Below, in pieces: positions 1-64,000 of a stretch of DNA of 64,000 nucleotides. Under the pieces are notes generated by a model, which did not search any database, was not told where the DNA came from, and was given only the letters and a program-made list of their open reading frames with translations. Location of the stretch: the NCBI GenBank assembly GCA_039588015.1, contig JBDHAS010000023.1, positions 6,868 to 70,867 on the forward strand. The letters run 5' to 3'. Position numbers and translations under genes: made by a program. Numbering within the stretch: position 1 is the stretch's first letter; the number at the start of each line of letters is the position of its first letter. Source of the DNA: Gemmatimonadota bacterium. Lineage in GTDB: Bacteria; Gemmatimonadota; Gemmatimonadetes; Palauibacterales; KS3-K002.

Positions 1-58
1 CGTCGTCGAGAACGACATTGTCACTGAACGCCTTGCTGAGGCCAACGATGTCTATCAT
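1..58 (-). CDS. ABC transporter ATP-binding protein, first 19 codons only (MlaF-like, truncated by window edge)
   Basis: The reverse strand reads AAGGAG, a spacer, then ATG (58..56) followed by MIDIVGLSKAFSDNVVLDD. This is the usual N-terminus of an ABC ATPase. It lies 70 nt downstream of the mlaE-like stop. It is absent from the ORF track because it is truncated. Confidence 0.45.
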   Translation of the reverse strand, partial: MIDIVGLSKAFSDNVVLDD

Positions 59-128
59 TGCAGGAACTCACTCCTTCATTCTTGTCCACGCTGCCCAAGG
101 ACAGGGTGCGCGAACGCAAGTACTCCTG

Positions 129-953
129 TTATCCAAAGGCTTTCAGCAACCGCGCCAGAATGGCGTCCCAGAACATGATGGTCACGGTGCCCGTCACGAC
201 GACCGATGTCGTCGTGCGGCCTACACCCTCCGCTCCGCCGCTGGCCTTCAAGCCGATATAACACCCGATGAAGGTGATGGTTGCACCGAATACGGCCGCC
301 TTGATCAGCCCGAACCATAGCGCGAAATCGTGAAAATACGTGCGCACGCCGTAAATGAACTCAGCGCTGGTGATCGGAAGCGTCAGGATGGCCCCGAGCC
401 AGCCGGCGCCGATGCCGATGAAGTCGGCCACGACCACGAGTGGTGGCAGCATCAGGGTTCCGGCCACTACGCGGGGGACCACGAGCTGCTCGACAGGGTC
501 CCGCCCGACGGCGCGCAGCGCATCGACCTGTTCGGTCACGACCATCGTGCCCAACTCCGCGCCGATGCGGGCGCCAATGCGTCCGACCAACACGAGAGCC
601 GTGACCAGCGGGCCAAGTTCGGTCAGAACACTGGCCGCGACCACGCTGCCGACGATCCAGATCGGAACGGTGCCGGTGAACTGGTAGCCGCTTTGCTGGG
701 ATGTGACGGCGCCCGACAATGCTGCGACGAGTATGACGACTGGGAGGCTACTGATTCCCATGTCGTACATCTGCGTCAGCAGGGCGCGATAGTAACGCTG
801 CGGCCGGGCCAGCGCGACGACAAACTGGCCGGCGAGCGTGGCGCTGCCCGCCGCGTGTTGCAGCGCCAACACGACGCCGGCACCCAGAGCCTCGGGTATC
901 CGACTCAGAATGTTGCCAGGCTTGATCGGCGTTCGTGTTACTGTATCGGGCAT
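129..953 (-). CDS. mlaE: MlaE/Ttg2B-family ABC transporter permease (lipid asymmetry maintenance type)
   Basis: 274-aa ORF. It is multi-TM, and the conserved GPLVTALVLVGRIGARIGAELGTMVVTEQVDALRAVG block is typical of the MlaE family. Confidence 0.85.
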   Translation of the reverse strand: MPDTVTRTPIKPGNILSRIPEALGAGVVLALQHAAGSATLAGQFVVALARPQRYYRALLTQMYDMGISSLPVVILVAALSGAVTSQQSGYQFTGTVPIWIVGSVVAASVLTELGPLVTALVLVGRIGARIGAELGTMVVTEQVDALRAVGRDPVEQLVVPRVVAGTLMLPPLVVVADFIGIGAGWLGAILTLPITSAEFIYGVRTYFHDFALWFGLIKAAVFGATITFIGCYIGLKASGGAEGVGRTTTSVVVTGTVTIMFWDAILARLLKAFG

Positions 954-1084
954 TCTATGACTCTAGATCGGCTTCCGCCGCACCGGGGCCGAGATGGCAC
1001 TTGGCCGAGTATCCTCGCAGCCAACAAGAAATGACGTTATCGGGCCAAAACGAGGCTGATTATATCGAAAAACCGGGGTGATGC

Positions 1085-2701
1085 CTAGGGTTCAGGAGGG
1101 GCGACGAATTCCTCGATGAAGGGTTCGGGAGAGAGCCTTGACCCCGTGGACCGCTCTAAGAGAGCCTGCCAGTGAAGCGCAGCGCCGTGGGCGAACAACC
1201 GCTCGCGCAAGAACCCACCGAGCCGTTCACAGTCGACGTAGCCTGGCGTTCTCCCCGTGTCGATCTCTCGGCGCAGCGCGGAGCCGAGCTGAGATGCGAT
1301 CAGCTCGCCGAGCAGGTAGTTGTGGTAGTAGACTGGCGCGACTGCCAGGTGGATCTTGGCCGCCCAATCGGGCGAATCTCGGCCCTCCGGTCGTATCACA
1401 GCTTGAAGCTCTTCCGCCAGGTCCCACCAGTATGCGTCAAGGTCTTCTCGGTCCGGGTTCGCATAGAGCTCTCGCTCGAAGTAGGTCATGACCAAAACCC
1501 AGCGTGCGGTTAGCAATTGCTCGAATCGTGAAGCCTCGGCGGCGCGAAGGCGCAGGCTCTCGCGATCGTGCAGCTGGGCGCCGGCGGCCTTTTCGAGCCA
1601 ATCCACGTCGTAGATCAAACGGTCCATGAACATGGCGATCGCTTCGGTCGTCGCTATGTGCGCCGGCTGCCGAAGCGTCCAGGGTAATTCACGGGGGATG
1701 AAGGTGTCGTAGGCCGCGTGTCCCAGTTCGTGAAGGAGAATCCCCATCCAACGATCATCATCCTTCACATTGCACAGGATCCGAACGTCGCCGTCGCGAT
1801 CGATGTCGGTGCAGAAAGCGTGCTGATCTTTGCCGGCTCGCTCGAACAGGTCGCTACGATCGAGCACGTCGCGGATCGGCAAACCGATCCCTTGGAAATA
1901 GCGTTCGGCGACGGCGACGACATCGCGCCCGCGGAAATGGGACTCGAGTCCCAACTCCTCGGCTAACGGCACTTCCTGGAAGAACGGGTCCTCGTAGTGC
2001 CAGGGGCGGAGAGCGTCGGGCTCGATGCCGTATCGGTCCGCCAGGCGTGCATCGACGGCTGCCTTCGCATCTCTGAAGGGTTCCTCCGTACGCCGCCTCA
2101 GGTCGGCGAAAACGGCGAAGAGCTCCTCTTCGTCGATCTCCTGCAGCTCGAGCTGCATGGCGTAGAAGTCGCGAAAACCGAGGGAGCGTGCCGCCTCGTT
2201 CCGTCTCTTGACCAACTCGAGAAGCGGGCCTGCCACGCGCGCCGCGATCTGCTTGGAGGCTTCCCAGGCTGCCCGCCGCCCTTCTTGCCCGCGTTCGCTA
2301 CGCAGGATGTGGAGGATTTCATTGTTGCTGACTTCGCAGCCGTCGATCCGGGAGCGAAAGTTGTAAAACTCCGCTTGGATCTCGTTGCTGCGCCTGACCA
2401 AGTCGTCGATCACATCCACCGGCAGTAGGTTTTGCCGGTGATAGAGGGCGAGCAGTTCGAGTTGGCGCCGGGAGAGCGGATCGAGGAGTTCTCGAGAGTT
2501 CAGGATCTCCTCAATCCGCCGATACCGGGACTCGGAGCTGAGGTACCTGCGTAGGCTTGCTTCGGACTCCGTGGCCTGCGCGATTACCTCGGCCGTACCG
2601 GTCGTACTTGCTTCCCAATGCGCCAAGTTGACCGCTGTGGTCAACTGCCTGAGTTCGGGCTCGACTGCGGCCAGGAACTCCCGCGCGACGGCTTCCATCA
2701 C
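1085..2701 (-). CDS. M2-like (ACE-like) zinc metallopeptidase, cytoplasmic
   Basis: 538-aa ORF with an HELGH (HEXXH) zinc motif. The motif is preceded by HAFCTDID..GDVRILCNV, resembling the ACE-family CHASAWDF..DFRIKQC..HHEMGH arrangement. The N-terminal NLAHWEASTTGT resembles the ACE N-terminal helix. The M3/M32 families are not excluded. Confidence 0.75.
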   Translation of the reverse strand: MMEAVAREFLAAVEPELRQLTTAVNLAHWEASTTGTAEVIAQATESEASLRRYLSSESRYRRIEEILNSRELLDPLSRRQLELLALYHRQNLLPVDVIDDLVRRSNEIQAEFYNFRSRIDGCEVSNNEILHILRSERGQEGRRAAWEASKQIAARVAGPLLELVKRRNEAARSLGFRDFYAMQLELQEIDEEELFAVFADLRRRTEEPFRDAKAAVDARLADRYGIEPDALRPWHYEDPFFQEVPLAEELGLESHFRGRDVVAVAERYFQGIGLPIRDVLDRSDLFERAGKDQHAFCTDIDRDGDVRILCNVKDDDRWMGILLHELGHAAYDTFIPRELPWTLRQPAHIATTEAIAMFMDRLIYDVDWLEKAAGAQLHDRESLRLRAAEASRFEQLLTARWVLVMTYFERELYANPDREDLDAYWWDLAEELQAVIRPEGRDSPDWAAKIHLAVAPVYYHNYLLGELIASQLGSALRREIDTGRTPGYVDCERLGGFLRERLFAHGAALHWQALLERSTGSRLSPEPFIEEFVAPPEP

Positions 2702-2716
2702 TCGAGCCCTTCGATC

Positions 2717-4093
2717 TTACTTCGCGAATGCCGTCGCAATCTCGTCGTAAACGTGCGTCATGATCTCAATGCCCTTGTGGTAAAGGTCGAGAGAGATCCA
2801 CTCATTCGGTGAATGGAGGTTGCACCCGGGTAGCGCGAAGCCGAGAAGCAACACCGGAGTTTCCAGGATTTGCTCTATCATCGGCACGATGGGGATCGAC
2901 CCACCCTCGCGGATGAAGAGCGGCGAACGCCCGAAGACGGTTTCGATGGCCGTCGAAGCGGCCTTGATAACCGGACCCTCGGGCTCCACGGCCCACGGCA
3001 TTGCGCCCGAGTGGAAATCGATCTCCATCTCCACCCCCTCCGGCTTCAGCGAGCGAACGTAGCTCTCGAAGGCCGCGCGTACGGCGTTGGGGTCCTGATT
3101 CGGCACCAATCGCATCGAGATTTTGGCCAACGACTTGGCGGGTATGATCGTCTTTGCCCCTTCACCGGTGTAGCCGGAGAGCAGTCCGTTCACATCTAGG
3201 GTGGGACGCGTCCAGATCCGCTCTATGAAGTGAACCCCGGCTTCGCCGTCACCGAGGGCTGGAGCGCCCGTCTCTTGCCGGAGGTCTGCTTCGGTGAGAG
3301 GGAGTTCCGCGTATGCCTTCTTCTCAGCCGGGCTCGGATCCTTCACCGCGTCGTAGAAGCCCGGGACGGTGATTCGGCCGCTCTCATCCTTGAGCGTTGC
3401 GATAATATCAGCCAGCGCGTTCGCAGGATTGACGACGCTGCCGCCGTATTGGCCCGAGTGTAGGTCCTGGCTTGGCCCGCTCAGGCGGACTTCCATGTAG
3501 ACCATGCCGCGCAGGCCTACCGTGATGCTCGGATGCTCGGGCGAGAGCATTGGCGTGTCCGAGATCACGGCCGCGTCGCACGCCAGCTTGTCGACGTTGC
3601 TCTTGATGAATTCCTCGAGGTTGACGCTGCCTACTTCTTCTTCGCCCTCGATCAGAAACTTCAAGTTCACCGGCGGCGTGCCCTTCCCTTCCCGATACGC
3701 CTCCAACGCCTTGATGTGGATGTGGACCTGACCTTTGTCATCGGCGCTGCCGCGAGCGTACATGTAGCCGCCGCGGACTGAAGCCTCGAACGGCGGTGTC
3801 TCCCACTCGTCCAGCGGCTCGACCGGCTGCACGTCGTAATGGCCGTAGACGAGCAGTGTCGGGGCATCAGGGCCGGCCTCCATGAGTTCGCCGTAGACGA
3901 CCGGATGGCCTGCGGTGGTGATGATATCGGCTGTCACTCCCTGCTCCTCCAGCTTCCCCTTCACCCACTCGGCGCAAACGAGCATGTCCTCCTTGTGCTC
4001 GGACCGGGCGCTCACGCTGGGAATGCTGAGGAACTCGGCTAGTTCGGCTTCGAAACGTTGTCGACTCTCTTTCAACACCGTCTCCACAGACAT
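2717..4093 (-). CDS. M20-family dipeptidase (ArgE/DapE/ACY1/CPG2 family)
   Basis: 458-aa ORF. The motifs LLVYGHYDVQP, RGSADDKGQ and IEGEEEVGS are characteristic of M20 metallopeptidases. Confidence 0.85.
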   Translation of the reverse strand: MSVETVLKESRQRFEAELAEFLSIPSVSARSEHKEDMLVCAEWVKGKLEEQGVTADIITTAGHPVVYGELMEAGPDAPTLLVYGHYDVQPVEPLDEWETPPFEASVRGGYMYARGSADDKGQVHIHIKALEAYREGKGTPPVNLKFLIEGEEEVGSVNLEEFIKSNVDKLACDAAVISDTPMLSPEHPSITVGLRGMVYMEVRLSGPSQDLHSGQYGGSVVNPANALADIIATLKDESGRITVPGFYDAVKDPSPAEKKAYAELPLTEADLRQETGAPALGDGEAGVHFIERIWTRPTLDVNGLLSGYTGEGAKTIIPAKSLAKISMRLVPNQDPNAVRAAFESYVRSLKPEGVEMEIDFHSGAMPWAVEPEGPVIKAASTAIETVFGRSPLFIREGGSIPIVPMIEQILETPVLLLGFALPGCNLHSPNEWISLDLYHKGIEIMTHVYDEIATAFAK

Positions 4094-4246
4094 GGTATCG
4101 CCTCTCCTACCTTAGGTTCTCGGGTTGGTGGACGGCTAAGATAGTCTGCTGATGCTGGGGCGGCTACACGGATCTTGGCAGCGGGAACGAGTGTCGGGAT
4201 TGACTATGCCGCCCTTCTAAAGGAGTACTCGGGCGCGGGCGACGTC

Positions 4247-4295
4247 GAGGATGAAGATGAGGATAAGGATGAGGATGAGGATGAAGATGAAGATG
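4247..4295. repeat. Imperfect GAK-GAT triplet repeat (16 triplets, GAG GAT GAA GAT GAG GAT AAG GAT ...)
   Basis: Read directly in the intergenic region between the M20 and PQQ-dehydrogenase genes. It is purine-rich on the plus strand. Confidence 0.6.
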
Positions 4296-4323
4296 GGTGG
4301 CGTTATTGGTAGGGGTTAGGATT

Positions 4324-4350
4324 GAGGGCACTAGGTGTTACCGTGCCCTC
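4324..4350 (-). terminator. Stem-loop downstream of the PQQ-dehydrogenase gene (possible terminator, no clear U-tract)
   Basis: Perfect 8-bp inverted repeat gagggcac (4324-4331) / gtgccctc (4343-4350) with an 11-nt loop. It lies about 30 nt past the minus-strand stop at 4381. Confidence 0.35.
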
Positions 4351-4380
4351 GATCCCGTTTGAGTATGGAAAGGCGAACCG

Positions 4381-5571
4381 TCAGCTCTTCACGATGCGGT
4401 AAACTCTCCCGCCGGCGGTCAAGATGTAGAGTTCCCCGTTGGCGTCTTCACCGAAGCTCGTGACGTTGTCCGATAGCTGCAGGGTCGACCAATCCTTCTG
4501 GTCGGCGGCCCCCCCGTTTGAGTGCCTGAAGCTCTTCACCCAGCCGGCGCAGTAATCGGAGTAGAAGTAGAGGCCGCGCGCTTCGGGAATTGCGCTGCCG
4601 TGATAGACGTAGCCTCCGACCACACTACCCGAGCAGTCGGGGTCGGCGGTGTGGGCGTACTCCAGCACCGGCTCGGTCAGTCCCGAGCGGTCACAATCAG
4701 ACGGCGGATTGTGGCACGACCGCCCCTCCGTGATGTCCCAGCCGAAGTTCACACCGCCGAAGCCGGTAACGGTGCTTTCGACGTTGACCTCCTCGATGTC
4801 GTTACTGCCGACGTCGCCGATATAGAGGTTGCCGGTTTCTCTGTCGAAGCTGAAGCGCCAGGGGTTCCTCATGCCGTAGTCCCAGATCTCGCTGCGCGCC
4901 TCCGGGTCGTCCACGAAGGGGTTGTCCTCGGGGATGGAGTATTGGCCATCGCCGCTGACATCGATGCGGAGCACCGCGCCGAGAAGATCGTCGAGGCTTT
5001 GACCGTAACCGCCGGTGTCTCCCCCGCCCGCGCCGTTGCCGTCGCCAAGACCGACGTAGAGGTAACCGTCGGGGCCGAATGCGATCATCCCGCCGTTGTT
5101 GTAGTCATCGGGCTGGACGACGGTCAGAAGGACGTCGGGCATCGGGTCGGCGACATCCGGGTCAGCCTCAGACGCCGTGAACCGCGCGATTCTCGAGTCG
5201 CCGCTCAGGTCGATGTAGCTGATATAGAAGCGGCGGTCGCTCGCGTAGTCCGGAGAGAAGGCCATCCCCAACAGCCCCTGTTCATCACCGGCGGAGACGC
5301 CGCCGCTCATGTCGAGGAAAGGAGTGTCGAGGAGTTGACCGTTCTTGATGATGCGAACAGTCCCGTTCTTCTCCAGAACGAATAGTCGGTCATGATCGCC
5401 GGGCGGCGAAGTCAGGAAGATGGGGAAGTCGAGGTTTGTGGCCACGACTTGCAAAGCCAAGGAGAATTCGACTGGGCCTGACGGCTCGTCGTCGTCGCAC
5501 CCGATGAGCGCGGCTCCAAGGCAAGCTATGAGCGCGAAAGGGAGATGCTTGAGGAATGGTGCTCTCGGCAT
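4381..5571 (-). CDS. PQQ-dependent sugar dehydrogenase (soluble glucose/sorbosone dehydrogenase family), lipoprotein
   Basis: 396-aa ORF. It has a lipobox LIACLGAALIGC and beta-propeller motifs GLLGMAFSPDY, HNGGMIAFGPDGYLYVGLGDG and NPWRFSFD. Confidence 0.8.
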   Translation of the reverse strand: MPRAPFLKHLPFALIACLGAALIGCDDDEPSGPVEFSLALQVVATNLDFPIFLTSPPGDHDRLFVLEKNGTVRIIKNGQLLDTPFLDMSGGVSAGDEQGLLGMAFSPDYASDRRFYISYIDLSGDSRIARFTASEADPDVADPMPDVLLTVVQPDDYNNGGMIAFGPDGYLYVGLGDGNGAGGGDTGGYGQSLDDLLGAVLRIDVSGDGQYSIPEDNPFVDDPEARSEIWDYGMRNPWRFSFDRETGNLYIGDVGSNDIEEVNVESTVTGFGGVNFGWDITEGRSCHNPPSDCDRSGLTEPVLEYAHTADPDCSGSVVGGYVYHGSAIPEARGLYFYSDYCAGWVKSFRHSNGGAADQKDWSTLQLSDNVTSFGEDANGELYILTAGGRVYRIVKS

Positions 5572-5759
5572 GGCTCAACTCCTGGTAGGTCTTACTGGGC
5601 GGGGGTGCTCGGACAACGGACTAAATGTAGCATTTTCGGCGGCGGAGGCCATGAGGAACCGCGCCGTAATCCTCTCTTGCTTCAACGGCCGGAGATCCCA
5701 AGTTTGCCCACACCCCAACCGGCCACAGCTTCCCGAACTCAGTCTTCTGGAGGGTAACG

Positions 5760-7952
5760 ATGAGACGATCAGCACGCGGTTGGTTATTCCTCTCGTTAAC
5801 AATAGCCCTTGCGGCATCGCTCAGCTGTTCCTCGGCGCAAGCCCCGGAGCCGGGGCCTTCTCCTGCCCCGCAAACGACACCGGAAGCGGACGCCGTGGAG
5901 GCTATCGAGGCTGAAGTACCGCCTGTCCTTACCGGGGTGGAGGCGGTGGAAGCCGCCGGTCTAGGGAAGATGTGGACCTTCGACAAGCCGCCGATCGACT
6001 ACCTCGAAGAGCGGTATGGGTTCACAGCCACGCCCGAGTGGCTCGAACACGTGAGGCTTGCCTCGCTGCGAACCGGCGGCTGCACCGCGTCCTTCGTTTC
6101 TCCGGATGGATTGGTGATGACCAACCACCACTGCGCGCGAGGCTGCATAGCGGCTGTCACACCCGAAGGCAGCGATTACATGCAGGACGGCTTCTACGCC
6201 GAGTCGCAGCAGGATGAGCTAGTTTGCCCCGGCATGTTCGTCGATCAGTTGATCGACATGGAGGACGTGACGGCGCGGGTCGATGCAGCTTCGCGCGCAG
6301 CCGCCTCGGAGGAAGAAGCGGCTAGTTTGAGGAACGCGGAAGCGACCCGGATCGACGAGGCTTGCGAAGCGGATAGCGGTCTCAGGTGCCAGGTCGTTTC
6401 TCTCTATCACGGCGGCATCTACTCGCTCTACAAATACAGACGCCGCACGGACGTGCGGTTGGTGTTCGCACCGGAGCACCAGGCAGCTGCCTTCGGCGGC
6501 GACCCGGACAACTTCACCTACCCGCGGCACGACTTGGACGTGACGTTTCTGCGCGCCTACGAGAACGGCGAGCCTGTGCAGCCCGAACACTATTTCAAGT
6601 GGAGCCAGTCCGGCGCTGCCGAGGGCGAGCCGGTCTTCGTGACCGGCAACCCAGGTACCACATTGCGCCTCAGCACGGTGGCGCAACTGGAATACTATAA
6701 GGACGCCTCGTATCCGCGCATCATCGAAAGTTACGTGCAGCGACTCGCGGTGCGGCGTGAGCTGGCGGCGAAGGATGAGGCCAGGGCTGTCAGCTACCGA
6801 AACGCGATCTTTGGACTGGAAAATTCTCTGAAGGCCTACACGGGCTTCCTCGGCGGCCTCAACGACCCAGAGCTGATGGCTGCGAAGAAGTCGTGGGAAA
6901 CGAGCTTCCGCGCCGCGGTGGCGGCCAAGCCGGAGTTGCAGAGCGAATATGGCGGCGCCTGGCAGGAGATTGCCCGCGTCAATCGCGAACTGATCGAGAT
7001 CGATGCGGAACGACGTTACACGACGTTCGCCTACTATCGATTGCTCACCATCGCTCGCGACATCGTCAGGTTGAACGCAGACATGGCGCGGCCGGGGGCG
7101 GATAGGGTGTACAGCGAAGAGGATGTCGCTGGATTGACAAGGAGAATTACTAGCCGGGCTCCCATCGACGTCGAATACGAGCGGCGGTTGCTGGCGCTGA
7201 TGCTTGCCCGGGCTCGCGAGGTCCTGGGAGCCGACCACCCGTGGGTGCAGGCGGCGTTGCTGGGCCGTGAGCCGGAAGCGGCTGCCCGCGCGATCTACAG
7301 CGGAACCGAGCTGACGGAGAATCAAGCGCGCCAGGCGTTGCTCGACGGCGGCCAAGCAGCCGTGGAAGCATCCCGGGATCCGGCAATCGTCTTCGCTCGA
7401 GCCGTCGATGCACGAGCTCGGGAGCTGGCTGGGCTGATCGCGGAGCTCAATGCCGTGGAGTCGGTGAACGAAGAGAAGGTGGCCGACGCGTTGTTCGCCG
7501 TTTATGGCACGGCCTTGCCGCCAGACGCCACCTTCACGCTGAGGCTTCAGGACGGGGTGGTCCAAGACTATCCCTACAACGGCACCAGGGCGCCCTACAA
7601 GACGACTCTTTATGGCTTGTACGACCGCGCCGAGTCATTCGACTACAAGCCGCCGTGGCACCTCCCGCCGCGATGGATCGAGCGCAAGGATCGGCTCGAT
7701 CTCTCGACACCGATCAACTTCGTGTCGACCAACGACATCGTCGGTGGCAATTCTGGCAGTCCGTTGATCAACCGCGACGCAGAGGTCGTCGGCTTGGCGT
7801 TCGATGGGAACATCGAGTCGCTTCCCGGCCGGTTTCGCTACTCGGACGAGGTCAATCGCTGCGTAGCGGTGCACTCGATGTACATCATCGAGGCTTTGAG
7901 AAAGGTGTATGATGCCGCCGCGTTGGCAGACGAGATCCAAGGTGTGAACTGA
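5760..7952 (+). CDS. S46-family dipeptidyl-peptidase (DPP7/DPP11/DAP BII type), secreted
   Basis: 730-aa ORF with a signal peptide. The catalytic-His context is LVMTNHHC and the catalytic-Ser context is GGNSGSPLINRDAEVVGLAFDGN. The long helical insert is typical of S46. Confidence 0.9.
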   Translation: MRRSARGWLFLSLTIALAASLSCSSAQAPEPGPSPAPQTTPEADAVEAIEAEVPPVLTGVEAVEAAGLGKMWTFDKPPIDYLEERYGFTATPEWLEHVRLASLRTGGCTASFVSPDGLVMTNHHCARGCIAAVTPEGSDYMQDGFYAESQQDELVCPGMFVDQLIDMEDVTARVDAASRAAASEEEAASLRNAEATRIDEACEADSGLRCQVVSLYHGGIYSLYKYRRRTDVRLVFAPEHQAAAFGGDPDNFTYPRHDLDVTFLRAYENGEPVQPEHYFKWSQSGAAEGEPVFVTGNPGTTLRLSTVAQLEYYKDASYPRIIESYVQRLAVRRELAAKDEARAVSYRNAIFGLENSLKAYTGFLGGLNDPELMAAKKSWETSFRAAVAAKPELQSEYGGAWQEIARVNRELIEIDAERRYTTFAYYRLLTIARDIVRLNADMARPGADRVYSEEDVAGLTRRITSRAPIDVEYERRLLALMLARAREVLGADHPWVQAALLGREPEAAARAIYSGTELTENQARQALLDGGQAAVEASRDPAIVFARAVDARARELAGLIAELNAVESVNEEKVADALFAVYGTALPPDATFTLRLQDGVVQDYPYNGTRAPYKTTLYGLYDRAESFDYKPPWHLPPRWIERKDRLDLSTPINFVSTNDIVGGNSGSPLINRDAEVVGLAFDGNIESLPGRFRYSDEVNRCVAVHSMYIIEALRKVYDAAALADEIQGVN

Positions 7953-7966
7953 CTCGAGGTCACCAC

Positions 7967-9946
7967 ATGGAAGAAGCGACCAAACCACGCAGGCTGTCGC
8001 CCAAGGCGTACGAAGAAGTTCCAGGCGACCAGTACGAACCGTACATCGCCCCGGACCTCGCTCCAAGGGAGTTCACGTTGCGTGCCGTCGTTGTCGGCGC
8101 GGTGTTCGGAGTCATGTTTGGGGCGGCGAACGCCTACCTGGGGCTCAGAGTAGGCCTCACGGTATCGACTTCGATTCCAATCGCTGTGATGACGGTCGCG
8201 ATTTTCCGCGCGCTGCAGGGCGTTTGGGGCCAGTCGACGATCCTCGAGCACAACATTTCGCAGACGGTTGGCTCTGCGTCGTCCAGTCAGGCGTCCGGGC
8301 TGATCTTCACGATTCCTGCTCTCTTCCTGTGGGGCTTCAGCCCCGGCGTCATCAAGCTGCTGGTCATTGCGTTGGGCGGCGGCCTCCTTGGCGTGTTGTT
8401 CATGATCCCGCTGCGTCGCTTCTTGATCAAGAACGAGCACGGCCGACTTCCGTACCCTGAGGGGACGGCGTGCGCTGAGGTACTGGTTGCCGCCGATGCC
8501 GGTGGCAGCCAGGCGAAGAATGTGTTCGTGGGGCTCGGGATCGGGGCGCTCTATCAGTGGCTCATGCGTGGGTTGGTGTTGTGGCCGCAGGACGTTTGGC
8601 AGAAAGTTCCCTTCCTGCCGAGAGGCGAAATCGGGATGCGGGTAAGCCCGGCACTGCTGGGAGTAGGCTATATCTTGGGTGCCCGCATTGGCTTGATCAT
8701 GGTTGGGGGCGGGGCCATCGCGTCGCTGATCATAATCCCCGGCATCGTGATTCTGTTCGGCGATGCCACAACGCCAATCTATCCTGAGACAGAGAAGCTT
8801 ATCTCGGAGATGAGCCGCGGCGAGCTGTGGCACCGCTACATTCGGTACTTGGGAGCGGGCGCCGTGGCCGCAGCGGGCATCACGACCTTGATTCGCTCCG
8901 CTCCGATGATCGTTGCCTCGTTCAAGGAGGGGCTCCGTGGGCTGCGCTCGCGAATGGAACGATCCACCGTCGCGGCGATCGTCAAGCGCACGGATGACGA
9001 CCTGCCTCTGAACTTCGTAATGATCGGTGTAGCCCTCATCGTTCTGTTGCTCGCGTTTCTCCCTCAGGTCTTCGGCGTGTTCGAGTTGTACGCCGCCAGA
9101 TTGCTGGGAGCGCTGCTGGTGGCAGTCTTCGCGTTCTTCTTCGTCACGGTGTCCAGTCGCATCGTCGGCCTGGTTGGCGTGACCTCGAACCCCACCTCCG
9201 GAATGACGATCGCCACGCTCTTGGGAACCAGCCTGGTCTTCTTGGGGCTCGGGTGGACCGATGATGTTGGGAAGGTCGCTGCGCTCTCCATCGGGGCCGT
9301 GGTTGCGATCGCGGCATCGATCGCGGGCGACACATCTCAGGACCTCAAGACCGGCTTCTTGTTGGGGGCCACGCCGAGGCGCCAGCAGACCGGCGAGCTG
9401 ATCGGAGTGCTCACGGCGGCGTTCTTCGTCTGCGCCAGCCTGCTCGCCTTGGAACAAGCGTACGGGTTCGGTGGGGAGGAGCTGCCGGCGCCCCAGGCGA
9501 ACATGATGATGCTGGTTATCGATGGTGTCTTGTCGCAGGAGATCCCCTGGGGGTTCGTACTCGTTGGCGTGGGACTCGCCTTGGTGGCGGAGATTTTCCG
9601 AATACCGTCGTTGCCGTTGGCGGTCGGCATTTATCTCCCGATCACTACTATGATGCCGATCTTCGTCGGTGGGATGATTCGGAAGGTTCTTGAGGACCGT
9701 GAGACGGATCCGGAATCGAAGCACAACGTTCGAGAGCAGGGGGTGCTGTACGCGTCCGGACTTGTCGGTGGTGTGGGAATCATGGGCGTCGCCATCGCCT
9801 TTTGGGCGGGCATCGTGGGCGAGATTCCTGAAGGCTTTGGATACGAATGGCTTGGCCCGTTCGCCAGGTTCTTGTCGCTGGCAGTGTTTGTACTGCTGGC
9901 CGTCCTGCTGGTAAAGGCAGCGCGGCGGCGGTTCAGTAACGCCTAA
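7967..9946 (+). CDS. OPT-family oligopeptide transporter
   Basis: 659-aa polytopic membrane ORF. The blocks GLTVSTSIPIAVM, SQDLKTGFLLGATPRRQQ and AVGIYLPI match the OPT superfamily. It lies 14 nt downstream of the S46 peptidase. Confidence 0.9.
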   Translation: MEEATKPRRLSPKAYEEVPGDQYEPYIAPDLAPREFTLRAVVVGAVFGVMFGAANAYLGLRVGLTVSTSIPIAVMTVAIFRALQGVWGQSTILEHNISQTVGSASSSQASGLIFTIPALFLWGFSPGVIKLLVIALGGGLLGVLFMIPLRRFLIKNEHGRLPYPEGTACAEVLVAADAGGSQAKNVFVGLGIGALYQWLMRGLVLWPQDVWQKVPFLPRGEIGMRVSPALLGVGYILGARIGLIMVGGGAIASLIIIPGIVILFGDATTPIYPETEKLISEMSRGELWHRYIRYLGAGAVAAAGITTLIRSAPMIVASFKEGLRGLRSRMERSTVAAIVKRTDDDLPLNFVMIGVALIVLLLAFLPQVFGVFELYAARLLGALLVAVFAFFFVTVSSRIVGLVGVTSNPTSGMTIATLLGTSLVFLGLGWTDDVGKVAALSIGAVVAIAASIAGDTSQDLKTGFLLGATPRRQQTGELIGVLTAAFFVCASLLALEQAYGFGGEELPAPQANMMMLVIDGVLSQEIPWGFVLVGVGLALVAEIFRIPSLPLAVGIYLPITTMMPIFVGGMIRKVLEDRETDPESKHNVREQGVLYASGLVGGVGIMGVAIAFWAGIVGEIPEGFGYEWLGPFARFLSLAVFVLLAVLLVKAARRRFSNA

Positions 9947-9993
9947 CGCGAGCGGCACTGCGGACTTGCTGTCCCATTGGTGGGACGCCTAAC

Positions 9994-10563
9994 TTGAATG
10001 CCATGAGTGGCCAGGAGGTGGGGCCTCCGGCCGGCGGGCCGGAGGGATCATCGCAGGACTTGGAGCGGGTCGGATTTCTGACCCGCCTACCAGATGGCCA
10101 GGAGCTTTCCCTCGGCTTCGGTTGTCTCCGCGTCGGCAGGCAGCGCCGGGCCGATCTCGTGATCGGCGAGAAGACGGTTTCACGCCACCATGCCGATGTC
10201 TGCTATGAGGGCGGGCGTTACGTTCTTTACGATCACAGCTCAAACGGTACTTGGGTCAACGGTAACCTGGTAGTTGTCGCCCAGCCGCTCCGGGACGGCG
10301 ACACGCTTCGCTTCGGCGAGGTCGAGTTCCGATTTGCCGTGAAGACCGTGCCTCGGCAGGAAGCGTTTGCGGCGGCGGCCCAAGACGTACCGACCGGTAT
10401 TGGCAAGCGCTCGACGCTGGTGATGAAGGGCGGTAAGGGCCGGCGCAAGAAGGGGCTCGGCAAGCTACTGATCTTCCTGGTGGTGGCAGTGCTGTTGATC
10501 GTGGCTGTGGCGGTGGTGATCTACTTCTTCTTCCCCGGCATGGTCGACCGGGTAATGCCCTAA
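9994..10563 (+). CDS. FHA domain protein with C-terminal transmembrane anchor
   Basis: 189-aa ORF. The FHA core is GRQRRADLVIGEKTVSRHHADVCYEGGRYVLYDHSSNGTWVNG. The hydrophobic tail is LLIFLVVAVLLIVAVAVVIYFFF. Confidence 0.8.
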   Translation: MNAMSGQEVGPPAGGPEGSSQDLERVGFLTRLPDGQELSLGFGCLRVGRQRRADLVIGEKTVSRHHADVCYEGGRYVLYDHSSNGTWVNGNLVVVAQPLRDGDTLRFGEVEFRFAVKTVPRQEAFAAAAQDVPTGIGKRSTLVMKGGKGRRKKGLGKLLIFLVVAVLLIVAVAVVIYFFFPGMVDRVMP

Positions 10564-11216
10564 CGTCGGGACTGCGACTCCAGACCCACAGGTTTCTCCG
10601 TGAGCGAAGACTCGGCGTCGGTGCCGTGCTTGATCAACTCCATCTTGCTATCTGCCTGCAGTAGCTTCACCAAACCGAATGGAACATCAGCGATCCAGAC
10701 TTCATCGGTCTTGTCGCCGCCCGCGCGATAGTGACGCGCGTTAAACGTCCCGGCTGGAACGGTCACCTGCTCCACCCCCAACTCCTCGGCGGACCCACAT
10801 AGCTTCTGCCAGCTGCTACCCGTTGCGACCTGCGCACTGTTCTGGTCCAGCAGGTCCTGTGGTACCTGCCTGGCAGGCGCACCCGGCAACTTGACGATGT
10901 AACTCTTGAGGTCTTGGTGCTCGAACGGGTAGAAGGGAACGAGCATCTGGACGATTACGTTCTCGCCGATGTCCGGCGGCTCGCTGACGACTTCGATCCA
11001 GTAGTGCGTTCGTCCGTCTACGGCTTCTGAGCCCACGACGGCGAAGCGAATCAGCATTCCCTCGCCTGCAGCGTTGGTAAACTGCACTTCTGCGTAGTGC
11101 CCGACTTGCGGGTTGGGATAGAAGCCCGGGCACGGTCCGTCTGCGGTCTGGGCGGTGAGGGTACCCGCGACGGCAGGGGTCACAAGTGCGAGAGCTAGAA
11201 GCGTGCGCAATTTCAT
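10560..11216 (-). CDS. Hypothetical secreted protein
   Basis: The ORF track gives 10560..11309. I prefer the ATG at 11216, which yields MKLRTLLALALVTPAVAGTLTAQ, a clear signal peptide. No family recognised. Confidence 0.6.
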   Translation of the reverse strand: MKLRTLLALALVTPAVAGTLTAQTADGPCPGFYPNPQVGHYAEVQFTNAAGEGMLIRFAVVGSEAVDGRTHYWIEVVSEPPDIGENVIVQMLVPFYPFEHQDLKSYIVKLPGAPARQVPQDLLDQNSAQVATGSSWQKLCGSAEELGVEQVTVPAGTFNARHYRAGGDKTDEVWIADVPFGLVKLLQADSKMELIKHGTDAESSLTEKPVGLESQSRR

Positions 11217-11382
11217 GGGACGTTCACCGGGAGGCGGGCACCTTCTGGCTGGTAAGCCATCGGTCGAAGTCGAGTCAGCATAGGATAAGGTAGATCGGTT
11301 CCCGAACATGGGTCAACTTCGAACCACTCCGGTAGGTCACCATGTACGGGTCATACTGTTCCGGGATGATCACAGAATTGAA

Positions 11383-11408
11383 ACGGGCGGCCCAAAAGGG
11401 CCGCCCGT
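11383..11408 (-). terminator. Rho-independent-type terminator hairpin after the 11433..12533 gene
   Basis: Perfect 11-bp stem acgggcggccc / gggccgcccgt with a 4-nt loop. It starts about 25 nt past the minus-strand stop. On the minus strand it is followed by TTCAATTCT. Confidence 0.55.
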
Positions 11409-11432
11409 TCGTACCGATGGAAGACCGCAGAA

Positions 11433-12533
11433 CTAGAAGAAGAATATCACTCCCACAAGGCCCAGCCCGAAGGCGAACAGACCCTCCATCACGACGAATG
11501 CCTGCTCCAGCGCCACGAAGATGTTGGCCAGAGCGATGAGTTCTTGCTGGCTAAGCGCGTTACCCTGGGCGTTGTTCAACTCAACGGTATCCTGCTCGAT
11601 ATTGCCCGTGAACGTGGCGATCAGGATATCATCGTAGAAGATCCCGCTGCCACCGAGGAGGTCTCCGTTGGCAGCGACGGTGAGAATGAAGAGTATCTCG
11701 TGCGCGCCGTCGCTGATCGAAGCCTCGATCGTGCTGCTGCCGCTGAGCGTCTCACTGAGGTTGAGGTTGATGCTGAGAACGTTCTCGACGCTTAGCGTGA
11801 AGTCGGCACTGAAGCCGGTAGCTTCGGAGCCGGTGACTTGGAAGTCGAAGTCGAGTTGGTCGGTACCGTCAGATAAGAACCCCGTGACGAGAATGGTGCC
11901 GCCGGTCTCCGAGACGGTTCCTGTAACGCCGTAACTCACGACCGGCGTCACCGTGCTGACATCCGTGACGAAGACGGCGAAACTGATGTTGATGGTCGCC
12001 GGGGTGATATCGAAGACGCTCTGGTCAATGAGGTCTAGGTGGCCGATCTCGGTCAGATCGCTGACGTTGTTGTACAGGATGAAACGAATGCCGTTGGGTG
12101 GCGCACCGGCTCGCCCAGATGCTTCGTATTGGCCGCTCGTCGGATTGTAGACGAACGTCGTGCCGTGGAGTTCCACTGGGATCCCGGCCATGAGCTTGGG
12201 GCTCGAGGTGGTACGCGAATAGAGGTCGGCCATGCTCTGGCGGAAGCGTTCGGCCATGCCGTGGAACGTTGGCGACTCAGGGCTCAGAGTCAGATTGACC
12301 GGCGCTATAGATGGGATCGCTCCCCCGATCGCTGCCCCAAACGTCTCGAGGCTGACCAGGCCCGGGTTATCGGTGAAGAACTGGTCTACAACCGACTCGA
12401 GGGCCGCCTGTGTCTCGGCCGGGTTGACGTCGGGGGTCACTGATGTGGGGTCGTCTTCGCACGCCGCGACGAAAGAGAAAGCCAGTGCGAACGTAACGAG
12501 GCGCACGAACTGTAATCGCTTGGTTCCCTTCAC
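11433..12533 (-). CDS. Hypothetical lipoprotein with a C-terminal hydrophobic tail
   Basis: 366-aa ORF. It has a lipobox FSFVAAC, a Thr/Ser/Val-rich beta-like body, and ends in GLFAFGLGLVGVIFFF. No family recognised. Confidence 0.65.
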   Translation of the reverse strand: MKGTKRLQFVRLVTFALAFSFVAACEDDPTSVTPDVNPAETQAALESVVDQFFTDNPGLVSLETFGAAIGGAIPSIAPVNLTLSPESPTFHGMAERFRQSMADLYSRTTSSPKLMAGIPVELHGTTFVYNPTSGQYEASGRAGAPPNGIRFILYNNVSDLTEIGHLDLIDQSVFDITPATINISFAVFVTDVSTVTPVVSYGVTGTVSETGGTILVTGFLSDGTDQLDFDFQVTGSEATGFSADFTLSVENVLSINLNLSETLSGSSTIEASISDGAHEILFILTVAANGDLLGGSGIFYDDILIATFTGNIEQDTVELNNAQGNALSQQELIALANIFVALEQAFVVMEGLFAFGLGLVGVIFFF

Positions 12534-12715
12534 CGTTACCTCCTGGTTTCGAATGGGTCGCTTCCGGTTGGCGTAGTTCGGATCACACTGTTAGGCAGAC
12601 GACAAATTGCTGTTCTTGGCTGCGGGGGATTTTCCGTGTGTGCAATGCCGGGAGAGAGGGCATCCATTTCCAAGCTACCAAAAAAGCGGGACCGCGCAAG
12701 TCTTTGTGGCTTCAG

Positions 12716-14245
12716 TCATTCGCTCGGCCCGGCGGCCGAGATCCTGAACGCGATGTAGAGGGCGATCGCCAGTGAAGCGAGGGCAAGGAGTGGGTCGACA
12801 TGGGTGTCCAACGCCGCCCCGAGTCTGTCCGGGCTGGCGAACATGCCGACGACCTCTTCGGGGCCTTGGCCTTCCCCCCACCCTGTGAGGGCGGCTGTTC
12901 CTAGCAGCGTCCCGAGCAGAGACCCGAAGATCGTTCCCAAGCACGCCACCAACCGGAAAGACCCGGTCTGGCCGGCTCCTCGCAGGCGAACGCTCATACC
13001 CACCATCAGTGCGACCGCCACGGCCAGCAGGCTCGCACCCTGTCCGGCAGGGATTGCCAGCCCGGCCCAGATCAGCGCTCCCGCGATGGCCGCGCCGATC
13101 GCTGCGCTGACGGCTCGGCGGATGCTTGGACGGCCTTCTCGCTGAGCCCTCGCCCGTTCCGCTGCTGCCGTGTCGGAGACGTCAAGCAGTATCCGCTCGC
13201 CGGAACTCGTCTCGATCACGGCTGGCCCCATAGGGACGGAATCGGCCCTGCTCAGAATGTTGTCAACGTGCTCGAATTCTGAGAGAGCCCGTCCGAACTC
13301 TTCCTCGGGGAAGAACTCAGGACGAGAGCGCTCGTCTTCGAGCAGCATGTCGGCCTCGGGCGGCAGCTCGTCCGCCTCTTCGGTTGACCTTTCCTCTTCG
13401 AGTCCGATGAAGCGCGATGCCTCCTCATCGGAGGCTTCGACCAGTAACTCCAACTCGCTGGGACCTTCGCCCAGGAACTCGGGTTCCCAGTCCGGTTCCG
13501 GCAGGAGCTCCTCCTCGAGTTGCTCCGGTGGTGCCGGGGATGCTGTCGGATCGGGCCCTTCAGCTTGCGGGGCTACGTGGTCGGATGATACTGGCTTGGC
13601 GACGACTTCTGCGATTTCACCAGGCTCAGCGAGCCCCGAGACCTCTCCAGTCTCCAGCGCATCGAGGGCCCTTTCTATCGCCGCGGCTGCCTCGGCGTCC
13701 ACGAACTCCTCCGCCTCCGTCGACTCAGCGGCTGCCGCACTCTCCTCGGCCGCGGCGACTTCCTCGATGGCCGCTGCGGGTATCGGTTCCTCGGTTTCAG
13801 CCACGTCGGTCGTGTCGGAAACAGTAGAGGCGGCCGGCGGTACCTCCGAGGGTGGCTCGGTAGCGGGCGTGCCCTCGGCGCGAGTAGCGGCGACCGCCGT
13901 ATCTGGCATCGCGGCGATCGGTACTCCTTCCTCCCCGACCTGATACTCGAAGTCGATGCCGTTCTTCTGGAGTTCATAGCCGATCCGCCCGAGAAATTCC
14001 TGAGAGTCCTGCGGAGGGGACTCGTTGCATAACAGCCGAACGATGGTGTCTTGGGGTCTCGCGGCGTGCGCTTTAGCGAAATCGCTGCTGCGGATGTAAC
14101 GGACGTAGTACCTTACTTTGGCGGAGAGCTGCTGGTGCATCGACGCCGTATCGCTCCACGGCCGGGACTCCTCGATCAACAGGACGAGCTTCCCCGTAAG
14201 CTCATCGACCGTCTCTCTGTCGATCCTGGAGGGTTCAGACATCAT
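12716..14245 (-). CDS. Hypothetical membrane protein (N-terminal globular domain, long acidic Glu/Ala/Pro linker, C-terminal multi-TM region)
   Basis: 509-aa ORF. The opposite-strand ORFs (13170..13943 and others) are Ser/Arg-rich junk. No family recognised. Confidence 0.65.
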   Translation of the reverse strand: MMSEPSRIDRETVDELTGKLVLLIEESRPWSDTASMHQQLSAKVRYYVRYIRSSDFAKAHAARPQDTIVRLLCNESPPQDSQEFLGRIGYELQKNGIDFEYQVGEEGVPIAAMPDTAVAATRAEGTPATEPPSEVPPAASTVSDTTDVAETEEPIPAAAIEEVAAAEESAAAAESTEAEEFVDAEAAAAIERALDALETGEVSGLAEPGEIAEVVAKPVSSDHVAPQAEGPDPTASPAPPEQLEEELLPEPDWEPEFLGEGPSELELLVEASDEEASRFIGLEEERSTEEADELPPEADMLLEDERSRPEFFPEEEFGRALSEFEHVDNILSRADSVPMGPAVIETSSGERILLDVSDTAAAERARAQREGRPSIRRAVSAAIGAAIAGALIWAGLAIPAGQGASLLAVAVALMVGMSVRLRGAGQTGSFRLVACLGTIFGSLLGTLLGTAALTGWGEGQGPEEVVGMFASPDRLGAALDTHVDPLLALASLAIALYIAFRISAAGPSE

Positions 14246-14373
14246 CCTCCCGTTTCCCCCACTTCACGATGGCCCTCTGACCTCCGTGTCTTCTTCCCAG
14301 ATGTCCGGTTTGGCGGCGTTGCCGGGATCGCTTATCAGGTTGTATTTGCCCAGCTACCGTCGTTGCCTCGGCG

Positions 14374-14766
14374 CTAGACCGGTGACTCGATGCGATACAC
14401 GATCTCGCCGGCTTCGCCAGGCTCGGCCGCGGCACGCCCATCCGACACCAGTGCCATGAGGGCGTACTCTACGTCGGTCTGCGGGACGCCCGCGTGCTCA
14501 GTGGCCTCTAAGGCTGTGATTCGGCCGCCCTGAGCCATGGCGCGCCACACGATCTGGTCCTTTATGGTGGCCATTCGCCCGTCATCGGAGCGATCCCGTT
14601 TGCGAGATGCTCTTAGGATCGCAATACCCGCGACGATCGGGACGACTCCCAGGAGGAAGATAGCCAGGAAAGCCATTCCGCTCGACAAGTCCACGACGAA
14701 CGTGAACAGCCAAAGCATCACGACCCCCAACGCGACGACCATCCCGCCTAAAGCAGATCTCGACAC
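14374..14766 (-). CDS. Hypothetical small membrane protein (2 TM plus soluble C-terminal domain)
   Basis: 130-aa ORF. Two hydrophobic helices are followed by a charged segment and a compact C-terminal domain. No family recognised. Confidence 0.55.
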   Translation of the reverse strand: MSRSALGGMVVALGVVMLWLFTFVVDLSSGMAFLAIFLLGVVPIVAGIAILRASRKRDRSDDGRMATIKDQIVWRAMAQGGRITALEATEHAGVPQTDVEYALMALVSDGRAAAEPGEAGEIVYRIESPV

Positions 14767-14846
14767 GTCAAAAAGCTAACATTGAAGGAAAACTCAGTCT
14801 AGCTAGAGGTGGACGGTCGGCCACGGGCCGATTCTAGCCCTGGCAT

Positions 14847-15329
14847 CTACGATCCCGCTACTTGCCAGATGCCGCTAGGCTTGGACCAGGCATATGCCGC
14901 GAACGTTACAGCATAGGCCAGCACGAACCAGGCGAGGCGGGTGGCCGGCACGATCGGCTTGTTGGCCTCCTGGCGTCGCACGATTTCTGCGAACGCCAGA
15001 GCGAGTTGCAGTGCTATGACAGCGAGTGCTCCCGGCAGGAGGTATTCCGCCCAAGGGTGCCCGAGGAGGAAACCGGCAGCTAGGACTCCCACGTCCTCGC
15101 CAACGATGAGGTTGACCGTCTGACGGTATCCCTGCTCGCGCCGCGCCAGCCAGGCGAAATAGGCATATGCAACGCCGAGGAGCAGCGACGCGATCATCGC
15201 CGGCAGCAACATGGGCATTCCGCGCAGCTCGATCAGAGGGCCATAGGCCAGATGCGTGGCTGAGATGAGCAGCAAGATGACTGGGCTTGCCAGAGGGCGG
15301 GTAGCTGTGGCTTGGTTGAGTTCAGTCAT
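14847..15329 (-). CDS. Hypothetical polytopic membrane protein (start uncertain; ORF is open to 15407)
   Basis: Hydrophobic ORF. I chose the ATG at 15329 (MTELNQ...) so that a divergent promoter region remains before the PIG-L gene. The alternative start is 15407. Confidence 0.5.
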   Translation of the reverse strand: MTELNQATATRPLASPVILLLISATHLAYGPLIELRGMPMLLPAMIASLLLGVAYAYFAWLARREQGYRQTVNLIVGEDVGVLAAGFLLGHPWAEYLLPGALAVIALQLALAFAEIVRRQEANKPIVPATRLAWFVLAYAVTFAAYAWSKPSGIWQVAGS

Positions 15330-15467
15330 CAGTGGCCAGCCTGACATCGGCCAGGCGTCTGAGGTGGAAACCATGACGATCCTATTGTCGCATTGGACGT
15401 GTGACAAGATGGATTGGGAATCCGCGCAGCTAGCCTGGCGGGCCTTGGCCGAATACTTTGCTCGACC

Positions 15468-18116
15468 ATGATCGGATCGGTGTCTGAACGTGCCAACGCG
15501 TCGAATTGGCGGAGTCGCTCGCTGCGTGGCTTGGGTTTGCTATGCGCAGCGTGGATCTGCGCGCCTGCGATGGCGACAGCACAAGGTGTGGTGGACCCGG
15601 AGCACGGCCTCGTGGGCGTCGCGCAGTCGCTTCGCGGGCTGGGAAGCGTAAAGCGGGTCTTGGTGATAGGCGCGCACCCCGACGACGAGGACACCAGCCT
15701 GTTGGCCTTTCTCGTGAGAGGGCTAGGTGCTGACGCGGCCTATCTTGCGCTGAACCGTGGAGAAGGTGGACAGAACCTGATCGGCCCAGAGTTGGGCGTA
15801 GGCCTGGGACTTGTTCGGGCCGAGGAGCTCCTTGCAGCGCGGCGCTTGGACGGAGCCGGCCAGTTCTTCACGCGCGCCTATGACTTTGGCTACTCGAAGT
15901 CTGCCGATGAGACCTTCCGGTTCTGGCCGAAGGACTCACTTCTGTCGGATGTGGTACTGGCGATTAGAAGATACCGCCCACAGGTAGTGGTTTCGATCTT
16001 CACCGGTACGACGCGGGATGGACATGGCCAACACCAGGTCGCGGGGATTCTGGCCCGTGAGGCCTTCGATGCCGCCGGCGATCCGAGCCGGTTTCCTGAG
16101 CAACTGGCCGGTGGGTTACCGGCGTGGGCCCCGGTGAAGCTCTACCGCTCGACGCGTTTTGATACGACGAATACGACGTTGAGAATAGAGACAGGCACGC
16201 TGGATCTATTGCTCGGGCGTTCCTACCACCAAATCGCCATGGCCAGCCGCAGCCAGCACCGCTCCCAAGACATGGGTCGCATCGAACCGCTGGGACCGAG
16301 GCAAACGAGGGTGGAGCTCCTGAAGAGTCGAGGCATTGCAGATACGGAGCGCTCGGAAGCATCGCTCTTCGATGGCGTTGAAACGTCGGTCGCGGCTCTG
16401 CTCTCGGCTCTGCCCGACGACGAGGTTCGTGCAGGCCTTGAAGAACCTATCGAAGCCTATGTCGACCTCGTCAAGAACGTGGCCGACATCCTCAACCGGC
16501 GGCCGGCGGAGGTCATTTCGCATCTCGGCCAGGCTTTATCTATCCTGCGCCGTGCCATCGACCTGGCAGCAGTCGCGGGCCCCGGCGCCGAGCACGTGCA
16601 CTGGGTGCTGAGACGGGATGAGGCGAAACTGGAGGTTGCGCTAACGGCGGCCGCCGGAGTGATCGTCGCAGCGTTCAGTGACGACGATCTCGTGATTCCC
16701 GGCCAGAGCCTCGAAGTCGAAGTGCAGATATGGAACGGCGGCGATGGCCCCGTGGACATCCGAGCTCTGGCGCTCGAGACGCCGACAGGCTGGAAGGTCG
16801 ATCGAATCGGCGAAGTGGACGCTGCGGTACTGCCCGGCACGCTGAGCCGGCGGCGCTTCCAAGTGACCGTCCCGCTGGACGAGGAACAAACCCGACCCTA
16901 CTTCTTGCGCGCTCGGCGGACAGGAGCTGCGTATGTGTGGCCGGCCGAGTCGCCGGAGCGGGGACTGCCATTCAGCCCGCCGCTCTTGGAAGCGCGGGCG
17001 GATCTCGGCATAGCCGGAAACGTCGTGCACCGCTCGGCGGAAGCGGTCTACCGTTTCGCCGACCAGGCCCGAGGTGAGGTCCGTCGTCCCCTTCGCGTGG
17101 TTCCGGCAGTGAGCGTGGAGCTGGCCCCGGCTACCTCGGTATGGCCGCTGGGTCGCGAGACCCCACTCGACTTCAGCGTGAGCCTGCGTGGCGAGGTACC
17201 GGAAGGGGCTGAGGGGCGGGTGTGGCTGGAGCTCCCTGCAGGCTGGCGCGTGAGCCCGGCGGAGGCCGATTTCAGTCTGCCGGGACCGGGTCGGGCCGCG
17301 ACCGCGGAGTTCGAGGTGGAGCCGGCGGAAGAGACTGAGCCGGGGGCCTACGACCTGCGAGCATGGGCAGAAACGGCGGACGGCCATCGTTACCAACAGG
17401 GGTACTCGATAATCGACTACACTCATATCCGCAGGAACCTGTTGTACGAGGAAGCTGCCGCCCGCATCGAGGCGTTCGAGCTCGACGTGGATCAAGATCT
17501 GCGGGTTGCGTACGTGCCGGGCGCGGGTGATGCAGTGGCCGAGGCCGTAGGCGCCATGGGCCTACGCGTCGACGTGCTCGATGAGCGCGTCCTCGCCAGC
17601 GGGGACCTGTCCGAGTACGACGTCATCGTGCTGGGGATTCGGGCCTACGAGACCAACCCAACGGTGGTGGCGAGCAACGAGCGGCTCCTCGGGTTCGTAC
17701 GCGCCGGTGGCACGCTGATTGTGCAGTACCAGCAGTACCGCTACTTCCGCGAGAGTTACACTCCATATGCTATGCGCGCCCGTTTCCCTCACGATCGCGT
17801 GAGTGACGAGCTGGCGCCGGTGGCAGTGCTGGCGCCGCGGCACCCCGTGTTCCACGTGCCGAACCGGATCGGCGAGTCGGACTTCCAGGGCTGGGTTCAG
17901 GAACGTGGTCTCTACTTCCCCTATGAATGGGACGAGCGCTATCAGGCGTTGCTGGAGATGGCGGATCCGGGGGAGGAGCCCAAGCGTGGCGGCCTCTTGG
18001 TGGCTCGTTACGGTGAGGGACTGTACGTGTACACCGGGCTTTCTCTTTTCCGGCAATTGCCGGCGGGCGTCCCGGGCGCCTTCAGGCTGTTGGCCAACCT
18101 CTTGAGTCTTGAATGA
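15468..18116 (+). CDS. Large PIG-L/LmbE-family deacetylase with extended C-terminal domains, secreted
   Basis: The PIG-L motif is VLVIGAHPDDEDTSLLAFL, with HGQHQ downstream. The ATG at 15468 gives a signal peptide ending AMATAQG. The ORF track starts at 15414. The C-terminal about 200 aa (IVLGIRAYE..GGTLIVQYQQ) resembles a ThuA/class-I amidotransferase-like fold. Confidence 0.8.
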   Translation: MIGSVSERANASNWRSRSLRGLGLLCAAWICAPAMATAQGVVDPEHGLVGVAQSLRGLGSVKRVLVIGAHPDDEDTSLLAFLVRGLGADAAYLALNRGEGGQNLIGPELGVGLGLVRAEELLAARRLDGAGQFFTRAYDFGYSKSADETFRFWPKDSLLSDVVLAIRRYRPQVVVSIFTGTTRDGHGQHQVAGILAREAFDAAGDPSRFPEQLAGGLPAWAPVKLYRSTRFDTTNTTLRIETGTLDLLLGRSYHQIAMASRSQHRSQDMGRIEPLGPRQTRVELLKSRGIADTERSEASLFDGVETSVAALLSALPDDEVRAGLEEPIEAYVDLVKNVADILNRRPAEVISHLGQALSILRRAIDLAAVAGPGAEHVHWVLRRDEAKLEVALTAAAGVIVAAFSDDDLVIPGQSLEVEVQIWNGGDGPVDIRALALETPTGWKVDRIGEVDAAVLPGTLSRRRFQVTVPLDEEQTRPYFLRARRTGAAYVWPAESPERGLPFSPPLLEARADLGIAGNVVHRSAEAVYRFADQARGEVRRPLRVVPAVSVELAPATSVWPLGRETPLDFSVSLRGEVPEGAEGRVWLELPAGWRVSPAEADFSLPGPGRAATAEFEVEPAEETEPGAYDLRAWAETADGHRYQQGYSIIDYTHIRRNLLYEEAAARIEAFELDVDQDLRVAYVPGAGDAVAEAVGAMGLRVDVLDERVLASGDLSEYDVIVLGIRAYETNPTVVASNERLLGFVRAGGTLIVQYQQYRYFRESYTPYAMRARFPHDRVSDELAPVAVLAPRHPVFHVPNRIGESDFQGWVQERGLYFPYEWDERYQALLEMADPGEEPKRGGLLVARYGEGLYVYTGLSLFRQLPAGVPGAFRLLANLLSLE

Positions 18117-19138
18117 TGAAGATCTCTCTGTTGCTGTGGAGTGCGGCGCTGGTGGGCATGGCGGCGTGCTCCGAGCGTGGGACGGTACTGACGGTCTACT
18201 CGCCTCATGGGCGCGAGCAGCTCGTTCTGTTCGAGGAGCGCTTCGAGGCCGCGAACCCGGGCGTCGACGTTCAGTGGGTGGATATGGGTTCGCAAGAGAT
18301 CCTCGACCGGGTCCGCTCTGAACGCGCGAACCCGCAAGGCGATGTTTGGTATGGCGGGCCAGCTTGGTTCTTTTCTCGCGCTGCCGGCGAAGGATTGCTC
18401 GAGGCCTATCGGCCGAGTTGGGCGGAAGCGGTGTTGCCCGAAGCGCGGGGACCGGATGACCTCTTTTTCGGCGTCTACCTCACGCCGGCCGTGATAACCT
18501 TTAACAGCGAAGTAGTGTCGCGCGACGACGCACCTCGCGACTGGGACGACATCCTCGATGCTCGGTGGGCTGACGAAGTCCTCATCCGTGATCCGCTGGC
18601 TAGCGGGACCATGCGCATGATCTTCGGAATGATCATGTATCGAAGCATCAAACAGACCGGCGGCACCGAGGCGGGCTACGACTGGTTGAGACGGTTGGAT
18701 GGCCAGACCAAAGAGTACGTGCTGAATCCGGCCATCCTGCAGCAAAAGCTGGCGCGTCAGGAAGGGCTGGTGACGCTGTGGAATCTGCCCGACGTGTTGC
18801 GCGTTCAGAATCAGGGGTTCCCGGTCGATTACGTTCTTCCCGAGAGCGGCACACCGGTACTGGTCGATGGCATAGCCGTGATCAAAGGAACCAAACAACG
18901 TCAGCTGGCCCAGGCGTTCGTCGAGTACATCGGCTCGGTGGAAGGGCAGCTCGTCGCGGCTCGGCAAGCGTACCGCAATTTGACTCGGACCGACATCCCT
19001 CCCGATTCCCTGCCGCAGTGGCTGGTTCAGGTGAGCAAGCGGCTACAACCCATGGATCTTGACTGGGCGCTCATGGAAGAACAGGGCCGTGAGTGGATGA
19101 GGTATTGGGACTCGCATATCCGCGGTACGGGTAGGTAA
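18113..19138 (+). CDS. ABC transporter substrate-binding protein, Fe(III)/thiamine/polyamine-type (family 1 SBP), lipoprotein
   Basis: 341-aa ORF with a lipobox LVGMAAC. It has an FbpA/AfuA-like pattern (LTVYSPHG..., DVWYGG). Its ATG overlaps the PIG-L stop (ATGA). Confidence 0.8.
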   Translation: MMKISLLLWSAALVGMAACSERGTVLTVYSPHGREQLVLFEERFEAANPGVDVQWVDMGSQEILDRVRSERANPQGDVWYGGPAWFFSRAAGEGLLEAYRPSWAEAVLPEARGPDDLFFGVYLTPAVITFNSEVVSRDDAPRDWDDILDARWADEVLIRDPLASGTMRMIFGMIMYRSIKQTGGTEAGYDWLRRLDGQTKEYVLNPAILQQKLARQEGLVTLWNLPDVLRVQNQGFPVDYVLPESGTPVLVDGIAVIKGTKQRQLAQAFVEYIGSVEGQLVAARQAYRNLTRTDIPPDSLPQWLVQVSKRLQPMDLDWALMEEQGREWMRYWDSHIRGTGR

Positions 19139-19147
19139 GGAGCAGCG

Positions 19148-20239
19148 TTGAGCGGCGTTCCGTTCCTCGAGCTCGCCGGCTTGACCCGCGTTTTCGCGGG
19201 GACGCCGGCGGTTCGCGATCTCAGTCTACGCGTGGGTGAGCACGAGGTCGTGACGCTGTTGGGTCCGAGCGGATGCGGCAAAACCACCACGCTCCGAATG
19301 ATCGCCGGGTTCGAGTACCCAGACGCTGGGCGGATCGTGCTCGGCGGTCGCGACGTGACAGGACTCGCTCCTCAGAAGCGCGGGTTCGGGATGGTGTTTC
19401 AGCACTATGCGCTCTTTCCGCACTTGGGTGTTGGAGCCAACGTGGCGTTCGGATTAGAAACCGCCGGGCTTGCCAAATCGGAGATCGAACAAAAGGTAGA
19501 ACGCGCTCTGGACCTGGTGCGACTACCGGGCACTCAGGATAGGACGATCGGGTCGCTGTCCGGCGGCCAGCAGCAGCGGGTGGCCCTCGCCCGGGCGCTG
19601 GCACCGGAGCCCGAGGTACTTCTGCTCGATGAGCCGCTCTCCAATCTGGACGCGACGCTGCGTGAACAAACTCGGCGTGAACTGCGAGCGTTGGTGAAAG
19701 AGATCGGCATCACCACGATCTACGTCACGCACGACCAGGAAGAAGCGTTCGATCTTTCGGATCGAATCGCGGTGATGCGGGCGGGCAATCTGGAGCAGCT
19801 GGGCCCGGCCGAGGAACTCTATCACCGACCGGCCAGCGAGTTCGTCGCCACCTTCTTGGGTCGGGCGGGCGGCATCGCAGGCAGGCTCGAGGAAACCGAA
19901 GACGACCTCGCGGTCTGCCGTTTGGCCGGTGGCGCCGTCTGGCGGGCGCTGAACACGGGCAAGCTGTCACCTGGTGCGGGCACTACCTTGCGCTTGCTGG
20001 CTCGACCCGAGGCGCTCCGCTTTGCGTCCCCAGACGTCGCCGGTGCTATCCAAGGAATGGTCGGCGACCGGAGATTCGCCGGGTCCTCCTACGTCTACAC
20101 TGTGGAAGTGGCTGGTGGCCAGCTGGAGGTGCAGGCAAGCGAGGGTGCGGTGCAACCGGGCGCTCAGGTGAGCCTCGTTCCGCGCTCGGCGCCGACCGGG
20201 CTCTTCGCGTTTCCCGAGCAGCAGAAACAACCAGAATGA
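19148..20239 (+). CDS. ABC transporter ATP-binding protein (FbpC/PotA-like)
   Basis: Walker A is GPSGCGKTT, the ABC signature is LSGGQQQRVALARAL, and Walker B is LLLDEPLS. There is a C-terminal TOBE-like domain. The start is TTG at 19148. Confidence 0.9.
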   Translation: MSGVPFLELAGLTRVFAGTPAVRDLSLRVGEHEVVTLLGPSGCGKTTTLRMIAGFEYPDAGRIVLGGRDVTGLAPQKRGFGMVFQHYALFPHLGVGANVAFGLETAGLAKSEIEQKVERALDLVRLPGTQDRTIGSLSGGQQQRVALARALAPEPEVLLLDEPLSNLDATLREQTRRELRALVKEIGITTIYVTHDQEEAFDLSDRIAVMRAGNLEQLGPAEELYHRPASEFVATFLGRAGGIAGRLEETEDDLAVCRLAGGAVWRALNTGKLSPGAGTTLRLLARPEALRFASPDVAGAIQGMVGDRRFAGSSYVYTVEVAGGQLEVQASEGAVQPGAQVSLVPRSAPTGLFAFPEQQKQPE

Positions 20240-21936
20240 GTAGCCCGCCGCCGCAGCGTCGGGGTCGACTTCGTCTCGGAGCCCGTCTCCTGACCGCGGG
20301 TGTCTTCGCCCTTCTGGTATGGGCGGTCGTCTACCCCAACCTCGTGGTTGTCGGAGAGAGTCTGAGTGGGGATGGGACACTCACGCTTCGGCACTACATC
20401 GAGTTCGTCAAAACGCCTTCCGAGCTTCGTGCGCTGTGGTCGAGCGTATGGATCTCGGCGGCCACGGTTATTCTGTCGGCACTGATAGGCATCCCGTTGG
20501 CATTCCTATTCGCCCGCTTCGAGTTTCCCGGTCGTCGGGTGTTAGGCGCGCTTGCGGCGATGCCGGTCCTGCTGCCACCGTTGGTTGGCGTCATAGCTAT
20601 ACTCTTTCTGTACGGTGAGAGCGGCATCGCCACTCGGTTTCTGCAGGAGGCCATCGGTCTCGAGTCGCCGCCGTGGCGGCTACAAGGCGCCGGTGCCATT
20701 CTCGCCGTGCACGCCTACTCGATGTACGTCTACTTCTACCTGTTCACGCTAGCAGGGCTGGCTCGCCTAGATCCCGCTATGGAGGAAGCAGCTGCTTCTC
20801 TCGGGGCTGGCCGCATTAGCACGCTGAGACGCGTGACGCTGCCGCTGCTGACCCCGACCTTGGCGGGCGCGGCGCTGCTCACGTTCATGACCTCGATGGC
20901 CTCGTTCAGCGCGCCGTACGTTCTCGGTGGCGGCTTTCGCGTGATGACCACGCAAATCTTCAATAGCAAGCTTCAGGGCCAGACCTCGGTCGCGATGGTT
21001 GAGACCGTCATGCTGGCGACCGTCTCACTGCTCGTGCTGTGGCCGCTGTCTCGCTGGGAAGGGAGCCGCGAGTATGTGGCGCCCGGCAAAGGGACGGCGG
21101 CTGCGAGGATACCGGTGCGGTCACGCTGGGCGGCGATCGCCGTGCCCGTCGTCGCCGGTCTCGGTGTACTGCTGTTGATTCTGCCTCACCTTACACTCGT
21201 GCTCGTTTCGTTCGTGCCCGATGGCACGTGGACCACTCAGACGCTGCCGCCGCAGTACTCGCTGGAAAACTACGGGCAGCTGTTCAGCGAGGCCCGCACA
21301 TTCCGGCCGATCGCCAACTCGCTGCTGATGGCAAGCGCCGCCACCTTCATCGCAGTAGCGGTGTCTCTGTCCGTCGGCCGCCTCGTCGTCCGCTGGCGTG
21401 TACGAGGTAGTCGCCTCCTGGAAGTGATGTTGGCTTTGCCATGGGCCCTGCCAGGAACCGTGCTCGCAATCGCGCTGGCGACCACGTTCAGCGTGAGTGC
21501 GCCGTGGGCGGGCCGTTTCGTCCTCGTCGGGACGGCTTGGATCCTCGTGATTGCCTATTCCTTGCGAGTGCTTCCCTTGACGGGACGAGCGGCTTTGGCC
21601 GGCTTCCGGCAGCTTGACCCCAGTCTGGAGGAGGCGGCGGCGTCGCTTGGTGCTGGAGTCTGGAGGACTTTTCGTAGGGTCACCTTCCCCAGCCTCTTAC
21701 CAGCCATCGCCGCTGGCGCCTCGCTGGCCTTCGTTACCGGACTCGGCGAGTTCGTGGCGTCGATTGTGCTTTACACACACCGGACACGCCCGATATCGAT
21801 CGAGATCCTATCACAGCTCAGAGATTTCGATTTGGGTGCGGCTGCCGCCTACGGGGTGCTGTTAATGCTACTCGTTGCCGCTGCGTTCATACTCGGTCAG
21901 CGTTGGCTGGAGAGCGGCCGCGCTGAGTCTGGCTAG
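20236..21936 (+). CDS. ABC transporter permease, duplicated two-module type (FbpB/ThiP-like)
   Basis: 566-aa ORF with two EAA-loop modules (EEAAASLGAGRISTLRRVTLPLL and EEAAASLGAGVWRTFRRVTFPSL). It overlaps the ATPase stop by 4 nt. Confidence 0.9.
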   Translation: MSSPPPQRRGRLRLGARLLTAGVFALLVWAVVYPNLVVVGESLSGDGTLTLRHYIEFVKTPSELRALWSSVWISAATVILSALIGIPLAFLFARFEFPGRRVLGALAAMPVLLPPLVGVIAILFLYGESGIATRFLQEAIGLESPPWRLQGAGAILAVHAYSMYVYFYLFTLAGLARLDPAMEEAAASLGAGRISTLRRVTLPLLTPTLAGAALLTFMTSMASFSAPYVLGGGFRVMTTQIFNSKLQGQTSVAMVETVMLATVSLLVLWPLSRWEGSREYVAPGKGTAAARIPVRSRWAAIAVPVVAGLGVLLLILPHLTLVLVSFVPDGTWTTQTLPPQYSLENYGQLFSEARTFRPIANSLLMASAATFIAVAVSLSVGRLVVRWRVRGSRLLEVMLALPWALPGTVLAIALATTFSVSAPWAGRFVLVGTAWILVIAYSLRVLPLTGRAALAGFRQLDPSLEEAAASLGAGVWRTFRRVTFPSLLPAIAAGASLAFVTGLGEFVASIVLYTHRTRPISIEILSQLRDFDLGAAAAYGVLLMLLVAAAFILGQRWLESGRAESG

Positions 21937-21994
21937 AATTGGGGGCAGGAGGCGTTGCCTGTCGGCAGCGCTCGTGGATCAGATGAACGTCGAT

Positions 21995-22276
21995 CTACCT
22001 TCGGTCTCCCCAGATGTTCGTCTTGTCTAGTTCTTTGTCGCCAGCGAAGACGCCGCCTGCTACACCCGCCCCGAAGGCTAGCGCCGTCAAGCCTCCGATG
22101 ATGGGAAGGGCCGCGACGAGCGGAGCCGCAACGATCAACGCGCCGGCGCCCGCAATCCAGGGAGCCGCTTTCTTCCGCGCCTTCGGTACGAAGCGCAGCT
22201 TCTTCTTCACAAACTTCTTCGTGTATTTATAGCCGCCGTAGGCAGCCCCACCTGCGAGTAGTAGCTCGAGTCCCAT
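21995..22276 (-). CDS. Hypothetical small membrane protein (Gly/Ala-rich helices, Lys-rich loop)
   Basis: 93-aa ORF. Its hydrophobic/glycine-zipper-like segments are more protein-like than the opposite-strand ORF 22014..22232. No family recognised. Confidence 0.45.
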   Translation of the reverse strand: MGLELLLAGGAAYGGYKYTKKFVKKKLRFVPKARKKAAPWIAGAGALIVAAPLVAALPIIGGLTALAFGAGVAGGVFAGDKELDKTNIWGDRR

Positions 22277-22690
22277 CTGCTCTATGTCTCCAGTTCTGCC
22301 AGTCTGCCGCCAGCCTGGCTCTACCGACCACTACGGGTCAGGTACGCCACAGGATTCACGGCTGTCTCCTCCACCTTGTAATCTAACCTCGTCGGGGCGA
22401 AGGCGCGTGTTGCGACTCGCACTGCGTCGGCTGGCATTGTATCTTGTAGCTAGATGCGGAGACGCTTGCCACCGCCCTTAAGGCTGCAGCTTGTAGGTAG
22501 CCTCACAGTCTGGCGGCGACCCCGGATTGCCGGTTGCCACGAATTCGTATCACGTGATCAGCCGGTGAACGTCCTCACCTGGGGCGCGGCCACGACCCCC
22601 AACACCAATGCGCACAAGATTGCCGCGACTGGGTTGTTACCGTCGCGATATCCGATCGTTCAACCGGGAACGTCTAGGGAGGTAGACTAG

Positions 22691-23848
22691 ATGGATCTTC
22701 TGAATCGAGCCGAGGTTAGAGCGCTCATGGAAGAGCGCGGTACGTTGTGTGTATCGCTTTACATGCCGACCCATCGGTCGGGTGCTTCGATGCAGCAAGA
22801 CCCGATTCGATTCAAGAACTTGCTGAAGCAGGCGGAAGAACGGTTGATCGAGAGTGGGTTACGGAGAACCGAGGCCCAGGATACCCTGCGGGGTGCGCAG
22901 CGGCTTCTGGATGACAGCGTTTTTTGGAAACACCGAGGCGACGGCCTCGCGGTATTCGCCTCTCGGGAGACTTTGGCCTCTTACCGTTTGCCGTACAGTT
23001 TCTCGCAGCTGGTAGTCGTCACCGATCGGTTCCACGTCAAGCCGCTGCTGACGCTGCTAAGCGGCGACGGGCGGTTCTATATCCTGGCCTTCAGTAAGAA
23101 GCAAGTTCGACTGTTCCAGGGCTCACGACACAGCGTTGCCGAGCTAGAAGTCGAGAATATGCCAGGGAGCTTGGCGGAGGCGCTGGGAGCCGAGGAGCGG
23201 GAAAAGCAGCTGCAGTATCATACGCCGGGCCGCGCGGGCGGGCCGATCTTCCACGGTCATGGCGGCGGGGGCACCGACGAGTCGGTGCACAAGAAGGACC
23301 TGTTGCGCTATTTCAAGCAGGTCGACAAAGGCCTGCAGGATCTCGTGCGCGAGGAACGCGCTCCTCTGGTTCTGGCGGGCGTTGACTATCTGCTTCCGAT
23401 CTACCGGGAGGCCAATACGTGCGCCGAGCTAGTCAACGGGGGAGTCGTTGGCAACCCGGATGGGCTGAGCGCCAGCGAGTTACATGCGCGGGCATGGACG
23501 ATCTTGGAGCCCTTCTTCGCGAAGGAGCAAGAGCGAGCGGCGGCACAGTATCTGGAGCGCTCGGGTAGCGGGCGGGCGTCACGGGACCTGAAGGAGATCA
23601 TCCCGGCGGCTTATCACGGTCGCGTCGAGTCGCTGTTCGTCGCCGTCGGCGTTCAGCAGTGGGGCAAATACGAATCCGAGATCGGCGATGTCGAGCTGCA
23701 CGACGATCGCGAGCCCGGCGACCAGGACCTGCTGGATTTGGCGGCGGTCGAGACGCTGGCCCACGCGGGCAATGTCTACGCGGTAGACCCTGCGCACGTG
23801 CCGGGCGCAGAGCGGAATGGTCCCGTAGCCGCTGTGTTCCGGTACTGA
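22691..23848 (+). CDS. Bacterial eRF1/Pelota-like (baeRF-family) protein, candidate
   Basis: 385-aa ORF with a GGGAGG Shine-Dalgarno upstream. The three-part layout matches what I recall for baeRF/eRF1-like proteins. The N-terminal segment is TLCVSLYMPTHRSG. The central segment is FHVKPLL..GRFYILAFSKKQVRLF. The C-terminal segment is GRVESLFV...GNVYAV....VAAVFRY. Family assignment is unverified. Confidence 0.6.
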   Translation: MDLLNRAEVRALMEERGTLCVSLYMPTHRSGASMQQDPIRFKNLLKQAEERLIESGLRRTEAQDTLRGAQRLLDDSVFWKHRGDGLAVFASRETLASYRLPYSFSQLVVVTDRFHVKPLLTLLSGDGRFYILAFSKKQVRLFQGSRHSVAELEVENMPGSLAEALGAEEREKQLQYHTPGRAGGPIFHGHGGGGTDESVHKKDLLRYFKQVDKGLQDLVREERAPLVLAGVDYLLPIYREANTCAELVNGGVVGNPDGLSASELHARAWTILEPFFAKEQERAAAQYLERSGSGRASRDLKEIIPAAYHGRVESLFVAVGVQQWGKYESEIGDVELHDDREPGDQDLLDLAAVETLAHAGNVYAVDPAHVPGAERNGPVAAVFRY

Positions 23849-23869
23849 CCGACCCGATCGGTCGTCGCG

Positions 23870-25711
23870 CTAGGCCTTTTCGACCTTCACCGCACAGAAC
23901 TTGAACTCCGGGATCTTCCCGAAGGGGTCCAGTGCGTCGTTGGTGAGGATGTTGGCCGACGCTTCCCTGAAATGGAACGGTACGAAGACGCTCCCGCGCG
24001 ACACGCCGGGCGTAGCTCGTGCCTTCAGCGTGATCGTGCCACGGCGCGTGCTGAGCGTAACGAAGTCATCCGGTCCAACACCCAGGTCGTTGAGGTCGCC
24101 CGGATTCATTTGGCAGTGCGCCTCCGGCTCGATTGCGTCGAGGGTTTTCGACCGCCGGGTCATCGTTCCCGTGTGCCAGTGCTCGAGCAATCGCCCGGTG
24201 TTCAGGATGAAGGGGTACTCGTCGTCGGGTAGCTCCGCCGCCGGCTGGTACTCGACCGGCACGAACTTCCCGCGGCCGCTAGGGGTGGGGAAGCCGTCGC
24301 CGAAGAGTAGCTGGACCCCGTCGCTATGTATGGGATCGGGACACGGCCACAGCTTGCCCGTCGCTCCCAGGTTCTCGTAGTCGAGCCCGGCGTAGCTGGG
24401 AGCCAACGCGGTCATTTCTGCGAAGACCGCTTCGACGTCCTCGTAGCTCATCGGGTAGCCCATGCGGGTGGAAATCTCGCAAACGAGCTCCCAGTCGAGT
24501 CGCGCTTCGCCTGGTGGGTCCAGTGTCTTGTGCCCAACCTGTACGCGGCGATCGGAGTTCGTGTAGGTACCATCCTTCTCGAAGAAAGAAGTCGCCGGCA
24601 AGATGACGTCGGCGAATTCCGCCGTCTCCGTTAGGAAGATGTCCTGTACGCAGAGGAATTCCAGATTGGCGAGCGCCTTGCGGACCTTGTTCACGTTGGG
24701 GTCCGACAGGAACGGATTCTCGCCCATCATGTACATGCCCTTGATCTCGCCTTTGAGCGCGCCGTTGATGATCTCGACAACCGTGAGACCCGCGCGCGAG
24801 TCGAGCGGCACCCCCCAGGCTTCCTCGAACTTCTTCTGCGCCTGCGGGTCCGACACCTTCTGGTAGTCGGGGTAGACCATCGGAATCAGACCTGCATCCG
24901 AAGCGCCCTGAACGTTGTTCTGGCCGCGCAGCGGATGGAGGCCGGTTCCGGGGCGGCCGACGTTCCCGGTGAGCAGGGCCAGCGAGATCAGACAGCGGGC
25001 GTTGTCGGTGCCGTATGTGTGCTGGGAGATGCCCATCCCCCAGTAGATGATCGCGGCTGCGGCTTTGCCAAAGATACGCGCAATCTCACGGATCCTGTCG
25101 GCGGAGACGCCGCACATCGGTTCCGCAATCTCAGGAGTGTACCGCGATACAAGGTCCCGCAACGCTTCGAAGTCCTCGGTAAAGTCGCGTATGTAGTCGT
25201 GATTGATCAGGTCTTCCTCGATCATCACGTTCATCATCGCGTTGTACAGCGCTACATCGGAGCCTGGCTCGATTTGCAGAAAGTGGTGCGCGTGGCGCGC
25301 GAGCCCTGTCTCGCGCGAGTCGACGACGATCAGCGTCGTGCCATTGGCGGCCGCGTCCTTGATGAATGTGGCGGCAACTGGATGGTTTTCGGTCGTGTTG
25401 CTGCCCGTGACGAGAGCTACGTCCGCGTTGTGTACGTCGCTGAAGACGTTGGTGACGGCGCCCGAGCCGATCGTCTCCAGTAACGCGGCGACCGACGAAG
25501 CGTGGCATAGCCGAGTGCAGTGATCGACGTTGTTCGTGCCGAATGCTGCACGCACCAATTTCTGGAACAGGTAGGCCTCTTCGTTGCTGCACTTCGCCGA
25601 GCCGAAACCGGCCAACGCGTCGGGGCCGGACTCTTCTCTGATGGCCTTGAGCCGCGACGCGGCAAAGTCGAGCGCCTCGTCCCACGTTGCCTCGCGGAAG
25701 GAAGGCAGCAC
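23870..25711 (-). CDS. fdsA: Formate dehydrogenase alpha subunit (FdsA/FdhA, NAD-type), molybdopterin part. This is the C-terminal fragment of a frame-interrupted gene.
   Basis: 613-aa ORF. It carries FREATWDEALDF, the Mo-ligand Cys context HCTRLCHASSV, the block IIYWGMGISQH, and a C-terminal Molydop_binding-like region. It lies in the -1 frame relative to the upstream fragment. Confidence 0.85.
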   Translation of the reverse strand: MLPSFREATWDEALDFAASRLKAIREESGPDALAGFGSAKCSNEEAYLFQKLVRAAFGTNNVDHCTRLCHASSVAALLETIGSGAVTNVFSDVHNADVALVTGSNTTENHPVAATFIKDAAANGTTLIVVDSRETGLARHAHHFLQIEPGSDVALYNAMMNVMIEEDLINHDYIRDFTEDFEALRDLVSRYTPEIAEPMCGVSADRIREIARIFGKAAAAIIYWGMGISQHTYGTDNARCLISLALLTGNVGRPGTGLHPLRGQNNVQGASDAGLIPMVYPDYQKVSDPQAQKKFEEAWGVPLDSRAGLTVVEIINGALKGEIKGMYMMGENPFLSDPNVNKVRKALANLEFLCVQDIFLTETAEFADVILPATSFFEKDGTYTNSDRRVQVGHKTLDPPGEARLDWELVCEISTRMGYPMSYEDVEAVFAEMTALAPSYAGLDYENLGATGKLWPCPDPIHSDGVQLLFGDGFPTPSGRGKFVPVEYQPAAELPDDEYPFILNTGRLLEHWHTGTMTRRSKTLDAIEPEAHCQMNPGDLNDLGVGPDDFVTLSTRRGTITLKARATPGVSRGSVFVPFHFREASANILTNDALDPFGKIPEFKFCAVKVEKA

Positions 25712-26646
25712 TTCGTCGTATTGCGCTCGCCGCTTACTGCCGCTGAAAGCGGTCCCTTGGGATAGGCTTCCGCTCTGCGAATCAGCGGAACGGTGAGGCG
25801 TTGCGGGTGTTTGGCATAGTCGAAGCCGTAGCGGCCTTTAACGCAAAGCCTCGAATCGCTGGCAGGGCTCTCGCGGCCTTCGGCGAACACGATCGTGTTC
25901 TGCTTCTCGTCTACTTGGTATGTGATTGCGCAGCCGACACCGCAGTATGGGCAGACCGAATCGACAGGCTTGAGCTCTGGGCGCGGAACGATAGGCACGG
26001 TGATCGTCTTGTTGGTGAGCGCGCCCGTCGGGCAAACCGCCGCACACTCACCGCAAGACACGCAGGTGCTGTCACCCATCGGCGCGTTGAGATCGAAAGC
26101 GATCCGTGAGTTGTAACCCTTCCCGGTTCGGCCGATCACGTCGTTGTGCTGCACCTCGTTACACGCTCGGATACAACTGTCGCATAAGATGCAAGCAGCG
26201 TGGTCGACGGCGATCACCGGCGACGACATGTCCCGTTGGCGACCGTTGCCCTTTGGGAGGGCGATTGCGGTCCAATCGATACCAAAAGTGCGAGATAGCT
26301 GGTGCAACTGGTCGTCTCCAGTGGATATCTCGCGCAGAGATTCCTGCGGATAGTCGGAAAGCAACAACTCTGTCAGCGTTCTGCGGCAGCGCTGTACTTT
26401 CTCCGACTTCGTCACGACGTTCATGCCGTCGCTCGCTTCACGCACGCAGGCAGCCGCCAGGACGCGCTCGCCAATGTCTACCACACACATGCGGCAGACG
26501 CCGACGGGTCGCAGGCGTGGATCGTGACAAAGCACGGGAATCTCGACGCCGGCTTCCTGGGCGGCCTGCCAAATCGTGGAACCCTTACTGACCGTGACCC
26601 CACGACCGTCTACGTCGAGCGAGATGGTGGAATCATGAGTGCCCAT
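25417..26646 (-). CDS. fdsA: Formate dehydrogenase alpha subunit, N-terminal Fe-S part (2Fe-2S, 4Fe-4S ferredoxin-like, MopB 4Fe-4S). This is the N-terminal fragment of a frame-interrupted gene.
   Basis: The start is the ATG at 26646 (MGTHDSTISLDVDGRGV...). Motifs are CHDPRLRPVGVCRMC, CILCDSCIRAC, CVSCGECAAVCPTGAL, CPYCGVGCAITY and CVKGRYGFDY..RLTVPLIR. Homology is lost after about 25715-25760. The rest of the ORF down to 25417 is out-of-frame read-through. Confidence 0.8.
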   Translation of the reverse strand: MGTHDSTISLDVDGRGVTVSKGSTIWQAAQEAGVEIPVLCHDPRLRPVGVCRMCVVDIGERVLAAACVREASDGMNVVTKSEKVQRCRRTLTELLLSDYPQESLREISTGDDQLHQLSRTFGIDWTAIALPKGNGRQRDMSSPVIAVDHAACILCDSCIRACNEVQHNDVIGRTGKGYNSRIAFDLNAPMGDSTCVSCGECAAVCPTGALTNKTITVPIVPRPELKPVDSVCPYCGVGCAITYQVDEKQNTIVFAEGRESPASDSRLCVKGRYGFDYAKHPQRLTVPLIRRAEAYPKGPLSAAVSGERNTTKCCLPSARQRGTRRSTLPRRGSRPSEKSPAPTRWPVSARRSAATKRPTCSRNWCVQHSARTTSITALGYATLRRSPRYWRRSARAPSPTSSATYTTRT

Positions 26647-26691
26647 GGGACCCCTTTGTCGACGCAGGCTTCGAATATCGAATATCGAATG

Positions 26692-26750
26692 TCGAACACC
26701 GAGCTTCGAAGTTCCACTTGGAAATTGGGTATTCCCTGCTCGGTGTTCGA
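26692..26750 (-). promoter_or_regulatory. Intercistronic stem-loop between fdsB and fdsA (13-bp perfect inverted repeat, 33-nt loop)
   Basis: tcgaacaccgagc (26692-26704) is the exact reverse complement of gctcggtgttcga (26738-26750). The element starts 4 nt after the fdsB stop. On the plus strand it is flanked by four TCGAAYR heptads (26671-26698). Confidence 0.5.
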
Positions 26751-26753
26751 GAT

Positions 26754-28388
26754 TCAAGTACCCACATTTGTATTCTTCCGTCGTTGTTCCAGATACGCTG
26801 CCAGCTCGTCTCCCCAGTACTGTAACGCCGATGTGATCGGATTGAGTGCTACTTGGCCTAAGCCACATATCGACGTCTCTGCCAACGTTTCTTCCAAGTC
26901 GGGAAGGACGTCTAGTATCGCGCCGTTACCTCTGCCGGCCAAGATATCTTCAAGCATTTGCACGACTTTGTAAGTGCCTGTGCGGCAGGGCACGCACTTA
27001 CCACACGACTCGTTGCGGAAGAAACGCACTACGTTGGTCGCGATCTCGATCATGTCTGTGCCGTCCGCGACCACGACCAGCGCCGCGGCTCCGAGCATGC
27101 TGCCGGCGTCCGCGATCGATTGGAAATCGATCGGGACGTCAGCTTTCTCGGCCGGCAGGAAGCGAGAACTGGCGCCGCCGGGGGCGAAAGCCTTGAGCCG
27201 CCGACCGTCGATGACCCCGCCGGCCATCTCGATCAGTTCGGCGACCGTTGTGCCGAGCGGGATCTCGAAGACCCCTGGATTCCCTACGTGCCCGGAGACG
27301 CCGATGAACTTCAGCCCCGAGTGGTCACCTGCGCCCTGCTCCTTCCACCATTCGGCGCCGCGGTTCAGAATGGGCGGGACGAGAGCGAGCGTCTCTACGT
27401 TGTTGATCACGGTAGGAAGACCGCGGAGTCCTTTCTGGCCCGGGTAGGGCGGCTTGTTTCGCGGCTCTCCGCGTCGGTCTTCCATCGCTTCCAGCAACGC
27501 GGTCTCCTCGCCCAGGATATAGCCGCCGGGTGAGACGACGATCTCGATGTCGAACTGGTCGCCCAGGATCCCGCGCCCGCGCGCGTCGTCGAGTGCGACC
27601 TGCATCGCCTTCCTCTCGGGATCGTATTCGTGTCGAATGTAGACGTAGCCCTGCTTGGCGCCGGTCACGAAGGCTGCGATGCACATTCCCTCGACAACCA
27701 GGTGCGACAACTCCGCGAGGATCACTCGGTCCTTGAACGCACCGGGCTCGCTCTCGTCGGCATTGCAGACCACGTACTTGGGGGTCGCCGGTTCTTTCCG
27801 AACGATGTCCCACTTGAGGCCAGTGGGAAAACCGGCACCGCCCATCCCACGTAGTCCTGCCTCCTTCAAGATCTCGATGCATTCGGCAACAGCGGCATCT
27901 CTGTCCGTCCGCTCGAGATAGGCTTTGTATGTCGAGTAGCGCTTGCCGCTCCCGCCGCCGTAGTCGATCCGCCAGCGACGTGGCTGTGCCAATCCCGGCG
28001 ATGGCAGCTTCTCCGCGTTCCGGGCCTGGCGCGCGAGCTCCTCGGGGCCGATACGGCCGACCGGGGTACCATGCACGAGGGCGGTCGGCGCAGACTCGCA
28101 GCGTCCGAGACACGAGACTTCATGAACGTCGATGTCCGATTCACCGTCCAGCAGCTTTCGCACCTTTGAACAGTAATCTCGACCTCCAAGCAAGTGGCAT
28201 GAGAGATCTCGGCAGATAGCCACCTCGGTCTTCCGCGCCGGGGTCCTGCGAAAATGGGTGTAGAAGGAGACGACCTCTTCTACGCGATAGAGGGGGACAC
28301 GAAGCCGTTCGGCCAGGGCCGTCAGGTCTTCATCTCGCAGATAGCCGCGTTCTTCCTGCAGCGAGTACAGCTCGCCGATCAGTCTCAT
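26754..28388 (-). CDS. fdsB: Formate dehydrogenase beta subunit, fused NuoE-like (FdsG) and NuoF-like (FdsB) NAD/FMN/Fe-S modules
   Basis: The N-terminal thioredoxin-like 2Fe-2S part is CRDLSCHL..SCLGRC. The NuoF-like part has GLRGMGGAGFPTGLKW, CNADESEPG and ESCGKCVPCR. I prefer the ATG at 28388. The ORF track extends to a TTG at 28415. Confidence 0.9.
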   Translation of the reverse strand: MRLIGELYSLQEERGYLRDEDLTALAERLRVPLYRVEEVVSFYTHFRRTPARKTEVAICRDLSCHLLGGRDYCSKVRKLLDGESDIDVHEVSCLGRCESAPTALVHGTPVGRIGPEELARQARNAEKLPSPGLAQPRRWRIDYGGGSGKRYSTYKAYLERTDRDAAVAECIEILKEAGLRGMGGAGFPTGLKWDIVRKEPATPKYVVCNADESEPGAFKDRVILAELSHLVVEGMCIAAFVTGAKQGYVYIRHEYDPERKAMQVALDDARGRGILGDQFDIEIVVSPGGYILGEETALLEAMEDRRGEPRNKPPYPGQKGLRGLPTVINNVETLALVPPILNRGAEWWKEQGAGDHSGLKFIGVSGHVGNPGVFEIPLGTTVAELIEMAGGVIDGRRLKAFAPGGASSRFLPAEKADVPIDFQSIADAGSMLGAAALVVVADGTDMIEIATNVVRFFRNESCGKCVPCRTGTYKVVQMLEDILAGRGNGAILDVLPDLEETLAETSICGLGQVALNPITSALQYWGDELAAYLEQRRKNTNVGT

Positions 28389-28411
28389 TGTCCGATTCCC
28401 CCAGTTAGGAA

Positions 28412-30241
28412 TCAACTCGAAACAGCATTGGGCGCCGAGTCTGGTTCGGAATCAGCCGACGGTCTCACGATGGCCAACACCCGGTAGCCGGCGTCGGGTT
28501 CGGGCGGGTCGATCACCGTGAAGGTCGTCAGCTTCCCTTTCTCTCCGATCAGGAACAGCGGGATCTGGTCCTTGTAGCGTTGCTTGAATGTTTGGAAATC
28601 AAATGCTTCCGTCAAATTCGTGGTCTTCACCTCGGCACCGGCATCGAATCGTGCCGTCATGTGCCAGTAGGTGGCGCGCGCGTCGAACAGGAAACGCCCG
28701 CGCAGGTGCCGGGAGACTACTTGTTTCGATGACGCTGCGAGCTGTTCGGGGGGCAACTGGTAGACGTTAGCGTCGCCAAGAATCTCGCTGAAGTGGAGGG
28801 CGGTCAGCGAGTTCACCTCATCGTTCGATGTCAGCGCCAGCAGACGGCCGATTCCTTCCAGCTCGATCGAGTCCAACGCCGCTTCGGTTAGTGCACTCCC
28901 GTAGTAGACGGGTAGTCCTTCCATTCGTGCATCGGCGATGTTCCTGTAATTGGTGTCTACCAGGCGCACCGTGATGCCCTCGTCTTGCAGTTCGCTCGCT
29001 ATGGCGCGTGCCCAGGGGTGCGCTCCGACTATAAGGACCCCTTGCGGATCCACTTGAGCGACACCCAGCAGACGAGCCAGGGGTCCGGCACTCAGCCCGT
29101 AGATCGTGACTGTAGAGATGATCACCAAGAACGTTATGGAAACGAGCCGGTCGGCTCCGGGGTAACCCGCGGACGCGAGTTCCAGGGCGAATATGGACGC
29201 AACTGCCGCCGCCACGATCCCGCGCGGAGCGATCCAGGACAAGAGGATTCGCTCGCGGCGATTGAACTCGGAGCCTAGCGTCGAAAGCCAGACTACCACG
29301 GGACGAACGACCAGGATCAGCGCTGCCAAGAATGCGAGCTCGCGAATCCCCAGTCCGCTCAGGTCATCAAGGTGCAGGCGGGCTGCCAGTAGGATAAACA
29401 AGCTCGATATGAGCAGGACCCGCAGGTTTTCCTTGAATTCGATGATGTGCTTGACATCGACCCGCTTCTGATTGGCTAGTGCGACCCCCATCAACGTGGC
29501 TGTTAGTAGCCCCGACTCCGGCTGGAACACGTTCGATGCCGCGAAGGCGGCCACTACGACCGTCAGCGACAGCGGGCTCTGAAGGAAGTCGGGCACCCAC
29601 TGACGATCGATCAGCAGGACCAGCAGTCCGGCGCCGATCGCTGCGGCGACGACCCCGACGGCGACAGTTCGCCCGAGGCCGAGAATCGCCACCGCCGTTC
29701 CTGCTTCCAAGTCTCCTACCAGTACCGCCTCGAAGACCAAGACGGCCAACACCGCACCGATCGGATCTATCAGGATCCCTTCCCACTTCAACGTTGATGC
29801 GACCTGACGTACCGGTCGGACGTGACGGAGAAGTGGGATGATGACGGTCGGGCCCGTTACCACCAGGATGGCCCCAAGCAGAAGGGCGGGAGCGATGCCC
29901 GCCCCGAGGACGTAGTAGGCAGCGGCGGAGCCGAGTAGCCACGATGCTAGCGCGCCGATCGTCACCAGGTTGCGCACCACTCCACCGATTTCGCGGAGGT
30001 CTTGCAGACGCAGGCTAGCCCCTCCCTCGAACAGGATGATGGCGACAGAGATCGAGACGATCGGGAATAGTAGGTCGCCCATCACCAGGTCAGGGTCCAG
30101 GAAGCCGCTAATGGGCCCGGCGAGAAAGCCAAATAGAAGCAGTACCAGGATGGAGGGCAGATGTATCCGCCACGCCAGCCACTCGGCGGCAATGCCCAGT
30201 GTGACGATGCTGGCGACGGCAATCAGCAGATGCTCGGTCAA
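28412..30241 (-). CDS. CPA1-family Na+/H+ (cation/proton) antiporter with C-terminal RCK/TrkA-like domains (NhaP2/CvrA-like)
   Basis: 609-aa ORF. About 400 aa are polytopic Na_H_Exchanger-like. A soluble domain with VLIVGAHPWARAIASELQDEG (Rossmann-like) follows. Confidence 0.85.
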   Translation of the reverse strand: MTEHLLIAVASIVTLGIAAEWLAWRIHLPSILVLLLFGFLAGPISGFLDPDLVMGDLLFPIVSISVAIILFEGGASLRLQDLREIGGVVRNLVTIGALASWLLGSAAAYYVLGAGIAPALLLGAILVVTGPTVIIPLLRHVRPVRQVASTLKWEGILIDPIGAVLAVLVFEAVLVGDLEAGTAVAILGLGRTVAVGVVAAAIGAGLLVLLIDRQWVPDFLQSPLSLTVVVAAFAASNVFQPESGLLTATLMGVALANQKRVDVKHIIEFKENLRVLLISSLFILLAARLHLDDLSGLGIRELAFLAALILVVRPVVVWLSTLGSEFNRRERILLSWIAPRGIVAAAVASIFALELASAGYPGADRLVSITFLVIISTVTIYGLSAGPLARLLGVAQVDPQGVLIVGAHPWARAIASELQDEGITVRLVDTNYRNIADARMEGLPVYYGSALTEAALDSIELEGIGRLLALTSNDEVNSLTALHFSEILGDANVYQLPPEQLAASSKQVVSRHLRGRFLFDARATYWHMTARFDAGAEVKTTNLTEAFDFQTFKQRYKDQIPLFLIGEKGKLTTFTVIDPPEPDAGYRVLAIVRPSADSEPDSAPNAVSS

Positions 30242-30591
30242 AGGTTATGGGCTCCTGACCAGGGTCATCGGTTCCGCACGGAGACGGGGCGCCTGCTAGC
30301 GTATGGCGGTGCCGGTGAATCCGTCAAGGTGGCGGCTTTGTGCAAGTTGGGCATGGGCGGGCCGGCCTGTCCATCTGCCGTTTTGGCATGTTCGGAGAAC
30401 ATATGGTGGGCCCGCGATACCCGGCCGTGTAACTCTATATGTAGCAGTTTCTTATAGTTGCGGCCACTCCCCAGGTTCGGCATAGCGTTTGCATTCTGTT
30501 CGGGCACGCTGAAGAGAATTGCGCGCGGGCGCGGACGCTGGAAAAGGAACGCGATCGCGTGATGTAAAGACGAAAGAGGAGGATAGTAACG

Positions 30592-31053
30592 ATGCTGAAC
30601 GGTGCTTTCTTGCGGGGTTACCCGGTCAGTCGGTTGAGCGGCGAGGTCGAGCGAGCCTTTGACCATGCGTTCGGGGGCTTCCCGCTCGGGCGTGGCGGCG
30701 GTGTGTGGCCCGTAAGCGTGGGTCGGTCTTTTCCGTTGGTGAACGTTTGGGATGCAGGGGAGAAGCTGCACGTGGAGGCAGAGGTCCCCGGCCTGAAGTT
30801 GGACGACCTCGAGATCCTCATTCGTGGCTCGGAACTGACCATTCAGGGAGAGAGGAAAAAACCAGATCAGGAGGATGTGACGTACCATCGCCGCGAGCGA
30901 GGTGCCGGTTCGTTCTGCAGCAAGGTCGAGCTTCCGGTCGAGATCGACGTCGACAATGTGGAGGCGACGCTGGATAACGGAGTGTTGACGCTCGTGATGC
31001 CGAAAGCGTCGAGCGCGCTTCCGCGCAAGATCGAGGTGAAGGTGAAGAAGTGA
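30592..31053 (+). CDS. Hsp20/alpha-crystallin family small heat-shock protein
   Basis: 153-aa ORF with a GAGGAGGA Shine-Dalgarno. The alpha-crystallin core is VNVWDAGEKLHVEAEVPGLKLDDLEILIRGSELTIQGER...NGVLTLVMPK. Confidence 0.9.
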   Translation: MLNGAFLRGYPVSRLSGEVERAFDHAFGGFPLGRGGGVWPVSVGRSFPLVNVWDAGEKLHVEAEVPGLKLDDLEILIRGSELTIQGERKKPDQEDVTYHRRERGAGSFCSKVELPVEIDVDNVEATLDNGVLTLVMPKASSALPRKIEVKVKK

Positions 31054-31122
31054 AGATCACGAGCTGACGAACCGGTGTAACCGAAGTCGGCTGTAACAAG
31101 ATGAACGGAGGAGTGAACGGAT

Positions 31123-31524
31123 ATGAACACGGAAACTGCTGTCGAGAAGCGAGCCGAAGGCGAGGTCACTCAACACGAGGCTATGCGCGGCGGACCGCGC
31201 TACCGGCCGTCGGTCGACATCGTCGAGTTTCCCGGGGAGCTCCGGGTCATGGCGGACGTGCCCGGTGCGAATCCGGAGAGCATCGACATCAACTTCGAGA
31301 AGGGTGTGTTGACCATTCATGCGAAGGTCGAGCCGCGCCACTCCCAGGAAAGCGATTATCTACTGAGGGAGTATGCCGTCGGCGACTACTACCGCGTCTT
31401 CACGGTGAGCGAGAATATCGATGCCCGGCGCATCAGCGCCGAGTATGCCGATGGCGTGTTGACGCTGCATGTGCCGAAGTCAGAAGAAGTGCAGCCGCGC
31501 AAGATCGAGCTGCGCGAGAACTGA
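31123..31524 (+). CDS. Hsp20/alpha-crystallin family small heat-shock protein (second copy)
   Basis: 133-aa ORF with a GGAGGAG Shine-Dalgarno. The core is VDIVEFPGELRVMADVPGANPESIDINFEKGVLTIHAKV...DGVLTLHVPK. Confidence 0.9.
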   Translation: MNTETAVEKRAEGEVTQHEAMRGGPRYRPSVDIVEFPGELRVMADVPGANPESIDINFEKGVLTIHAKVEPRHSQESDYLLREYAVGDYYRVFTVSENIDARRISAEYADGVLTLHVPKSEEVQPRKIELREN

Positions 31525-31576
31525 GTTCCAATTTCGCTAAAGAAGTTATACCGCGTTAGAGACGCGAAGCGGTAGG

Positions 31577-31612
31577 AAAAGCCGCCCAGTCCGCCGGACC
31601 GGGCGGCTTTTT
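31577..31612. terminator. Bidirectional rho-independent terminator between convergent genes
   Basis: The element reads aaaa-GCCGCCC...GGGCGGC-ttttt. The stem spans 31581-31607 and the T-run spans 31608-31612, with an A-run on the other side. It lies between the hsp20 stop (31524) and the minus-strand stop (31620). Confidence 0.75.
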
Positions 31613-31619
31613 GTAGCAG

Positions 31620-32129
31620 CTAGTCGTACCAGCGTGACGCCGTTTCGCTGGTGGCACTGTCGGCATCTTGCACGCTGTCGGCCGGGATCTGCGGAAAGCC
31701 TGCGCTGTCGGCCGGGATGTCGGCCTCCTCTTCCGCGCCCTGCGGCATTGCGGCCAAGTCTGGCTTGCCCACCCAGGTGATCCTCGGGTCTTGAAGAAAC
31801 GGTTCGTAGCCCGGGATCTCTAGCCGCACGGGGTCTCCGACTTCAACGAGCAGGTCGATCTTGTCGACGTCTTTCTCGAAGGTGCCCAGAATGGCACCCT
31901 CTGGAGTCACGATGGTAAGCAGAAGCATATCGCCGTTCCGTTGCTTCGCGGCGACAGGTCCCTCCACGGACTCTCGCTTTCCGCCGACAGCCTCTGGCAA
32001 GCGCGAGCCCAAGAACGGCTGGGCGACCAGGACGAGTGCGACGCCGAGCACCAGGCCGACGAAGAACACGATTATGCCTTTGCGGCTGCGCTTGCCGCTT
32101 GAACCTTCCATGGGATCCATCTCAGTCAT
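31620..32129 (-). CDS. Hypothetical membrane-anchored protein
   Basis: 169-aa ORF. It has one N-terminal TM (IIVFFVGLVLGVALVLVAQ) and an acidic C-terminus with an internal IPADS duplication. No family recognised. Confidence 0.55.
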   Translation of the reverse strand: MTEMDPMEGSSGKRSRKGIIVFFVGLVLGVALVLVAQPFLGSRLPEAVGGKRESVEGPVAAKQRNGDMLLLTIVTPEGAILGTFEKDVDKIDLLVEVGDPVRLEIPGYEPFLQDPRITWVGKPDLAAMPQGAEEEADIPADSAGFPQIPADSVQDADSATSETASRWYD

Positions 32130-32450
32130 TGCTGCAATCCATCGGCTAGAACTCGGTGAGCGACAGCGCTCGCCTTGCGATCAGTCGGGCATGTGTCCCA
32201 GTACCTGCCAGAATCGGGCAGGTTCCGTGCCGGATTCTAGGATCGTCGCGGCAGGAGAGGACAACGTCTGCCAGGAGGAATCTGAGCCCTGAAGACCGGC
32301 TAGAGCGCGACCCAGCCTCAACACCAATCTATCAAAGCGGGGGCAACTTGGAAGAAACTCGGCGTTGGGCCTATATTGCCAGGTCCTCGGCCAATCGTTT
32401 GCTCGCTGGCAGCCGGGTGGATCGCGTTAGGGTGTGCCGTGTCAGCCCCG

Positions 32451-33374
32451 CTAGGTAGCCGCGCTGCGGTTGCGCGCGGCTAATGGCTCGGCTGGTGGTC
32501 GTCGCGCTACCAGCCAGATGCCAACAAACAGGCAGACGGCTGCGATCCCCATGGTCCGACTCAACTGCTCGCCGAATACGATCCAGCTGGCGAGGCCGGT
32601 CACGAAGGGCTGCGCGTATATGTAGACGGCGGTCGTAGTCGCGCGGACCCGAGCCAGCGCGAACATGTTGAGCAGGTAGGCAAGGGTCGTCGGGAACAGG
32701 ATGATGTAGAGCAACGACAGCCAGGCGCCGCTGTTGCCCGCGTCGGCAAGTAGCTTCTCCCCCGCCATGAAGTAAGGAAGGTACGGTAGCGCGAGGATGT
32801 AGACCCAAGCGATAACGACGAGAGCTGGATAACGGCTTACGAGCCGCTTCGAGACCACCAGGTACGATGCATAGGACAACCCGTTCAATACCATCAGTAG
32901 GTTGCCGAAACCGTAGCCTCTGACCAGGCCTCCTCCCTGCCCCACCAGCAGCAGCGCCGCACCCGCCAGTGCGATGAGGACTCCGGTTCCCCGTTTCAGA
33001 CTGAGACGCTCCTGCTTTACCGCGGCTGCGACAGCAAAGGTGAAGACCGGAATCAGCGTCATCACCAGGCCGGCGTTCATCGGTGTGGAGCGCGCCAGAC
33101 CCTCCAGGAACAGTCCTTGATTGAGGGCGACGCCCAGCAAACCGCAGGCGAGGAAGCGGGGTAGGTCCTCGCGCCGGGGTAGGGCTTGTCTCCCATATAC
33201 CGAGAGAGACAGAGCGCCGAGCGCCACCGCGCCGGCGGCGATCCTCCAGCTACCGACGCCAAGCGGCGAAAACCCACCCGGCGCGAAGGCAAGGGTACCG
33301 AAGATGGGGAAGAGGCCGAAGAACACTTGCACCGCGACAAGCGCGGCGTGCCCTGCGACGACGCGTCTGGCCAT
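32451..33374 (-). CDS. DMT-superfamily transporter (EamA/RhaT type)
   Basis: 307-aa ORF of about 10 TM with the two-EamA-repeat layout. Confidence 0.8.
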   Translation of the reverse strand: MARRVVAGHAALVAVQVFFGLFPIFGTLAFAPGGFSPLGVGSWRIAAGAVALGALSLSVYGRQALPRREDLPRFLACGLLGVALNQGLFLEGLARSTPMNAGLVMTLIPVFTFAVAAAVKQERLSLKRGTGVLIALAGAALLLVGQGGGLVRGYGFGNLLMVLNGLSYASYLVVSKRLVSRYPALVVIAWVYILALPYLPYFMAGEKLLADAGNSGAWLSLLYIILFPTTLAYLLNMFALARVRATTTAVYIYAQPFVTGLASWIVFGEQLSRTMGIAAVCLFVGIWLVARRPPAEPLAARNRSAAT

Positions 33375-33395
33375 GCCTTTTGTCGTGTGCGCGCT

Positions 33396-35993
33396 CTAAG
33401 GTGCGCTTGGCCCCACTACGACGGCGTTAAGGAACAGGCGGTCGGTGCCGCGACAATAGGCTCGGAAGTTCAGATCTTCGGCGAAAGCGATTACCCTTCC
33501 GCCGCCCACGCGTTCTTCGTAAGCGTATACCGCGCCTGGCATTCGCTCCAGGCTCTCCGCCCAGGCGTGGCCTGACAACTTCATCGCCTCGGAAGCGTAC
33601 AGGCCGACGCCGCGCTGCCGCGAGGATGGCGGTCCGTCCGGCATGAGGTATATGCGGCCGGATGTCACCAGCGCCGGCAGCTGTTTGACGTCGTATCCCG
33701 CGGACAACCAGTTGTGCTCGTTGAGGCCAACATTGAAGATCGCGCCCGGCACCGAGAAGCCGCGGGCGTCTTCGTTCTCTTCCTCGTCGTACCAGGAACG
33801 CAACTCGATCAGCTCGAGCTGTTCGCGCGCGAAATCGGTCGCCGAACCGATGGTTACGAGCGTTCCACCCTCGCGGACCCAGGTCTTTATACGCTCGACT
33901 CCTCTTTCACCGAGCGTCTCGGCGAGCGCCGAACCGCTGGTCGCGGGGATGACAAGCGCGTTGAAGCGATCGAGTGGCGTGCCCGCGACGGAACTAGCGC
34001 GCAGCACCGTCACGGGTATCTCGTACTGCCGGTCGAGCGTGTACCACGCCCAGCCGAATGAGTAGCCCTGAATCGGATTCTCGCCGAGGATGGCGATCTC
34101 GGGGGTCTGAACCATGAACGTGGCGTCTCCGGAACCGAGGGTAGGGTAGCCTGGCTCGGAGAAGCCGGTGTTCGTACCGCCGACTTGCAGGCTGTAGTAT
34201 TCGGCGATCGCCCGGATCGCATCGTGGATGCTCTCATCGTTCTGTCCCAATCGGACGATCACGGTGCCGCTGGAGTACGGTCGCCCCTCGATTCGCGTCG
34301 GTTCCTCTAGGAAAGAGGCACGATAGCCCTTTGCCTTCAGGTGATAGAGCGCGGCGACCGACGCCGCCTGGCTCCCATCGATCAAGTAGGCATAGCCGGG
34401 GCGGCTTGCTGGCAGCGATGCGGGGACCTTAACGGCCTCGGCCAGTCGCTGAGTCGGAATCGAGCCGCCGGCAGTGGTACTGTACCCGCCGACGTTGAAC
34501 AGCAGCGGCAGCGACCAGGCGGTGATGTCGTAGAAACGTGGGCTCTCAGCCCGGTCAATTCGCGCGCGCGCCTCGCGCAGGAAATCCTCCGGGGTTGGGA
34601 CCTCGGGCTCGAGCAACATGCGGACTAACCGGTTGCGGGGCTGGGCGGCTTCAATCACATAGGTGCCGGCAGGGAACTCTCGCGAGCCCACGCTCGTGCC
34701 GTCACGATCGATGACGCTGCCCAGCCGAGCCGGCTCGGTCAGCACGTCGACCTCGATGCCATTCCGCATCAGCATATTGACCAGTTCGGCGACGTGTAGC
34801 GGGTCACCCTCGGGCGCGATCAAGTAGCGCCGAATACCCTGCCGACCGTCGGCGATGTCCTCAACGTGCGATTCATAATATTCGCGGAGTAGCGCATCTC
34901 GATTCTCGACGGACGTGCGTGCCGCGGTCCAGGCGGCGACGTATTGCTGTTCGAGCGCATCGGCGAGTGTGCGCACCGTATCGTCCGGACGCTCGAGCGC
35001 GAGACCGCGGCTAGAACCCTGCTCGTACAACATCCCGACGGCGCCCTGGTAGTCTCCCATCGAGGTGGTATAGCCGGGGTAGAAGTAGTCGAAGCGCTCG
35101 CGGGTCATGTACTCGAAGCCGGCGGAGTCGAATGCGGTGGCATAAGCCCGGCTGAAGATGTCGAACCAGCGCTTCGAGTGCTCGGGGAAGAATGGCGCAT
35201 ACGGATCCGTGCCCGGGTCGAAGAAGAACTCCACATCGGAGCCCATTTCGTGCATATCGATCACGATCTGCGGCCGCCAGGCGAGAATCGTCGGCAGTCG
35301 CGCCTGCGTCTCGCGCTGGGTGTGCGCGAACCAGTCGCGGTTCGTGTCGAAGTAGTAATGCCCCGTCCTGAACTTCAGGCCCTGCCAGCGATTGAAATCG
35401 TTCGCCCAGTCTTCGCCCTTGGGATTGGGCTTCCTGCCGAGGTTCTCGTGGTTCAGGTGCGCGAAGGCGTCGCGCCCATCCGGGTTCAGCATCGGGTCGA
35501 TGAGGATGACCGCGTGTCGCAGCACCTCCATGGTGGCTGCATCGTCTCGCGTCGTGAGGTGGTCCAGAAGCTTCAGTACGCCTTCGGCGCCCGATAGCTC
35601 GAAGCCGTGGATGGATCCGCCGTACCACATGATCACCGGTTGCTCGGCCATGAGCTGCGCTGCCTCGTCCGGTGATGTGACGCGCGGATCGACAAGTCGG
35701 TTCGCCGCCTCCCGGATCGCTTCCAGACGGGCGTGGTTCTCCGGCGCGGTCACTATCGCGACCAGCAGCTTACGTCCCTCCCAGCTTTCCCCTTGCTCCA
35801 CCACGCGCACCCGATCCGAGACTTCTGCAAGCGTCTTCAGGTACAGGACGGCCTCGTGGTGCTGCGTAACCCGCTCGCCGAAGTCATGGCCGGTGACGTC
35901 GGCGAAGCTTGGGGTCTGAGCTGAGGCTTTCGAGTCGAAGGCTGCGCCCGCGCAGAGGGCAGCGATGGCGACGATGACGAAGCGCTTGCTCAT
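33396..35993 (-). CDS. M14-family zinc carboxypeptidase, large secreted form
   Basis: 865-aa ORF with a signal peptide. The zinc-binding context is WYGGSIHGFELSGAEG with DMHEMG downstream. The long C-terminal extension (ThuA/amidotransferase-like) is as in large bacterial M14 proteins. Confidence 0.8.
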   Translation of the reverse strand: MSKRFVIVAIAALCAGAAFDSKASAQTPSFADVTGHDFGERVTQHHEAVLYLKTLAEVSDRVRVVEQGESWEGRKLLVAIVTAPENHARLEAIREAANRLVDPRVTSPDEAAQLMAEQPVIMWYGGSIHGFELSGAEGVLKLLDHLTTRDDAATMEVLRHAVILIDPMLNPDGRDAFAHLNHENLGRKPNPKGEDWANDFNRWQGLKFRTGHYYFDTNRDWFAHTQRETQARLPTILAWRPQIVIDMHEMGSDVEFFFDPGTDPYAPFFPEHSKRWFDIFSRAYATAFDSAGFEYMTRERFDYFYPGYTTSMGDYQGAVGMLYEQGSSRGLALERPDDTVRTLADALEQQYVAAWTAARTSVENRDALLREYYESHVEDIADGRQGIRRYLIAPEGDPLHVAELVNMLMRNGIEVDVLTEPARLGSVIDRDGTSVGSREFPAGTYVIEAAQPRNRLVRMLLEPEVPTPEDFLREARARIDRAESPRFYDITAWSLPLLFNVGGYSTTAGGSIPTQRLAEAVKVPASLPASRPGYAYLIDGSQAASVAALYHLKAKGYRASFLEEPTRIEGRPYSSGTVIVRLGQNDESIHDAIRAIAEYYSLQVGGTNTGFSEPGYPTLGSGDATFMVQTPEIAILGENPIQGYSFGWAWYTLDRQYEIPVTVLRASSVAGTPLDRFNALVIPATSGSALAETLGERGVERIKTWVREGGTLVTIGSATDFAREQLELIELRSWYDEEENEDARGFSVPGAIFNVGLNEHNWLSAGYDVKQLPALVTSGRIYLMPDGPPSSRQRGVGLYASEAMKLSGHAWAESLERMPGAVYAYEERVGGGRVIAFAEDLNFRAYCRGTDRLFLNAVVVGPSAP

Positions 35994-36289
35994 GAGGGGA
36001 CTCCGTGTTCTCTGGTTTTGGGCGTTCTTCCGCCGGCGCCAGCGTGCTGGTTAGGTCGCTCGTTGGTCCTTGCGGAGTTGGTCGGGGTCGGCAAGGCGAT
36101 TCTAGGACAACGTCGGTGACTGCGCCAGCCCGACCAAGAAGCCGTCTAGCCGTGGGATAGGCGACCGTTCGTTGGTGCCTCTTGAGGCCTCGGGACCTAT
36201 AGACTGCAACCCGTGAGTGGCTGCAGCCTCGACATGACTTCCCGCCCGGGCTAATCTGATGTTCTCGGATCTCAGCCTGTAATCCTGAC

Positions 36290-38383
36290 ATGGAGGGCAA
36301 GATGCGTTTCCATCGCGTACTGCTGCTGAGTCTCCTCTGCGGCGCGGCGCTGATTCTCCCGGCCGGTTCCGCTGCGCAGGAGACCCCGTCGGACACGCTT
36401 CTGACGGTGGGGCACTTTCTCGACCTGGAGACGGTAGGCGACCCGCAGCTGTCACCGGATGGGTCCCGGATCGTTTACACGCGCAGTTGGGTCAACAAGC
36501 TGGAGGACACGTGGCAGTCGGACCTGTGGATCATGAACGCCGATGGGTCGAAGAACCGCTTTCTGGTGAAGGGTGCTAGCGCGCGCTGGTCGCCGGACGG
36601 GACGCGCATAGCCTACGTGGCAGAAGGTGAGCCCGAAGGGACGCAGATCTTCGTTCGCTGGATGGATGCTGAGGGTGCGATATCACAAGTGACGCGCGTC
36701 ACGAAGGCGCCCGGCAACATCAAATGGTCGCCCGACGGTGCATCGATCTCGTTCACTATGATTGTTCCCGCCAAGCCGAAGAAAGAGTGGAGCATCGATG
36801 TTCCTCCCGCGCCCGAGGGTGCGAAATGGACCAAGCCTCCGCGCATCGTAGAGCGCATGCACTATCGGGCCGATCGCAGGGGCTTTCTCGATGACGGCTA
36901 CACACACCTGTTCGTCGTATCGGCGGACGGCGGTACGCCCAGGCAGCTAACTCGGGGTGAATGGAACGTCGGCGCGCGGACGTACGGGATTCCCTTTGGC
37001 GTTGGGTACGATTGGACTCCGGACGGGGCGGCAATCGTCTTCGATGGGCTCATGGACGAGGATTGGGATCTGCGTTACCGCGAGTCCCATCTCTACGCGA
37101 TCAACGTCGATACACGGGAGACCAGACAGATCACCAGCGAAAAAGGCCCGTGGTCCGGACCCGTGGTTTCGCCGGACGGACAGAGGATCGCCTTCGCCGG
37201 TTTCGAGTGGACGGAGCAGACGTACAAAGCCTCGGAATTGTACGTGGTCGGCATCGACGGCAATGGTATGCACCAGATCTCTGGGGAACTGGATCGCGAC
37301 CCGCAAAGCCTCCGTTGGGCGCGCGATGGAAAAGGCGTGTACTTCACGGTGGGCGATCTCGGAACTCAGAACATTTACTACGCCACTACCGGTGGCGATG
37401 TACGTCAAGTGACCGAAGGCGTGCATATGCTGTCCGTCAGCTCGATAGCTGGAAACACAGCGGCGGGGGTGAGTCGGGGATTCCACGAGCCCGGCGATGT
37501 CGTCACAGTGGATTTACGGCGACCGCAACGGATCACTCGCCTGACGGCCGTCAACGAAGATTTGCTGATGGACAAGCGGCTGGGTGAGGTGGAGGAAGTC
37601 TGGTACAACTCGGCGGACGGCACGCGCGTGCAGGGTTGGCTGGTGAAGCCGCCCTCATTCGATCCGGCGAAGAGGTATCCGCTGATCCTGCATATCCATG
37701 GCGGCCCTCACGCCATGTACAACGTCGCGTTCAACTATTCCTTTCAGAACCTGGCCGCCAACGGCTATCTCGTGCTGTACACGAATCCGCGCGGGAGCAC
37801 CGGCTACGGCACAGAATTCGGTAACGCGATCGACGACGCCTATCCGAGCGTGGACTACGAGGACTTGATGGCTGGGGTCGACGCAATAGTGGAGCGCGGC
37901 TATGTGGACACGGAGAGCATGTTCGCGACAGGGGTCAGCGGAGGCGGTGTACTATCGAGCTGGATCGTCGGCCATACGGACCGGTTCGCGGCTGCGGCCG
38001 TACGAGCGCCGGTAATCAACTGGATCAGTTTCGCCGGGAACGCGGACATCACCAATTGGGGCTACCACCGCTTCTACGGCTATTTCTGGGATAACCCTGA
38101 CAAGTGGCTCGAGCATTCGCCGTTGATGCACGTCGAGAACGTGAAGACGCCGACGTTGCTTATGACCGGCGAACTCGACCTGCGTACCCCGATGGGCCAG
38201 ACGGAGGAGTTTTATCAGGCGCTCAAGGCGCTGGGTGTTCCGACTGCGATGATTCGGTTCAACGCCGAATACCACGGGACTGGGTCGAAGCCCTCGAACT
38301 ACATGCGTACGCAACTCTATCTCATGAAGTGGTTTGGCAGGTACTCGGCGGGCAAGTCTGTGGCGGCAAGGGAAGAGACCTGA
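36290..38383 (+). CDS. S9-family serine peptidase (acylaminoacyl-peptidase/prolyl oligopeptidase type) with N-terminal TolB-like beta-propeller
   Basis: 697-aa ORF. Propeller repeats are SPDGSRIVY, SPDGTRIAY, SPDGASISF and SPDGQRIAF. The nucleophile elbow is GVSGGG, with a late EYHG His region. An alternative start is the ATG at 36302 behind GGAGGG. Confidence 0.85.
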   Translation: MEGKMRFHRVLLLSLLCGAALILPAGSAAQETPSDTLLTVGHFLDLETVGDPQLSPDGSRIVYTRSWVNKLEDTWQSDLWIMNADGSKNRFLVKGASARWSPDGTRIAYVAEGEPEGTQIFVRWMDAEGAISQVTRVTKAPGNIKWSPDGASISFTMIVPAKPKKEWSIDVPPAPEGAKWTKPPRIVERMHYRADRRGFLDDGYTHLFVVSADGGTPRQLTRGEWNVGARTYGIPFGVGYDWTPDGAAIVFDGLMDEDWDLRYRESHLYAINVDTRETRQITSEKGPWSGPVVSPDGQRIAFAGFEWTEQTYKASELYVVGIDGNGMHQISGELDRDPQSLRWARDGKGVYFTVGDLGTQNIYYATTGGDVRQVTEGVHMLSVSSIAGNTAAGVSRGFHEPGDVVTVDLRRPQRITRLTAVNEDLLMDKRLGEVEEVWYNSADGTRVQGWLVKPPSFDPAKRYPLILHIHGGPHAMYNVAFNYSFQNLAANGYLVLYTNPRGSTGYGTEFGNAIDDAYPSVDYEDLMAGVDAIVERGYVDTESMFATGVSGGGVLSSWIVGHTDRFAAAAVRAPVINWISFAGNADITNWGYHRFYGYFWDNPDKWLEHSPLMHVENVKTPTLLMTGELDLRTPMGQTEEFYQALKALGVPTAMIRFNAEYHGTGSKPSNYMRTQLYLMKWFGRYSAGKSVAAREET

Positions 38384-38489
38384 ATCGAGTCCCGCCCGCG
38401 GTCTAGACTGAATGAGCGATCCGATCGGCCTGGCTGGATCACCGGTTAGTTCGAATTTCTCGGTCCCTGTTTGGGAGGCAAGGCAACTC

Positions 38490-39038
38490 ATGATGAAATT
38501 GGCTCGGGCCATTTCGGCAGCACTGCTGTTCGGCGTACTGACGCCACCGACTTTGGTAGGGCAGGAAGCTTCGGCGTCCGCGGTGCCGGAGGCGAATCCA
38601 GCCGATGTCGAGTCCATCGACGCGATAATAGGTGCCGTCTACGATGTCATATCGGGCCCGGCTGGGCCTCGTGATTGGGATCGCATGCGGTCGCTCTTCA
38701 TCCCTGAGGCGAGGCTCATCTCCGTCCGCATGGGCGCGGATGGACAATTCCGCAAGCGGGCGATGGACTTGGAGGGCTACATTCAGGGAGCCGGAGCCTA
38801 CCTCGAGCAGAGCGGCTTCTTCGAGCGGGAACTGGCCCGGCGGACCGAGCGGTTCGAGTACGTGGCCCACGCTTTCAGTACGTACGAGTCGCTCCGCAAC
38901 GCTGACGATACGGAGCCATTCTCCCGCGGCATCAACAGCTTCCAGTTGATGAACGACGGACAGCGGTGGTGGGTGGTGACGATCTATTGGGAAGCGGAGT
39001 CGCCTGAGAAGCCTATTCCCAAGAAGTACCTGCCGTAG
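38490..39038 (+). CDS. Hypothetical secreted protein (possibly NTF2/SnoaL-like fold)
   Basis: The ATG at 38490 follows GGGAGG and gives the signal peptide MMKLARAISAALLFGVLTPPTLVGQ. The ORF track starts at 38412. The fold guess is weak. Confidence 0.55.
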   Translation: MMKLARAISAALLFGVLTPPTLVGQEASASAVPEANPADVESIDAIIGAVYDVISGPAGPRDWDRMRSLFIPEARLISVRMGADGQFRKRAMDLEGYIQGAGAYLEQSGFFERELARRTERFEYVAHAFSTYESLRNADDTEPFSRGINSFQLMNDGQRWWVVTIYWEAESPEKPIPKKYLP

Positions 39039-39119
39039 GCAGACCGACGCGTGCTTGTGTCTCTTTGAACCCCCTGGGCCCAGTGATAATGGTCCAGACC
39101 CCAACCATCAGGAGGAAAC

Positions 39120-39962
39120 GTGCGAAAGAGGCGATTGATATCGGTAGTGGCGGTTGCCGCCGCCATTGCCCTGTGGGCGGTGCCGGCGGCAACACAAGAA
39201 CTGCCGGCCGACAACGATGGTGCGCTGGCGCGGTTGGACGCGTCGCCCCGGCACGGCGAGTGGGTGAAATACGACGCCGGCGCAGGCGACTCGGTGACGG
39301 CTTGGGCGGTCTACCCAGAACGCGGCGACAAGGCACCCGTGGTCGTGGTCATCCACGAGATCTACGGTCTCACCGACTGGATACGTGGCGTGGCGGACCA
39401 GTTGGCAGCGGCAGGCTTCATCGCTATCGCCCCGGATCTGCTCAGCGGCAAGGGTCCCGGCGGCGGTGGAACGGACTCGGTTGACCGACAGGGCGCTGTT
39501 CGGCTCGTGCGTGAGCTGGATCGAAGCCCCGACGGTGAAGTGGTGCGGCGACTGAACGCCGCGGTGAAGTATGCCACTTCACACCCGGCAGCGCGATCCG
39601 AGTTCGGTTCGGTCGGCTTCTGCTGGGGCGGCTCCACCAGCTTCGCGTACGCAGTGGCGCAGTCGAAACTCGGCGCAGCGGTTGTCTACTACGGATCCGC
39701 GCCCGCGAGCGAGGCTCTCGCAAATATCGAGGCACCGGTTCTTGGCCTCTACGGTGGCGACGACGCGCGGGTGAACGCGACAATCGCGCCGGCGGACGAG
39801 GAGATGAAACGGCTCGGCAAGCGCTACGAGTACGAGATATACGACGGTGCCGGTCACGGCTTTTTGCGTCAGCAGAGCGGCAGGGATGGCGCCAACCAGC
39901 GCGCGACGGAGCAGGCCTGGCCGCGCACCGTAGCCTTCTTCAGGGCCGAGCTCGGCAGCTAG
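39120..39962 (+). CDS. Dienelactone hydrolase family protein, secreted
   Basis: 280-aa ORF with a signal peptide. Matching segments are VVVIHEIYGLTDWIRGVADQLAAAGFIAIAPDL, GFCWGG and GAGHGF. Confidence 0.8.
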   Translation: MRKRRLISVVAVAAAIALWAVPAATQELPADNDGALARLDASPRHGEWVKYDAGAGDSVTAWAVYPERGDKAPVVVVIHEIYGLTDWIRGVADQLAAAGFIAIAPDLLSGKGPGGGGTDSVDRQGAVRLVRELDRSPDGEVVRRLNAAVKYATSHPAARSEFGSVGFCWGGSTSFAYAVAQSKLGAAVVYYGSAPASEALANIEAPVLGLYGGDDARVNATIAPADEEMKRLGKRYEYEIYDGAGHGFLRQQSGRDGANQRATEQAWPRTVAFFRAELGS

Positions 39963-40019
39963 CCGAGCCCGGCTGCGAGCCCGGCTGCTAGGCAGCTCCC
40001 GACCGAAGGAGCCTGTCGC

Positions 40020-41294
40020 TCAGAAGGCCAGGCTGAGGCCGGCGGTCCAGCGGGTCGACTCCTGCTCGATGTCCCAGCCGCCCTCGAACAACGTCCTGAG
40101 GTTTCGGCGCCAAATCCAGCCAACACCTCCGGTGACGGTATGGTATTTCCTGACGTTGTCCGGTCCGCCGAGGCGAACGTTTAGGAGTGGCTGGTCACAG
40201 TAGACGTAGTTGTAGAGGCCCAGAACATACCAGCGCGAGTTGCGCAGACGGTAGATTGCCTCTAGGAACCCGCCGTCGGTCTTTGCCTCCGGACCGCCTT
40301 CCGTGAAGGTTGGATTCTCATCTTTGCGGTGGATGTACTGTGCGTTGATCTCGACTTCGCCGAGGCTCAGCGTCGCATCCGCTCCTACCATCCAAAGCTT
40401 GTCTTCGATGCTAGGCTCCCCGGCCGCCTCGTCCAGGTCCTGGCGGCCGTAGTATCCCATGGCGCCGACTCTGAGGTTCGGCAGGACTGGCCAGTTCAGA
40501 TGGCCGAAGAAGTCCTTTGGCGCGTCGTTATCCAGCCGGCGGTTCTCGTTGTCTGGTCCCCTGCCGTTCCCGTTTACGACCGTTCCGGTGAGGGTCAATT
40601 CGGAGATGTCCCACATCGCGGAGATCCCGCGGTCGTAGGTGAGATCCTGCGGCGCATCTCCTACGCGGGCCCGGTAAACCGCGTAGTCCTCGAATTCTAG
40701 TCGCAGCTCCCGCTTGAACATCGGGTCCGATACCTGAAACTGGCCAACCTGTATGTCGATCGGTGCGCCTCCGATATCGTTGAAGTAGACGAAGGCATCC
40801 TCCACGCCGCCGACCTCGCCGCGCTCGAACAAGAAGAAGTAGAAGTAGTAGGAGACACCTTTGAAGAGCGCACCACCCGAAAGGATCTTCATGTTGTAAG
40901 GCGTCTTCAGATCCGTCGCGAATCCGTTCGTGAACGCTTGAACGTACGCATCCATGCGCACGGCGAGCGGCACTGTCTGCAGGAGCTCGAGCAGTGCGTC
41001 CCCGGTGTCGACGGTATCTCTCGGCGCTTCTCCAGCCGAGAAGCGAAATCCATTACCGGCGAAGGTCTCACCGAAGTCGTTGAGTGTTGGCGCGGGGTTG
41101 TGGCAGAGCTGGCAGCTGACGCGGTACTTCCGCGCAAAGGCGGGAATCGCGTCTGCGCTGGCGCTACCAAGGAGTAGTAGTATGAGTCCCAGCCCCAAGG
41201 GTCGGATCACAGACCGTGATCGCGATGTCGCTTCACTTCTCCTGGAGTCTAGCACGGCAGCACCTCCGGTCGTAGCGTGGACAGCCAGGTACAT
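40020..41294 (-). CDS. Predicted outer-membrane beta-barrel protein with N-terminal CxxCH motif (start uncertain)
   Basis: 424-aa ORF with a signal peptide ending SASADA. FARKYRVSCQLCHNPAPTLNDFGETF follows. The rest shows alternating-hydrophobic beta-strand character and ends in aromatic ...GLSLAF, typical of OMP barrels. An alternative GTG start lies at 41210. Confidence 0.65.
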   Translation of the reverse strand: MYLAVHATTGGAAVLDSRRSEATSRSRSVIRPLGLGLILLLLGSASADAIPAFARKYRVSCQLCHNPAPTLNDFGETFAGNGFRFSAGEAPRDTVDTGDALLELLQTVPLAVRMDAYVQAFTNGFATDLKTPYNMKILSGGALFKGVSYYFYFFLFERGEVGGVEDAFVYFNDIGGAPIDIQVGQFQVSDPMFKRELRLEFEDYAVYRARVGDAPQDLTYDRGISAMWDISELTLTGTVVNGNGRGPDNENRRLDNDAPKDFFGHLNWPVLPNLRVGAMGYYGRQDLDEAAGEPSIEDKLWMVGADATLSLGEVEINAQYIHRKDENPTFTEGGPEAKTDGGFLEAIYRLRNSRWYVLGLYNYVYCDQPLLNVRLGGPDNVRKYHTVTGGVGWIWRRNLRTLFEGGWDIEQESTRWTAGLSLAF

Positions 41295-41471
41295 GCTCTC
41301 CTATCTGTTCATTGTCTCCGAACTAGGCCCCTTTGACGCAAGGACCGTACGCGGGCATACGGGCGCTGGAGTAGTAGTGTGCCCTCCATCCGATGTCGCT
41401 TGTCGCCCCAAAGCGGTACGCGAGACGGGCGGCAGTGTCCCGGGAGCACGTTCGTATAGAAGTCGCTGGCT

Positions 41472-41864
41472 TCAAACGTCAGGGCAAACGGCGTCTGCTT
41501 CTACCTCGATCAGCATGTCTGGATCGATGAGGCCTTTCACCTCGACCATCGTTGTCGCCGGTGGGTGATCGCCGAAGAACTCCGCGTGAGCTCTTCCGAA
41601 CTCTTCCCAGCGAGCGATGTCGGTCACGAACATGCGCGTGCGCACGACGCATGTAAGATCGGCGTCCAGGTTCTCGAGCGCCTGCCGGATGATCTCAAAG
41701 CAACGCCTTGCCTGCGCGTGCCCATCGCCGGGGGCGAAGACGCTACCGTCTTCGGCGACGGGCGCTGTGCCCGTGACGAATATTCGGGAGCCGGCGCGGA
41801 GCGCGCGGCAGTAGCCGACACGCTCTTCCCACGGCGCCCCAGAATAGGTTCGCTGAAATCGCAT
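41472..41864 (-). CDS. ridA: RidA/YjgF/TdcF-family reactive-intermediate deaminase
   Basis: 130-aa ORF. RIFVTGTAPV, RTRMFVTDI and PATTMVEV..L...MLIEVEADA are typical of the RidA family. Confidence 0.8.
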   Translation of the reverse strand: MRFQRTYSGAPWEERVGYCRALRAGSRIFVTGTAPVAEDGSVFAPGDGHAQARRCFEIIRQALENLDADLTCVVRTRMFVTDIARWEEFGRAHAEFFGDHPPATTMVEVKGLIDPDMLIEVEADAVCPDV

Positions 41865-41889
41865 CGCGTCACGTCTCCGCTATTGGAAG

Positions 41890-42168
41890 CTACTGGGGTA
41901 CCCAGATGTTCTTTGCGTATACCACCACCGCGCTGCCGCCCAGCTGCAATTGCGACGAGGATTTGGTGTAGAAGGCGAGTCCCTTGTAGCTGGTGATGTA
42001 CTTATAGCTGATCTTCCCGAAGATCTTGGACCTGGCGACGACGACCAGCGGCTCGTCGGCTCGGTAAAGGATCTGCAGGAAGTCGTTCGGCTCCATGCGA
42101 ACGATCGCGCCCGATGCCTTGGTCGCTTGGGCAATCGCTGCCGCGGCTGCTGCCCCGCCGCTGTGCAT
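41890..42168 (-). CDS. Hypothetical small protein (92 aa)
   Basis: This is the 3-prime part of track ORF 41890..42726. The ATG at 42168 is preceded by GAGGAGGA 6 nt upstream. Its composition (MEPNDFLQILYRADEPLVVVARSKIFGKISYKYITSYKGLAFYTK) is protein-like. The upstream part of the long ORF is Arg/Ser/Pro junk opposite the tupA-like gene. It lies 25 nt upstream of ridA. Confidence 0.55.
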   Translation of the reverse strand: MHSGGAAAAAAIAQATKASGAIVRMEPNDFLQILYRADEPLVVVARSKIFGKISYKYITSYKGLAFYTKSSSQLQLGGSAVVVYAKNIWVPQ

Positions 42169-42256
42169 AGGTGTCCTCCTCGGGTTCCAGTGTACTACCT
42201 TGGGTTGGGCCAGGTGGGAAAATTGGGGCTGGCTACGAAACGCCGCAAATGATGGG

Positions 42257-43084
42257 ATGCTTCTGATGCTCGGCGCTCCTTCACGCATCTGCGTCGTATC
42301 GCTCATTCTCGTTCTTAGCGTCAACGGGTGCGGGAGTGACGATCGCACGACGCTGACCCTCGGCATCCCCACGACGGTAGAAGACTCGGGATTGCTCGAT
42401 GCGTTGCTGCCGGTCTTCGAAAACAGCCATCCCGAGTATCGGGTGAGATTCGTCGCCGGTGGCAGCGGCGAGCTCCTGGCCCTCGCGGCCCGCGGCGATC
42501 TGGATGCCCTGCTTAGCCACTCGCCTCGTGCTGAGGAGCGGTTCATGGAAGATGGACGAGGCCTGAGCCGGCGGCGGGTCATGGAGAACGACTTCGTGCT
42601 GGTTGGGCCGGGATCCGACCCGGCCGGCGTCCGGGGCTTGGCGAACGCCGCTGTCGCTCTGACGCGCATCGCCGAGGCGGAGGCGCCGTTCCTTTCGCGC
42701 GGTGATGATTCCGGCACCCATCGCAAGGAGCTAGAACTCTGGGCCGAGGCGGGCCAGTCGCCTGAGGCGTCAGGCTATCGAGAGGCGGGTGAAGGCATGG
42801 CGGCGGTTCTGCGAGCTGCCTCGGGCCTTGGCTCGTACGCCTTGTGCGACCGCGCGACCTACATGAACCTGCGGGAAACACTCGATCTCGAAGTCATCGC
42901 GGAGGGTGACCCGCGGCTGATCAATGTCTACCATGTGATCGTGGTGTCGGATGCACGGGCGATCGAGGCCGCCGAGGCATTCGCCGGCTGGATCACTTCT
43001 GAGGATGGTCGGCGCGAGATTACGGCTTACGGGGTGGAGCGGTTTGGCACGTCGCTCTTCCGGCCAGCGGAGGATGAGTCGTAG
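42257..43084 (+). CDS. TupA/WtpA-like tungstate (molybdate-family oxyanion) substrate-binding protein, lipoprotein, orphan
   Basis: The ATG at 42257 gives MLLMLGAPSRICVVSLILVLSVNGC, which contains a lipobox. TTVEDSGLLDALLPVFE..VAGGSGELLALAARGDLDALLSHSP..NDFVLVGPGSDPAGV matches the TupA/PBP_like_2 pattern TT.DSGLL..L...FE...GTG.AL..G..GDaDvll.H....E..NdFvivGP..DPAg. Confidence 0.7.
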   Translation: MLLMLGAPSRICVVSLILVLSVNGCGSDDRTTLTLGIPTTVEDSGLLDALLPVFENSHPEYRVRFVAGGSGELLALAARGDLDALLSHSPRAEERFMEDGRGLSRRRVMENDFVLVGPGSDPAGVRGLANAAVALTRIAEAEAPFLSRGDDSGTHRKELELWAEAGQSPEASGYREAGEGMAAVLRAASGLGSYALCDRATYMNLRETLDLEVIAEGDPRLINVYHVIVVSDARAIEAAEAFAGWITSEDGRREITAYGVERFGTSLFRPAEDES

Positions 43085-43108
43085 GACACGCAATAAGGAC
43101 GGCTGACT

Positions 43109-43387
43109 CTACCAGCTGATCTTGCCTTCTTGGCTGCTGTCGATCTCATCGCCTGCACCTTGCCCAAACAGGAAAGCCTCCACGTTCCGGCGGAGGTACT
43201 CGCGGGCTTCGGCCGCGCGTACGTCGAGGGCATAGTGGTTGATCAGCTGCATCTGTCGCTGAAGCCATTCGTCCCAGCATACCTGGCATATACTCTGGTG
43301 GATTCTCTCGCCCAATTGGTCCTTGAAGGGCGGCGATTCGACCCCCGGCCGCTCTTGGCCGCACCGGCTGCATTTGACTGTTGGCAT
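43109..43387 (-). CDS. yggX: Fe(2+)-trafficking / oxidative-damage protection protein YggX
   Basis: MPTVKCSRCGQERPG...GERIHQSICQVCWDEWLQRQMQLINHYALDVRAAEAREYLRRNVEAFLFG aligns with the YggX family pattern. The ATG is at 43387. The track ORF starts at a TTG at 43396. Confidence 0.8.
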   Translation of the reverse strand: MPTVKCSRCGQERPGVESPPFKDQLGERIHQSICQVCWDEWLQRQMQLINHYALDVRAAEAREYLRRNVEAFLFGQGAGDEIDSSQEGKISW

Positions 43388-43509
43388 GCTGCTCAAGCTC
43401 TCCTATTCTGCGGGTTCGGCGGTCGGTTCTACTCGTTCCGGGCGCGATGGCCTATTATCGCTTGGGGCGCGCTCGGCGCGGAAAGACCACAACTAAACGC
43501 ACAGCAGGC

Positions 43510-44265
43510 ATGATGGCAACGGAAGCGCTACGGCGCGTGACCGTGGTACTCAACCAGCCCAAGGATCCGGTGAACATCGGTGCCGTTGTGAGGGCGATGA
43601 AGAACATGGGCCTTGGCCGGCTCCACCTCGTTCAGCCGGCCGAGTTCAACCCCTATCGGATTGAAGGTGTCGCCCACACAGGGCTGGATGTGATCGAGTC
43701 AGCCGAACTCTTTGACCGGCTAGACGAAGCACTGGCCGGGTCGCGCCTGGTCGTCGGTACGACAGCCCGCGGGCGTGCCGCGCGACGCAACTACCGCCGC
43801 CCGCGCGAGGCCGCGAGCGAAATCCTGGAAGCAGCGCGCTCTGGGCAGGAAGTGTCGTTGGTCTTTGGGCGAGAGGATCGAGGCTTGAGCAACGAAGAGC
43901 TAGACCTCTGTGACAGGGTCGTGGTAATACCCACCGATCCGGAGCACTCGAGCCTGAATCTGGCGCAGGCGGTACTGGTCCTGACCTACGAGATCTGGAT
44001 GGCGACGGATGTCGAGCTGCCTTTCAAGGATCCGCGACGCGTGAGCGTTCGCGCCAGTCGTCAAGCACTGGAGTCGCTATTCAAGGAAATCGAGGCATCG
44101 CTGCACGCGATAGAGTTCTTCAAGGCGCACAGAGAGATGCCGATCATGCGCACCGTACGGGAAGTGGCGGCGCGGGCGGACCTCGACGAGCGCGAAACCG
44201 CGCTGTTCAAGGCCATGGCTCACGAGGTGCGTCACTTCTTGGCAAGGCGTGGGATCGATGAATAA
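43510..44265 (+). CDS. SpoU/TrmH-class RNA 2'-O-methyltransferase (TrmJ-like)
   Basis: The start is the ATG at 43510. Matching segments are VVLNQPKDPVNIGAVVRAMKNMG, LVFGREDRGLSNEEL and IPTDPEHSSLNLAQAV (SPOUT knot motifs). Confidence 0.8.
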   Translation: MMATEALRRVTVVLNQPKDPVNIGAVVRAMKNMGLGRLHLVQPAEFNPYRIEGVAHTGLDVIESAELFDRLDEALAGSRLVVGTTARGRAARRNYRRPREAASEILEAARSGQEVSLVFGREDRGLSNEELDLCDRVVVIPTDPEHSSLNLAQAVLVLTYEIWMATDVELPFKDPRRVSVRASRQALESLFKEIEASLHAIEFFKAHREMPIMRTVREVAARADLDERETALFKAMAHEVRHFLARRGIDE

Positions 44266-44316
44266 ACGCAGCCCTGGCGTGTACGCTACTACGGAAGCCA
44301 GCGGCTGGAGGCCGTT

Positions 44317-44901
44317 GTGGAGATTGCTTTGGCGGAGGAGCGTATAGAAAGCGAGCGGGCCCTTGTGGCGCGGGCCCGCTCTGGAGATCGGCGTGCTTTT
44401 GGCGAACTGGTGAACCGCTATATGCAGCGCGCCTACTACGCCGCTTTAGGGTTGATAGGCTCACACGAGGATGCGCTCGATCTGTCCCAGGAAGCATTCG
44501 CTCGGGCGTTTCGCGCCCGGGCTTCACTCGATCCGGATCGCCCCTTCTATGCTTGGCTCTACCAGATCGTGCGGAGGCTATGCTTCAACTTCCTCCGCGA
44601 TCGTAGCACCCGCCGCCGTCGCTTGGACGAGGCGACGCCCTGGTTGGTGCAGGAGGCGGGTGTGCGGGCCGCGCAGAGTGACCCGGCTAAGAGCGCTGAG
44701 CGGGCCGAGTTGCGGGCCAGGGTCCAGGCGGCGATCGAGAAGCTGCCGGAGCGCGAGCGCGAGGTGCTCGTGCTGAAGGAGTTCGAGGGACTGCGCTATC
44801 GGGAGATCGCGGAACTCCTGAACGTGCCGATCGGGACTGTGATGTCGCGTCTGTACTATGCCCGCAAGGATTTGGCAGAGCATTTGGGAGAAGGATCGTG
44901 A
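44317..44901 (+). CDS. ECF-type RNA polymerase sigma-70 factor
   Basis: 194-aa ORF. Region 2 is FGELVNRYMQRAYYAALGLIGSHEDALDLSQEAF..WLYQIVRR. Region 4 is REVLVLKEFEGLRYREIAELLNVPIGTVMSRLYYARKDL. Confidence 0.9.
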   Translation: MEIALAEERIESERALVARARSGDRRAFGELVNRYMQRAYYAALGLIGSHEDALDLSQEAFARAFRARASLDPDRPFYAWLYQIVRRLCFNFLRDRSTRRRRLDEATPWLVQEAGVRAAQSDPAKSAERAELRARVQAAIEKLPEREREVLVLKEFEGLRYREIAELLNVPIGTVMSRLYYARKDLAEHLGEGS

Positions 44902-45365
44902 GCGAGAGGGAAGCGCTTCCTGGCGATGAGCGGGTCCGCCAGCTGTTGATGAGCGCGCTGGATGGCGAGCTGACCGGGCGAGAGCGCCAGGAGCTGGAGA
45001 GTCTACTTAACGCCGATTCGAGCTTGAGAGACGAGTGGGATCGGCTAACGAGGGTCAAGGAGGTGACGCAGAGTATGAGCCTGCGAAAGCCGCCGGACGA
45101 AGTCTGGGAGGACTACTGGGCATCGGTCTACAGCCGCCTCGAGAGGGGTATCGGCTGGATACTCGTGTCCATTGGCCTGATCGTGCTGGTTTCCTACGGA
45201 GCTTGGAGGGGCGTTGAAGAACTCATCGCCGATGCCGGATTGCCCTGGTTCTTGAAGGGTGCGATCCTGGCTACAACCGTAGGACTGGTCGTGCTGTTCG
45301 TGTCTGTACTCAGAGAAAAGCTATTCGTCAGAGGCAGGGATCCGTACAAGGAAATTCAGAGATGA
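44898..45365 (+). CDS. Putative anti-sigma factor, membrane-bound
   Basis: 155-aa ORF overlapping the sigma-factor stop (GTGA). The N-terminal LLMSALDGELTGRERQELESLL is typical of anti-sigma N-domains. It has two TM helices. Confidence 0.65.
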   Translation: MSEREALPGDERVRQLLMSALDGELTGRERQELESLLNADSSLRDEWDRLTRVKEVTQSMSLRKPPDEVWEDYWASVYSRLERGIGWILVSIGLIVLVSYGAWRGVEELIADAGLPWFLKGAILATTVGLVVLFVSVLREKLFVRGRDPYKEIQR

Positions 45366-45682
45366 TTATCACGCCAGCAGCTGGGATTGCCGGACACACT
45401 GTCGTAAGAACCTTGGGCCTCGTACGAGGCAATACGATTCGGGCTCGTCACATGGGGCGCGACATACTGGCCGTGCTCAAGAATCTGGTCGGCGGCGAGA
45501 TCGAGGAGTATACGAAGATGATGGCCGAAAGTCGCGAGCAGGCGGTCGATCGTATGGTCGCGGAAGCGAATGAACTGGGGGCCAACGCGATCACGGACGT
45601 CGGTTTCGCGACATCGTATATGATGGGCGCGGCATCGGAGATACTCGTGTTCGGGAACGCGGTGATCGTTGAGCCCGAGTGA
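45362..45682 (+). CDS. ybjQ: YbjQ/UPF0145-family protein
   Basis: 106-aa ORF overlapping the upstream stop (ATGA). Matching segments are GLVRGNTIRARHMGRDILAVLKNLVGGEIEEYTKMMAESREQAVDRMVAEANELGANAI and FGNAV. Confidence 0.8.
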   Translation: MIITPAAGIAGHTVVRTLGLVRGNTIRARHMGRDILAVLKNLVGGEIEEYTKMMAESREQAVDRMVAEANELGANAITDVGFATSYMMGAASEILVFGNAVIVEPE

Positions 45683-45756
45683 CCGCTCTTCCGGCTATAG
45701 AGCACGCTGCAGATCCGGTTTAGGCGAGCGACGGGGCTCCGAGGGGCGGTAGACTG

Positions 45757-47433
45757 ATGGCTAGAACGCTTGTTGTAGGACTGTGCTTGGTGTTCATCTC
45801 TGCGTCTCACGCTGCGGGCCAGGTGCCCGAGAAAGCCGCGGGCCGCCTACTGTTCACGCTCGGTACGACGCCAGCGGGATCGGAGTCTTATAGCCTCGAG
45901 CGGCTGGCCGACGGAGGCTTCCGCCTGAGCGGGAATGTCGACCTTCAGATACCCAGTCTTCACATCGTTCAGGGCGTCGACGTCGAGGCGGACCAGCGGC
46001 TCGCGTTCCGGCGAGCTCGCGTGCTGGCCGCTGTGAATGGCGACACGACGGAGTACACGCTGGTGCGGGCCGACGGCCGCGGCATCCAGAGTGCCGTGCA
46101 GGGTGATTCCACCACGACGGCGGAGATCGAGACACCCGAACGCTCCGTCCTTTTAACCAACAACGTCATTCACCACATCGTTCAATTCGCGTGGCTGTTC
46201 GACGGCGCTCTGGGTGAGTCTCGCGAGTTCGTGGCTTTCCCGCGTGTGCCGGTGACCGTGGAGCTGCAACGTTCCGGCAGCGTCGAGAGCGATGGCCATG
46301 GCCTTGCTGTGCGGCGTTACTACCTCAACATCGCCAATCGCTTGGGTGCCTATGTGTGGTTAGCCGAGGACGGTACGCCGCTGAAAGTCTCGGTCCCGTT
46401 GCAAGCGTTCGAAGCCGTGAGCGAAGCGCACCAGGAGTGGGCACCTTTGTTGACGCCTGGGACAAACCAGCCGGAGGAAGAGACGTCTGAGGCGGTCGAC
46501 TACGCTGCCGAGGAAGTCCGGTTCGAGTCGGACACCATCACGCTCGCTGGTACGCTGACTTTGCCGCGAGGAACGGGACCCTGGCCGGCGGCCGTTCTGA
46601 TTACCGGATCCGGAGCGCAGGACCGCGATGAAAACACTCCGGGGCCGGGCGGACTGAAGCTCGGAATCTTTCGGAGCATCGCCGATACGCTTACGCGGCG
46701 CGGCGTGGCGGTGCTCAGATACGATGATCGTGGTGTCGGCGGCAGTGGGGGGAGCCTTGCCTCGGCGGGCCTGAGCGATCTGGTTGCGGATGTTGAAGCT
46801 GCGGTGCACTACCTGCGCGGCCGTTCGGAGGTCGATCCGGCGCGCGTCGCTCTTGTCGGCCACAGCGAAGGCGGGATCATCGCCCCGATCGTCGCGGCAG
46901 AAGATACGGCGCTGGCCGCCATTGTCGTGATGGCCGGCACGGCGACACCGCTGGACTCGGTTCTGGTGGAGCAGGCCGTCAGTGCTGCCCGTGAAGCGGG
47001 TGGCGATTCGTCAGATCTGGCCGAGTCTAGGGAGCTTATCGAGCGGCTTTCACGGGCGATCCGCGAAGGGAGTGACCTCGACACGCTGGGATTGCCCCCG
47101 GCACAGCAACAGCTTGCCCAGTCGCGGTGGCTGCGCGAGCATGTGCAGCACGACCCGTTGGCGACGATCCGCAGAGTGCGACGCCCCGTGTTGATCGTGA
47201 ACGGCGGACAGGACGTGCAGGTGGCGCCGGAACACGCTCGCCGGCTCGGAGCGGCCCTGGACGAAGCAAATCACCCCGACTACGAGGTCAAGATCTTCCC
47301 GCAGTTGAACCACTTGTTCGCCGTCTCGAGAGGCGAAGGTATTGCTGAGTATGTCGACCCAGACGCAAAGGTCGATGGGGAGTTCCTGAGCTATCTGGCA
47401 GATTGGCTCACGCTGCGCGTGGACCGACGCTGA
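45757..47433 (+). CDS. Secreted alpha/beta hydrolase (S9/BAAT-like) with N-terminal beta-rich domain
   Basis: 558-aa ORF with a signal peptide. The C-terminal half has ITGSGAQDRDE, the nucleophile elbow VGHSEGG, and a late LNHLF His region. Confidence 0.75.
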   Translation: MARTLVVGLCLVFISASHAAGQVPEKAAGRLLFTLGTTPAGSESYSLERLADGGFRLSGNVDLQIPSLHIVQGVDVEADQRLAFRRARVLAAVNGDTTEYTLVRADGRGIQSAVQGDSTTTAEIETPERSVLLTNNVIHHIVQFAWLFDGALGESREFVAFPRVPVTVELQRSGSVESDGHGLAVRRYYLNIANRLGAYVWLAEDGTPLKVSVPLQAFEAVSEAHQEWAPLLTPGTNQPEEETSEAVDYAAEEVRFESDTITLAGTLTLPRGTGPWPAAVLITGSGAQDRDENTPGPGGLKLGIFRSIADTLTRRGVAVLRYDDRGVGGSGGSLASAGLSDLVADVEAAVHYLRGRSEVDPARVALVGHSEGGIIAPIVAAEDTALAAIVVMAGTATPLDSVLVEQAVSAAREAGGDSSDLAESRELIERLSRAIREGSDLDTLGLPPAQQQLAQSRWLREHVQHDPLATIRRVRRPVLIVNGGQDVQVAPEHARRLGAALDEANHPDYEVKIFPQLNHLFAVSRGEGIAEYVDPDAKVDGEFLSYLADWLTLRVDRR

Positions 47434-47460
47434 AACAGAGGACGCACCCGCGCTGGCGAC

Positions 47461-48534
47461 TCAGTCGCCGAAGCTGATCCCCAATGCCCGAGCCGTAGCC
47501 ACCACGTCGCCATCCACCGGCACCTTCTTCTGCTGGCTCACTGCCTCGGCGAGAGGAATGACCCTGATATCCGGCGGGTCGAGCGCGACCATGCAGCCGA
47601 AATCACCGGCCTCGATACATCGGACAGCGGCGGCGCCGAACCGGAGCGCTAGGAGGCGATCGTAGGAGATCGGTGAACCGCCTCGCTGGAGGTGGCGCAG
47701 CGCTATGGCACGGGCATCTTTGCCGGTCGCTTGGGTGATCTGTTTCGCCAGCACCTCACATACTCCGCCAAGCCTTCGCGCCTCGGGATCGTCGAAGACC
47801 GGTGTGCCGTCCTTGGGAACGGCGCCTTCAGCGGCAACGACGATCGCGAAGCGCCGACCGAGACGCTCACGTTCCAGGACCTTCTTGCAGACGTTCTCGA
47901 TGCTGTACGGGATCTCGGGAATGAGAATCACGTCCGCGGTCCCCGCGACTCCGGCGAATAGCGCGATCCATCCGGTGTCTCGTCCCATGACTTCCACAAC
48001 CATCACGCGCTCGTGAGCCTGGGCCGTGGAATGCAGCCGGTCGATCGCGTCGGTGGCGACGTAGACGGCGGTCAAGAACCCAAACGTCAAGGGCGTGCCT
48101 TCGATGTCGTTGTCGATCGTCTTCGGCACACCGACTACCTTGATGCCCTTTTGAGAAAGATCGTGCGCGATCCGCAGGCTGCCGTCGCCGCCGATGGCTA
48201 TAAGCGCATCGAACTCGCAATCGTGAAAGGCTTCGACTACTTCATCGGAACGGTCCACCAGGTCGACCGTCCCATCGTCGCGCTCGACCGGCCAAGCGAA
48301 GGGATTTCCGCGGTTTGTCGTCCCGAGGATGGTGCCACCGAGATGCGTTATGCCCCGCACAGTCTCACGCGTGAGCGGGACGATGTCGTCTTCGCCTAGA
48401 AGCCCCGAGTAGGCACGGCGTATTCCGTGGACTTCCCAGCCTTGGTTGAGGGCGGAGAGCGTGGCTGCCCGAATCACGGCGTTGAGACCGGGCGCGTCGC
48501 CGCCGCCGGTATTGATGGCAATACGCTTTGTCAT
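47461..48534 (-). CDS. pfkA: 6-phosphofructokinase (PfkA family; ATP- versus PPi-dependence not determined)
   Basis: The ATG at 48534 gives MTKRIAINTGGGDAPGLNAVIRA. Also present are IGGDGS, PKTIDNDI and MGRDTGWIA. The track ORF extends to 48642. Confidence 0.9.
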   Translation of the reverse strand: MTKRIAINTGGGDAPGLNAVIRAATLSALNQGWEVHGIRRAYSGLLGEDDIVPLTRETVRGITHLGGTILGTTNRGNPFAWPVERDDGTVDLVDRSDEVVEAFHDCEFDALIAIGGDGSLRIAHDLSQKGIKVVGVPKTIDNDIEGTPLTFGFLTAVYVATDAIDRLHSTAQAHERVMVVEVMGRDTGWIALFAGVAGTADVILIPEIPYSIENVCKKVLERERLGRRFAIVVAAEGAVPKDGTPVFDDPEARRLGGVCEVLAKQITQATGKDARAIALRHLQRGGSPISYDRLLALRFGAAAVRCIEAGDFGCMVALDPPDIRVIPLAEAVSQQKKVPVDGDVVATARALGISFGD

Positions 48535-48711
48535 GGCTCGAACCCTTTTGGCTGCGAAATCACGGCTTAGCCGGGGACGGCATGGCCGCCACGGGGTGGA
48601 CACCGCCGCTTCCGAACAGCATTCTATCCTAAATCCACGCACGCCACTACATGCGAGCTCCTGAACAGGTACGGTCGAGACGCTACTTCGTCAGCGCTCG
48701 GAGGTCTTGAA

Positions 48712-49134
48712 ATGGGCAGAATCAACATCGGGCGTGTAATCGTTGGCGGGTTGGTTGCGGGTCTGTTCATCAATGTGGCCCAGTCGCTCCTCAACTTGGT
48801 CATGATCGCGGACCGGATGGAGCTGGCATACCGGGAGTTGAACCTCCCACAACCGAGTGGCGGAACCATAGTCCTATTCATCGTCTTGGGTTTCGTGCTG
48901 GGGATCTTGACGGTGTGGCTCTACGCCGCTGTCCGTCCACGTTTCGGGCCGGGCCCCAAGACTGCGATTCTAACGGGGTTCTTCGTCTGGCTGTTCGCGT
49001 ACTTGTGGCCCGCACTCGGTGACGCGCTACTGGGACTGCTTGACGCGGACCTGTTGGTGTTCATCGCCGTTTGGGGCATGTTCGAGATTCTGGCCGCGAC
49101 GGTGGCCGGCGCCTGGTTTTACAAGGAGGGGTAG
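48712..49134 (+). CDS. Hypothetical 4-TM membrane protein
   Basis: 140-aa hydrophobic ORF. No family recognised. Confidence 0.5.
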   Translation: MGRINIGRVIVGGLVAGLFINVAQSLLNLVMIADRMELAYRELNLPQPSGGTIVLFIVLGFVLGILTVWLYAAVRPRFGPGPKTAILTGFFVWLFAYLWPALGDALLGLLDADLLVFIAVWGMFEILAATVAGAWFYKEG

Positions 49135-49184
49135 GCCATCGCTTTCTGTGCGCCGGGACGGGTCGGGTCCAACACTGAGACCGG

Positions 49185-49595
49185 GTGAGCGGTTCCTCGA
49201 GTCGCGTGTCCAAATGGACTCTTATCTTCGATGGGGATTGCCGCTTCTGTCGGAGGCAGGTGGGTGCCGTCAAGCGCTGGGACTCTGCGGGTCGTATCGA
49301 TCCAGTCGCATATCAGGTCGCGGAGTTGGAGCCTTACGGCGTAAGCCTGAAGGCCGCGGAACAGGCGATGCACCTCGTCGCCCCGTCCGGCGCCGTCTGG
49401 TCGGGCGCCGCAGCGGCACGGGAGTTGTTTCGCCTATTGCCGGTGTTGCGGCCCCTCGCGTGGTTGTTTCGGGTGCCCGGCGTGATGTTCGTGACAGAGC
49501 GGGCGTATCGCTGGGTGGCCAGACGCCGGCATCGGTTCGGTTGCGAGAGCAGCGCCTGCAAGCGCGGGACGTCCGAGTCGCGGCCTCCAGCCTGA
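49185..49595 (+). CDS. DCC-family thiol-disulfide oxidoreductase (DUF393)
   Basis: LIFDGDCRFCRRQV carries the DCC (DxxCxxC) signature. 136 aa. Confidence 0.75.
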   Translation: MSGSSSRVSKWTLIFDGDCRFCRRQVGAVKRWDSAGRIDPVAYQVAELEPYGVSLKAAEQAMHLVAPSGAVWSGAAAARELFRLLPVLRPLAWLFRVPGVMFVTERAYRWVARRRHRFGCESSACKRGTSESRPPA

Positions 49596-49613
49596 ACGGG
49601 GTTGGATAGAACG

Positions 49614-50096
49614 ATGTTCAGACGACTGCTTCTGCTGTTCATAGTCGTGCCGATCGCGGAGCTTGCCCTCCTGATACAGATCGGGCGGTGGGTCGGCCTC
49701 TGGCCAACCTTGGCGCTCATCGCCGTCACCGGAGTGATCGGAGCGACATTGGCGAGCAGGGAGGGCCTGCGGGCCTGGCATGCGTTTCAGGATGACTTGG
49801 CGCGAGGCCGCATACCGGGCCGACCCATACTCGATGGGCTGTCCATCTTTGTCGGTGGCGCTTTGCTCCTGACTCCGGGCCTGATGACGGACGTGTTCGG
49901 CTTCACTCTGCTTGCGCGACCGACCAGGCGATGGATTCAGAACCGAGTCGTGGACCGCTTCGGCGGCAGGCTGATTCAGCGGGGTCAGGTCTTCATTCGC
50001 ACGTCGGCCAATTGGGGCAGGGACGGGGGCGGGCCTCGTAATCATGGCGACGAGATTCCTTTGGGTCGTGAGATCGAAGAGAGGAACGACTCATAG
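49614..50096 (+). CDS. fxsA: FxsA-family membrane protein
   Basis: The ATG at 49614 gives MFRRLLLLFIVVPIAELALLIQIG, the canonical FxsA N-terminus. LLLTPGLMTDVFGFTLL is also present. Confidence 0.8.
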   Translation: MFRRLLLLFIVVPIAELALLIQIGRWVGLWPTLALIAVTGVIGATLASREGLRAWHAFQDDLARGRIPGRPILDGLSIFVGGALLLTPGLMTDVFGFTLLARPTRRWIQNRVVDRFGGRLIQRGQVFIRTSANWGRDGGGPRNHGDEIPLGREIEERNDS

Positions 50097-50119
50097 CGAG
50101 TGGCTCAGAGAGAGGGCGT

Positions 50120-50578
50120 GTGATGATCCGGTCTTTTTTGGCGCGAACTCTTCCGGAGTGGGGTCCGATCTTCTTGCGGCTCGCCCTGGGCACCGTCTTC
50201 ATAGCGCACGGGTGGGCCAAGCTCGGAACGCCGCTGGGCACGCCCGAAGGATTCAACATCAGCAGTTGGAACTGGCCGTATCCGATATTCTGGGCCTGGG
50301 TTGTCGCCCTCGTGGAAGCCTTCGGCGGGCTTCTCATCCTGGTCGGATTGTTCACGCGCTTGGCGGCCTTGCTGGTCGCCACTGTGATGGCTGTTGCCAT
50401 TATCAAACTCAAGGCGGAGCAGGGGTTCATCGGTGGGTCCGAGTTCGAGTACACGCTGCTCATGATCGCTTTGGCGCTGGCGTTTACCGGCGGTGGGCGT
50501 TTGTCTGTTGACCGCGACGTGTTGGGTTGGGGAGCTCCTCCGTCGCGAAGCCCTGTGGGAGAGACGCCCTATGATTGA
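50120..50578 (+). CDS. DoxX-family membrane protein
   Basis: 152-aa ORF. LRLALGTVFIAHGWAKL and EAFGGLLILVGLFTRLAALL are DoxX-like. Confidence 0.75.
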   Translation: MMIRSFLARTLPEWGPIFLRLALGTVFIAHGWAKLGTPLGTPEGFNISSWNWPYPIFWAWVVALVEAFGGLLILVGLFTRLAALLVATVMAVAIIKLKAEQGFIGGSEFEYTLLMIALALAFTGGGRLSVDRDVLGWGAPPSRSPVGETPYD

Positions 50579-51206
50579 CATAACCCGGCCTTTAGGAGCA
50601 GATACGGCCGAATGGCCGGGCGACACCCCATTCAGCATCGATTGGACTCAGCATCTGTGGCGAGGCGACAACGTCTCGGTGTCTCGCATCGTGCTGAGCC
50701 CACATATCGGGACACATGCCGATGCTCCGGCGCACTTTCAGTCCGGTGGTGCGACTAGCGGCGAATTTGACCTGGCCGCGTTCATCGGACCTGTATTGGT
50801 GATCGATGCTCGCGGGTCGGACTTGGTGAGCACAGAAGTCATGAAGGAGCGAGGCGCCATCGGTCGCACTCGTGTTCTGGTCCGCTCTCTCGAAGAAGTC
50901 CGGCCAGAGGAATTCCACGAAGACTTCCCACCGTTGGCGGCTGAAGCGGCAGAAGCTTTGGTGAGTGCTGGGCTCGTTCTCTATGGAACCGACGCGCCTT
51001 CGGTCGATCCTATGGACAGCGCGAGTATGGACGCTCACCGCGCCCTTGGCGCCGCCGGCATCCCAATCCTAGAGAACCTCGACCTCACCCGAGCCCAGCC
51101 GGGCGATTACGACCTTTTTGCGCTGCCCATGAAGCTCGAAGGCGCTGAAGCGTCACCGGTTCGAGCCGTCCTACTCCCGTCAGGCACGCTCACCGGCCGG
51201 GACTAG
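50571..51206 (+). CDS. kynB: Cyclase-family protein / kynurenine (aryl)formamidase-like
   Basis: The ATG at 50571 gives MIDITRPL. The metal-binding motif is SPHIGTHADAPAHF (HxGTHxDxPxH). The track ORF starts at 50493. Confidence 0.75.
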   Translation: MIDITRPLGADTAEWPGDTPFSIDWTQHLWRGDNVSVSRIVLSPHIGTHADAPAHFQSGGATSGEFDLAAFIGPVLVIDARGSDLVSTEVMKERGAIGRTRVLVRSLEEVRPEEFHEDFPPLAAEAAEALVSAGLVLYGTDAPSVDPMDSASMDAHRALGAAGIPILENLDLTRAQPGDYDLFALPMKLEGAEASPVRAVLLPSGTLTGRD

Positions 51207-51393
51207 TCCGCTTTCAGCCGCTGATCCGCTTGGCTGGCCACGCCAGCTAATCCGGTCCGTGCAACCTTGCCCGCTGCCGATCCGTATGGGTGGAAGACGG
51301 GCGGCCTACATGACCGACGGCTCTAGTCGTGGTCGGTATGCCGTCGTGTCGTCTTAGGGTACTTCGATTCGTGTGACCGGATAGGGGGAACGC

Positions 51394-53712
51394 ATGGCGT
51401 TCGGCGTTGTGAGGCACCTGCTGAACCGGCGGGTGCCGCAGATCCTGGGTTTGTACCTGGGTGCCTCCTGGATCATAGTCGAGTTTGTAAGCCTGCTGGT
51501 TGACCGGTTCACCCTGTCACCACACCTAATCGAGTTCAGCTTAGTGGTGCTTGGGGCGCTCGTTCCCACCGTGCTCCTGCTCGCCTATTTCCACGGCGCC
51601 CCGGGGCGGAACGACTGGACGACGGCCGAGAAGATCGGGATTCCGGTGAATCTGTTGGCGGCCGCCGTTCTCGTTGTCGCTGTGTTCAACGATCGGCCGT
51701 TGGGCGCGGCTACCACTCGCCTGGTGTTGGAGAACGAGGAGGGCCAAACGGTAGAGCGCGTCGTTCCCGTAGGCGAATTCCGTAAAAAGCTCGTTGTTTT
51801 CAACTTCGAGAACCAATCCGGCGATTCGTCGTTGGAGTGGATGCAGCTGGGTCTGACGCTGGGGCTGTTGCTCGATATGGACCAGGACGTCTTTGTCGAC
51901 TTCGGCGGCTTCAGGGGACTTCAGGAGAAGCTTGAACGGGCCGGCCATCCGGAAGGCGTAGGGCTACCGGTCAGTCTGATGGCCAAGTTGGCGGGTGAGC
52001 TTCAGCGTGACTACTTCATGACCGGGACGGTCAGCGAGCTAGATGGCCTGCTATCGGTGCGAACTTCGCTGTACGAGACCCGCCGGCATAAGCTTCTCGC
52101 CGAGAACTCGTTTTCTGGGACGGACATCCTGGATTTGGTCGATGAAATCTCTCTCCAGGCCCGGCGCGACCTTGGGATACCGGAACGACACATAGAGGAG
52201 ACCGCGGATCTGCGACTCGCGGATATCCTCACGAGTTCGACCGAGGCTGCCAGGCTTCAGATGATGGCCTTTCACGAAATCATCGTGACCAAAGACTGGG
52301 AGGCTGCGGCTGACTATTTAGAACGCGCCGTTAAGGTAGACCCGACTTCGGCATTCGCGCAGTTCCAGTTGGCCGTTGTGTATCTGATGTCGAGCCAGAA
52401 GGAAAAGGCCGATAGCGCCGCCCAGCTTGCCATGGAGCATCTGTACCGGCTGCCGGAATGGTGGCAGTACGACGTCAAGTACTTCTACTACAGCACCATC
52501 GATCCCGACCCTGACAAGCGCTTCGCGGTCGCGCGAATGATGGTCGGGTTGTTCCCGGATGAGCTCGACGGTCACGCTCTCATGGCGGCAGAGTATGAAT
52601 ACCGCAACCAGCGTGACGCGGCGATCTCGGAGTTGGAGCGCATCCTCGAGATCGATCCATCACAGCACCGATACTTGAGGCGGATCGGTCACCTCTACAG
52701 AGCAAAGGGCGACTTTGACATGGCGCTCGAGTACTTCCAGCGCTATGCGGATGCCGTCCCCAACGATTATACCGCCTTCGATGCCATGGGCGACCTCTAC
52801 GCGACGATGGGAGAGCACGAGCGCGCCCGGTTCTACTACGAGCGTGCTCTGATCATCGACCCGGATAACGTCTACGTGATGAGCGATCTGGCGACGACGA
52901 CCTTCAACATCGGGGACATAGCGGAATCGCTGGAACTGCACCGTGAAGCGCTCGAGGCGAGCCGTACGGCTCAGGAGCGGGCTTCCGCGCATGCGCGGCT
53001 GAGCACCCATTTTGTTGTGCGAGGACGGTTGGCCGAGGCGATCGAGCACAAGAAGCTGGAATGGCGGGAGCGAGAGCTGTACGAGGCGCCGGCCGTAGTG
53101 CTTTCCAGCGAATTGATGTCGTTGGACCTGTTTGCCAAAGCCGGCAGGTCGGATGAGGCGTTTGAGATTATCCGGCAGGCCGAGTTGGAGCTGGCGCCGC
53201 CGTTCACCCTGAACATCCCATTCGGTTACCTCGCGGTTTATCTGGAAGTTGAAGACGCCAAACGGGCTCAGGCCGCGCATGCGGAGGCCGAGGCGCGGAT
53301 GGAGGAAAGCGGAAGAGGTCAAGTCCGCTCCTATCTGCTCGCGTCGCAGGGCAAGATTCACGAGTTGCGAGGGGAGTACGAGAAGGCCGTCGAGCGTTAT
53401 GCGGAGGCTCTGGCGTTCGCTCCCACGGACGTCGTTATCAACCGCTCTCTGGGACGTTGCTATCGAATGCTCGGCCAACTGGCATCGGCTGAGAAGGAAC
53501 TGCTCAGAAACCTCTCTGTCACGCCGCAGAATCCATTGAGTCACCATGAACTAGCTCTGGTGTACGCGGAGGGTGGGCAGCAGAGCAAGGCACTGGAACA
53601 TTTGCAGGTCGCATTGGACGTGTGGAGCGATGCGGACCCCGACTTCAAACCGGCTCAGGACGCGAGGCAGAGAATGGCCGAGCTCGCTGTGGTCGCCCTC
53701 GGTGGCTCGTGA
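51394..53712 (+). CDS. Membrane-anchored TPR-repeat protein
   Basis: 772-aa ORF with about 3 N-terminal TM helices, a periplasmic-type domain (LVVFNFENQSGDSS), then many TPR-like repeats (A..Y.RAL..DP). The opposite-strand ORFs are Arg-rich junk. Confidence 0.75.
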   Translation: MAFGVVRHLLNRRVPQILGLYLGASWIIVEFVSLLVDRFTLSPHLIEFSLVVLGALVPTVLLLAYFHGAPGRNDWTTAEKIGIPVNLLAAAVLVVAVFNDRPLGAATTRLVLENEEGQTVERVVPVGEFRKKLVVFNFENQSGDSSLEWMQLGLTLGLLLDMDQDVFVDFGGFRGLQEKLERAGHPEGVGLPVSLMAKLAGELQRDYFMTGTVSELDGLLSVRTSLYETRRHKLLAENSFSGTDILDLVDEISLQARRDLGIPERHIEETADLRLADILTSSTEAARLQMMAFHEIIVTKDWEAAADYLERAVKVDPTSAFAQFQLAVVYLMSSQKEKADSAAQLAMEHLYRLPEWWQYDVKYFYYSTIDPDPDKRFAVARMMVGLFPDELDGHALMAAEYEYRNQRDAAISELERILEIDPSQHRYLRRIGHLYRAKGDFDMALEYFQRYADAVPNDYTAFDAMGDLYATMGEHERARFYYERALIIDPDNVYVMSDLATTTFNIGDIAESLELHREALEASRTAQERASAHARLSTHFVVRGRLAEAIEHKKLEWRERELYEAPAVVLSSELMSLDLFAKAGRSDEAFEIIRQAELELAPPFTLNIPFGYLAVYLEVEDAKRAQAAHAEAEARMEESGRGQVRSYLLASQGKIHELRGEYEKAVERYAEALAFAPTDVVINRSLGRCYRMLGQLASAEKELLRNLSVTPQNPLSHHELALVYAEGGQQSKALEHLQVALDVWSDADPDFKPAQDARQRMAELAVVALGGS

Positions 53713-54179
53713 TGCTCGACGGAAGAAGGGTCTCGGACGAACTCTTCGAGATGGCATCGGAACCGCCCGATACCATCCTTCATCGCGCCGTGCAACGCAT
53801 TCATCAGGCTGGCGGCGCGTACGATTGGGTGGGCATCTACCTGCTTGCCCACGGCCAGCTGATTCTGCACAGCTACATCGGGAAGCAGACCGACCTGACA
53901 CGGATCGCGGTCGGCAGCGGGGTTTGCGGTACCGCCGTTGCTGAAGACCGGGACATGAATGTTCTGGACGTGGCCAAGCTGGACAACTACATGGCGTGCA
54001 GCGCCGGGACTCGCTCGGAAATTGTCCTGCTCTTTCGGCACGGCGATAGGGTCGTCGGGTTGCTCGACATCGACAGTGACAGGGAAGCGGCGTTCGGGCC
54101 GGCTGACGAACGCGAACTGCGCGTGATCGCCGACGCTTTGGGCGAGCTCGTCGGATCTCGGCTACGCTACAGCCGGTAG
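53712..54179 (+). CDS. GAF-domain protein, free methionine-(R)-sulfoxide reductase-like (MsrC/YebR family)
   Basis: The ATG at 53712 overlaps the TPR stop by 1 nt (TGATG). YDWVGIYLL..., IAVGSGVCGTAV, YMACSAGTRSEIVLL and VVGLLDIDSD match the YebR/fRMsr pattern. Confidence 0.75.
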   Translation: MLDGRRVSDELFEMASEPPDTILHRAVQRIHQAGGAYDWVGIYLLAHGQLILHSYIGKQTDLTRIAVGSGVCGTAVAEDRDMNVLDVAKLDNYMACSAGTRSEIVLLFRHGDRVVGLLDIDSDREAAFGPADERELRVIADALGELVGSRLRYSR

Positions 54180-54215
54180 CGTGCGCGCCCGCGAAGATGG
54201 CGTGATCTCTCGCCC

Positions 54216-54467
54216 TCAGTCTCTGATGCAGTAGTTCGTGACGCTGCGACCGCTCGGGGATCTCGTGTCCTGGAGGTTCTCCGCTATCCACATCTGCTGG
54301 CCGATAGTCACGACCGGATACTCATTGCCATCGATGTCTTCTACGACCGCTTGGTCATTGGCTGTAGACCGTGCGGGTATCGGCTGACCGCCGGGACGGG
54401 GCGACAAGGCGGCCACGGCTAGGCCAACTATGAGTAGCGTGCTGGTCAAATTCTTCGGTAGTGACAT
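54216..54467 (-). CDS. Truncated FISUMP-domain (Fibrobacter succinogenes major paralogous domain) secreted protein fragment
   Basis: 83-aa ORF behind AGGAGG, with a signal peptide. DIDGNEYPVVTIGQQMWIAENL matches the start of the about 170-aa FISUMP domain (DG..Y..V.IG.Q.WMAENL). The ORF stops about 20 residues later. Confidence 0.5.
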   Translation of the reverse strand: MSLPKNLTSTLLIVGLAVAALSPRPGGQPIPARSTANDQAVVEDIDGNEYPVVTIGQQMWIAENLQDTRSPSGRSVTNYCIRD

Positions 54468-54476
54468 GACATCCTC

Positions 54477-55003
54477 CTATCGACGTCGCAGACGCGGCAG
54501 AAAGCGGCCGGTCCGCGTAGCGTAGTCTCGGTAAGCATCGCCGAACCGTGCATGCAGTCCTTCCTCCTCGGCAGCGGTACGACGTCGGTCAAGAGAACGA
54601 CCCAAGCACCGTACAAAGGGTGACGGACCTTGCGGTAAGGACCGGTCGTCACCAGTGCACGGTTCGCGCTGGGCGTATCCGGCAACAGGTTGTGGCCCAG
54701 GTGGCGAAACGCCCAGAAGAGTCCGATGAGTGCGAGGCTGGCCACAGCGGCTCCGACGGCGTGAACGCCGGTCGGCAGGGCGACCTGAGACCAAACCATC
54801 AGGCGTGGGTCTAACACGTAGGCAACGATGCCACAATAGCACGCTATGGTGAGGAGGCGTTCGGTCATGAAGAATCGACAGCTGTGTCCACCGAGCGGGC
54901 GCGCCGTTGCAGCGGCGGCCTTGCGCCGGAAATAGACCGGCATGCTCAAGTCGATGATGACCAGTACAAGAAGAACAAACCGGAACGCGAAATCGCTGTG
55001 CAT
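54477..55003 (-). pseudogene. ICMT/PEMT-family membrane methyltransferase, frame-disrupted
   Basis: The N-terminal frame (track ORF 54446..55003) runs through TTGPYRKVRHPLYGAWVVL. The family's canonical C-terminus AAEEEGLHARFGDAYRDYATRTGRFLP is in the -1 frame (track ORF 54477..54842) only about 15 codons later. About 35 codons would be expected, which implies an internal deletion of 3n+1 nt. Confidence 0.55.
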
Positions 55004-55314
55004 AGCGCTAGGGTCGACCTGGTTGCTAAGGCGACGGTGCTACGAATCTACGGCTTCGCAGCGAGAGTGGTGTGGGCATCGCAAGCGTTCGCATAGAGGA
55101 ACCGTCTCGCGCAGAATAGTCGCGTCCAGGCATGCGGATCAAGCGTGTATAGCGCGGCGCCACTTGACGTCGCGAAGAGGGAAGGTAGTTTGGACGCCTC
55201 GGGTGGATTGATTTGTGGCCGCTTGCAACCACCGTAAAAAAAGCCTAAAGAGCTGGGCGCCGCATTCACGATTCCAGTAGCGGCGGCTCCACCGAATCAA
55301 GGTGAGGAGTGAAC

Positions 55315-55355
55315 GCGACCCATGCTCGTCTCAGTTTGGGTCGCGATTCTTTTTT
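55315..55355 (+). promoter_or_regulatory. Intrinsic-terminator-like hairpin inside the 5' leader of the YitJ-like gene (attenuator/riboswitch expression platform candidate)
   Basis: Perfect 8-bp stem gcgaccca (55315-55322) / tgggtcgc (55337-55344) is followed by gattcTTTTTT (to 55355). It ends 30 nt before the ATG at 55385. Confidence 0.55.
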
Positions 55356-55384
55356 GAGAGGCGCCCATCGATCGAGGAAGACCG

Positions 55385-57271
55385 ATGCCCGATTTCAGAG
55401 ATCTCGTAGAAAACGGCAGCGCCCATCTCTTCGACGGCGCGATCGGCACCGAGCTCTACCAGCGCGGCGTTTTCATCAACGTCTCATTTGACCAAATGAA
55501 CACGGACCGCCCCCAAGTGGTCCGTGAGGTACATCGCGCGTACCGGGAGGCCGGAGCGGAGATCCTCGAGACCAACACGTTTGGCGGCAATCGCGTGCGG
55601 CTCGATCGATACGGTCTGGGCGACCGGGTCTATGATGTGAACAAGGCTGGCGCGGAGCTCGCCCGCGAAGTGGCCAGCGACGACCTGTATGTGGCTGGTT
55701 CGATAGGACCCTTGGGCATCCGCATCGAACCTTACGGGCCGACGGCGCGTGAGGAAGCCCGCGCGCTCTTCCGGGAACAGGCTGGGGCGCTCGCTGCTGG
55801 GGGCGCCGATTTATTCGTGATCGAGACCTTCAGCGACCTGTCTGAGATCGAACAGGCAATTCTGGGGTGTCGGGACGCCGCCGATCTTCCGGTGGTCGCC
55901 CAGATGACGGTCTACACGGATGGAAACACCTTATACGGCTACGATCCGGCCCGAATCGCACGACATTTGGACAAGACAGGCGCCGACGTCATAGGCCTGA
56001 ATTGCAGCGTCGGACCGGCGATGATCCTCAAGGCCATCCAGGCGATGGCGGATGTGACCGACCGTCCGCTGTCGGCGATGCCCAACGCGGGGCTGCCGCG
56101 CGAGGTGGAAGGCCGGAAGATGTACATGGCGTCGCCGGAATACTTCGCCAAATACACGCGTCGACTCCTCCAGGCGGGCGTTCGGTTCATCGGCGGATGC
56201 TGCGGAACGACTCCGGACCATACCCGGGCGATGGCGGCGCAAGTGCGGGCGCTTCGTCCCCAACAACACGCGGTCGTCGTGGAGAAAGTCCGGGCGGTCG
56301 AGGAGCGGGAAGCGGAGCCCGGTCTGGATCCTGTACCCAGTGCGGAACGTTCCGGGCTCGCAGCGAAGATCGCCGCAGGTGAGCTCGTCACCAGCGTCGA
56401 GATCCTTCCGCCAAAAGGATGTGATCCGACGGATGTGCTCGATAGGATTCATGACCTAAAGCTCGCCGGTGTCGACGCCGTAAACGTTCCGGACGGACCG
56501 CGCGCGATGATGCGCATGGGTGTTTTGGCGACCTGCTCGATCATCGAGCGTGAGGTTGGACTCGAGACGATTCCCCACTATTGCTGCCGTGACCGGAACC
56601 TGCTGGGGATGATGAGCGACCTCTTGGGCGCACACGCCATGGGGCTCCGGAACATTCTCATCATCACGGGAGATCCGCCCAAGATGGGCCCGTATCCGGA
56701 TGCCACGGCGGTGTTCGACATCGACTCCGTCGGACTCACGAATCTCGTGCGCAAGCTCAACCATGGGCTCGACCCCAGCGACAATTCGCTGGGATCGCAG
56801 ACGAGCTTCTTCATCGGAGTCGGCGTGAACCACGCGTCTATCGATCCGACTTACGAGATCGGTCACTTCGAGTGGAAAGTCGACGCGGGGGCTCAGTTCG
56901 TCATCACGCAACCGATCTTCGATGTCGATCAATTCCTGGAGTTCACGGCGAAGATCGGCCACGTGCACATACCTACGATCGCTGCCGTGTGGCCACTCGT
57001 GTCCTTCCGGAACGCGGAGTTCATGAACAACGAGGTGCCCGGAGTTGTCGTGCCGGACGCGGTCCTGGAGCGGATGCGCCTTGCTTCTGAGCGCGGGAAG
57101 GAAGAAGGGATGGCCGAAGGCCTCGCCATCTCGCGCGAGATGGTGGAACGATTAGAGCCGCACGTGCAGGGCGTTCAGGTGAGCGCGCCTTTCGGGAAGG
57201 TCGATTTTGCGCTTCAGGTCTTCGATGCGCTCGCCGGTTGGGAGACCCGAGGGCGCACAGCCATTCCCTGA
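55385..57271 (+). CDS. yitJ: Bifunctional homocysteine S-methyltransferase / 5,10-methylenetetrahydrofolate reductase (YitJ-type)
   Basis: 628-aa ORF. The N-terminal Hcy-binding domain has LFDGAIGTELY, ILETNTFG and the zinc site GLNCS...FIGGCCGTTPDH. The C-terminal half is MTHFR-like (SVEILPPKG, PHYCCRDRN, LIITGDPP, QPIFD). Confidence 0.9.
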   Translation: MPDFRDLVENGSAHLFDGAIGTELYQRGVFINVSFDQMNTDRPQVVREVHRAYREAGAEILETNTFGGNRVRLDRYGLGDRVYDVNKAGAELAREVASDDLYVAGSIGPLGIRIEPYGPTAREEARALFREQAGALAAGGADLFVIETFSDLSEIEQAILGCRDAADLPVVAQMTVYTDGNTLYGYDPARIARHLDKTGADVIGLNCSVGPAMILKAIQAMADVTDRPLSAMPNAGLPREVEGRKMYMASPEYFAKYTRRLLQAGVRFIGGCCGTTPDHTRAMAAQVRALRPQQHAVVVEKVRAVEEREAEPGLDPVPSAERSGLAAKIAAGELVTSVEILPPKGCDPTDVLDRIHDLKLAGVDAVNVPDGPRAMMRMGVLATCSIIEREVGLETIPHYCCRDRNLLGMMSDLLGAHAMGLRNILIITGDPPKMGPYPDATAVFDIDSVGLTNLVRKLNHGLDPSDNSLGSQTSFFIGVGVNHASIDPTYEIGHFEWKVDAGAQFVITQPIFDVDQFLEFTAKIGHVHIPTIAAVWPLVSFRNAEFMNNEVPGVVVPDAVLERMRLASERGKEEGMAEGLAISREMVERLEPHVQGVQVSAPFGKVDFALQVFDALAGWETRGRTAIP

Positions 57272-57353
57272 GCGCTGGTCTGACGTAGGTTGTAACGAAC
57301 CAGTCGCCTCGAGGTGCGGCTCGGCGCGCGTTTCCCTCGGCGCAGGTGTGGTG

Positions 57354-60300
57354 TCAGCGACAAGCGACGAACCGCACACTGCTTTGCCGGTCGGCCACGA
57401 TCTTGGCTAGGCTCTCCAAGACGTAGACGATGTCGTCCTCGGTATTTCCTACACCGAGCGACATACGGATCGCGCAGTGCGCATCTTCATCGGACAAGCC
57501 CAACGCCTTCAGTACGTGGGATGGGTCCGGGTTGCCCGATTTGCAGGCAGAGCCCGATGAGAAGTAGACACCGTGGCGGTCCATGAAGAGCACCAACGAC
57601 TCACCGCGCATTCCGGGAACCGTCATGTTGATGGTGTTTGGCAGGCGCTCCGCTACGTGACCATTCAGCCGCGCGTCGGGCACGACCTCGCGGATTCCCG
57701 CTTCCAGCCTGTCGCGTAAGCGGCTCACGCGCTCCATCTCGCGGTGGTTAAGACGACGCGCGGCAAGCTCGCAGGCCTTACCGAAACCGATGATTCCAGG
57801 GACGTTCTCTGTGCCGGCGCGCAGAGAGCGCTCTTGCCCACCACCGTGGACGACCGGAGACAACTCGACTCCCCGGTTGACGTAGAGCGCGCCCACGCCT
57901 TTCGGGCCGTGGACTTTGTGACTCGACACCGAGAGCAGGTCGACTCCCAGCTCCTGCACATCGACGGGCAGCTTGCCCAGACCCTGAACAGCATCCGTGT
58001 GGAACGTCACACCGCGCTCATGTGCGACGTTGGCCAGCTCGACGATGGGATTCACCGTCCCAACTTCGCTGTTCGCCATCATCACGCTCGCGAGTATCGT
58101 CTCTGGCTTGATGGCCTCGGTTAGCGCTTCGGGCCGGATGCGACCGTAACCGTCGACTTCCAGATAGGTGATCTCGAAGCCAAGCTCGGTCAGGGCTTCA
58201 CAGGTGCGGAGCACCGCGGGGTGTTCAACGGTCGTTGTGATGATGTGGTTGCCAGCACCACGCTTGGCTAGGGCGACCCCCTTTATGGCCAGGTTGTCAG
58301 ATTCGGAACCGCCTCCGGTGAAGATGATGCGGCGCGCGGTGCAGTTGAGAGCCTGTGCTATCTTGCGGCGCGCGCTTTCGACGGCGTCGCGGGCCGTATT
58401 GCCGCGACTGTGGATGCTGGAGGGATTCCCGAACTCTGCTTGCAAGAACGGGAGCATCTCCTCCAACACCTCGGGGTCGACGGGTGTGGTGGCGTTGTGG
58501 TCGAGGTAGACTTGACGTCTCGGTCTCTCCGGCCTGGCGACCTCGACGACGGCCTCGCTTTCGTCTTCGGCGACGTGGCTTACGCTCTCCCCGCTCCCCG
58601 CTTTGGTGACATCGCAGAGCAGGGCCTTGTACACCGGGAATCCGGAGATCGGGTCGTAGCGATTAAGGTCCGTCAGGTCATTTACGTTGCAATCGCGCCA
58701 TTCCTGCGGACCTAGAGGGCCGCCGCCGCCCATGTTGGCGTCTACGGCACCCTCGACTATCTCTTCGGTGACCCGTGCCTGATACTTCAGCCGGCCGCGT
58801 GGGGTGGAGACCCAAACCCAGTCACCGTTTTCTATTCCGCGTTTCTCGGCGTCCCGCGCATTGATCGTCACCTGAGGAACGGGGGCCTTGCGGCTAAGGC
58901 CGGGGACGCCGTGGTGCTGACTGCGGAAGTCGGCGAAGATGCGAGCGCCTGAGTTGAAGACGAGTGGGTAACGCTCGGCCAGGGCCGGCTGGGCTAGCGG
59001 GCCTTCTTGGGGCTCGGTGTAGACAGGCAACGGGTCGTAGCCGTGCTCGTCCAGAATGGAGGAGGCGATTTCGAACTTCCCGGTCGGCGTTCTGAACCCC
59101 GGTTTTCCGTCCTCTCGAAGCCGGCCCTTCTCCCATTTCTTGTACTGCATCATCGCCGTGGGAATCTGGACCTCGCCGCCATTTGCGCGCACATCTTCGA
59201 GCGTGAAGCCCGAGCCCTTTAGGACGTGGCGGAGCAAGTCCTCTTCGGTGCGCGGGTAGCGGTCGCCGTACCCTAGCCGGTCCGCCAGTTCTGTCAGGAT
59301 CAGGTAGTCGTTTCGCGCCTCGCCGATCGGATCGATGACTCTCTCACGAATCTTGAAGACCGGGCCGTAGACCATGTAGGAGGTAATCTCGTACATGGTC
59401 GTGGCGGGCAGCACGATGTCGGCGTAGGCCGAGTCGGCCGTGTGGTGACGGTTGATGCTGACGAGGAAATCCAGCTCGTTGAGTGTCCTGCGCCAGAGCG
59501 CCGGGTCGGGCCAGGCCGTGACGATGGAGCCGCCGAGGATCGTCAACGCGCGGATCCTGTACGGCTCGCCTTTGAGAACCGAGTCGGGGAGAGCGATAGC
59601 GTGTGACTCCCCGCGGTACTGGCTGTACACGGGGAAACGGTCCCGGCCCAGTGCTTTGCGGACGTTGGGGTTCGGGATCAGGCCCTCCCTGTTGATCGGG
59701 AACTGATTTTCACTCATCCGGATAGTCAGACCGCCGGGCACATCGAGTTGCCCGGCCAGCGCCCACAGGGTGAATACGGCGCGGATCGCCTGAACACCGC
59801 TGTCGGAGTACTCGAGTCCCGTGTACATGAGCGGGCAGGCGCCGCGTGCTCGCGCGATACGGCGAGCGAGCTCAACGACTGTATCCGCCGGCACCCCGGT
59901 GATCTCTTCGACGGCGTCGGGTCGGAAATGCTGAACGTATTGCTTGAGCTCGTCGAACCCGACGGTCCAGTCCCGCACGAAGGCCTCATCGTACAGTTCC
60001 TCTTCGATGAGGACATTGATCATAGCCAACGCCAGCGCGCCGTCCGTTCCCGGGCGGATAGCGATCCAATCAGCGGCTACCTCGCGCGCCGTGTGGTTCC
60101 GTTGCGGGTCGATGCAGACCACATGGGCGCCCCGTAGCACCGCTCTTTTGATCTGCTCGTGCGCGAGCGGCGGCGAGTCGGTGGCGGGGTTGGCTCCCCA
60201 GATCACGATCAGCTCCGCGTTCTCGATGTCGTGATCCATGGTGTGGTAGTACTCGCCAAACGTGACGTGCGGCGCGATCATGGCGAACGAGACGTAACAC

Positions 60301-60779
60301 AGCGCGCCGACGCCCAACGTGTTGGGTGAGCCGAAAGGAAAGAGCATGCTGGAGGCTGAAGAGATGGCGACGCCGGCGGGCTGGAAGACGTCGCACAGCG
60401 CCAACTCGAAGCTGCCCCTCCCGGTGTAGATAGCCGTCGCTTCGGGTCCGTGGTCGGTCTTGATGGTCTGAAGCCTGTCGACGATGTACGCCAACGCTTC
60501 GTCCCAAGAGATCCGTTCGAATTCGTAGGTACCCTTGGGGCCGACACGCCGTAATGGGTACTGCAGGCGGTCCGGGTCGTGGACGATCTCCGCCGAATGA
60601 ACGCCGTTGGTGCAGATCATGCCCAACGGGTGATCCTGCGGTCTTGCGGCCTTGATTCTGCCGTCTTCCAGGGTGACGGTCACCCAGCAGCCGGCGGGAC
60701 AGATGCCGCACAGAGCCTCTTTTTCCTCGACACTACGGTTCGCCGCCGTCTCTTGACGGTCGAGCATCACTTCATGCAT
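57354..60779 (-). CDS. Fusion protein: acetylene-hydratase-like molybdo/tungstopterin oxidoreductase module plus NifS/IscS-type cysteine desulfurase (candidate metallopterin-dependent ergothioneine synthase, MES-type)
   Basis: A single uninterrupted 1141-codon ORF. aa 24-56 carry a C-x2-C-x3-C-x26-C 4Fe-4S motif (CGICPAGC...ICTNG). aa about 60-725 are MopB-like (ISWDEALAYI, LIVIWGANPA, IRPGTDGALA, C-terminal Molydop_binding-like WVWVSTPRGRL). An acidic linker covers aa about 726-755. aa about 756-1141 are class-V aminotransferase (VYLDHNATTP, PLP-Lys SSHKVHGPKG, persulfide Cys SSGSACKSG). It lies 3 nt downstream of egtD. Confidence 0.85.
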   Translation of the reverse strand: MHEVMLDRQETAANRSVEEKEALCGICPAGCWVTVTLEDGRIKAARPQDHPLGMICTNGVHSAEIVHDPDRLQYPLRRVGPKGTYEFERISWDEALAYIVDRLQTIKTDHGPEATAIYTGRGSFELALCDVFQPAGVAISSASSMLFPFGSPNTLGVGALCYVSFAMIAPHVTFGEYYHTMDHDIENAELIVIWGANPATDSPPLAHEQIKRAVLRGAHVVCIDPQRNHTAREVAADWIAIRPGTDGALALAMINVLIEEELYDEAFVRDWTVGFDELKQYVQHFRPDAVEEITGVPADTVVELARRIARARGACPLMYTGLEYSDSGVQAIRAVFTLWALAGQLDVPGGLTIRMSENQFPINREGLIPNPNVRKALGRDRFPVYSQYRGESHAIALPDSVLKGEPYRIRALTILGGSIVTAWPDPALWRRTLNELDFLVSINRHHTADSAYADIVLPATTMYEITSYMVYGPVFKIRERVIDPIGEARNDYLILTELADRLGYGDRYPRTEEDLLRHVLKGSGFTLEDVRANGGEVQIPTAMMQYKKWEKGRLREDGKPGFRTPTGKFEIASSILDEHGYDPLPVYTEPQEGPLAQPALAERYPLVFNSGARIFADFRSQHHGVPGLSRKAPVPQVTINARDAEKRGIENGDWVWVSTPRGRLKYQARVTEEIVEGAVDANMGGGGPLGPQEWRDCNVNDLTDLNRYDPISGFPVYKALLCDVTKAGSGESVSHVAEDESEAVVEVARPERPRRQVYLDHNATTPVDPEVLEEMLPFLQAEFGNPSSIHSRGNTARDAVESARRKIAQALNCTARRIIFTGGGSESDNLAIKGVALAKRGAGNHIITTTVEHPAVLRTCEALTELGFEITYLEVDGYGRIRPEALTEAIKPETILASVMMANSEVGTVNPIVELANVAHERGVTFHTDAVQGLGKLPVDVQELGVDLLSVSSHKVHGPKGVGALYVNRGVELSPVVHGGGQERSLRAGTENVPGIIGFGKACELAARRLNHREMERVSRLRDRLEAGIREVVPDARLNGHVAERLPNTINMTVPGMRGESLVLFMDRHGVYFSSGSACKSGNPDPSHVLKALGLSDEDAHCAIRMSLGVGNTEDDIVYVLESLAKIVADRQSSVRFVACR

Positions 60780-60782
60780 GGC

Positions 60783-61844
60783 TTACCGGTTGGTTGCTGT
60801 AGAGAGCGCGCGAATCGTGGGTACGTCTACGACCCGCTCGAGCAGGAGCAGCGCGAACCACTCTCTCTCGTCGGTGAAGGTTCGCCTCACCTCAAACCCA
60901 AAACGGCTGAGCTCGTCTGTAAGTTTCGGCAGGCGGAACTTCCGGCTGATCTCGAGCAGTACCAGTTCTCCGGCGTCGATCTCGAAATGCTGGTCGAGAG
61001 GCTCGACGTATATATCCTGTGCCGCCCCGAAGCGAAGCGAGATCTCCATACGCTCACGCTCTGGGTTCCAGACCGCCACGTGTTCGATCTGTTCGAGGTC
61101 GATCTCGGAGCCCAGTTCGCGGTTCATTCTCGCCGCGTAGTTCGTGGTGAAGCGAGCCGTGACGCCGGCAGCATCGTTGTATGCCGCCTCCAGAAGCCCG
61201 GCGTCCTTTACCAGGTCGACGCCCAACAAGAAGAAGTCTCCGGCGGGAAGGTGACCGGTCACGCTCCGCCAGAAGGCTGTCGTCTCGGCCTCATTGAAGT
61301 TGCCGATCGTGCTTCCCAGGAAGACCACCATCTGGGGTGACAGTTGCCGCAAGATTCGGAGGGCGCTGCCGTAGGTGCCATTGATACCGGTGAATTCGAC
61401 GTCCGAGAAGGTGCCGGAGACCGAGTCATAGGCCTGACGCAGTGCGCTCTCGCTGACATCCACGGGGATGTAGCGCACCGATGCTTCGCCCCGAGTGTAC
61501 GCCGAGAGGAGGTGTTCCGTCTTCACAGAGTAGCCGGAGCCGAGTTCCACCAATGTCCGTGGCCCGGTTATCTCGCGAATGTCATCGGAGTGTGTGGCAA
61601 GTATCGACGCTTCGGTTCGGGTCTGGTAGTACTCTGGTTGCTCGGTGATCGCTTCGAACAGCCGGCTGCCCTCGGCATCGTAGAGGAAACGGCAGTGAAG
61701 CCACTTGGGGTCATCGCTCAGGCCGATGGCCACCGAGCGGGCATACGTCATGAGGGTGTCGCCGGCCTCGGCGGTTTCCACGATCTTCGTTCCGGAGGTA
61801 ACGGCTTCTCGGAAGCGGGAGGGGAAATCAGAGGGCTGCGTCAC
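60783..61844 (-). CDS. egtD: L-histidine N-alpha-methyltransferase (EgtD/EanA type; hercynine-forming)
   Basis: EgtD (Methyltransf_33) hallmarks are DPKW..RFLYDAEGSRLFEAITEQPEYYQTRTE, LVELGSGYSVKT, YIPVDVS, FLGSTIGNF and AYNDAAGVTARF. The track ORF extends to 61988, but that part overlaps galK. I prefer the GTG at 61844, which overlaps the galK stop (GTGA). The alternative ATG is at 61751. Confidence 0.85.
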   Translation of the reverse strand: MTQPSDFPSRFREAVTSGTKIVETAEAGDTLMTYARSVAIGLSDDPKWLHCRFLYDAEGSRLFEAITEQPEYYQTRTEASILATHSDDIREITGPRTLVELGSGYSVKTEHLLSAYTRGEASVRYIPVDVSESALRQAYDSVSGTFSDVEFTGINGTYGSALRILRQLSPQMVVFLGSTIGNFNEAETTAFWRSVTGHLPAGDFFLLGVDLVKDAGLLEAAYNDAAGVTARFTTNYAARMNRELGSEIDLEQIEHVAVWNPERERMEISLRFGAAQDIYVEPLDQHFEIDAGELVLLEISRKFRLPKLTDELSRFGFEVRRTFTDEREWFALLLLERVVDVPTIRALSTATNR

Positions 61845-63034
61845 CAACCGACCTTTTGGACCGAAGCCCCAGGCCCGGCTTCGCTGACGAAAGCCTCTGG
61901 GCTGTGTCCGTACAGGTTCTGATAGGCATCCGAAACCGAAGCCACGAAATCCTCGAGCAAAGCCGCGCTTACCACGTTTACGGTGCAACCGCCGAAGCCG
62001 GCGCCGGTGAGTCGCGCGCCGATGCTGCCAGGCGCTCTCTGAGCCAGAGAGACCAGCGAGTCCAGTTCGTCGGAGCTCACTTGGTAGTCATCCCTGAGCG
62101 AACGGTGAGACGCGAACATCAGTTCCCCGAAGCGTTCCGTCTCCGCTTGCTCCAGCGCCGCTGCGGCGAGGTGCACGCGCTCGATTTCGCCGACCACGTG
62201 CCGAGTACGGCGGTCGAGCGGCGGCGGCAGGTGCCTGAGCAGCGAGTGCAACTGCTCGGGCTCAACGTCACGGAGCGCGCGGATGTCGTCGTCGACGGCG
62301 GCCAAGCGGGTGACCGCTGCTTCGCACTCACGCCGCCGCTGGTTGTACTCGGACGATCGGAGTTCCCGCTCGACGCCGGTGCAGAGAATCACCATTCGCA
62401 GCGTTGCCGGCAGTTTGACCTGCTGGATCTCCAGGCTGCGGCAGTCGAGCAGCAGGGCTTTGCCGGTCTCGGCGCAGGCGGAAGCGATCTGGTCCATGAT
62501 GCCACACTGGACACCGACGTAGTGGTTCTCTGCCTTCTGACAGAGCTTTGCGAGCTCGAGCTCGGGGACGTCGAGGTCAGATGCGTGGCAGAATGCGCTT
62601 GCGAAGGCCACCTCCAGCGCAGCCGAGGACGAGAGGCCGCTGCCAACGGGGACGGTGCTCGTCACGGAGGCGTCCAAGCCACTGAGCGGAAAGCCTGCTT
62701 GCGTCATCGCCCAGGCGACTCCGGCAGGGTAGGCGGACCAACCCTGCACCGATCCCGGTGACAAGCCGTCGATATCAAACTCGGCGGTTTCGTCGAACTC
62801 GGCGGAATAGACTATGACCCGCCTGTCGGGCCGGGCTCGGTAAGCCACGGCGACGTCGAGCTCGACGGCTACCGGCAGCACTAGCCCCTCGTTGTAGTCC
62901 ACGTGTCCGCCGATGAGATTCACGCGGCCGGGCGCCCGGGCTAGCCATTCAGGCTGCTCGGAGAACGCCTGCTGAAAGTCCGCACGCGCTGTCTCGAGAT
63001 TGGAGCGATCGCTTGTCGGGTCTCGCGTTGACAT
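61841..63034 (-). CDS. galK: Galactokinase (GHMP kinase family)
   Basis: 397-aa ORF. The GalK signature is APGRVNLIGGHVDYNEGLVLP. The GHMP motif is PVGSGLSSSAALEVA, with C-terminal GARLTGAGFGGC. Confidence 0.9.
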   Translation of the reverse strand: MSTRDPTSDRSNLETARADFQQAFSEQPEWLARAPGRVNLIGGHVDYNEGLVLPVAVELDVAVAYRARPDRRVIVYSAEFDETAEFDIDGLSPGSVQGWSAYPAGVAWAMTQAGFPLSGLDASVTSTVPVGSGLSSSAALEVAFASAFCHASDLDVPELELAKLCQKAENHYVGVQCGIMDQIASACAETGKALLLDCRSLEIQQVKLPATLRMVILCTGVERELRSSEYNQRRRECEAAVTRLAAVDDDIRALRDVEPEQLHSLLRHLPPPLDRRTRHVVGEIERVHLAAAALEQAETERFGELMFASHRSLRDDYQVSSDELDSLVSLAQRAPGSIGARLTGAGFGGCTVNVVSAALLEDFVASVSDAYQNLYGHSPEAFVSEAGPGASVQKVGW

Positions 63035-63271
63035 CCCTCTTGCATCCCTATCGTGCTACGCAGGTTATGAGGTGCAAGCTACGCCGACCCCGTGCCGGCG
63101 AACAAGATAAGGTAGATGAGCCGAGGCGGGGCCGCACGGCTGCGTTGCGTGCATTTTGTGCGCATTATACTCCTGCCGATCTTCACGTCAGACAGGTCGA
63201 AGAGGCGGGACTCGGAGTTGCGACTGGCGCGATTGGCAGCGGCGCGTAAGCCCGATCTTCGGGAACGGTGA

Positions 63272-64000
63272 GATGGTTGATCCGCTCAGCTTGCTCGAAC
63301 GAACCGACAAGTACTATCTCGGGTCCGGGACCGGCCTGCTGTTCGCCCCGCGTTTCCCCTGCTGGCTCGAGTGGCCCGGCTTTTGGGACGAAGTAGACGT
63401 CTACAACTACCAGCTCGCCCCGCTCTTCACAGTCGCGTTCCTCGAGCTTGCCTCGGGCAAGGCCGGGCCTTCGTTACCATTGCGCCAGCGCGAGCGGCTG
63501 TGGTCGCCGGCCGAGCTCGTCTGCCAGTACGACTTGGGGCGGAATATCCGGGCGCGCGAGCATCGGTCGGTCGTGCCCGGCGGTTGGTACCTCTCGGAGT
63601 GGCTGTTAGAGAATCCGGGAGAGGAGGATCTCGAGTTGGCGGCCGTCGCCTGGTCCGCGCAGGAGACGGCGGAGCTCGATCTGAGTTCGGTCCAGGCTGG
63701 TGCCGGAACGGTTAGCTGGCAGCGGAGACTGATCGATCGGTGTGGAGAGCATCTGGAGGTGGAGGTTTCGCTCGAGGCGCCGGATGAGCCGATCGCTGGC
63801 TCAGCGCTTCTGTCGGAGCGGTCCGCGCTCCAGCCGCGCTGGGAGTTCTCGCCGTTCCCAGAGAGGTGGCATCGCGGATTCGGGGATCCGATCCAGCCGA
63901 GCGGCATCAGCAGCAGCGGACTGTTGTACGCTGCTGCGGCGTCTCGGTTGGTCGTTCGTGCCGGAGGTATGGGGCGCGTCACGTTGCAAGCGCGAGTCGC
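63272..64000 (+). CDS. Hypothetical protein, N-terminal 243 codons (open to the window end). Possibly the N-terminal beta-sandwich of a glycoside hydrolase, which is speculative.
   Basis: From the ATG at 63272 the frame stays open through 64000, verified codon by codon. Third positions are strongly GC-biased. It is absent from the ORF track because it has no stop. It is divergent from galK. Confidence 0.55.

Follow-up and report, generated by a model that had tools for sequence, protein, structure and literature searches.

The 64,000-nucleotide stretch of Gemmatimonadota DNA analyzed here (the window) very probably carries an operon for O2-independent biosynthesis of the antioxidant ergothioneine, comprising egtD and the gene of a metallopterin-dependent ergothioneine synthase (MES). 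We base this on the architecture of the gene, the conservation of its key residues, its orthology to validated MES and its linkage to egtD, each of which we observed directly. A sequence-only reading had proposed such a two-gene route of egtD plus a fusion protein, with reference to a third ergothioneine pathway from Caldithrix abyssi. That literature is real (PMC9516567) and the proposal is supported, in that every sequence-level criterion for MES given there is found in the window protein. Some of its statements require correction. MES was not characterized just once, in C. abyssi, since four homologs have been tested (PMC9516567). The description of the route as rare or novel was overstated; when we scanned for relatives by pattern, with each species represented by a single genome, we obtained 348 related stretches, and three Gemmatimonadetes MES are already listed in Table S1 of that paper (PMC9516567).

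Architecture of the fusion protein

The MES gene (57354..60779) is, as had been described, a single uninterrupted ORF of 1141 codons. It lies on the minus strand, begins with ATG and has its stop codon at 57354-57356. A plus-strand reading of this interval was ruled out, because its translation contains stops throughout. The 1141-aa product is a fusion of a metallopterin (MopB/bis-MGD) module with a PLP cysteine desulfurase, and its four parts are all encoded on the minus strand. Residues 1-725 form the metallopterin module (58605..60779), residues 726-755 a linker of variable sequence that is predicted to be disordered (58515..58604), residues 756-1128 the NifS/IscS-type desulfurase (57396..58514), and residues 1129-1141 a C-terminal tail (57357..57395) that ends in RFVACR and has invariant Phe1137, Cys1140 and Arg1141. 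The linker had been called acidic. It is there, at about 30 residues, but with seven acidic and five basic residues we rate it as mildly acidic. The N-terminus, MHEVMLDRQETAANRSVEEKEAL, contains neither a twin-arginine nor a hydrophobic signal sequence, in agreement with the earlier reading.

The Pfam families expected of the two halves were all matched. Molybdopterin (residues 71-501, E = 4.5e-44) and Molydop_binding (residues 616-719, E = 1.4e-19) place the first ~725 residues in the MopB superfamily, while Aminotran_5 (residues 757-1118, E = 5e-81), together with the motifs SSHKVHGPKG and SSGSACKSG, bears out a complete desulfurase. Molybdop_Fe4S4 gave a weak match at residues 21-67 (19.1 bits against a cutoff of 22.7), although the Fe–S cysteines Cys24, Cys27, Cys31 and Cys56 are invariant. 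The desulfurase module scored 512.5 bits against NCBIfam NifS (TIGR03402), under the equivalog cutoff of 530.75, and found its PDB relatives with E = 2e-115. Judged by its sequence, the C-terminal module is NifS-like, and not a stand-alone NifS. No MES-specific model was returned by the Pfam and NCBIfam searches of the protein.

Among solved structures, the closest relative of the N-terminal module is acetylene hydratase (2e7z; W-bis-MGD, [4Fe-4S]), both in a Foldseek search (TM 0.82 on the target) and in a sequence search of the PDB (E = 6.7e-72). The two share the Cys4 Fe–S motif and a cysteine metal ligand, and both are cytoplasmic and lack partner redox subunits. They differ in that acetylene hydratase is only 30% identical, has no fused desulfurase, and catalyzes a hydration rather than the C–S bond formation of MES. 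The catalytic Asp13 of acetylene hydratase directly follows the second Fe–S cysteine. In the alignment C-x2-C-D of 2e7z is replaced by C-x2-C-P in the window MES, with Pro28 at the position of Asp13.

The N-terminal module might instead be a conventional redox MopB enzyme, resembling polysulfide/thiosulfate reductase or formate dehydrogenase, with a desulfurase that only matures the cofactor or the Fe–S cluster. NCBIfam returned sub-threshold matches to formate dehydrogenase alpha and PhsA, PsrA was matched in the PDB search (E = 2e-58), and sulfuration of Moco by a desulfurase is a known theme in maturation (PMC9516567). Yet the family scores all lie far under the curated cutoffs, a TAT signal is lacking, no electron-transfer or membrane partner subunit adjoins the gene, and acetylene hydratase, the top relative by both structure and sequence, is not a redox enzyme. 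Isotope experiments with the C. abyssi enzyme (CaMES) were moreover argued to mean that every turnover, and not activation, requires the desulfurase (PMC9516567). We consider a redox enzyme of this kind highly improbable.

That an assembly error or frameshift has united two genes is hardly credible. A formate dehydrogenase alpha gene, a second MopB-type enzyme in the same window, does have its reading frame interrupted by a frameshift. Against this, an uninterrupted architecture of ~1125-1173 aa recurs in >100 independent database proteins, and among the 80 genome loci the two modules are fused wherever the contig is long enough, closed chromosomes and cultured strains of Geomonas, Geotalea and Pelotalea included. 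Four fused MES are active, and having both modules on one polypeptide is obligatory for activity (PMC9516567).

Relationship to validated MES and conserved residues

Beliaeva and Seebeck (JACS Au 2022) showed that CaMES, AbMES, EaMES and hvMES make ergothioneine in E. coli (PMC9516567). The window MES is 63% identical to AbMES over its full length, 60% to CaMES, 57% to EaMES and 54% to hvMES. These values are lower bounds, since the references were read by machine out of a PDF. OCR errors in them, such as apparent substitutions of Cys31 in EaMES and Lys955 in hvMES, were treated as artefacts. When the N-terminal module alone is compared, the validated MES are 59-68% identical, the unfused paralogs 33-57% and acetylene hydratase 30%. 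In a neighbor-joining tree this module is nested within the clade of all four validated MES; the unfused paralogs are the sister group of this clade, and acetylene hydratase falls outside it. The N-terminal half groups with validated MES, and not with a reductase, a dehydrogenase or acetylene hydratase. The best 80 of the 348 relatives from the pattern scan are all fused full-length homologs of 63-84% identity; homolog searches also revealed unfused paralogs (45-57% identity). The nearest relatives are MAGs from Gemmatimonadota, among them Ca. Kutchimonas denitrificans; outside the 90%-identity cluster to which the window protein belongs, the closest reach 82% identity. On these comparisons we regard the window protein as a clear ortholog of the family described in 2022, correctly read but not new.

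CaMES (UniProt A0A7V4WV16) has the same two-module architecture and a length of 1136 aa compared with 1141 aa here. The validated MES likewise have a co-encoded egtD and no signal peptide. They originate from Calditrichaeota, Abyssubacteria, Euryarchaeota and a vent metagenome, whereas the present host belongs to an uncultured Gemmatimonadota lineage.

All nine residues named in the 2022 study (PMC9516567) are kept in the window MES when it is aligned with the four validated enzymes; the Fe–S cysteine quartet, the metal ligand, the PLP lysine, the persulfide cysteine, the Cys1102 equivalent and the penultimate cysteine are identical. The [4Fe-4S] motif is Cys24-x2-Cys27-x3-Cys31-x24-Cys56 (60612..60710, minus strand), corresponding to Cys14/17/21/48 of CaMES (PMC9516567). 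The four N-terminal cysteines had been correctly recognized, but with a last spacing of x26, which is that of the C. abyssi enzyme and not the x24 of the window MES. Cys161 (60297..60299, minus strand), lying within GVGALCYVSFAMIAPH, aligns with Cys153 of CaMES and the metal-ligand Cys141 of acetylene hydratase, and is the predicted ligand of the Mo/W center; the C153S variant of CaMES is inactive (PMC9516567). From the domain matches and conserved ligands we infer that the window MES carries a Mo/W bis-MGD and a [4Fe-4S] cluster.

In the desulfurase module Lys955 (57915..57917, minus strand), the PLP Schiff-base lysine within SSHKVHGPKG, is equivalent to Lys952 of CaMES. Cys1079 (57543..57545, minus strand), the persulfide-forming cysteine within SSGSACKSG on the mobile loop, is equivalent to Cys1074, and the penultimate residue Cys1140 (codon 57360-57362, minus strand) to Cys1135. 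Both of these relay cysteines are essential in CaMES, where Cys1097 is conserved (PMC9516567). Across 71 homologs no substitution occurs at Cys24, Cys27, Cys31, Cys56, Cys161, Lys955, Cys1079 or Cys1140; Cys1102, the counterpart of Cys1097, is at least 90% conserved.

A further pair, Cys129-Asp130 (60390..60395, minus strand), is invariant in 71/71 fused homologs and in the four validated MES. The nearest unfused paralogs lack it, as does acetylene hydratase, in whose alignment the surrounding stretch is a gap. The pair lies ~30 residues N-terminal to the metal ligand Cys161, and its equivalent was neither mutated nor mentioned in the 2022 study (PMC9516567). This pattern of conservation leads us to suggest, tentatively, that Cys129-Asp130 might be an unrecognized functional element of MES. 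One possible role is that of the final persulfide acceptor beside the metal, another that of the general base that activates imidazole C2.

Linkage to egtD and the remainder of the window

The neighboring egtD (60783..61751, minus strand) encodes an L-histidine N-alpha-methyltransferase of 322 aa from an ATG at 61751, although the mechanical ORF reaches a TTG at 61988. It matches Pfam Methyltransf_33 (E = 1.5e-98) and scores 316.2 bits against NCBIfam TIGR03438, above the cutoff of 290.9. We aligned it with M. smegmatis EgtD (4uy7) and compared the histidine-contact residues known from EgtD structures. Tyr39, Phe47, Tyr56, Gly161, Thr163, Asn166, Tyr206, Thr213, Glu282 and Ser284 are kept, and the position of Met252 is Ile. 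At the junction the TAA stop of egtD is followed by gcc and then by the ATG of MES. This junction and the TIGR03438 score bear out the earlier statement that the fusion gene starts 3 nt after an EgtD-type gene.

The association is tight across phyla. An egtD lies within 600 nt in 63/80 homologous loci, or 63/69 of those with enough flanking DNA (91%), being upstream on the same strand in 48, downstream in 13 and divergent in two. The groups with linked egtD include Gemmatimonadota, Acidobacteriota, Desulfuromonadales, Myxococcales, Scalindua/Brocadiaceae, Nitrospirae and Actinomycetota. We do not regard the six loci lacking an adjacent egtD (L003, L021, L041, L042, L057 and L060) as counter-evidence, because every key residue is kept in them and, in L003, a run of N lies immediately upstream. 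We ruled out galK, which lies upstream, and a convergent homocysteine S-methyltransferase/MTHFR gene as members of the module, since their synteny is limited to the Gemmatimonadota loci. A scan for promoters and terminators over 57150-63300 found sites no more numerous than in shuffled sequence, so no operon boundary can be claimed.

These data also bear on the substrate. The fusion might sulfurize something other than hercynine, such as another imidazole or heterocycle, or transfer selenium from selenocysteine to give selenoneine, in which case the adjacency of egtD would reflect a related but different betaine product. The authors of the 2022 study suggested a broader oxidative sulfurization of heterocycles by Mo enzymes (PMC9516567), NifS-type enzymes are akin to selenocysteine lyases (as NCBIfam and PDB matches reflect), and unfused paralogs exist at 45-57% identity. 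We nevertheless think a different substrate very unlikely, given the 54-63% identity to four enzymes that convert hercynine (TMH) to ergothioneine, the position of the window MES inside their clade, the histidine-specific residues and equivalog score of the adjoining EgtD, and the frequency of egtD linkage.

We scanned ~50 ORFs spread over the 64 kb with Pfam, and none gave an FGE-sulfatase/DinB_2, Rhodanese, GATase or second Aminotran_5 domain, in agreement with the earlier reading that no EgtB, EgtC, EgtE or EanB is recognizable in the window. The MES route shares with the aerobic EgtD/EgtB and anaerobic EanA/EanB (rhodanese) pathways the histidine trimethylation by an EgtD-family enzyme and the end product, but the sulfurizing enzyme is unrelated, and no FGE-sulfatase/DinB sulfoxide synthase or rhodanese is encoded in the window. 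In MES the sulfur would come from cysteine and pass by a persulfide relay to the Mo/W center. Within the window there are no Moco biosynthesis genes (moa/mob), and no oxidase or other genes diagnostic of lifestyle. The formate dehydrogenase alpha gene is a hint that the host uses molybdo/tungstopterin enzymes.

Proposed mechanism and significance

We infer the catalytic steps and product of the window MES from the work on C. abyssi. EgtD would use three SAM to convert L-histidine to TMH. The PLP on Lys955 would extract the sulfur of L-cysteine, leaving alanine and a persulfide on Cys1079, from which the sulfane sulfur would pass intramolecularly to Cys1140 of the flexible tail. From Cys1140 the sulfur would reach the bis-MGD center (Mo or W) held by Cys161, giving metal(VI)=S, and attack of the TMH imidazole C2 on the sulfido ligand would release ergothioneine. 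The next persulfide would re-sulfurize the reduced metal(IV). As in acetylene hydratase, the [4Fe-4S] cluster on Cys24/27/31/56 would be kept, and no net redox role is assigned to it. MES activity has been published in vivo only, and because full-length MES has never been purified the metal, cofactor and mechanism are proposals (PMC9516567).

The AlphaFold model (pLDDT 84.5, pTM 0.78) has a disordered segment at 731-750, a Cys1079 loop with pLDDT <50 and flexible residues 1133-1141. The low-confidence linker, loop and Cys1140 tail are presumably mobile, which would fit a relay, and we propose that the tail acts as a persulfide swinging arm. The best Foldseek matches of the C-terminal module are IscS, Nfs1 and NifS (TM 0.90-0.96). 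E. coli IscS (1p3w) and H. pylori NifS (5wt2) are ~42-44% identical to it, and share the PLP lysine in an SSHK motif and the mobile-loop cysteine in SGSAC. In contrast to these enzymes, which pass sulfur to IscU, NifU or TusA, the MES module is fused to a metallopterin module, would have its sulfur acceptor in the same polypeptide, and has the extra conserved tail R-F-x-x-C-R-COOH.

CaMES K952A exchanges 34S between ergothioneine and TMH (PMC9516567), meaning that the chemistry of the metallopterin step is reversible. MES might then work mainly in reverse or by exchange, salvaging or shuttling sulfur between imported ergothioneine and TMH with no net synthesis. Wild-type CaMES however accumulates ergothioneine to >1 mM (PMC9516567), the desulfurase module of the window protein is intact with all its catalytic residues invariant, and the gene is translationally coupled to egtD, a de novo maker of TMH. 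A mainly reverse or exchange role is very unlikely, and net synthesis is the reading we prefer.

For the window itself the outcome is ordinary, a correct functional call in a known family. Cultured members of the Gemmatimonadota are aerobes. MES has been reported only in strict anaerobes (PMC9516567). Given its carriage by Gemmatimonadota, MES may not be confined to strict anaerobes. Our search for follow-up literature (structure, in vitro reconstitution, Gemmatimonadota) found just the 2022 paper and reviews citing it. To our knowledge MES is the only Mo/W-pterin enzyme known to form a C–S bond, and we know of no solved structure of it. Orthologs from different lineages, here a Gemmatimonadota of 62% GC, are candidates for a purifiable MES and for fermentative production of ergothioneine. 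The window MES and its relatives carry public names such as 'cysteine desulfurase NifS', 'IscS subfamily cysteine desulfurase' and 'anaerobic selenocysteine-containing dehydrogenase'. Because of this misnaming, and with no MES-specific Pfam or NCBIfam model returned, the capacity for ergothioneine synthesis is under-called in sediment and anoxic microbiomes.

A fused gene beside egtD

The window gene for a probable metallopterin-dependent ergothioneine synthase (MES) lies at 57354..60779 on the minus strand. As the sequence-only reading had described, it is a single uninterrupted open frame of 1141 codons; the first codon is ATG. A plus-strand reading of the interval was rejected, its translation being riddled with stops. 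The third-position GC of the ORF is 0.78, in a window of 62% GC. In Pfam the protein matched Molybdopterin (residues 71-501, E = 4.5e-44), Molydop_binding (616-719, E = 1.4e-19) and Aminotran_5 (757-1118, E = 5e-81), together with a weak match to Molybdop_Fe4S4 (21-67, 19.1 bits vs a cutoff of 22.7). The motifs SSHKVHGPKG (containing Lys955) and SSGSACKSG (Cys1079) are both found in the translation, and the N-terminus has neither a twin-arginine nor a hydrophobic signal sequence, as had been claimed. Two details required correction. The Fe-S cysteines Cys24, Cys27, Cys31 and Cys56 are present, but with the spacing C-x2-C-x3-C-x24-C, not x26. The linker of about 30 residues is found at 726-755, but it is only mildly acidic, with 7 acidic residues set against 5 basic ones.

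egtD lies directly upstream on the same strand, and the fused ORF beside it is confirmed. Only the bases gcc stand between the TAA stop of egtD and the start codon ATG of the fusion gene, giving the 3-nt spacing noted previously. egtD probably starts from the ATG at 61751 (minus strand), which gives 322 aa; the mechanical ORF is longer, extending to a TTG at 61988 and overlapping galK. The protein matches Methyltransf_33 (Pfam, E = 1.5e-98) and scores 316.2 bits on NCBIfam TIGR03438, exceeding the cutoff of 290.9. On alignment with Mycobacterium smegmatis EgtD (4uy7), Tyr39, Phe47, Tyr56, Gly161, Thr163, Asn166, Tyr206, Thr213, Glu282 and Ser284 are kept, and Met252 is replaced by Ile. These positions correspond to the histidine contacts described in EgtD structure papers.

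The upstream neighbor is galK (galactokinase; 61841..63034, minus; Pfam/NCBIfam). On the other side lies a gene for a bifunctional homocysteine S-methyltransferase/MTHFR (55385..57271, plus; NF006396, 701 bits), convergent with the MES gene and separated from it by 82 nt. Its position adjoining a pathway that uses three SAM per product is suggestive. Yet this adjacency may be mere inherited gene order, since the synteny is confined to Gemmatimonadota loci. Because galK and the MTHFR fusion are both syntenic only within that phylum, conservation beyond it extends to no more than the egtD-MES pair.

About 50 window ORFs were called by length and third-position GC and scanned with Pfam. None of these contains an FGE-sulfatase or DinB_2 domain (EgtB), a glutamine amidotransferase domain (EgtC) or a Rhodanese domain (EanB), and a second Aminotran_5 domain (EgtE) is likewise missing; the claimed absence of these enzymes therefore holds for the 64 kb scanned. 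The same scan revealed an NAD-type formate dehydrogenase locus (23870-28415) on the minus strand, with a NuoF-like subunit (26754..28415) and an alpha subunit split over two frames. The N-terminal part (25417..26868) has Fer2_4, Fer4 and Molybdop_Fe4S4 domains, and the C-terminal part (23870..25711) Molybdopterin and Molydop_binding. The frame switches around 25715-25790, between '...PLIRRAEAYPKGPLSAAVSGERNTT' and 'EVLPSFREATWDEAL'; either the gene is a pseudogene or the assembly has an error of a single base. Cys, within CTRLCHASS, occupies the active-site position, and there is no TGA selenocysteine codon. Beside this locus is a baeRF-type protein (baeRF_family3/7/6, bacterial archaeo-eukaryotic release-factor-like; 22691-23848, plus; E = 7.5e-48). 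Peptidases are abundant (1085-9946, 33396-38383 and 45757-47433; M2/M3-like, M20, S46, M14, S9 and S15/S33-like) and an OPT oligopeptide transporter is also encoded, which suggests a proteolytic, peptide-scavenging lifestyle of the host.

Relationship to the validated enzymes and genomic distribution

The third ergothioneine route named in the sequence-only reading is indeed in the literature (Beliaeva & Seebeck 2022, PMC9516567). There it was said to have been characterized once, but in fact four homologs, from Caldithrix abyssi (CaMES), Ca. Abyssubacteria (AbMES), a Euryarchaeote (EaMES) and a vent metagenome (hvMES), were active, producing ergothioneine from hercynine (TMH, the product of EgtD) in Escherichia coli, for which a delta-mtn strain served as host (PMC9516567). 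Over nearly its full length the window MES is at least 63, 60, 57 and 54% identical to AbMES, CaMES, EaMES and hvMES respectively, these values being lower bounds because the references came from a machine-read PDF supplement. In a neighbor-joining tree its N-terminal module falls within the clade of the four validated MES and every sampled fused homolog. Unfused paralogs are sister to this clade, and acetylene hydratase is well outside at 30% identity. When the N-terminal module was searched exhaustively against 50%-identity representatives, the fused family collapsed to a single full-length representative (P0121); the next full-length matches are unfused proteins of 724-735 aa, 57, 49 and 45% identical to the module.

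Scanning a single genome of each GTDB species for the pattern gave 348 related stretches, from which the best 80 were analyzed. All of these 80 are fused homologs, with 63-84% identity. They come from Gemmatimonadota (among them closed MAG chromosomes and Ca. Kutchimonas denitrificans), Acidobacteriota, Desulfuromonadales/Geobacterales (including the cultured Geomonas paludis, Geotalea sp. SG265 and Pelotalea chapellei), Myxococcales, Scalindua/Brocadiaceae, Nitrospirae, Actinomycetota and others. Of the best 80 loci, 63 have an egtD homolog no more than 600 nt from the fusion gene: 48 on the same strand upstream, 13 on the same strand downstream and two divergent. At 11 of the 17 loci lacking egtD the contig ends within about 1 kb upstream, leaving 69 informative loci, so the fusion and egtD are linked across phyla in 63/69. 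The remaining six keep every key residue, and in one of them the gene is closely preceded by a run of N.

Full-length homologs also occur in MAGs of usually aerobic lineages: loci L041, L057 and L071 (labelled Rickettsiales), L060 (Polaromonas sp. UBA4122), L028 (Nannocystaceae) and L021, L024, L026, L030 and L065 (Myxococcales). Adjacent egtD is missing at L041, L057 and L060. MES was stated to occur 'exclusively in anaerobes' (PMC9516567); either these MAGs are mis-binned, or that statement is no longer valid.

Sequence comparison supports assignment of the locus as a probable egtD-MES ergothioneine locus, orthologous to the published enzyme family. The route had been called rare. That was overstated, as three Gemmatimonadetes homologs are already in Table S1 of PMC9516567, and related stretches are found in hundreds of species-level genomes. 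The window MES is a further ortholog in a published family, and no rare discovery.

Conserved residues and the likely mechanism

Cys24, Cys27, Cys31, Cys56, Cys161, Lys955, Cys1079, Cys1102 and Cys1140 align with all four validated MES, and Cys1140 is second from the C-terminal end in both CaMES and the window MES. Among 71 aligned database homologs (62-82% identity to the window MES), Cys24, Cys27, Cys31, Cys56, Cys161, His954-Lys955, Cys1079, Phe1137, Cys1140 and Arg1141 are invariant, and Cys1102 is at least 90% conserved. In CaMES the substitutions C153S, K952A, C1074S and C1135S abolished production, and C1097S halved it (PMC9516567). The C-terminal module on its own is a cysteine desulfurase, both modules are required on one polypeptide, and the metallopterin step is reversible (PMC9516567). 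Full-length MES has not been purified (PMC9516567), and sequence and Foldseek searches of the PDB found no chain spanning both modules.

We infer the catalytic steps, metal and product of the window MES by orthology, and the most likely course would be as follows. EgtD would convert histidine to TMH. The PLP module (Lys955) would desulfurize cysteine, placing a persulfide on loop Cys1079, from which sulfur would pass to Cys1140 of the C-terminal tail. The tail would then deliver it to a Mo or W bis-MGD center with Cys161 as ligand. Attack of the TMH imidazole C2 on the metal(VI)-sulfido species would release ergothioneine, and the reduced metal would be re-sulfurized. An AlphaFold model made with the 71-sequence alignment has a mean pLDDT of 84.5 and pTM of 0.78. 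Residues 1-14 aside, confidence is low only at 141-160, in the linker (731-750), in the Cys1079 loop (1078-1082) and in the tail (1133-1141). The low confidence in the last two is consistent with mobility of the loop and with a tail that acts as a swinging arm.

The best solved relative of the N-terminal module is acetylene hydratase (2e7z), both by sequence (E = 6.7e-72, vs 2.3e-58 for polysulfide reductase) and by fold (TM 0.82 on target, Foldseek). Following the second Fe-S cysteine, acetylene hydratase has Asp, its catalytic Asp13, whereas the window MES has Pro28. The desulfurase module is 42-44% identical to NifS and IscS, with TM 0.90-0.96, and falls just under the NifS equivalog cutoff (512.5 vs 530.75 bits, NCBIfam). 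Four unfused MopB database proteins, P0122 and P0124 (735 aa), P0127 (724 aa) and P0129 (726 aa), share 43-57% identity with the N-terminal module of MES. Retained in them are the Fe-S cysteines, the metal-ligand Cys and motifs such as YTGLEYS and DPISGFPVYKALLCDV; Cys129 and the desulfurase are missing. These proteins may represent split MES, or may sulfurize a different substrate.

Cys129-Asp130 is invariant in the 71 fused homologs and the four validated MES, but the closest unfused paralogs have NE, RD or WQ in its place and acetylene hydratase has an alignment gap over this stretch. The main text of PMC9516567 mentions no equivalent residue. The neighboring stretch 141-160 (SASS.LFPFGSPNTLGVGAL) is highly conserved and runs into the ligand Cys161; it is the segment of low confidence within the N-terminal module, perhaps because the cofactor is missing from the model. 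We infer that Cys129-Asp130 would be the strongest candidate for an additional residue acting in the relay or in catalysis.

Public annotation of the family

The records of the 90%-identity cluster of the window MES (P0001, P0271-P0281) go under the names 'cysteine desulfurase NifS', 'IscS subfamily cysteine desulfurase' or 'anaerobic selenocysteine-containing dehydrogenase', and ergothioneine synthase is not among their annotations. No MES-specific model for the protein came from either Pfam or NCBIfam, and the literature searched contained no later primary work on MES. The remaining interest of the locus is twofold: the enzyme class is mechanistically still unexplored, and public annotation overlooks it.
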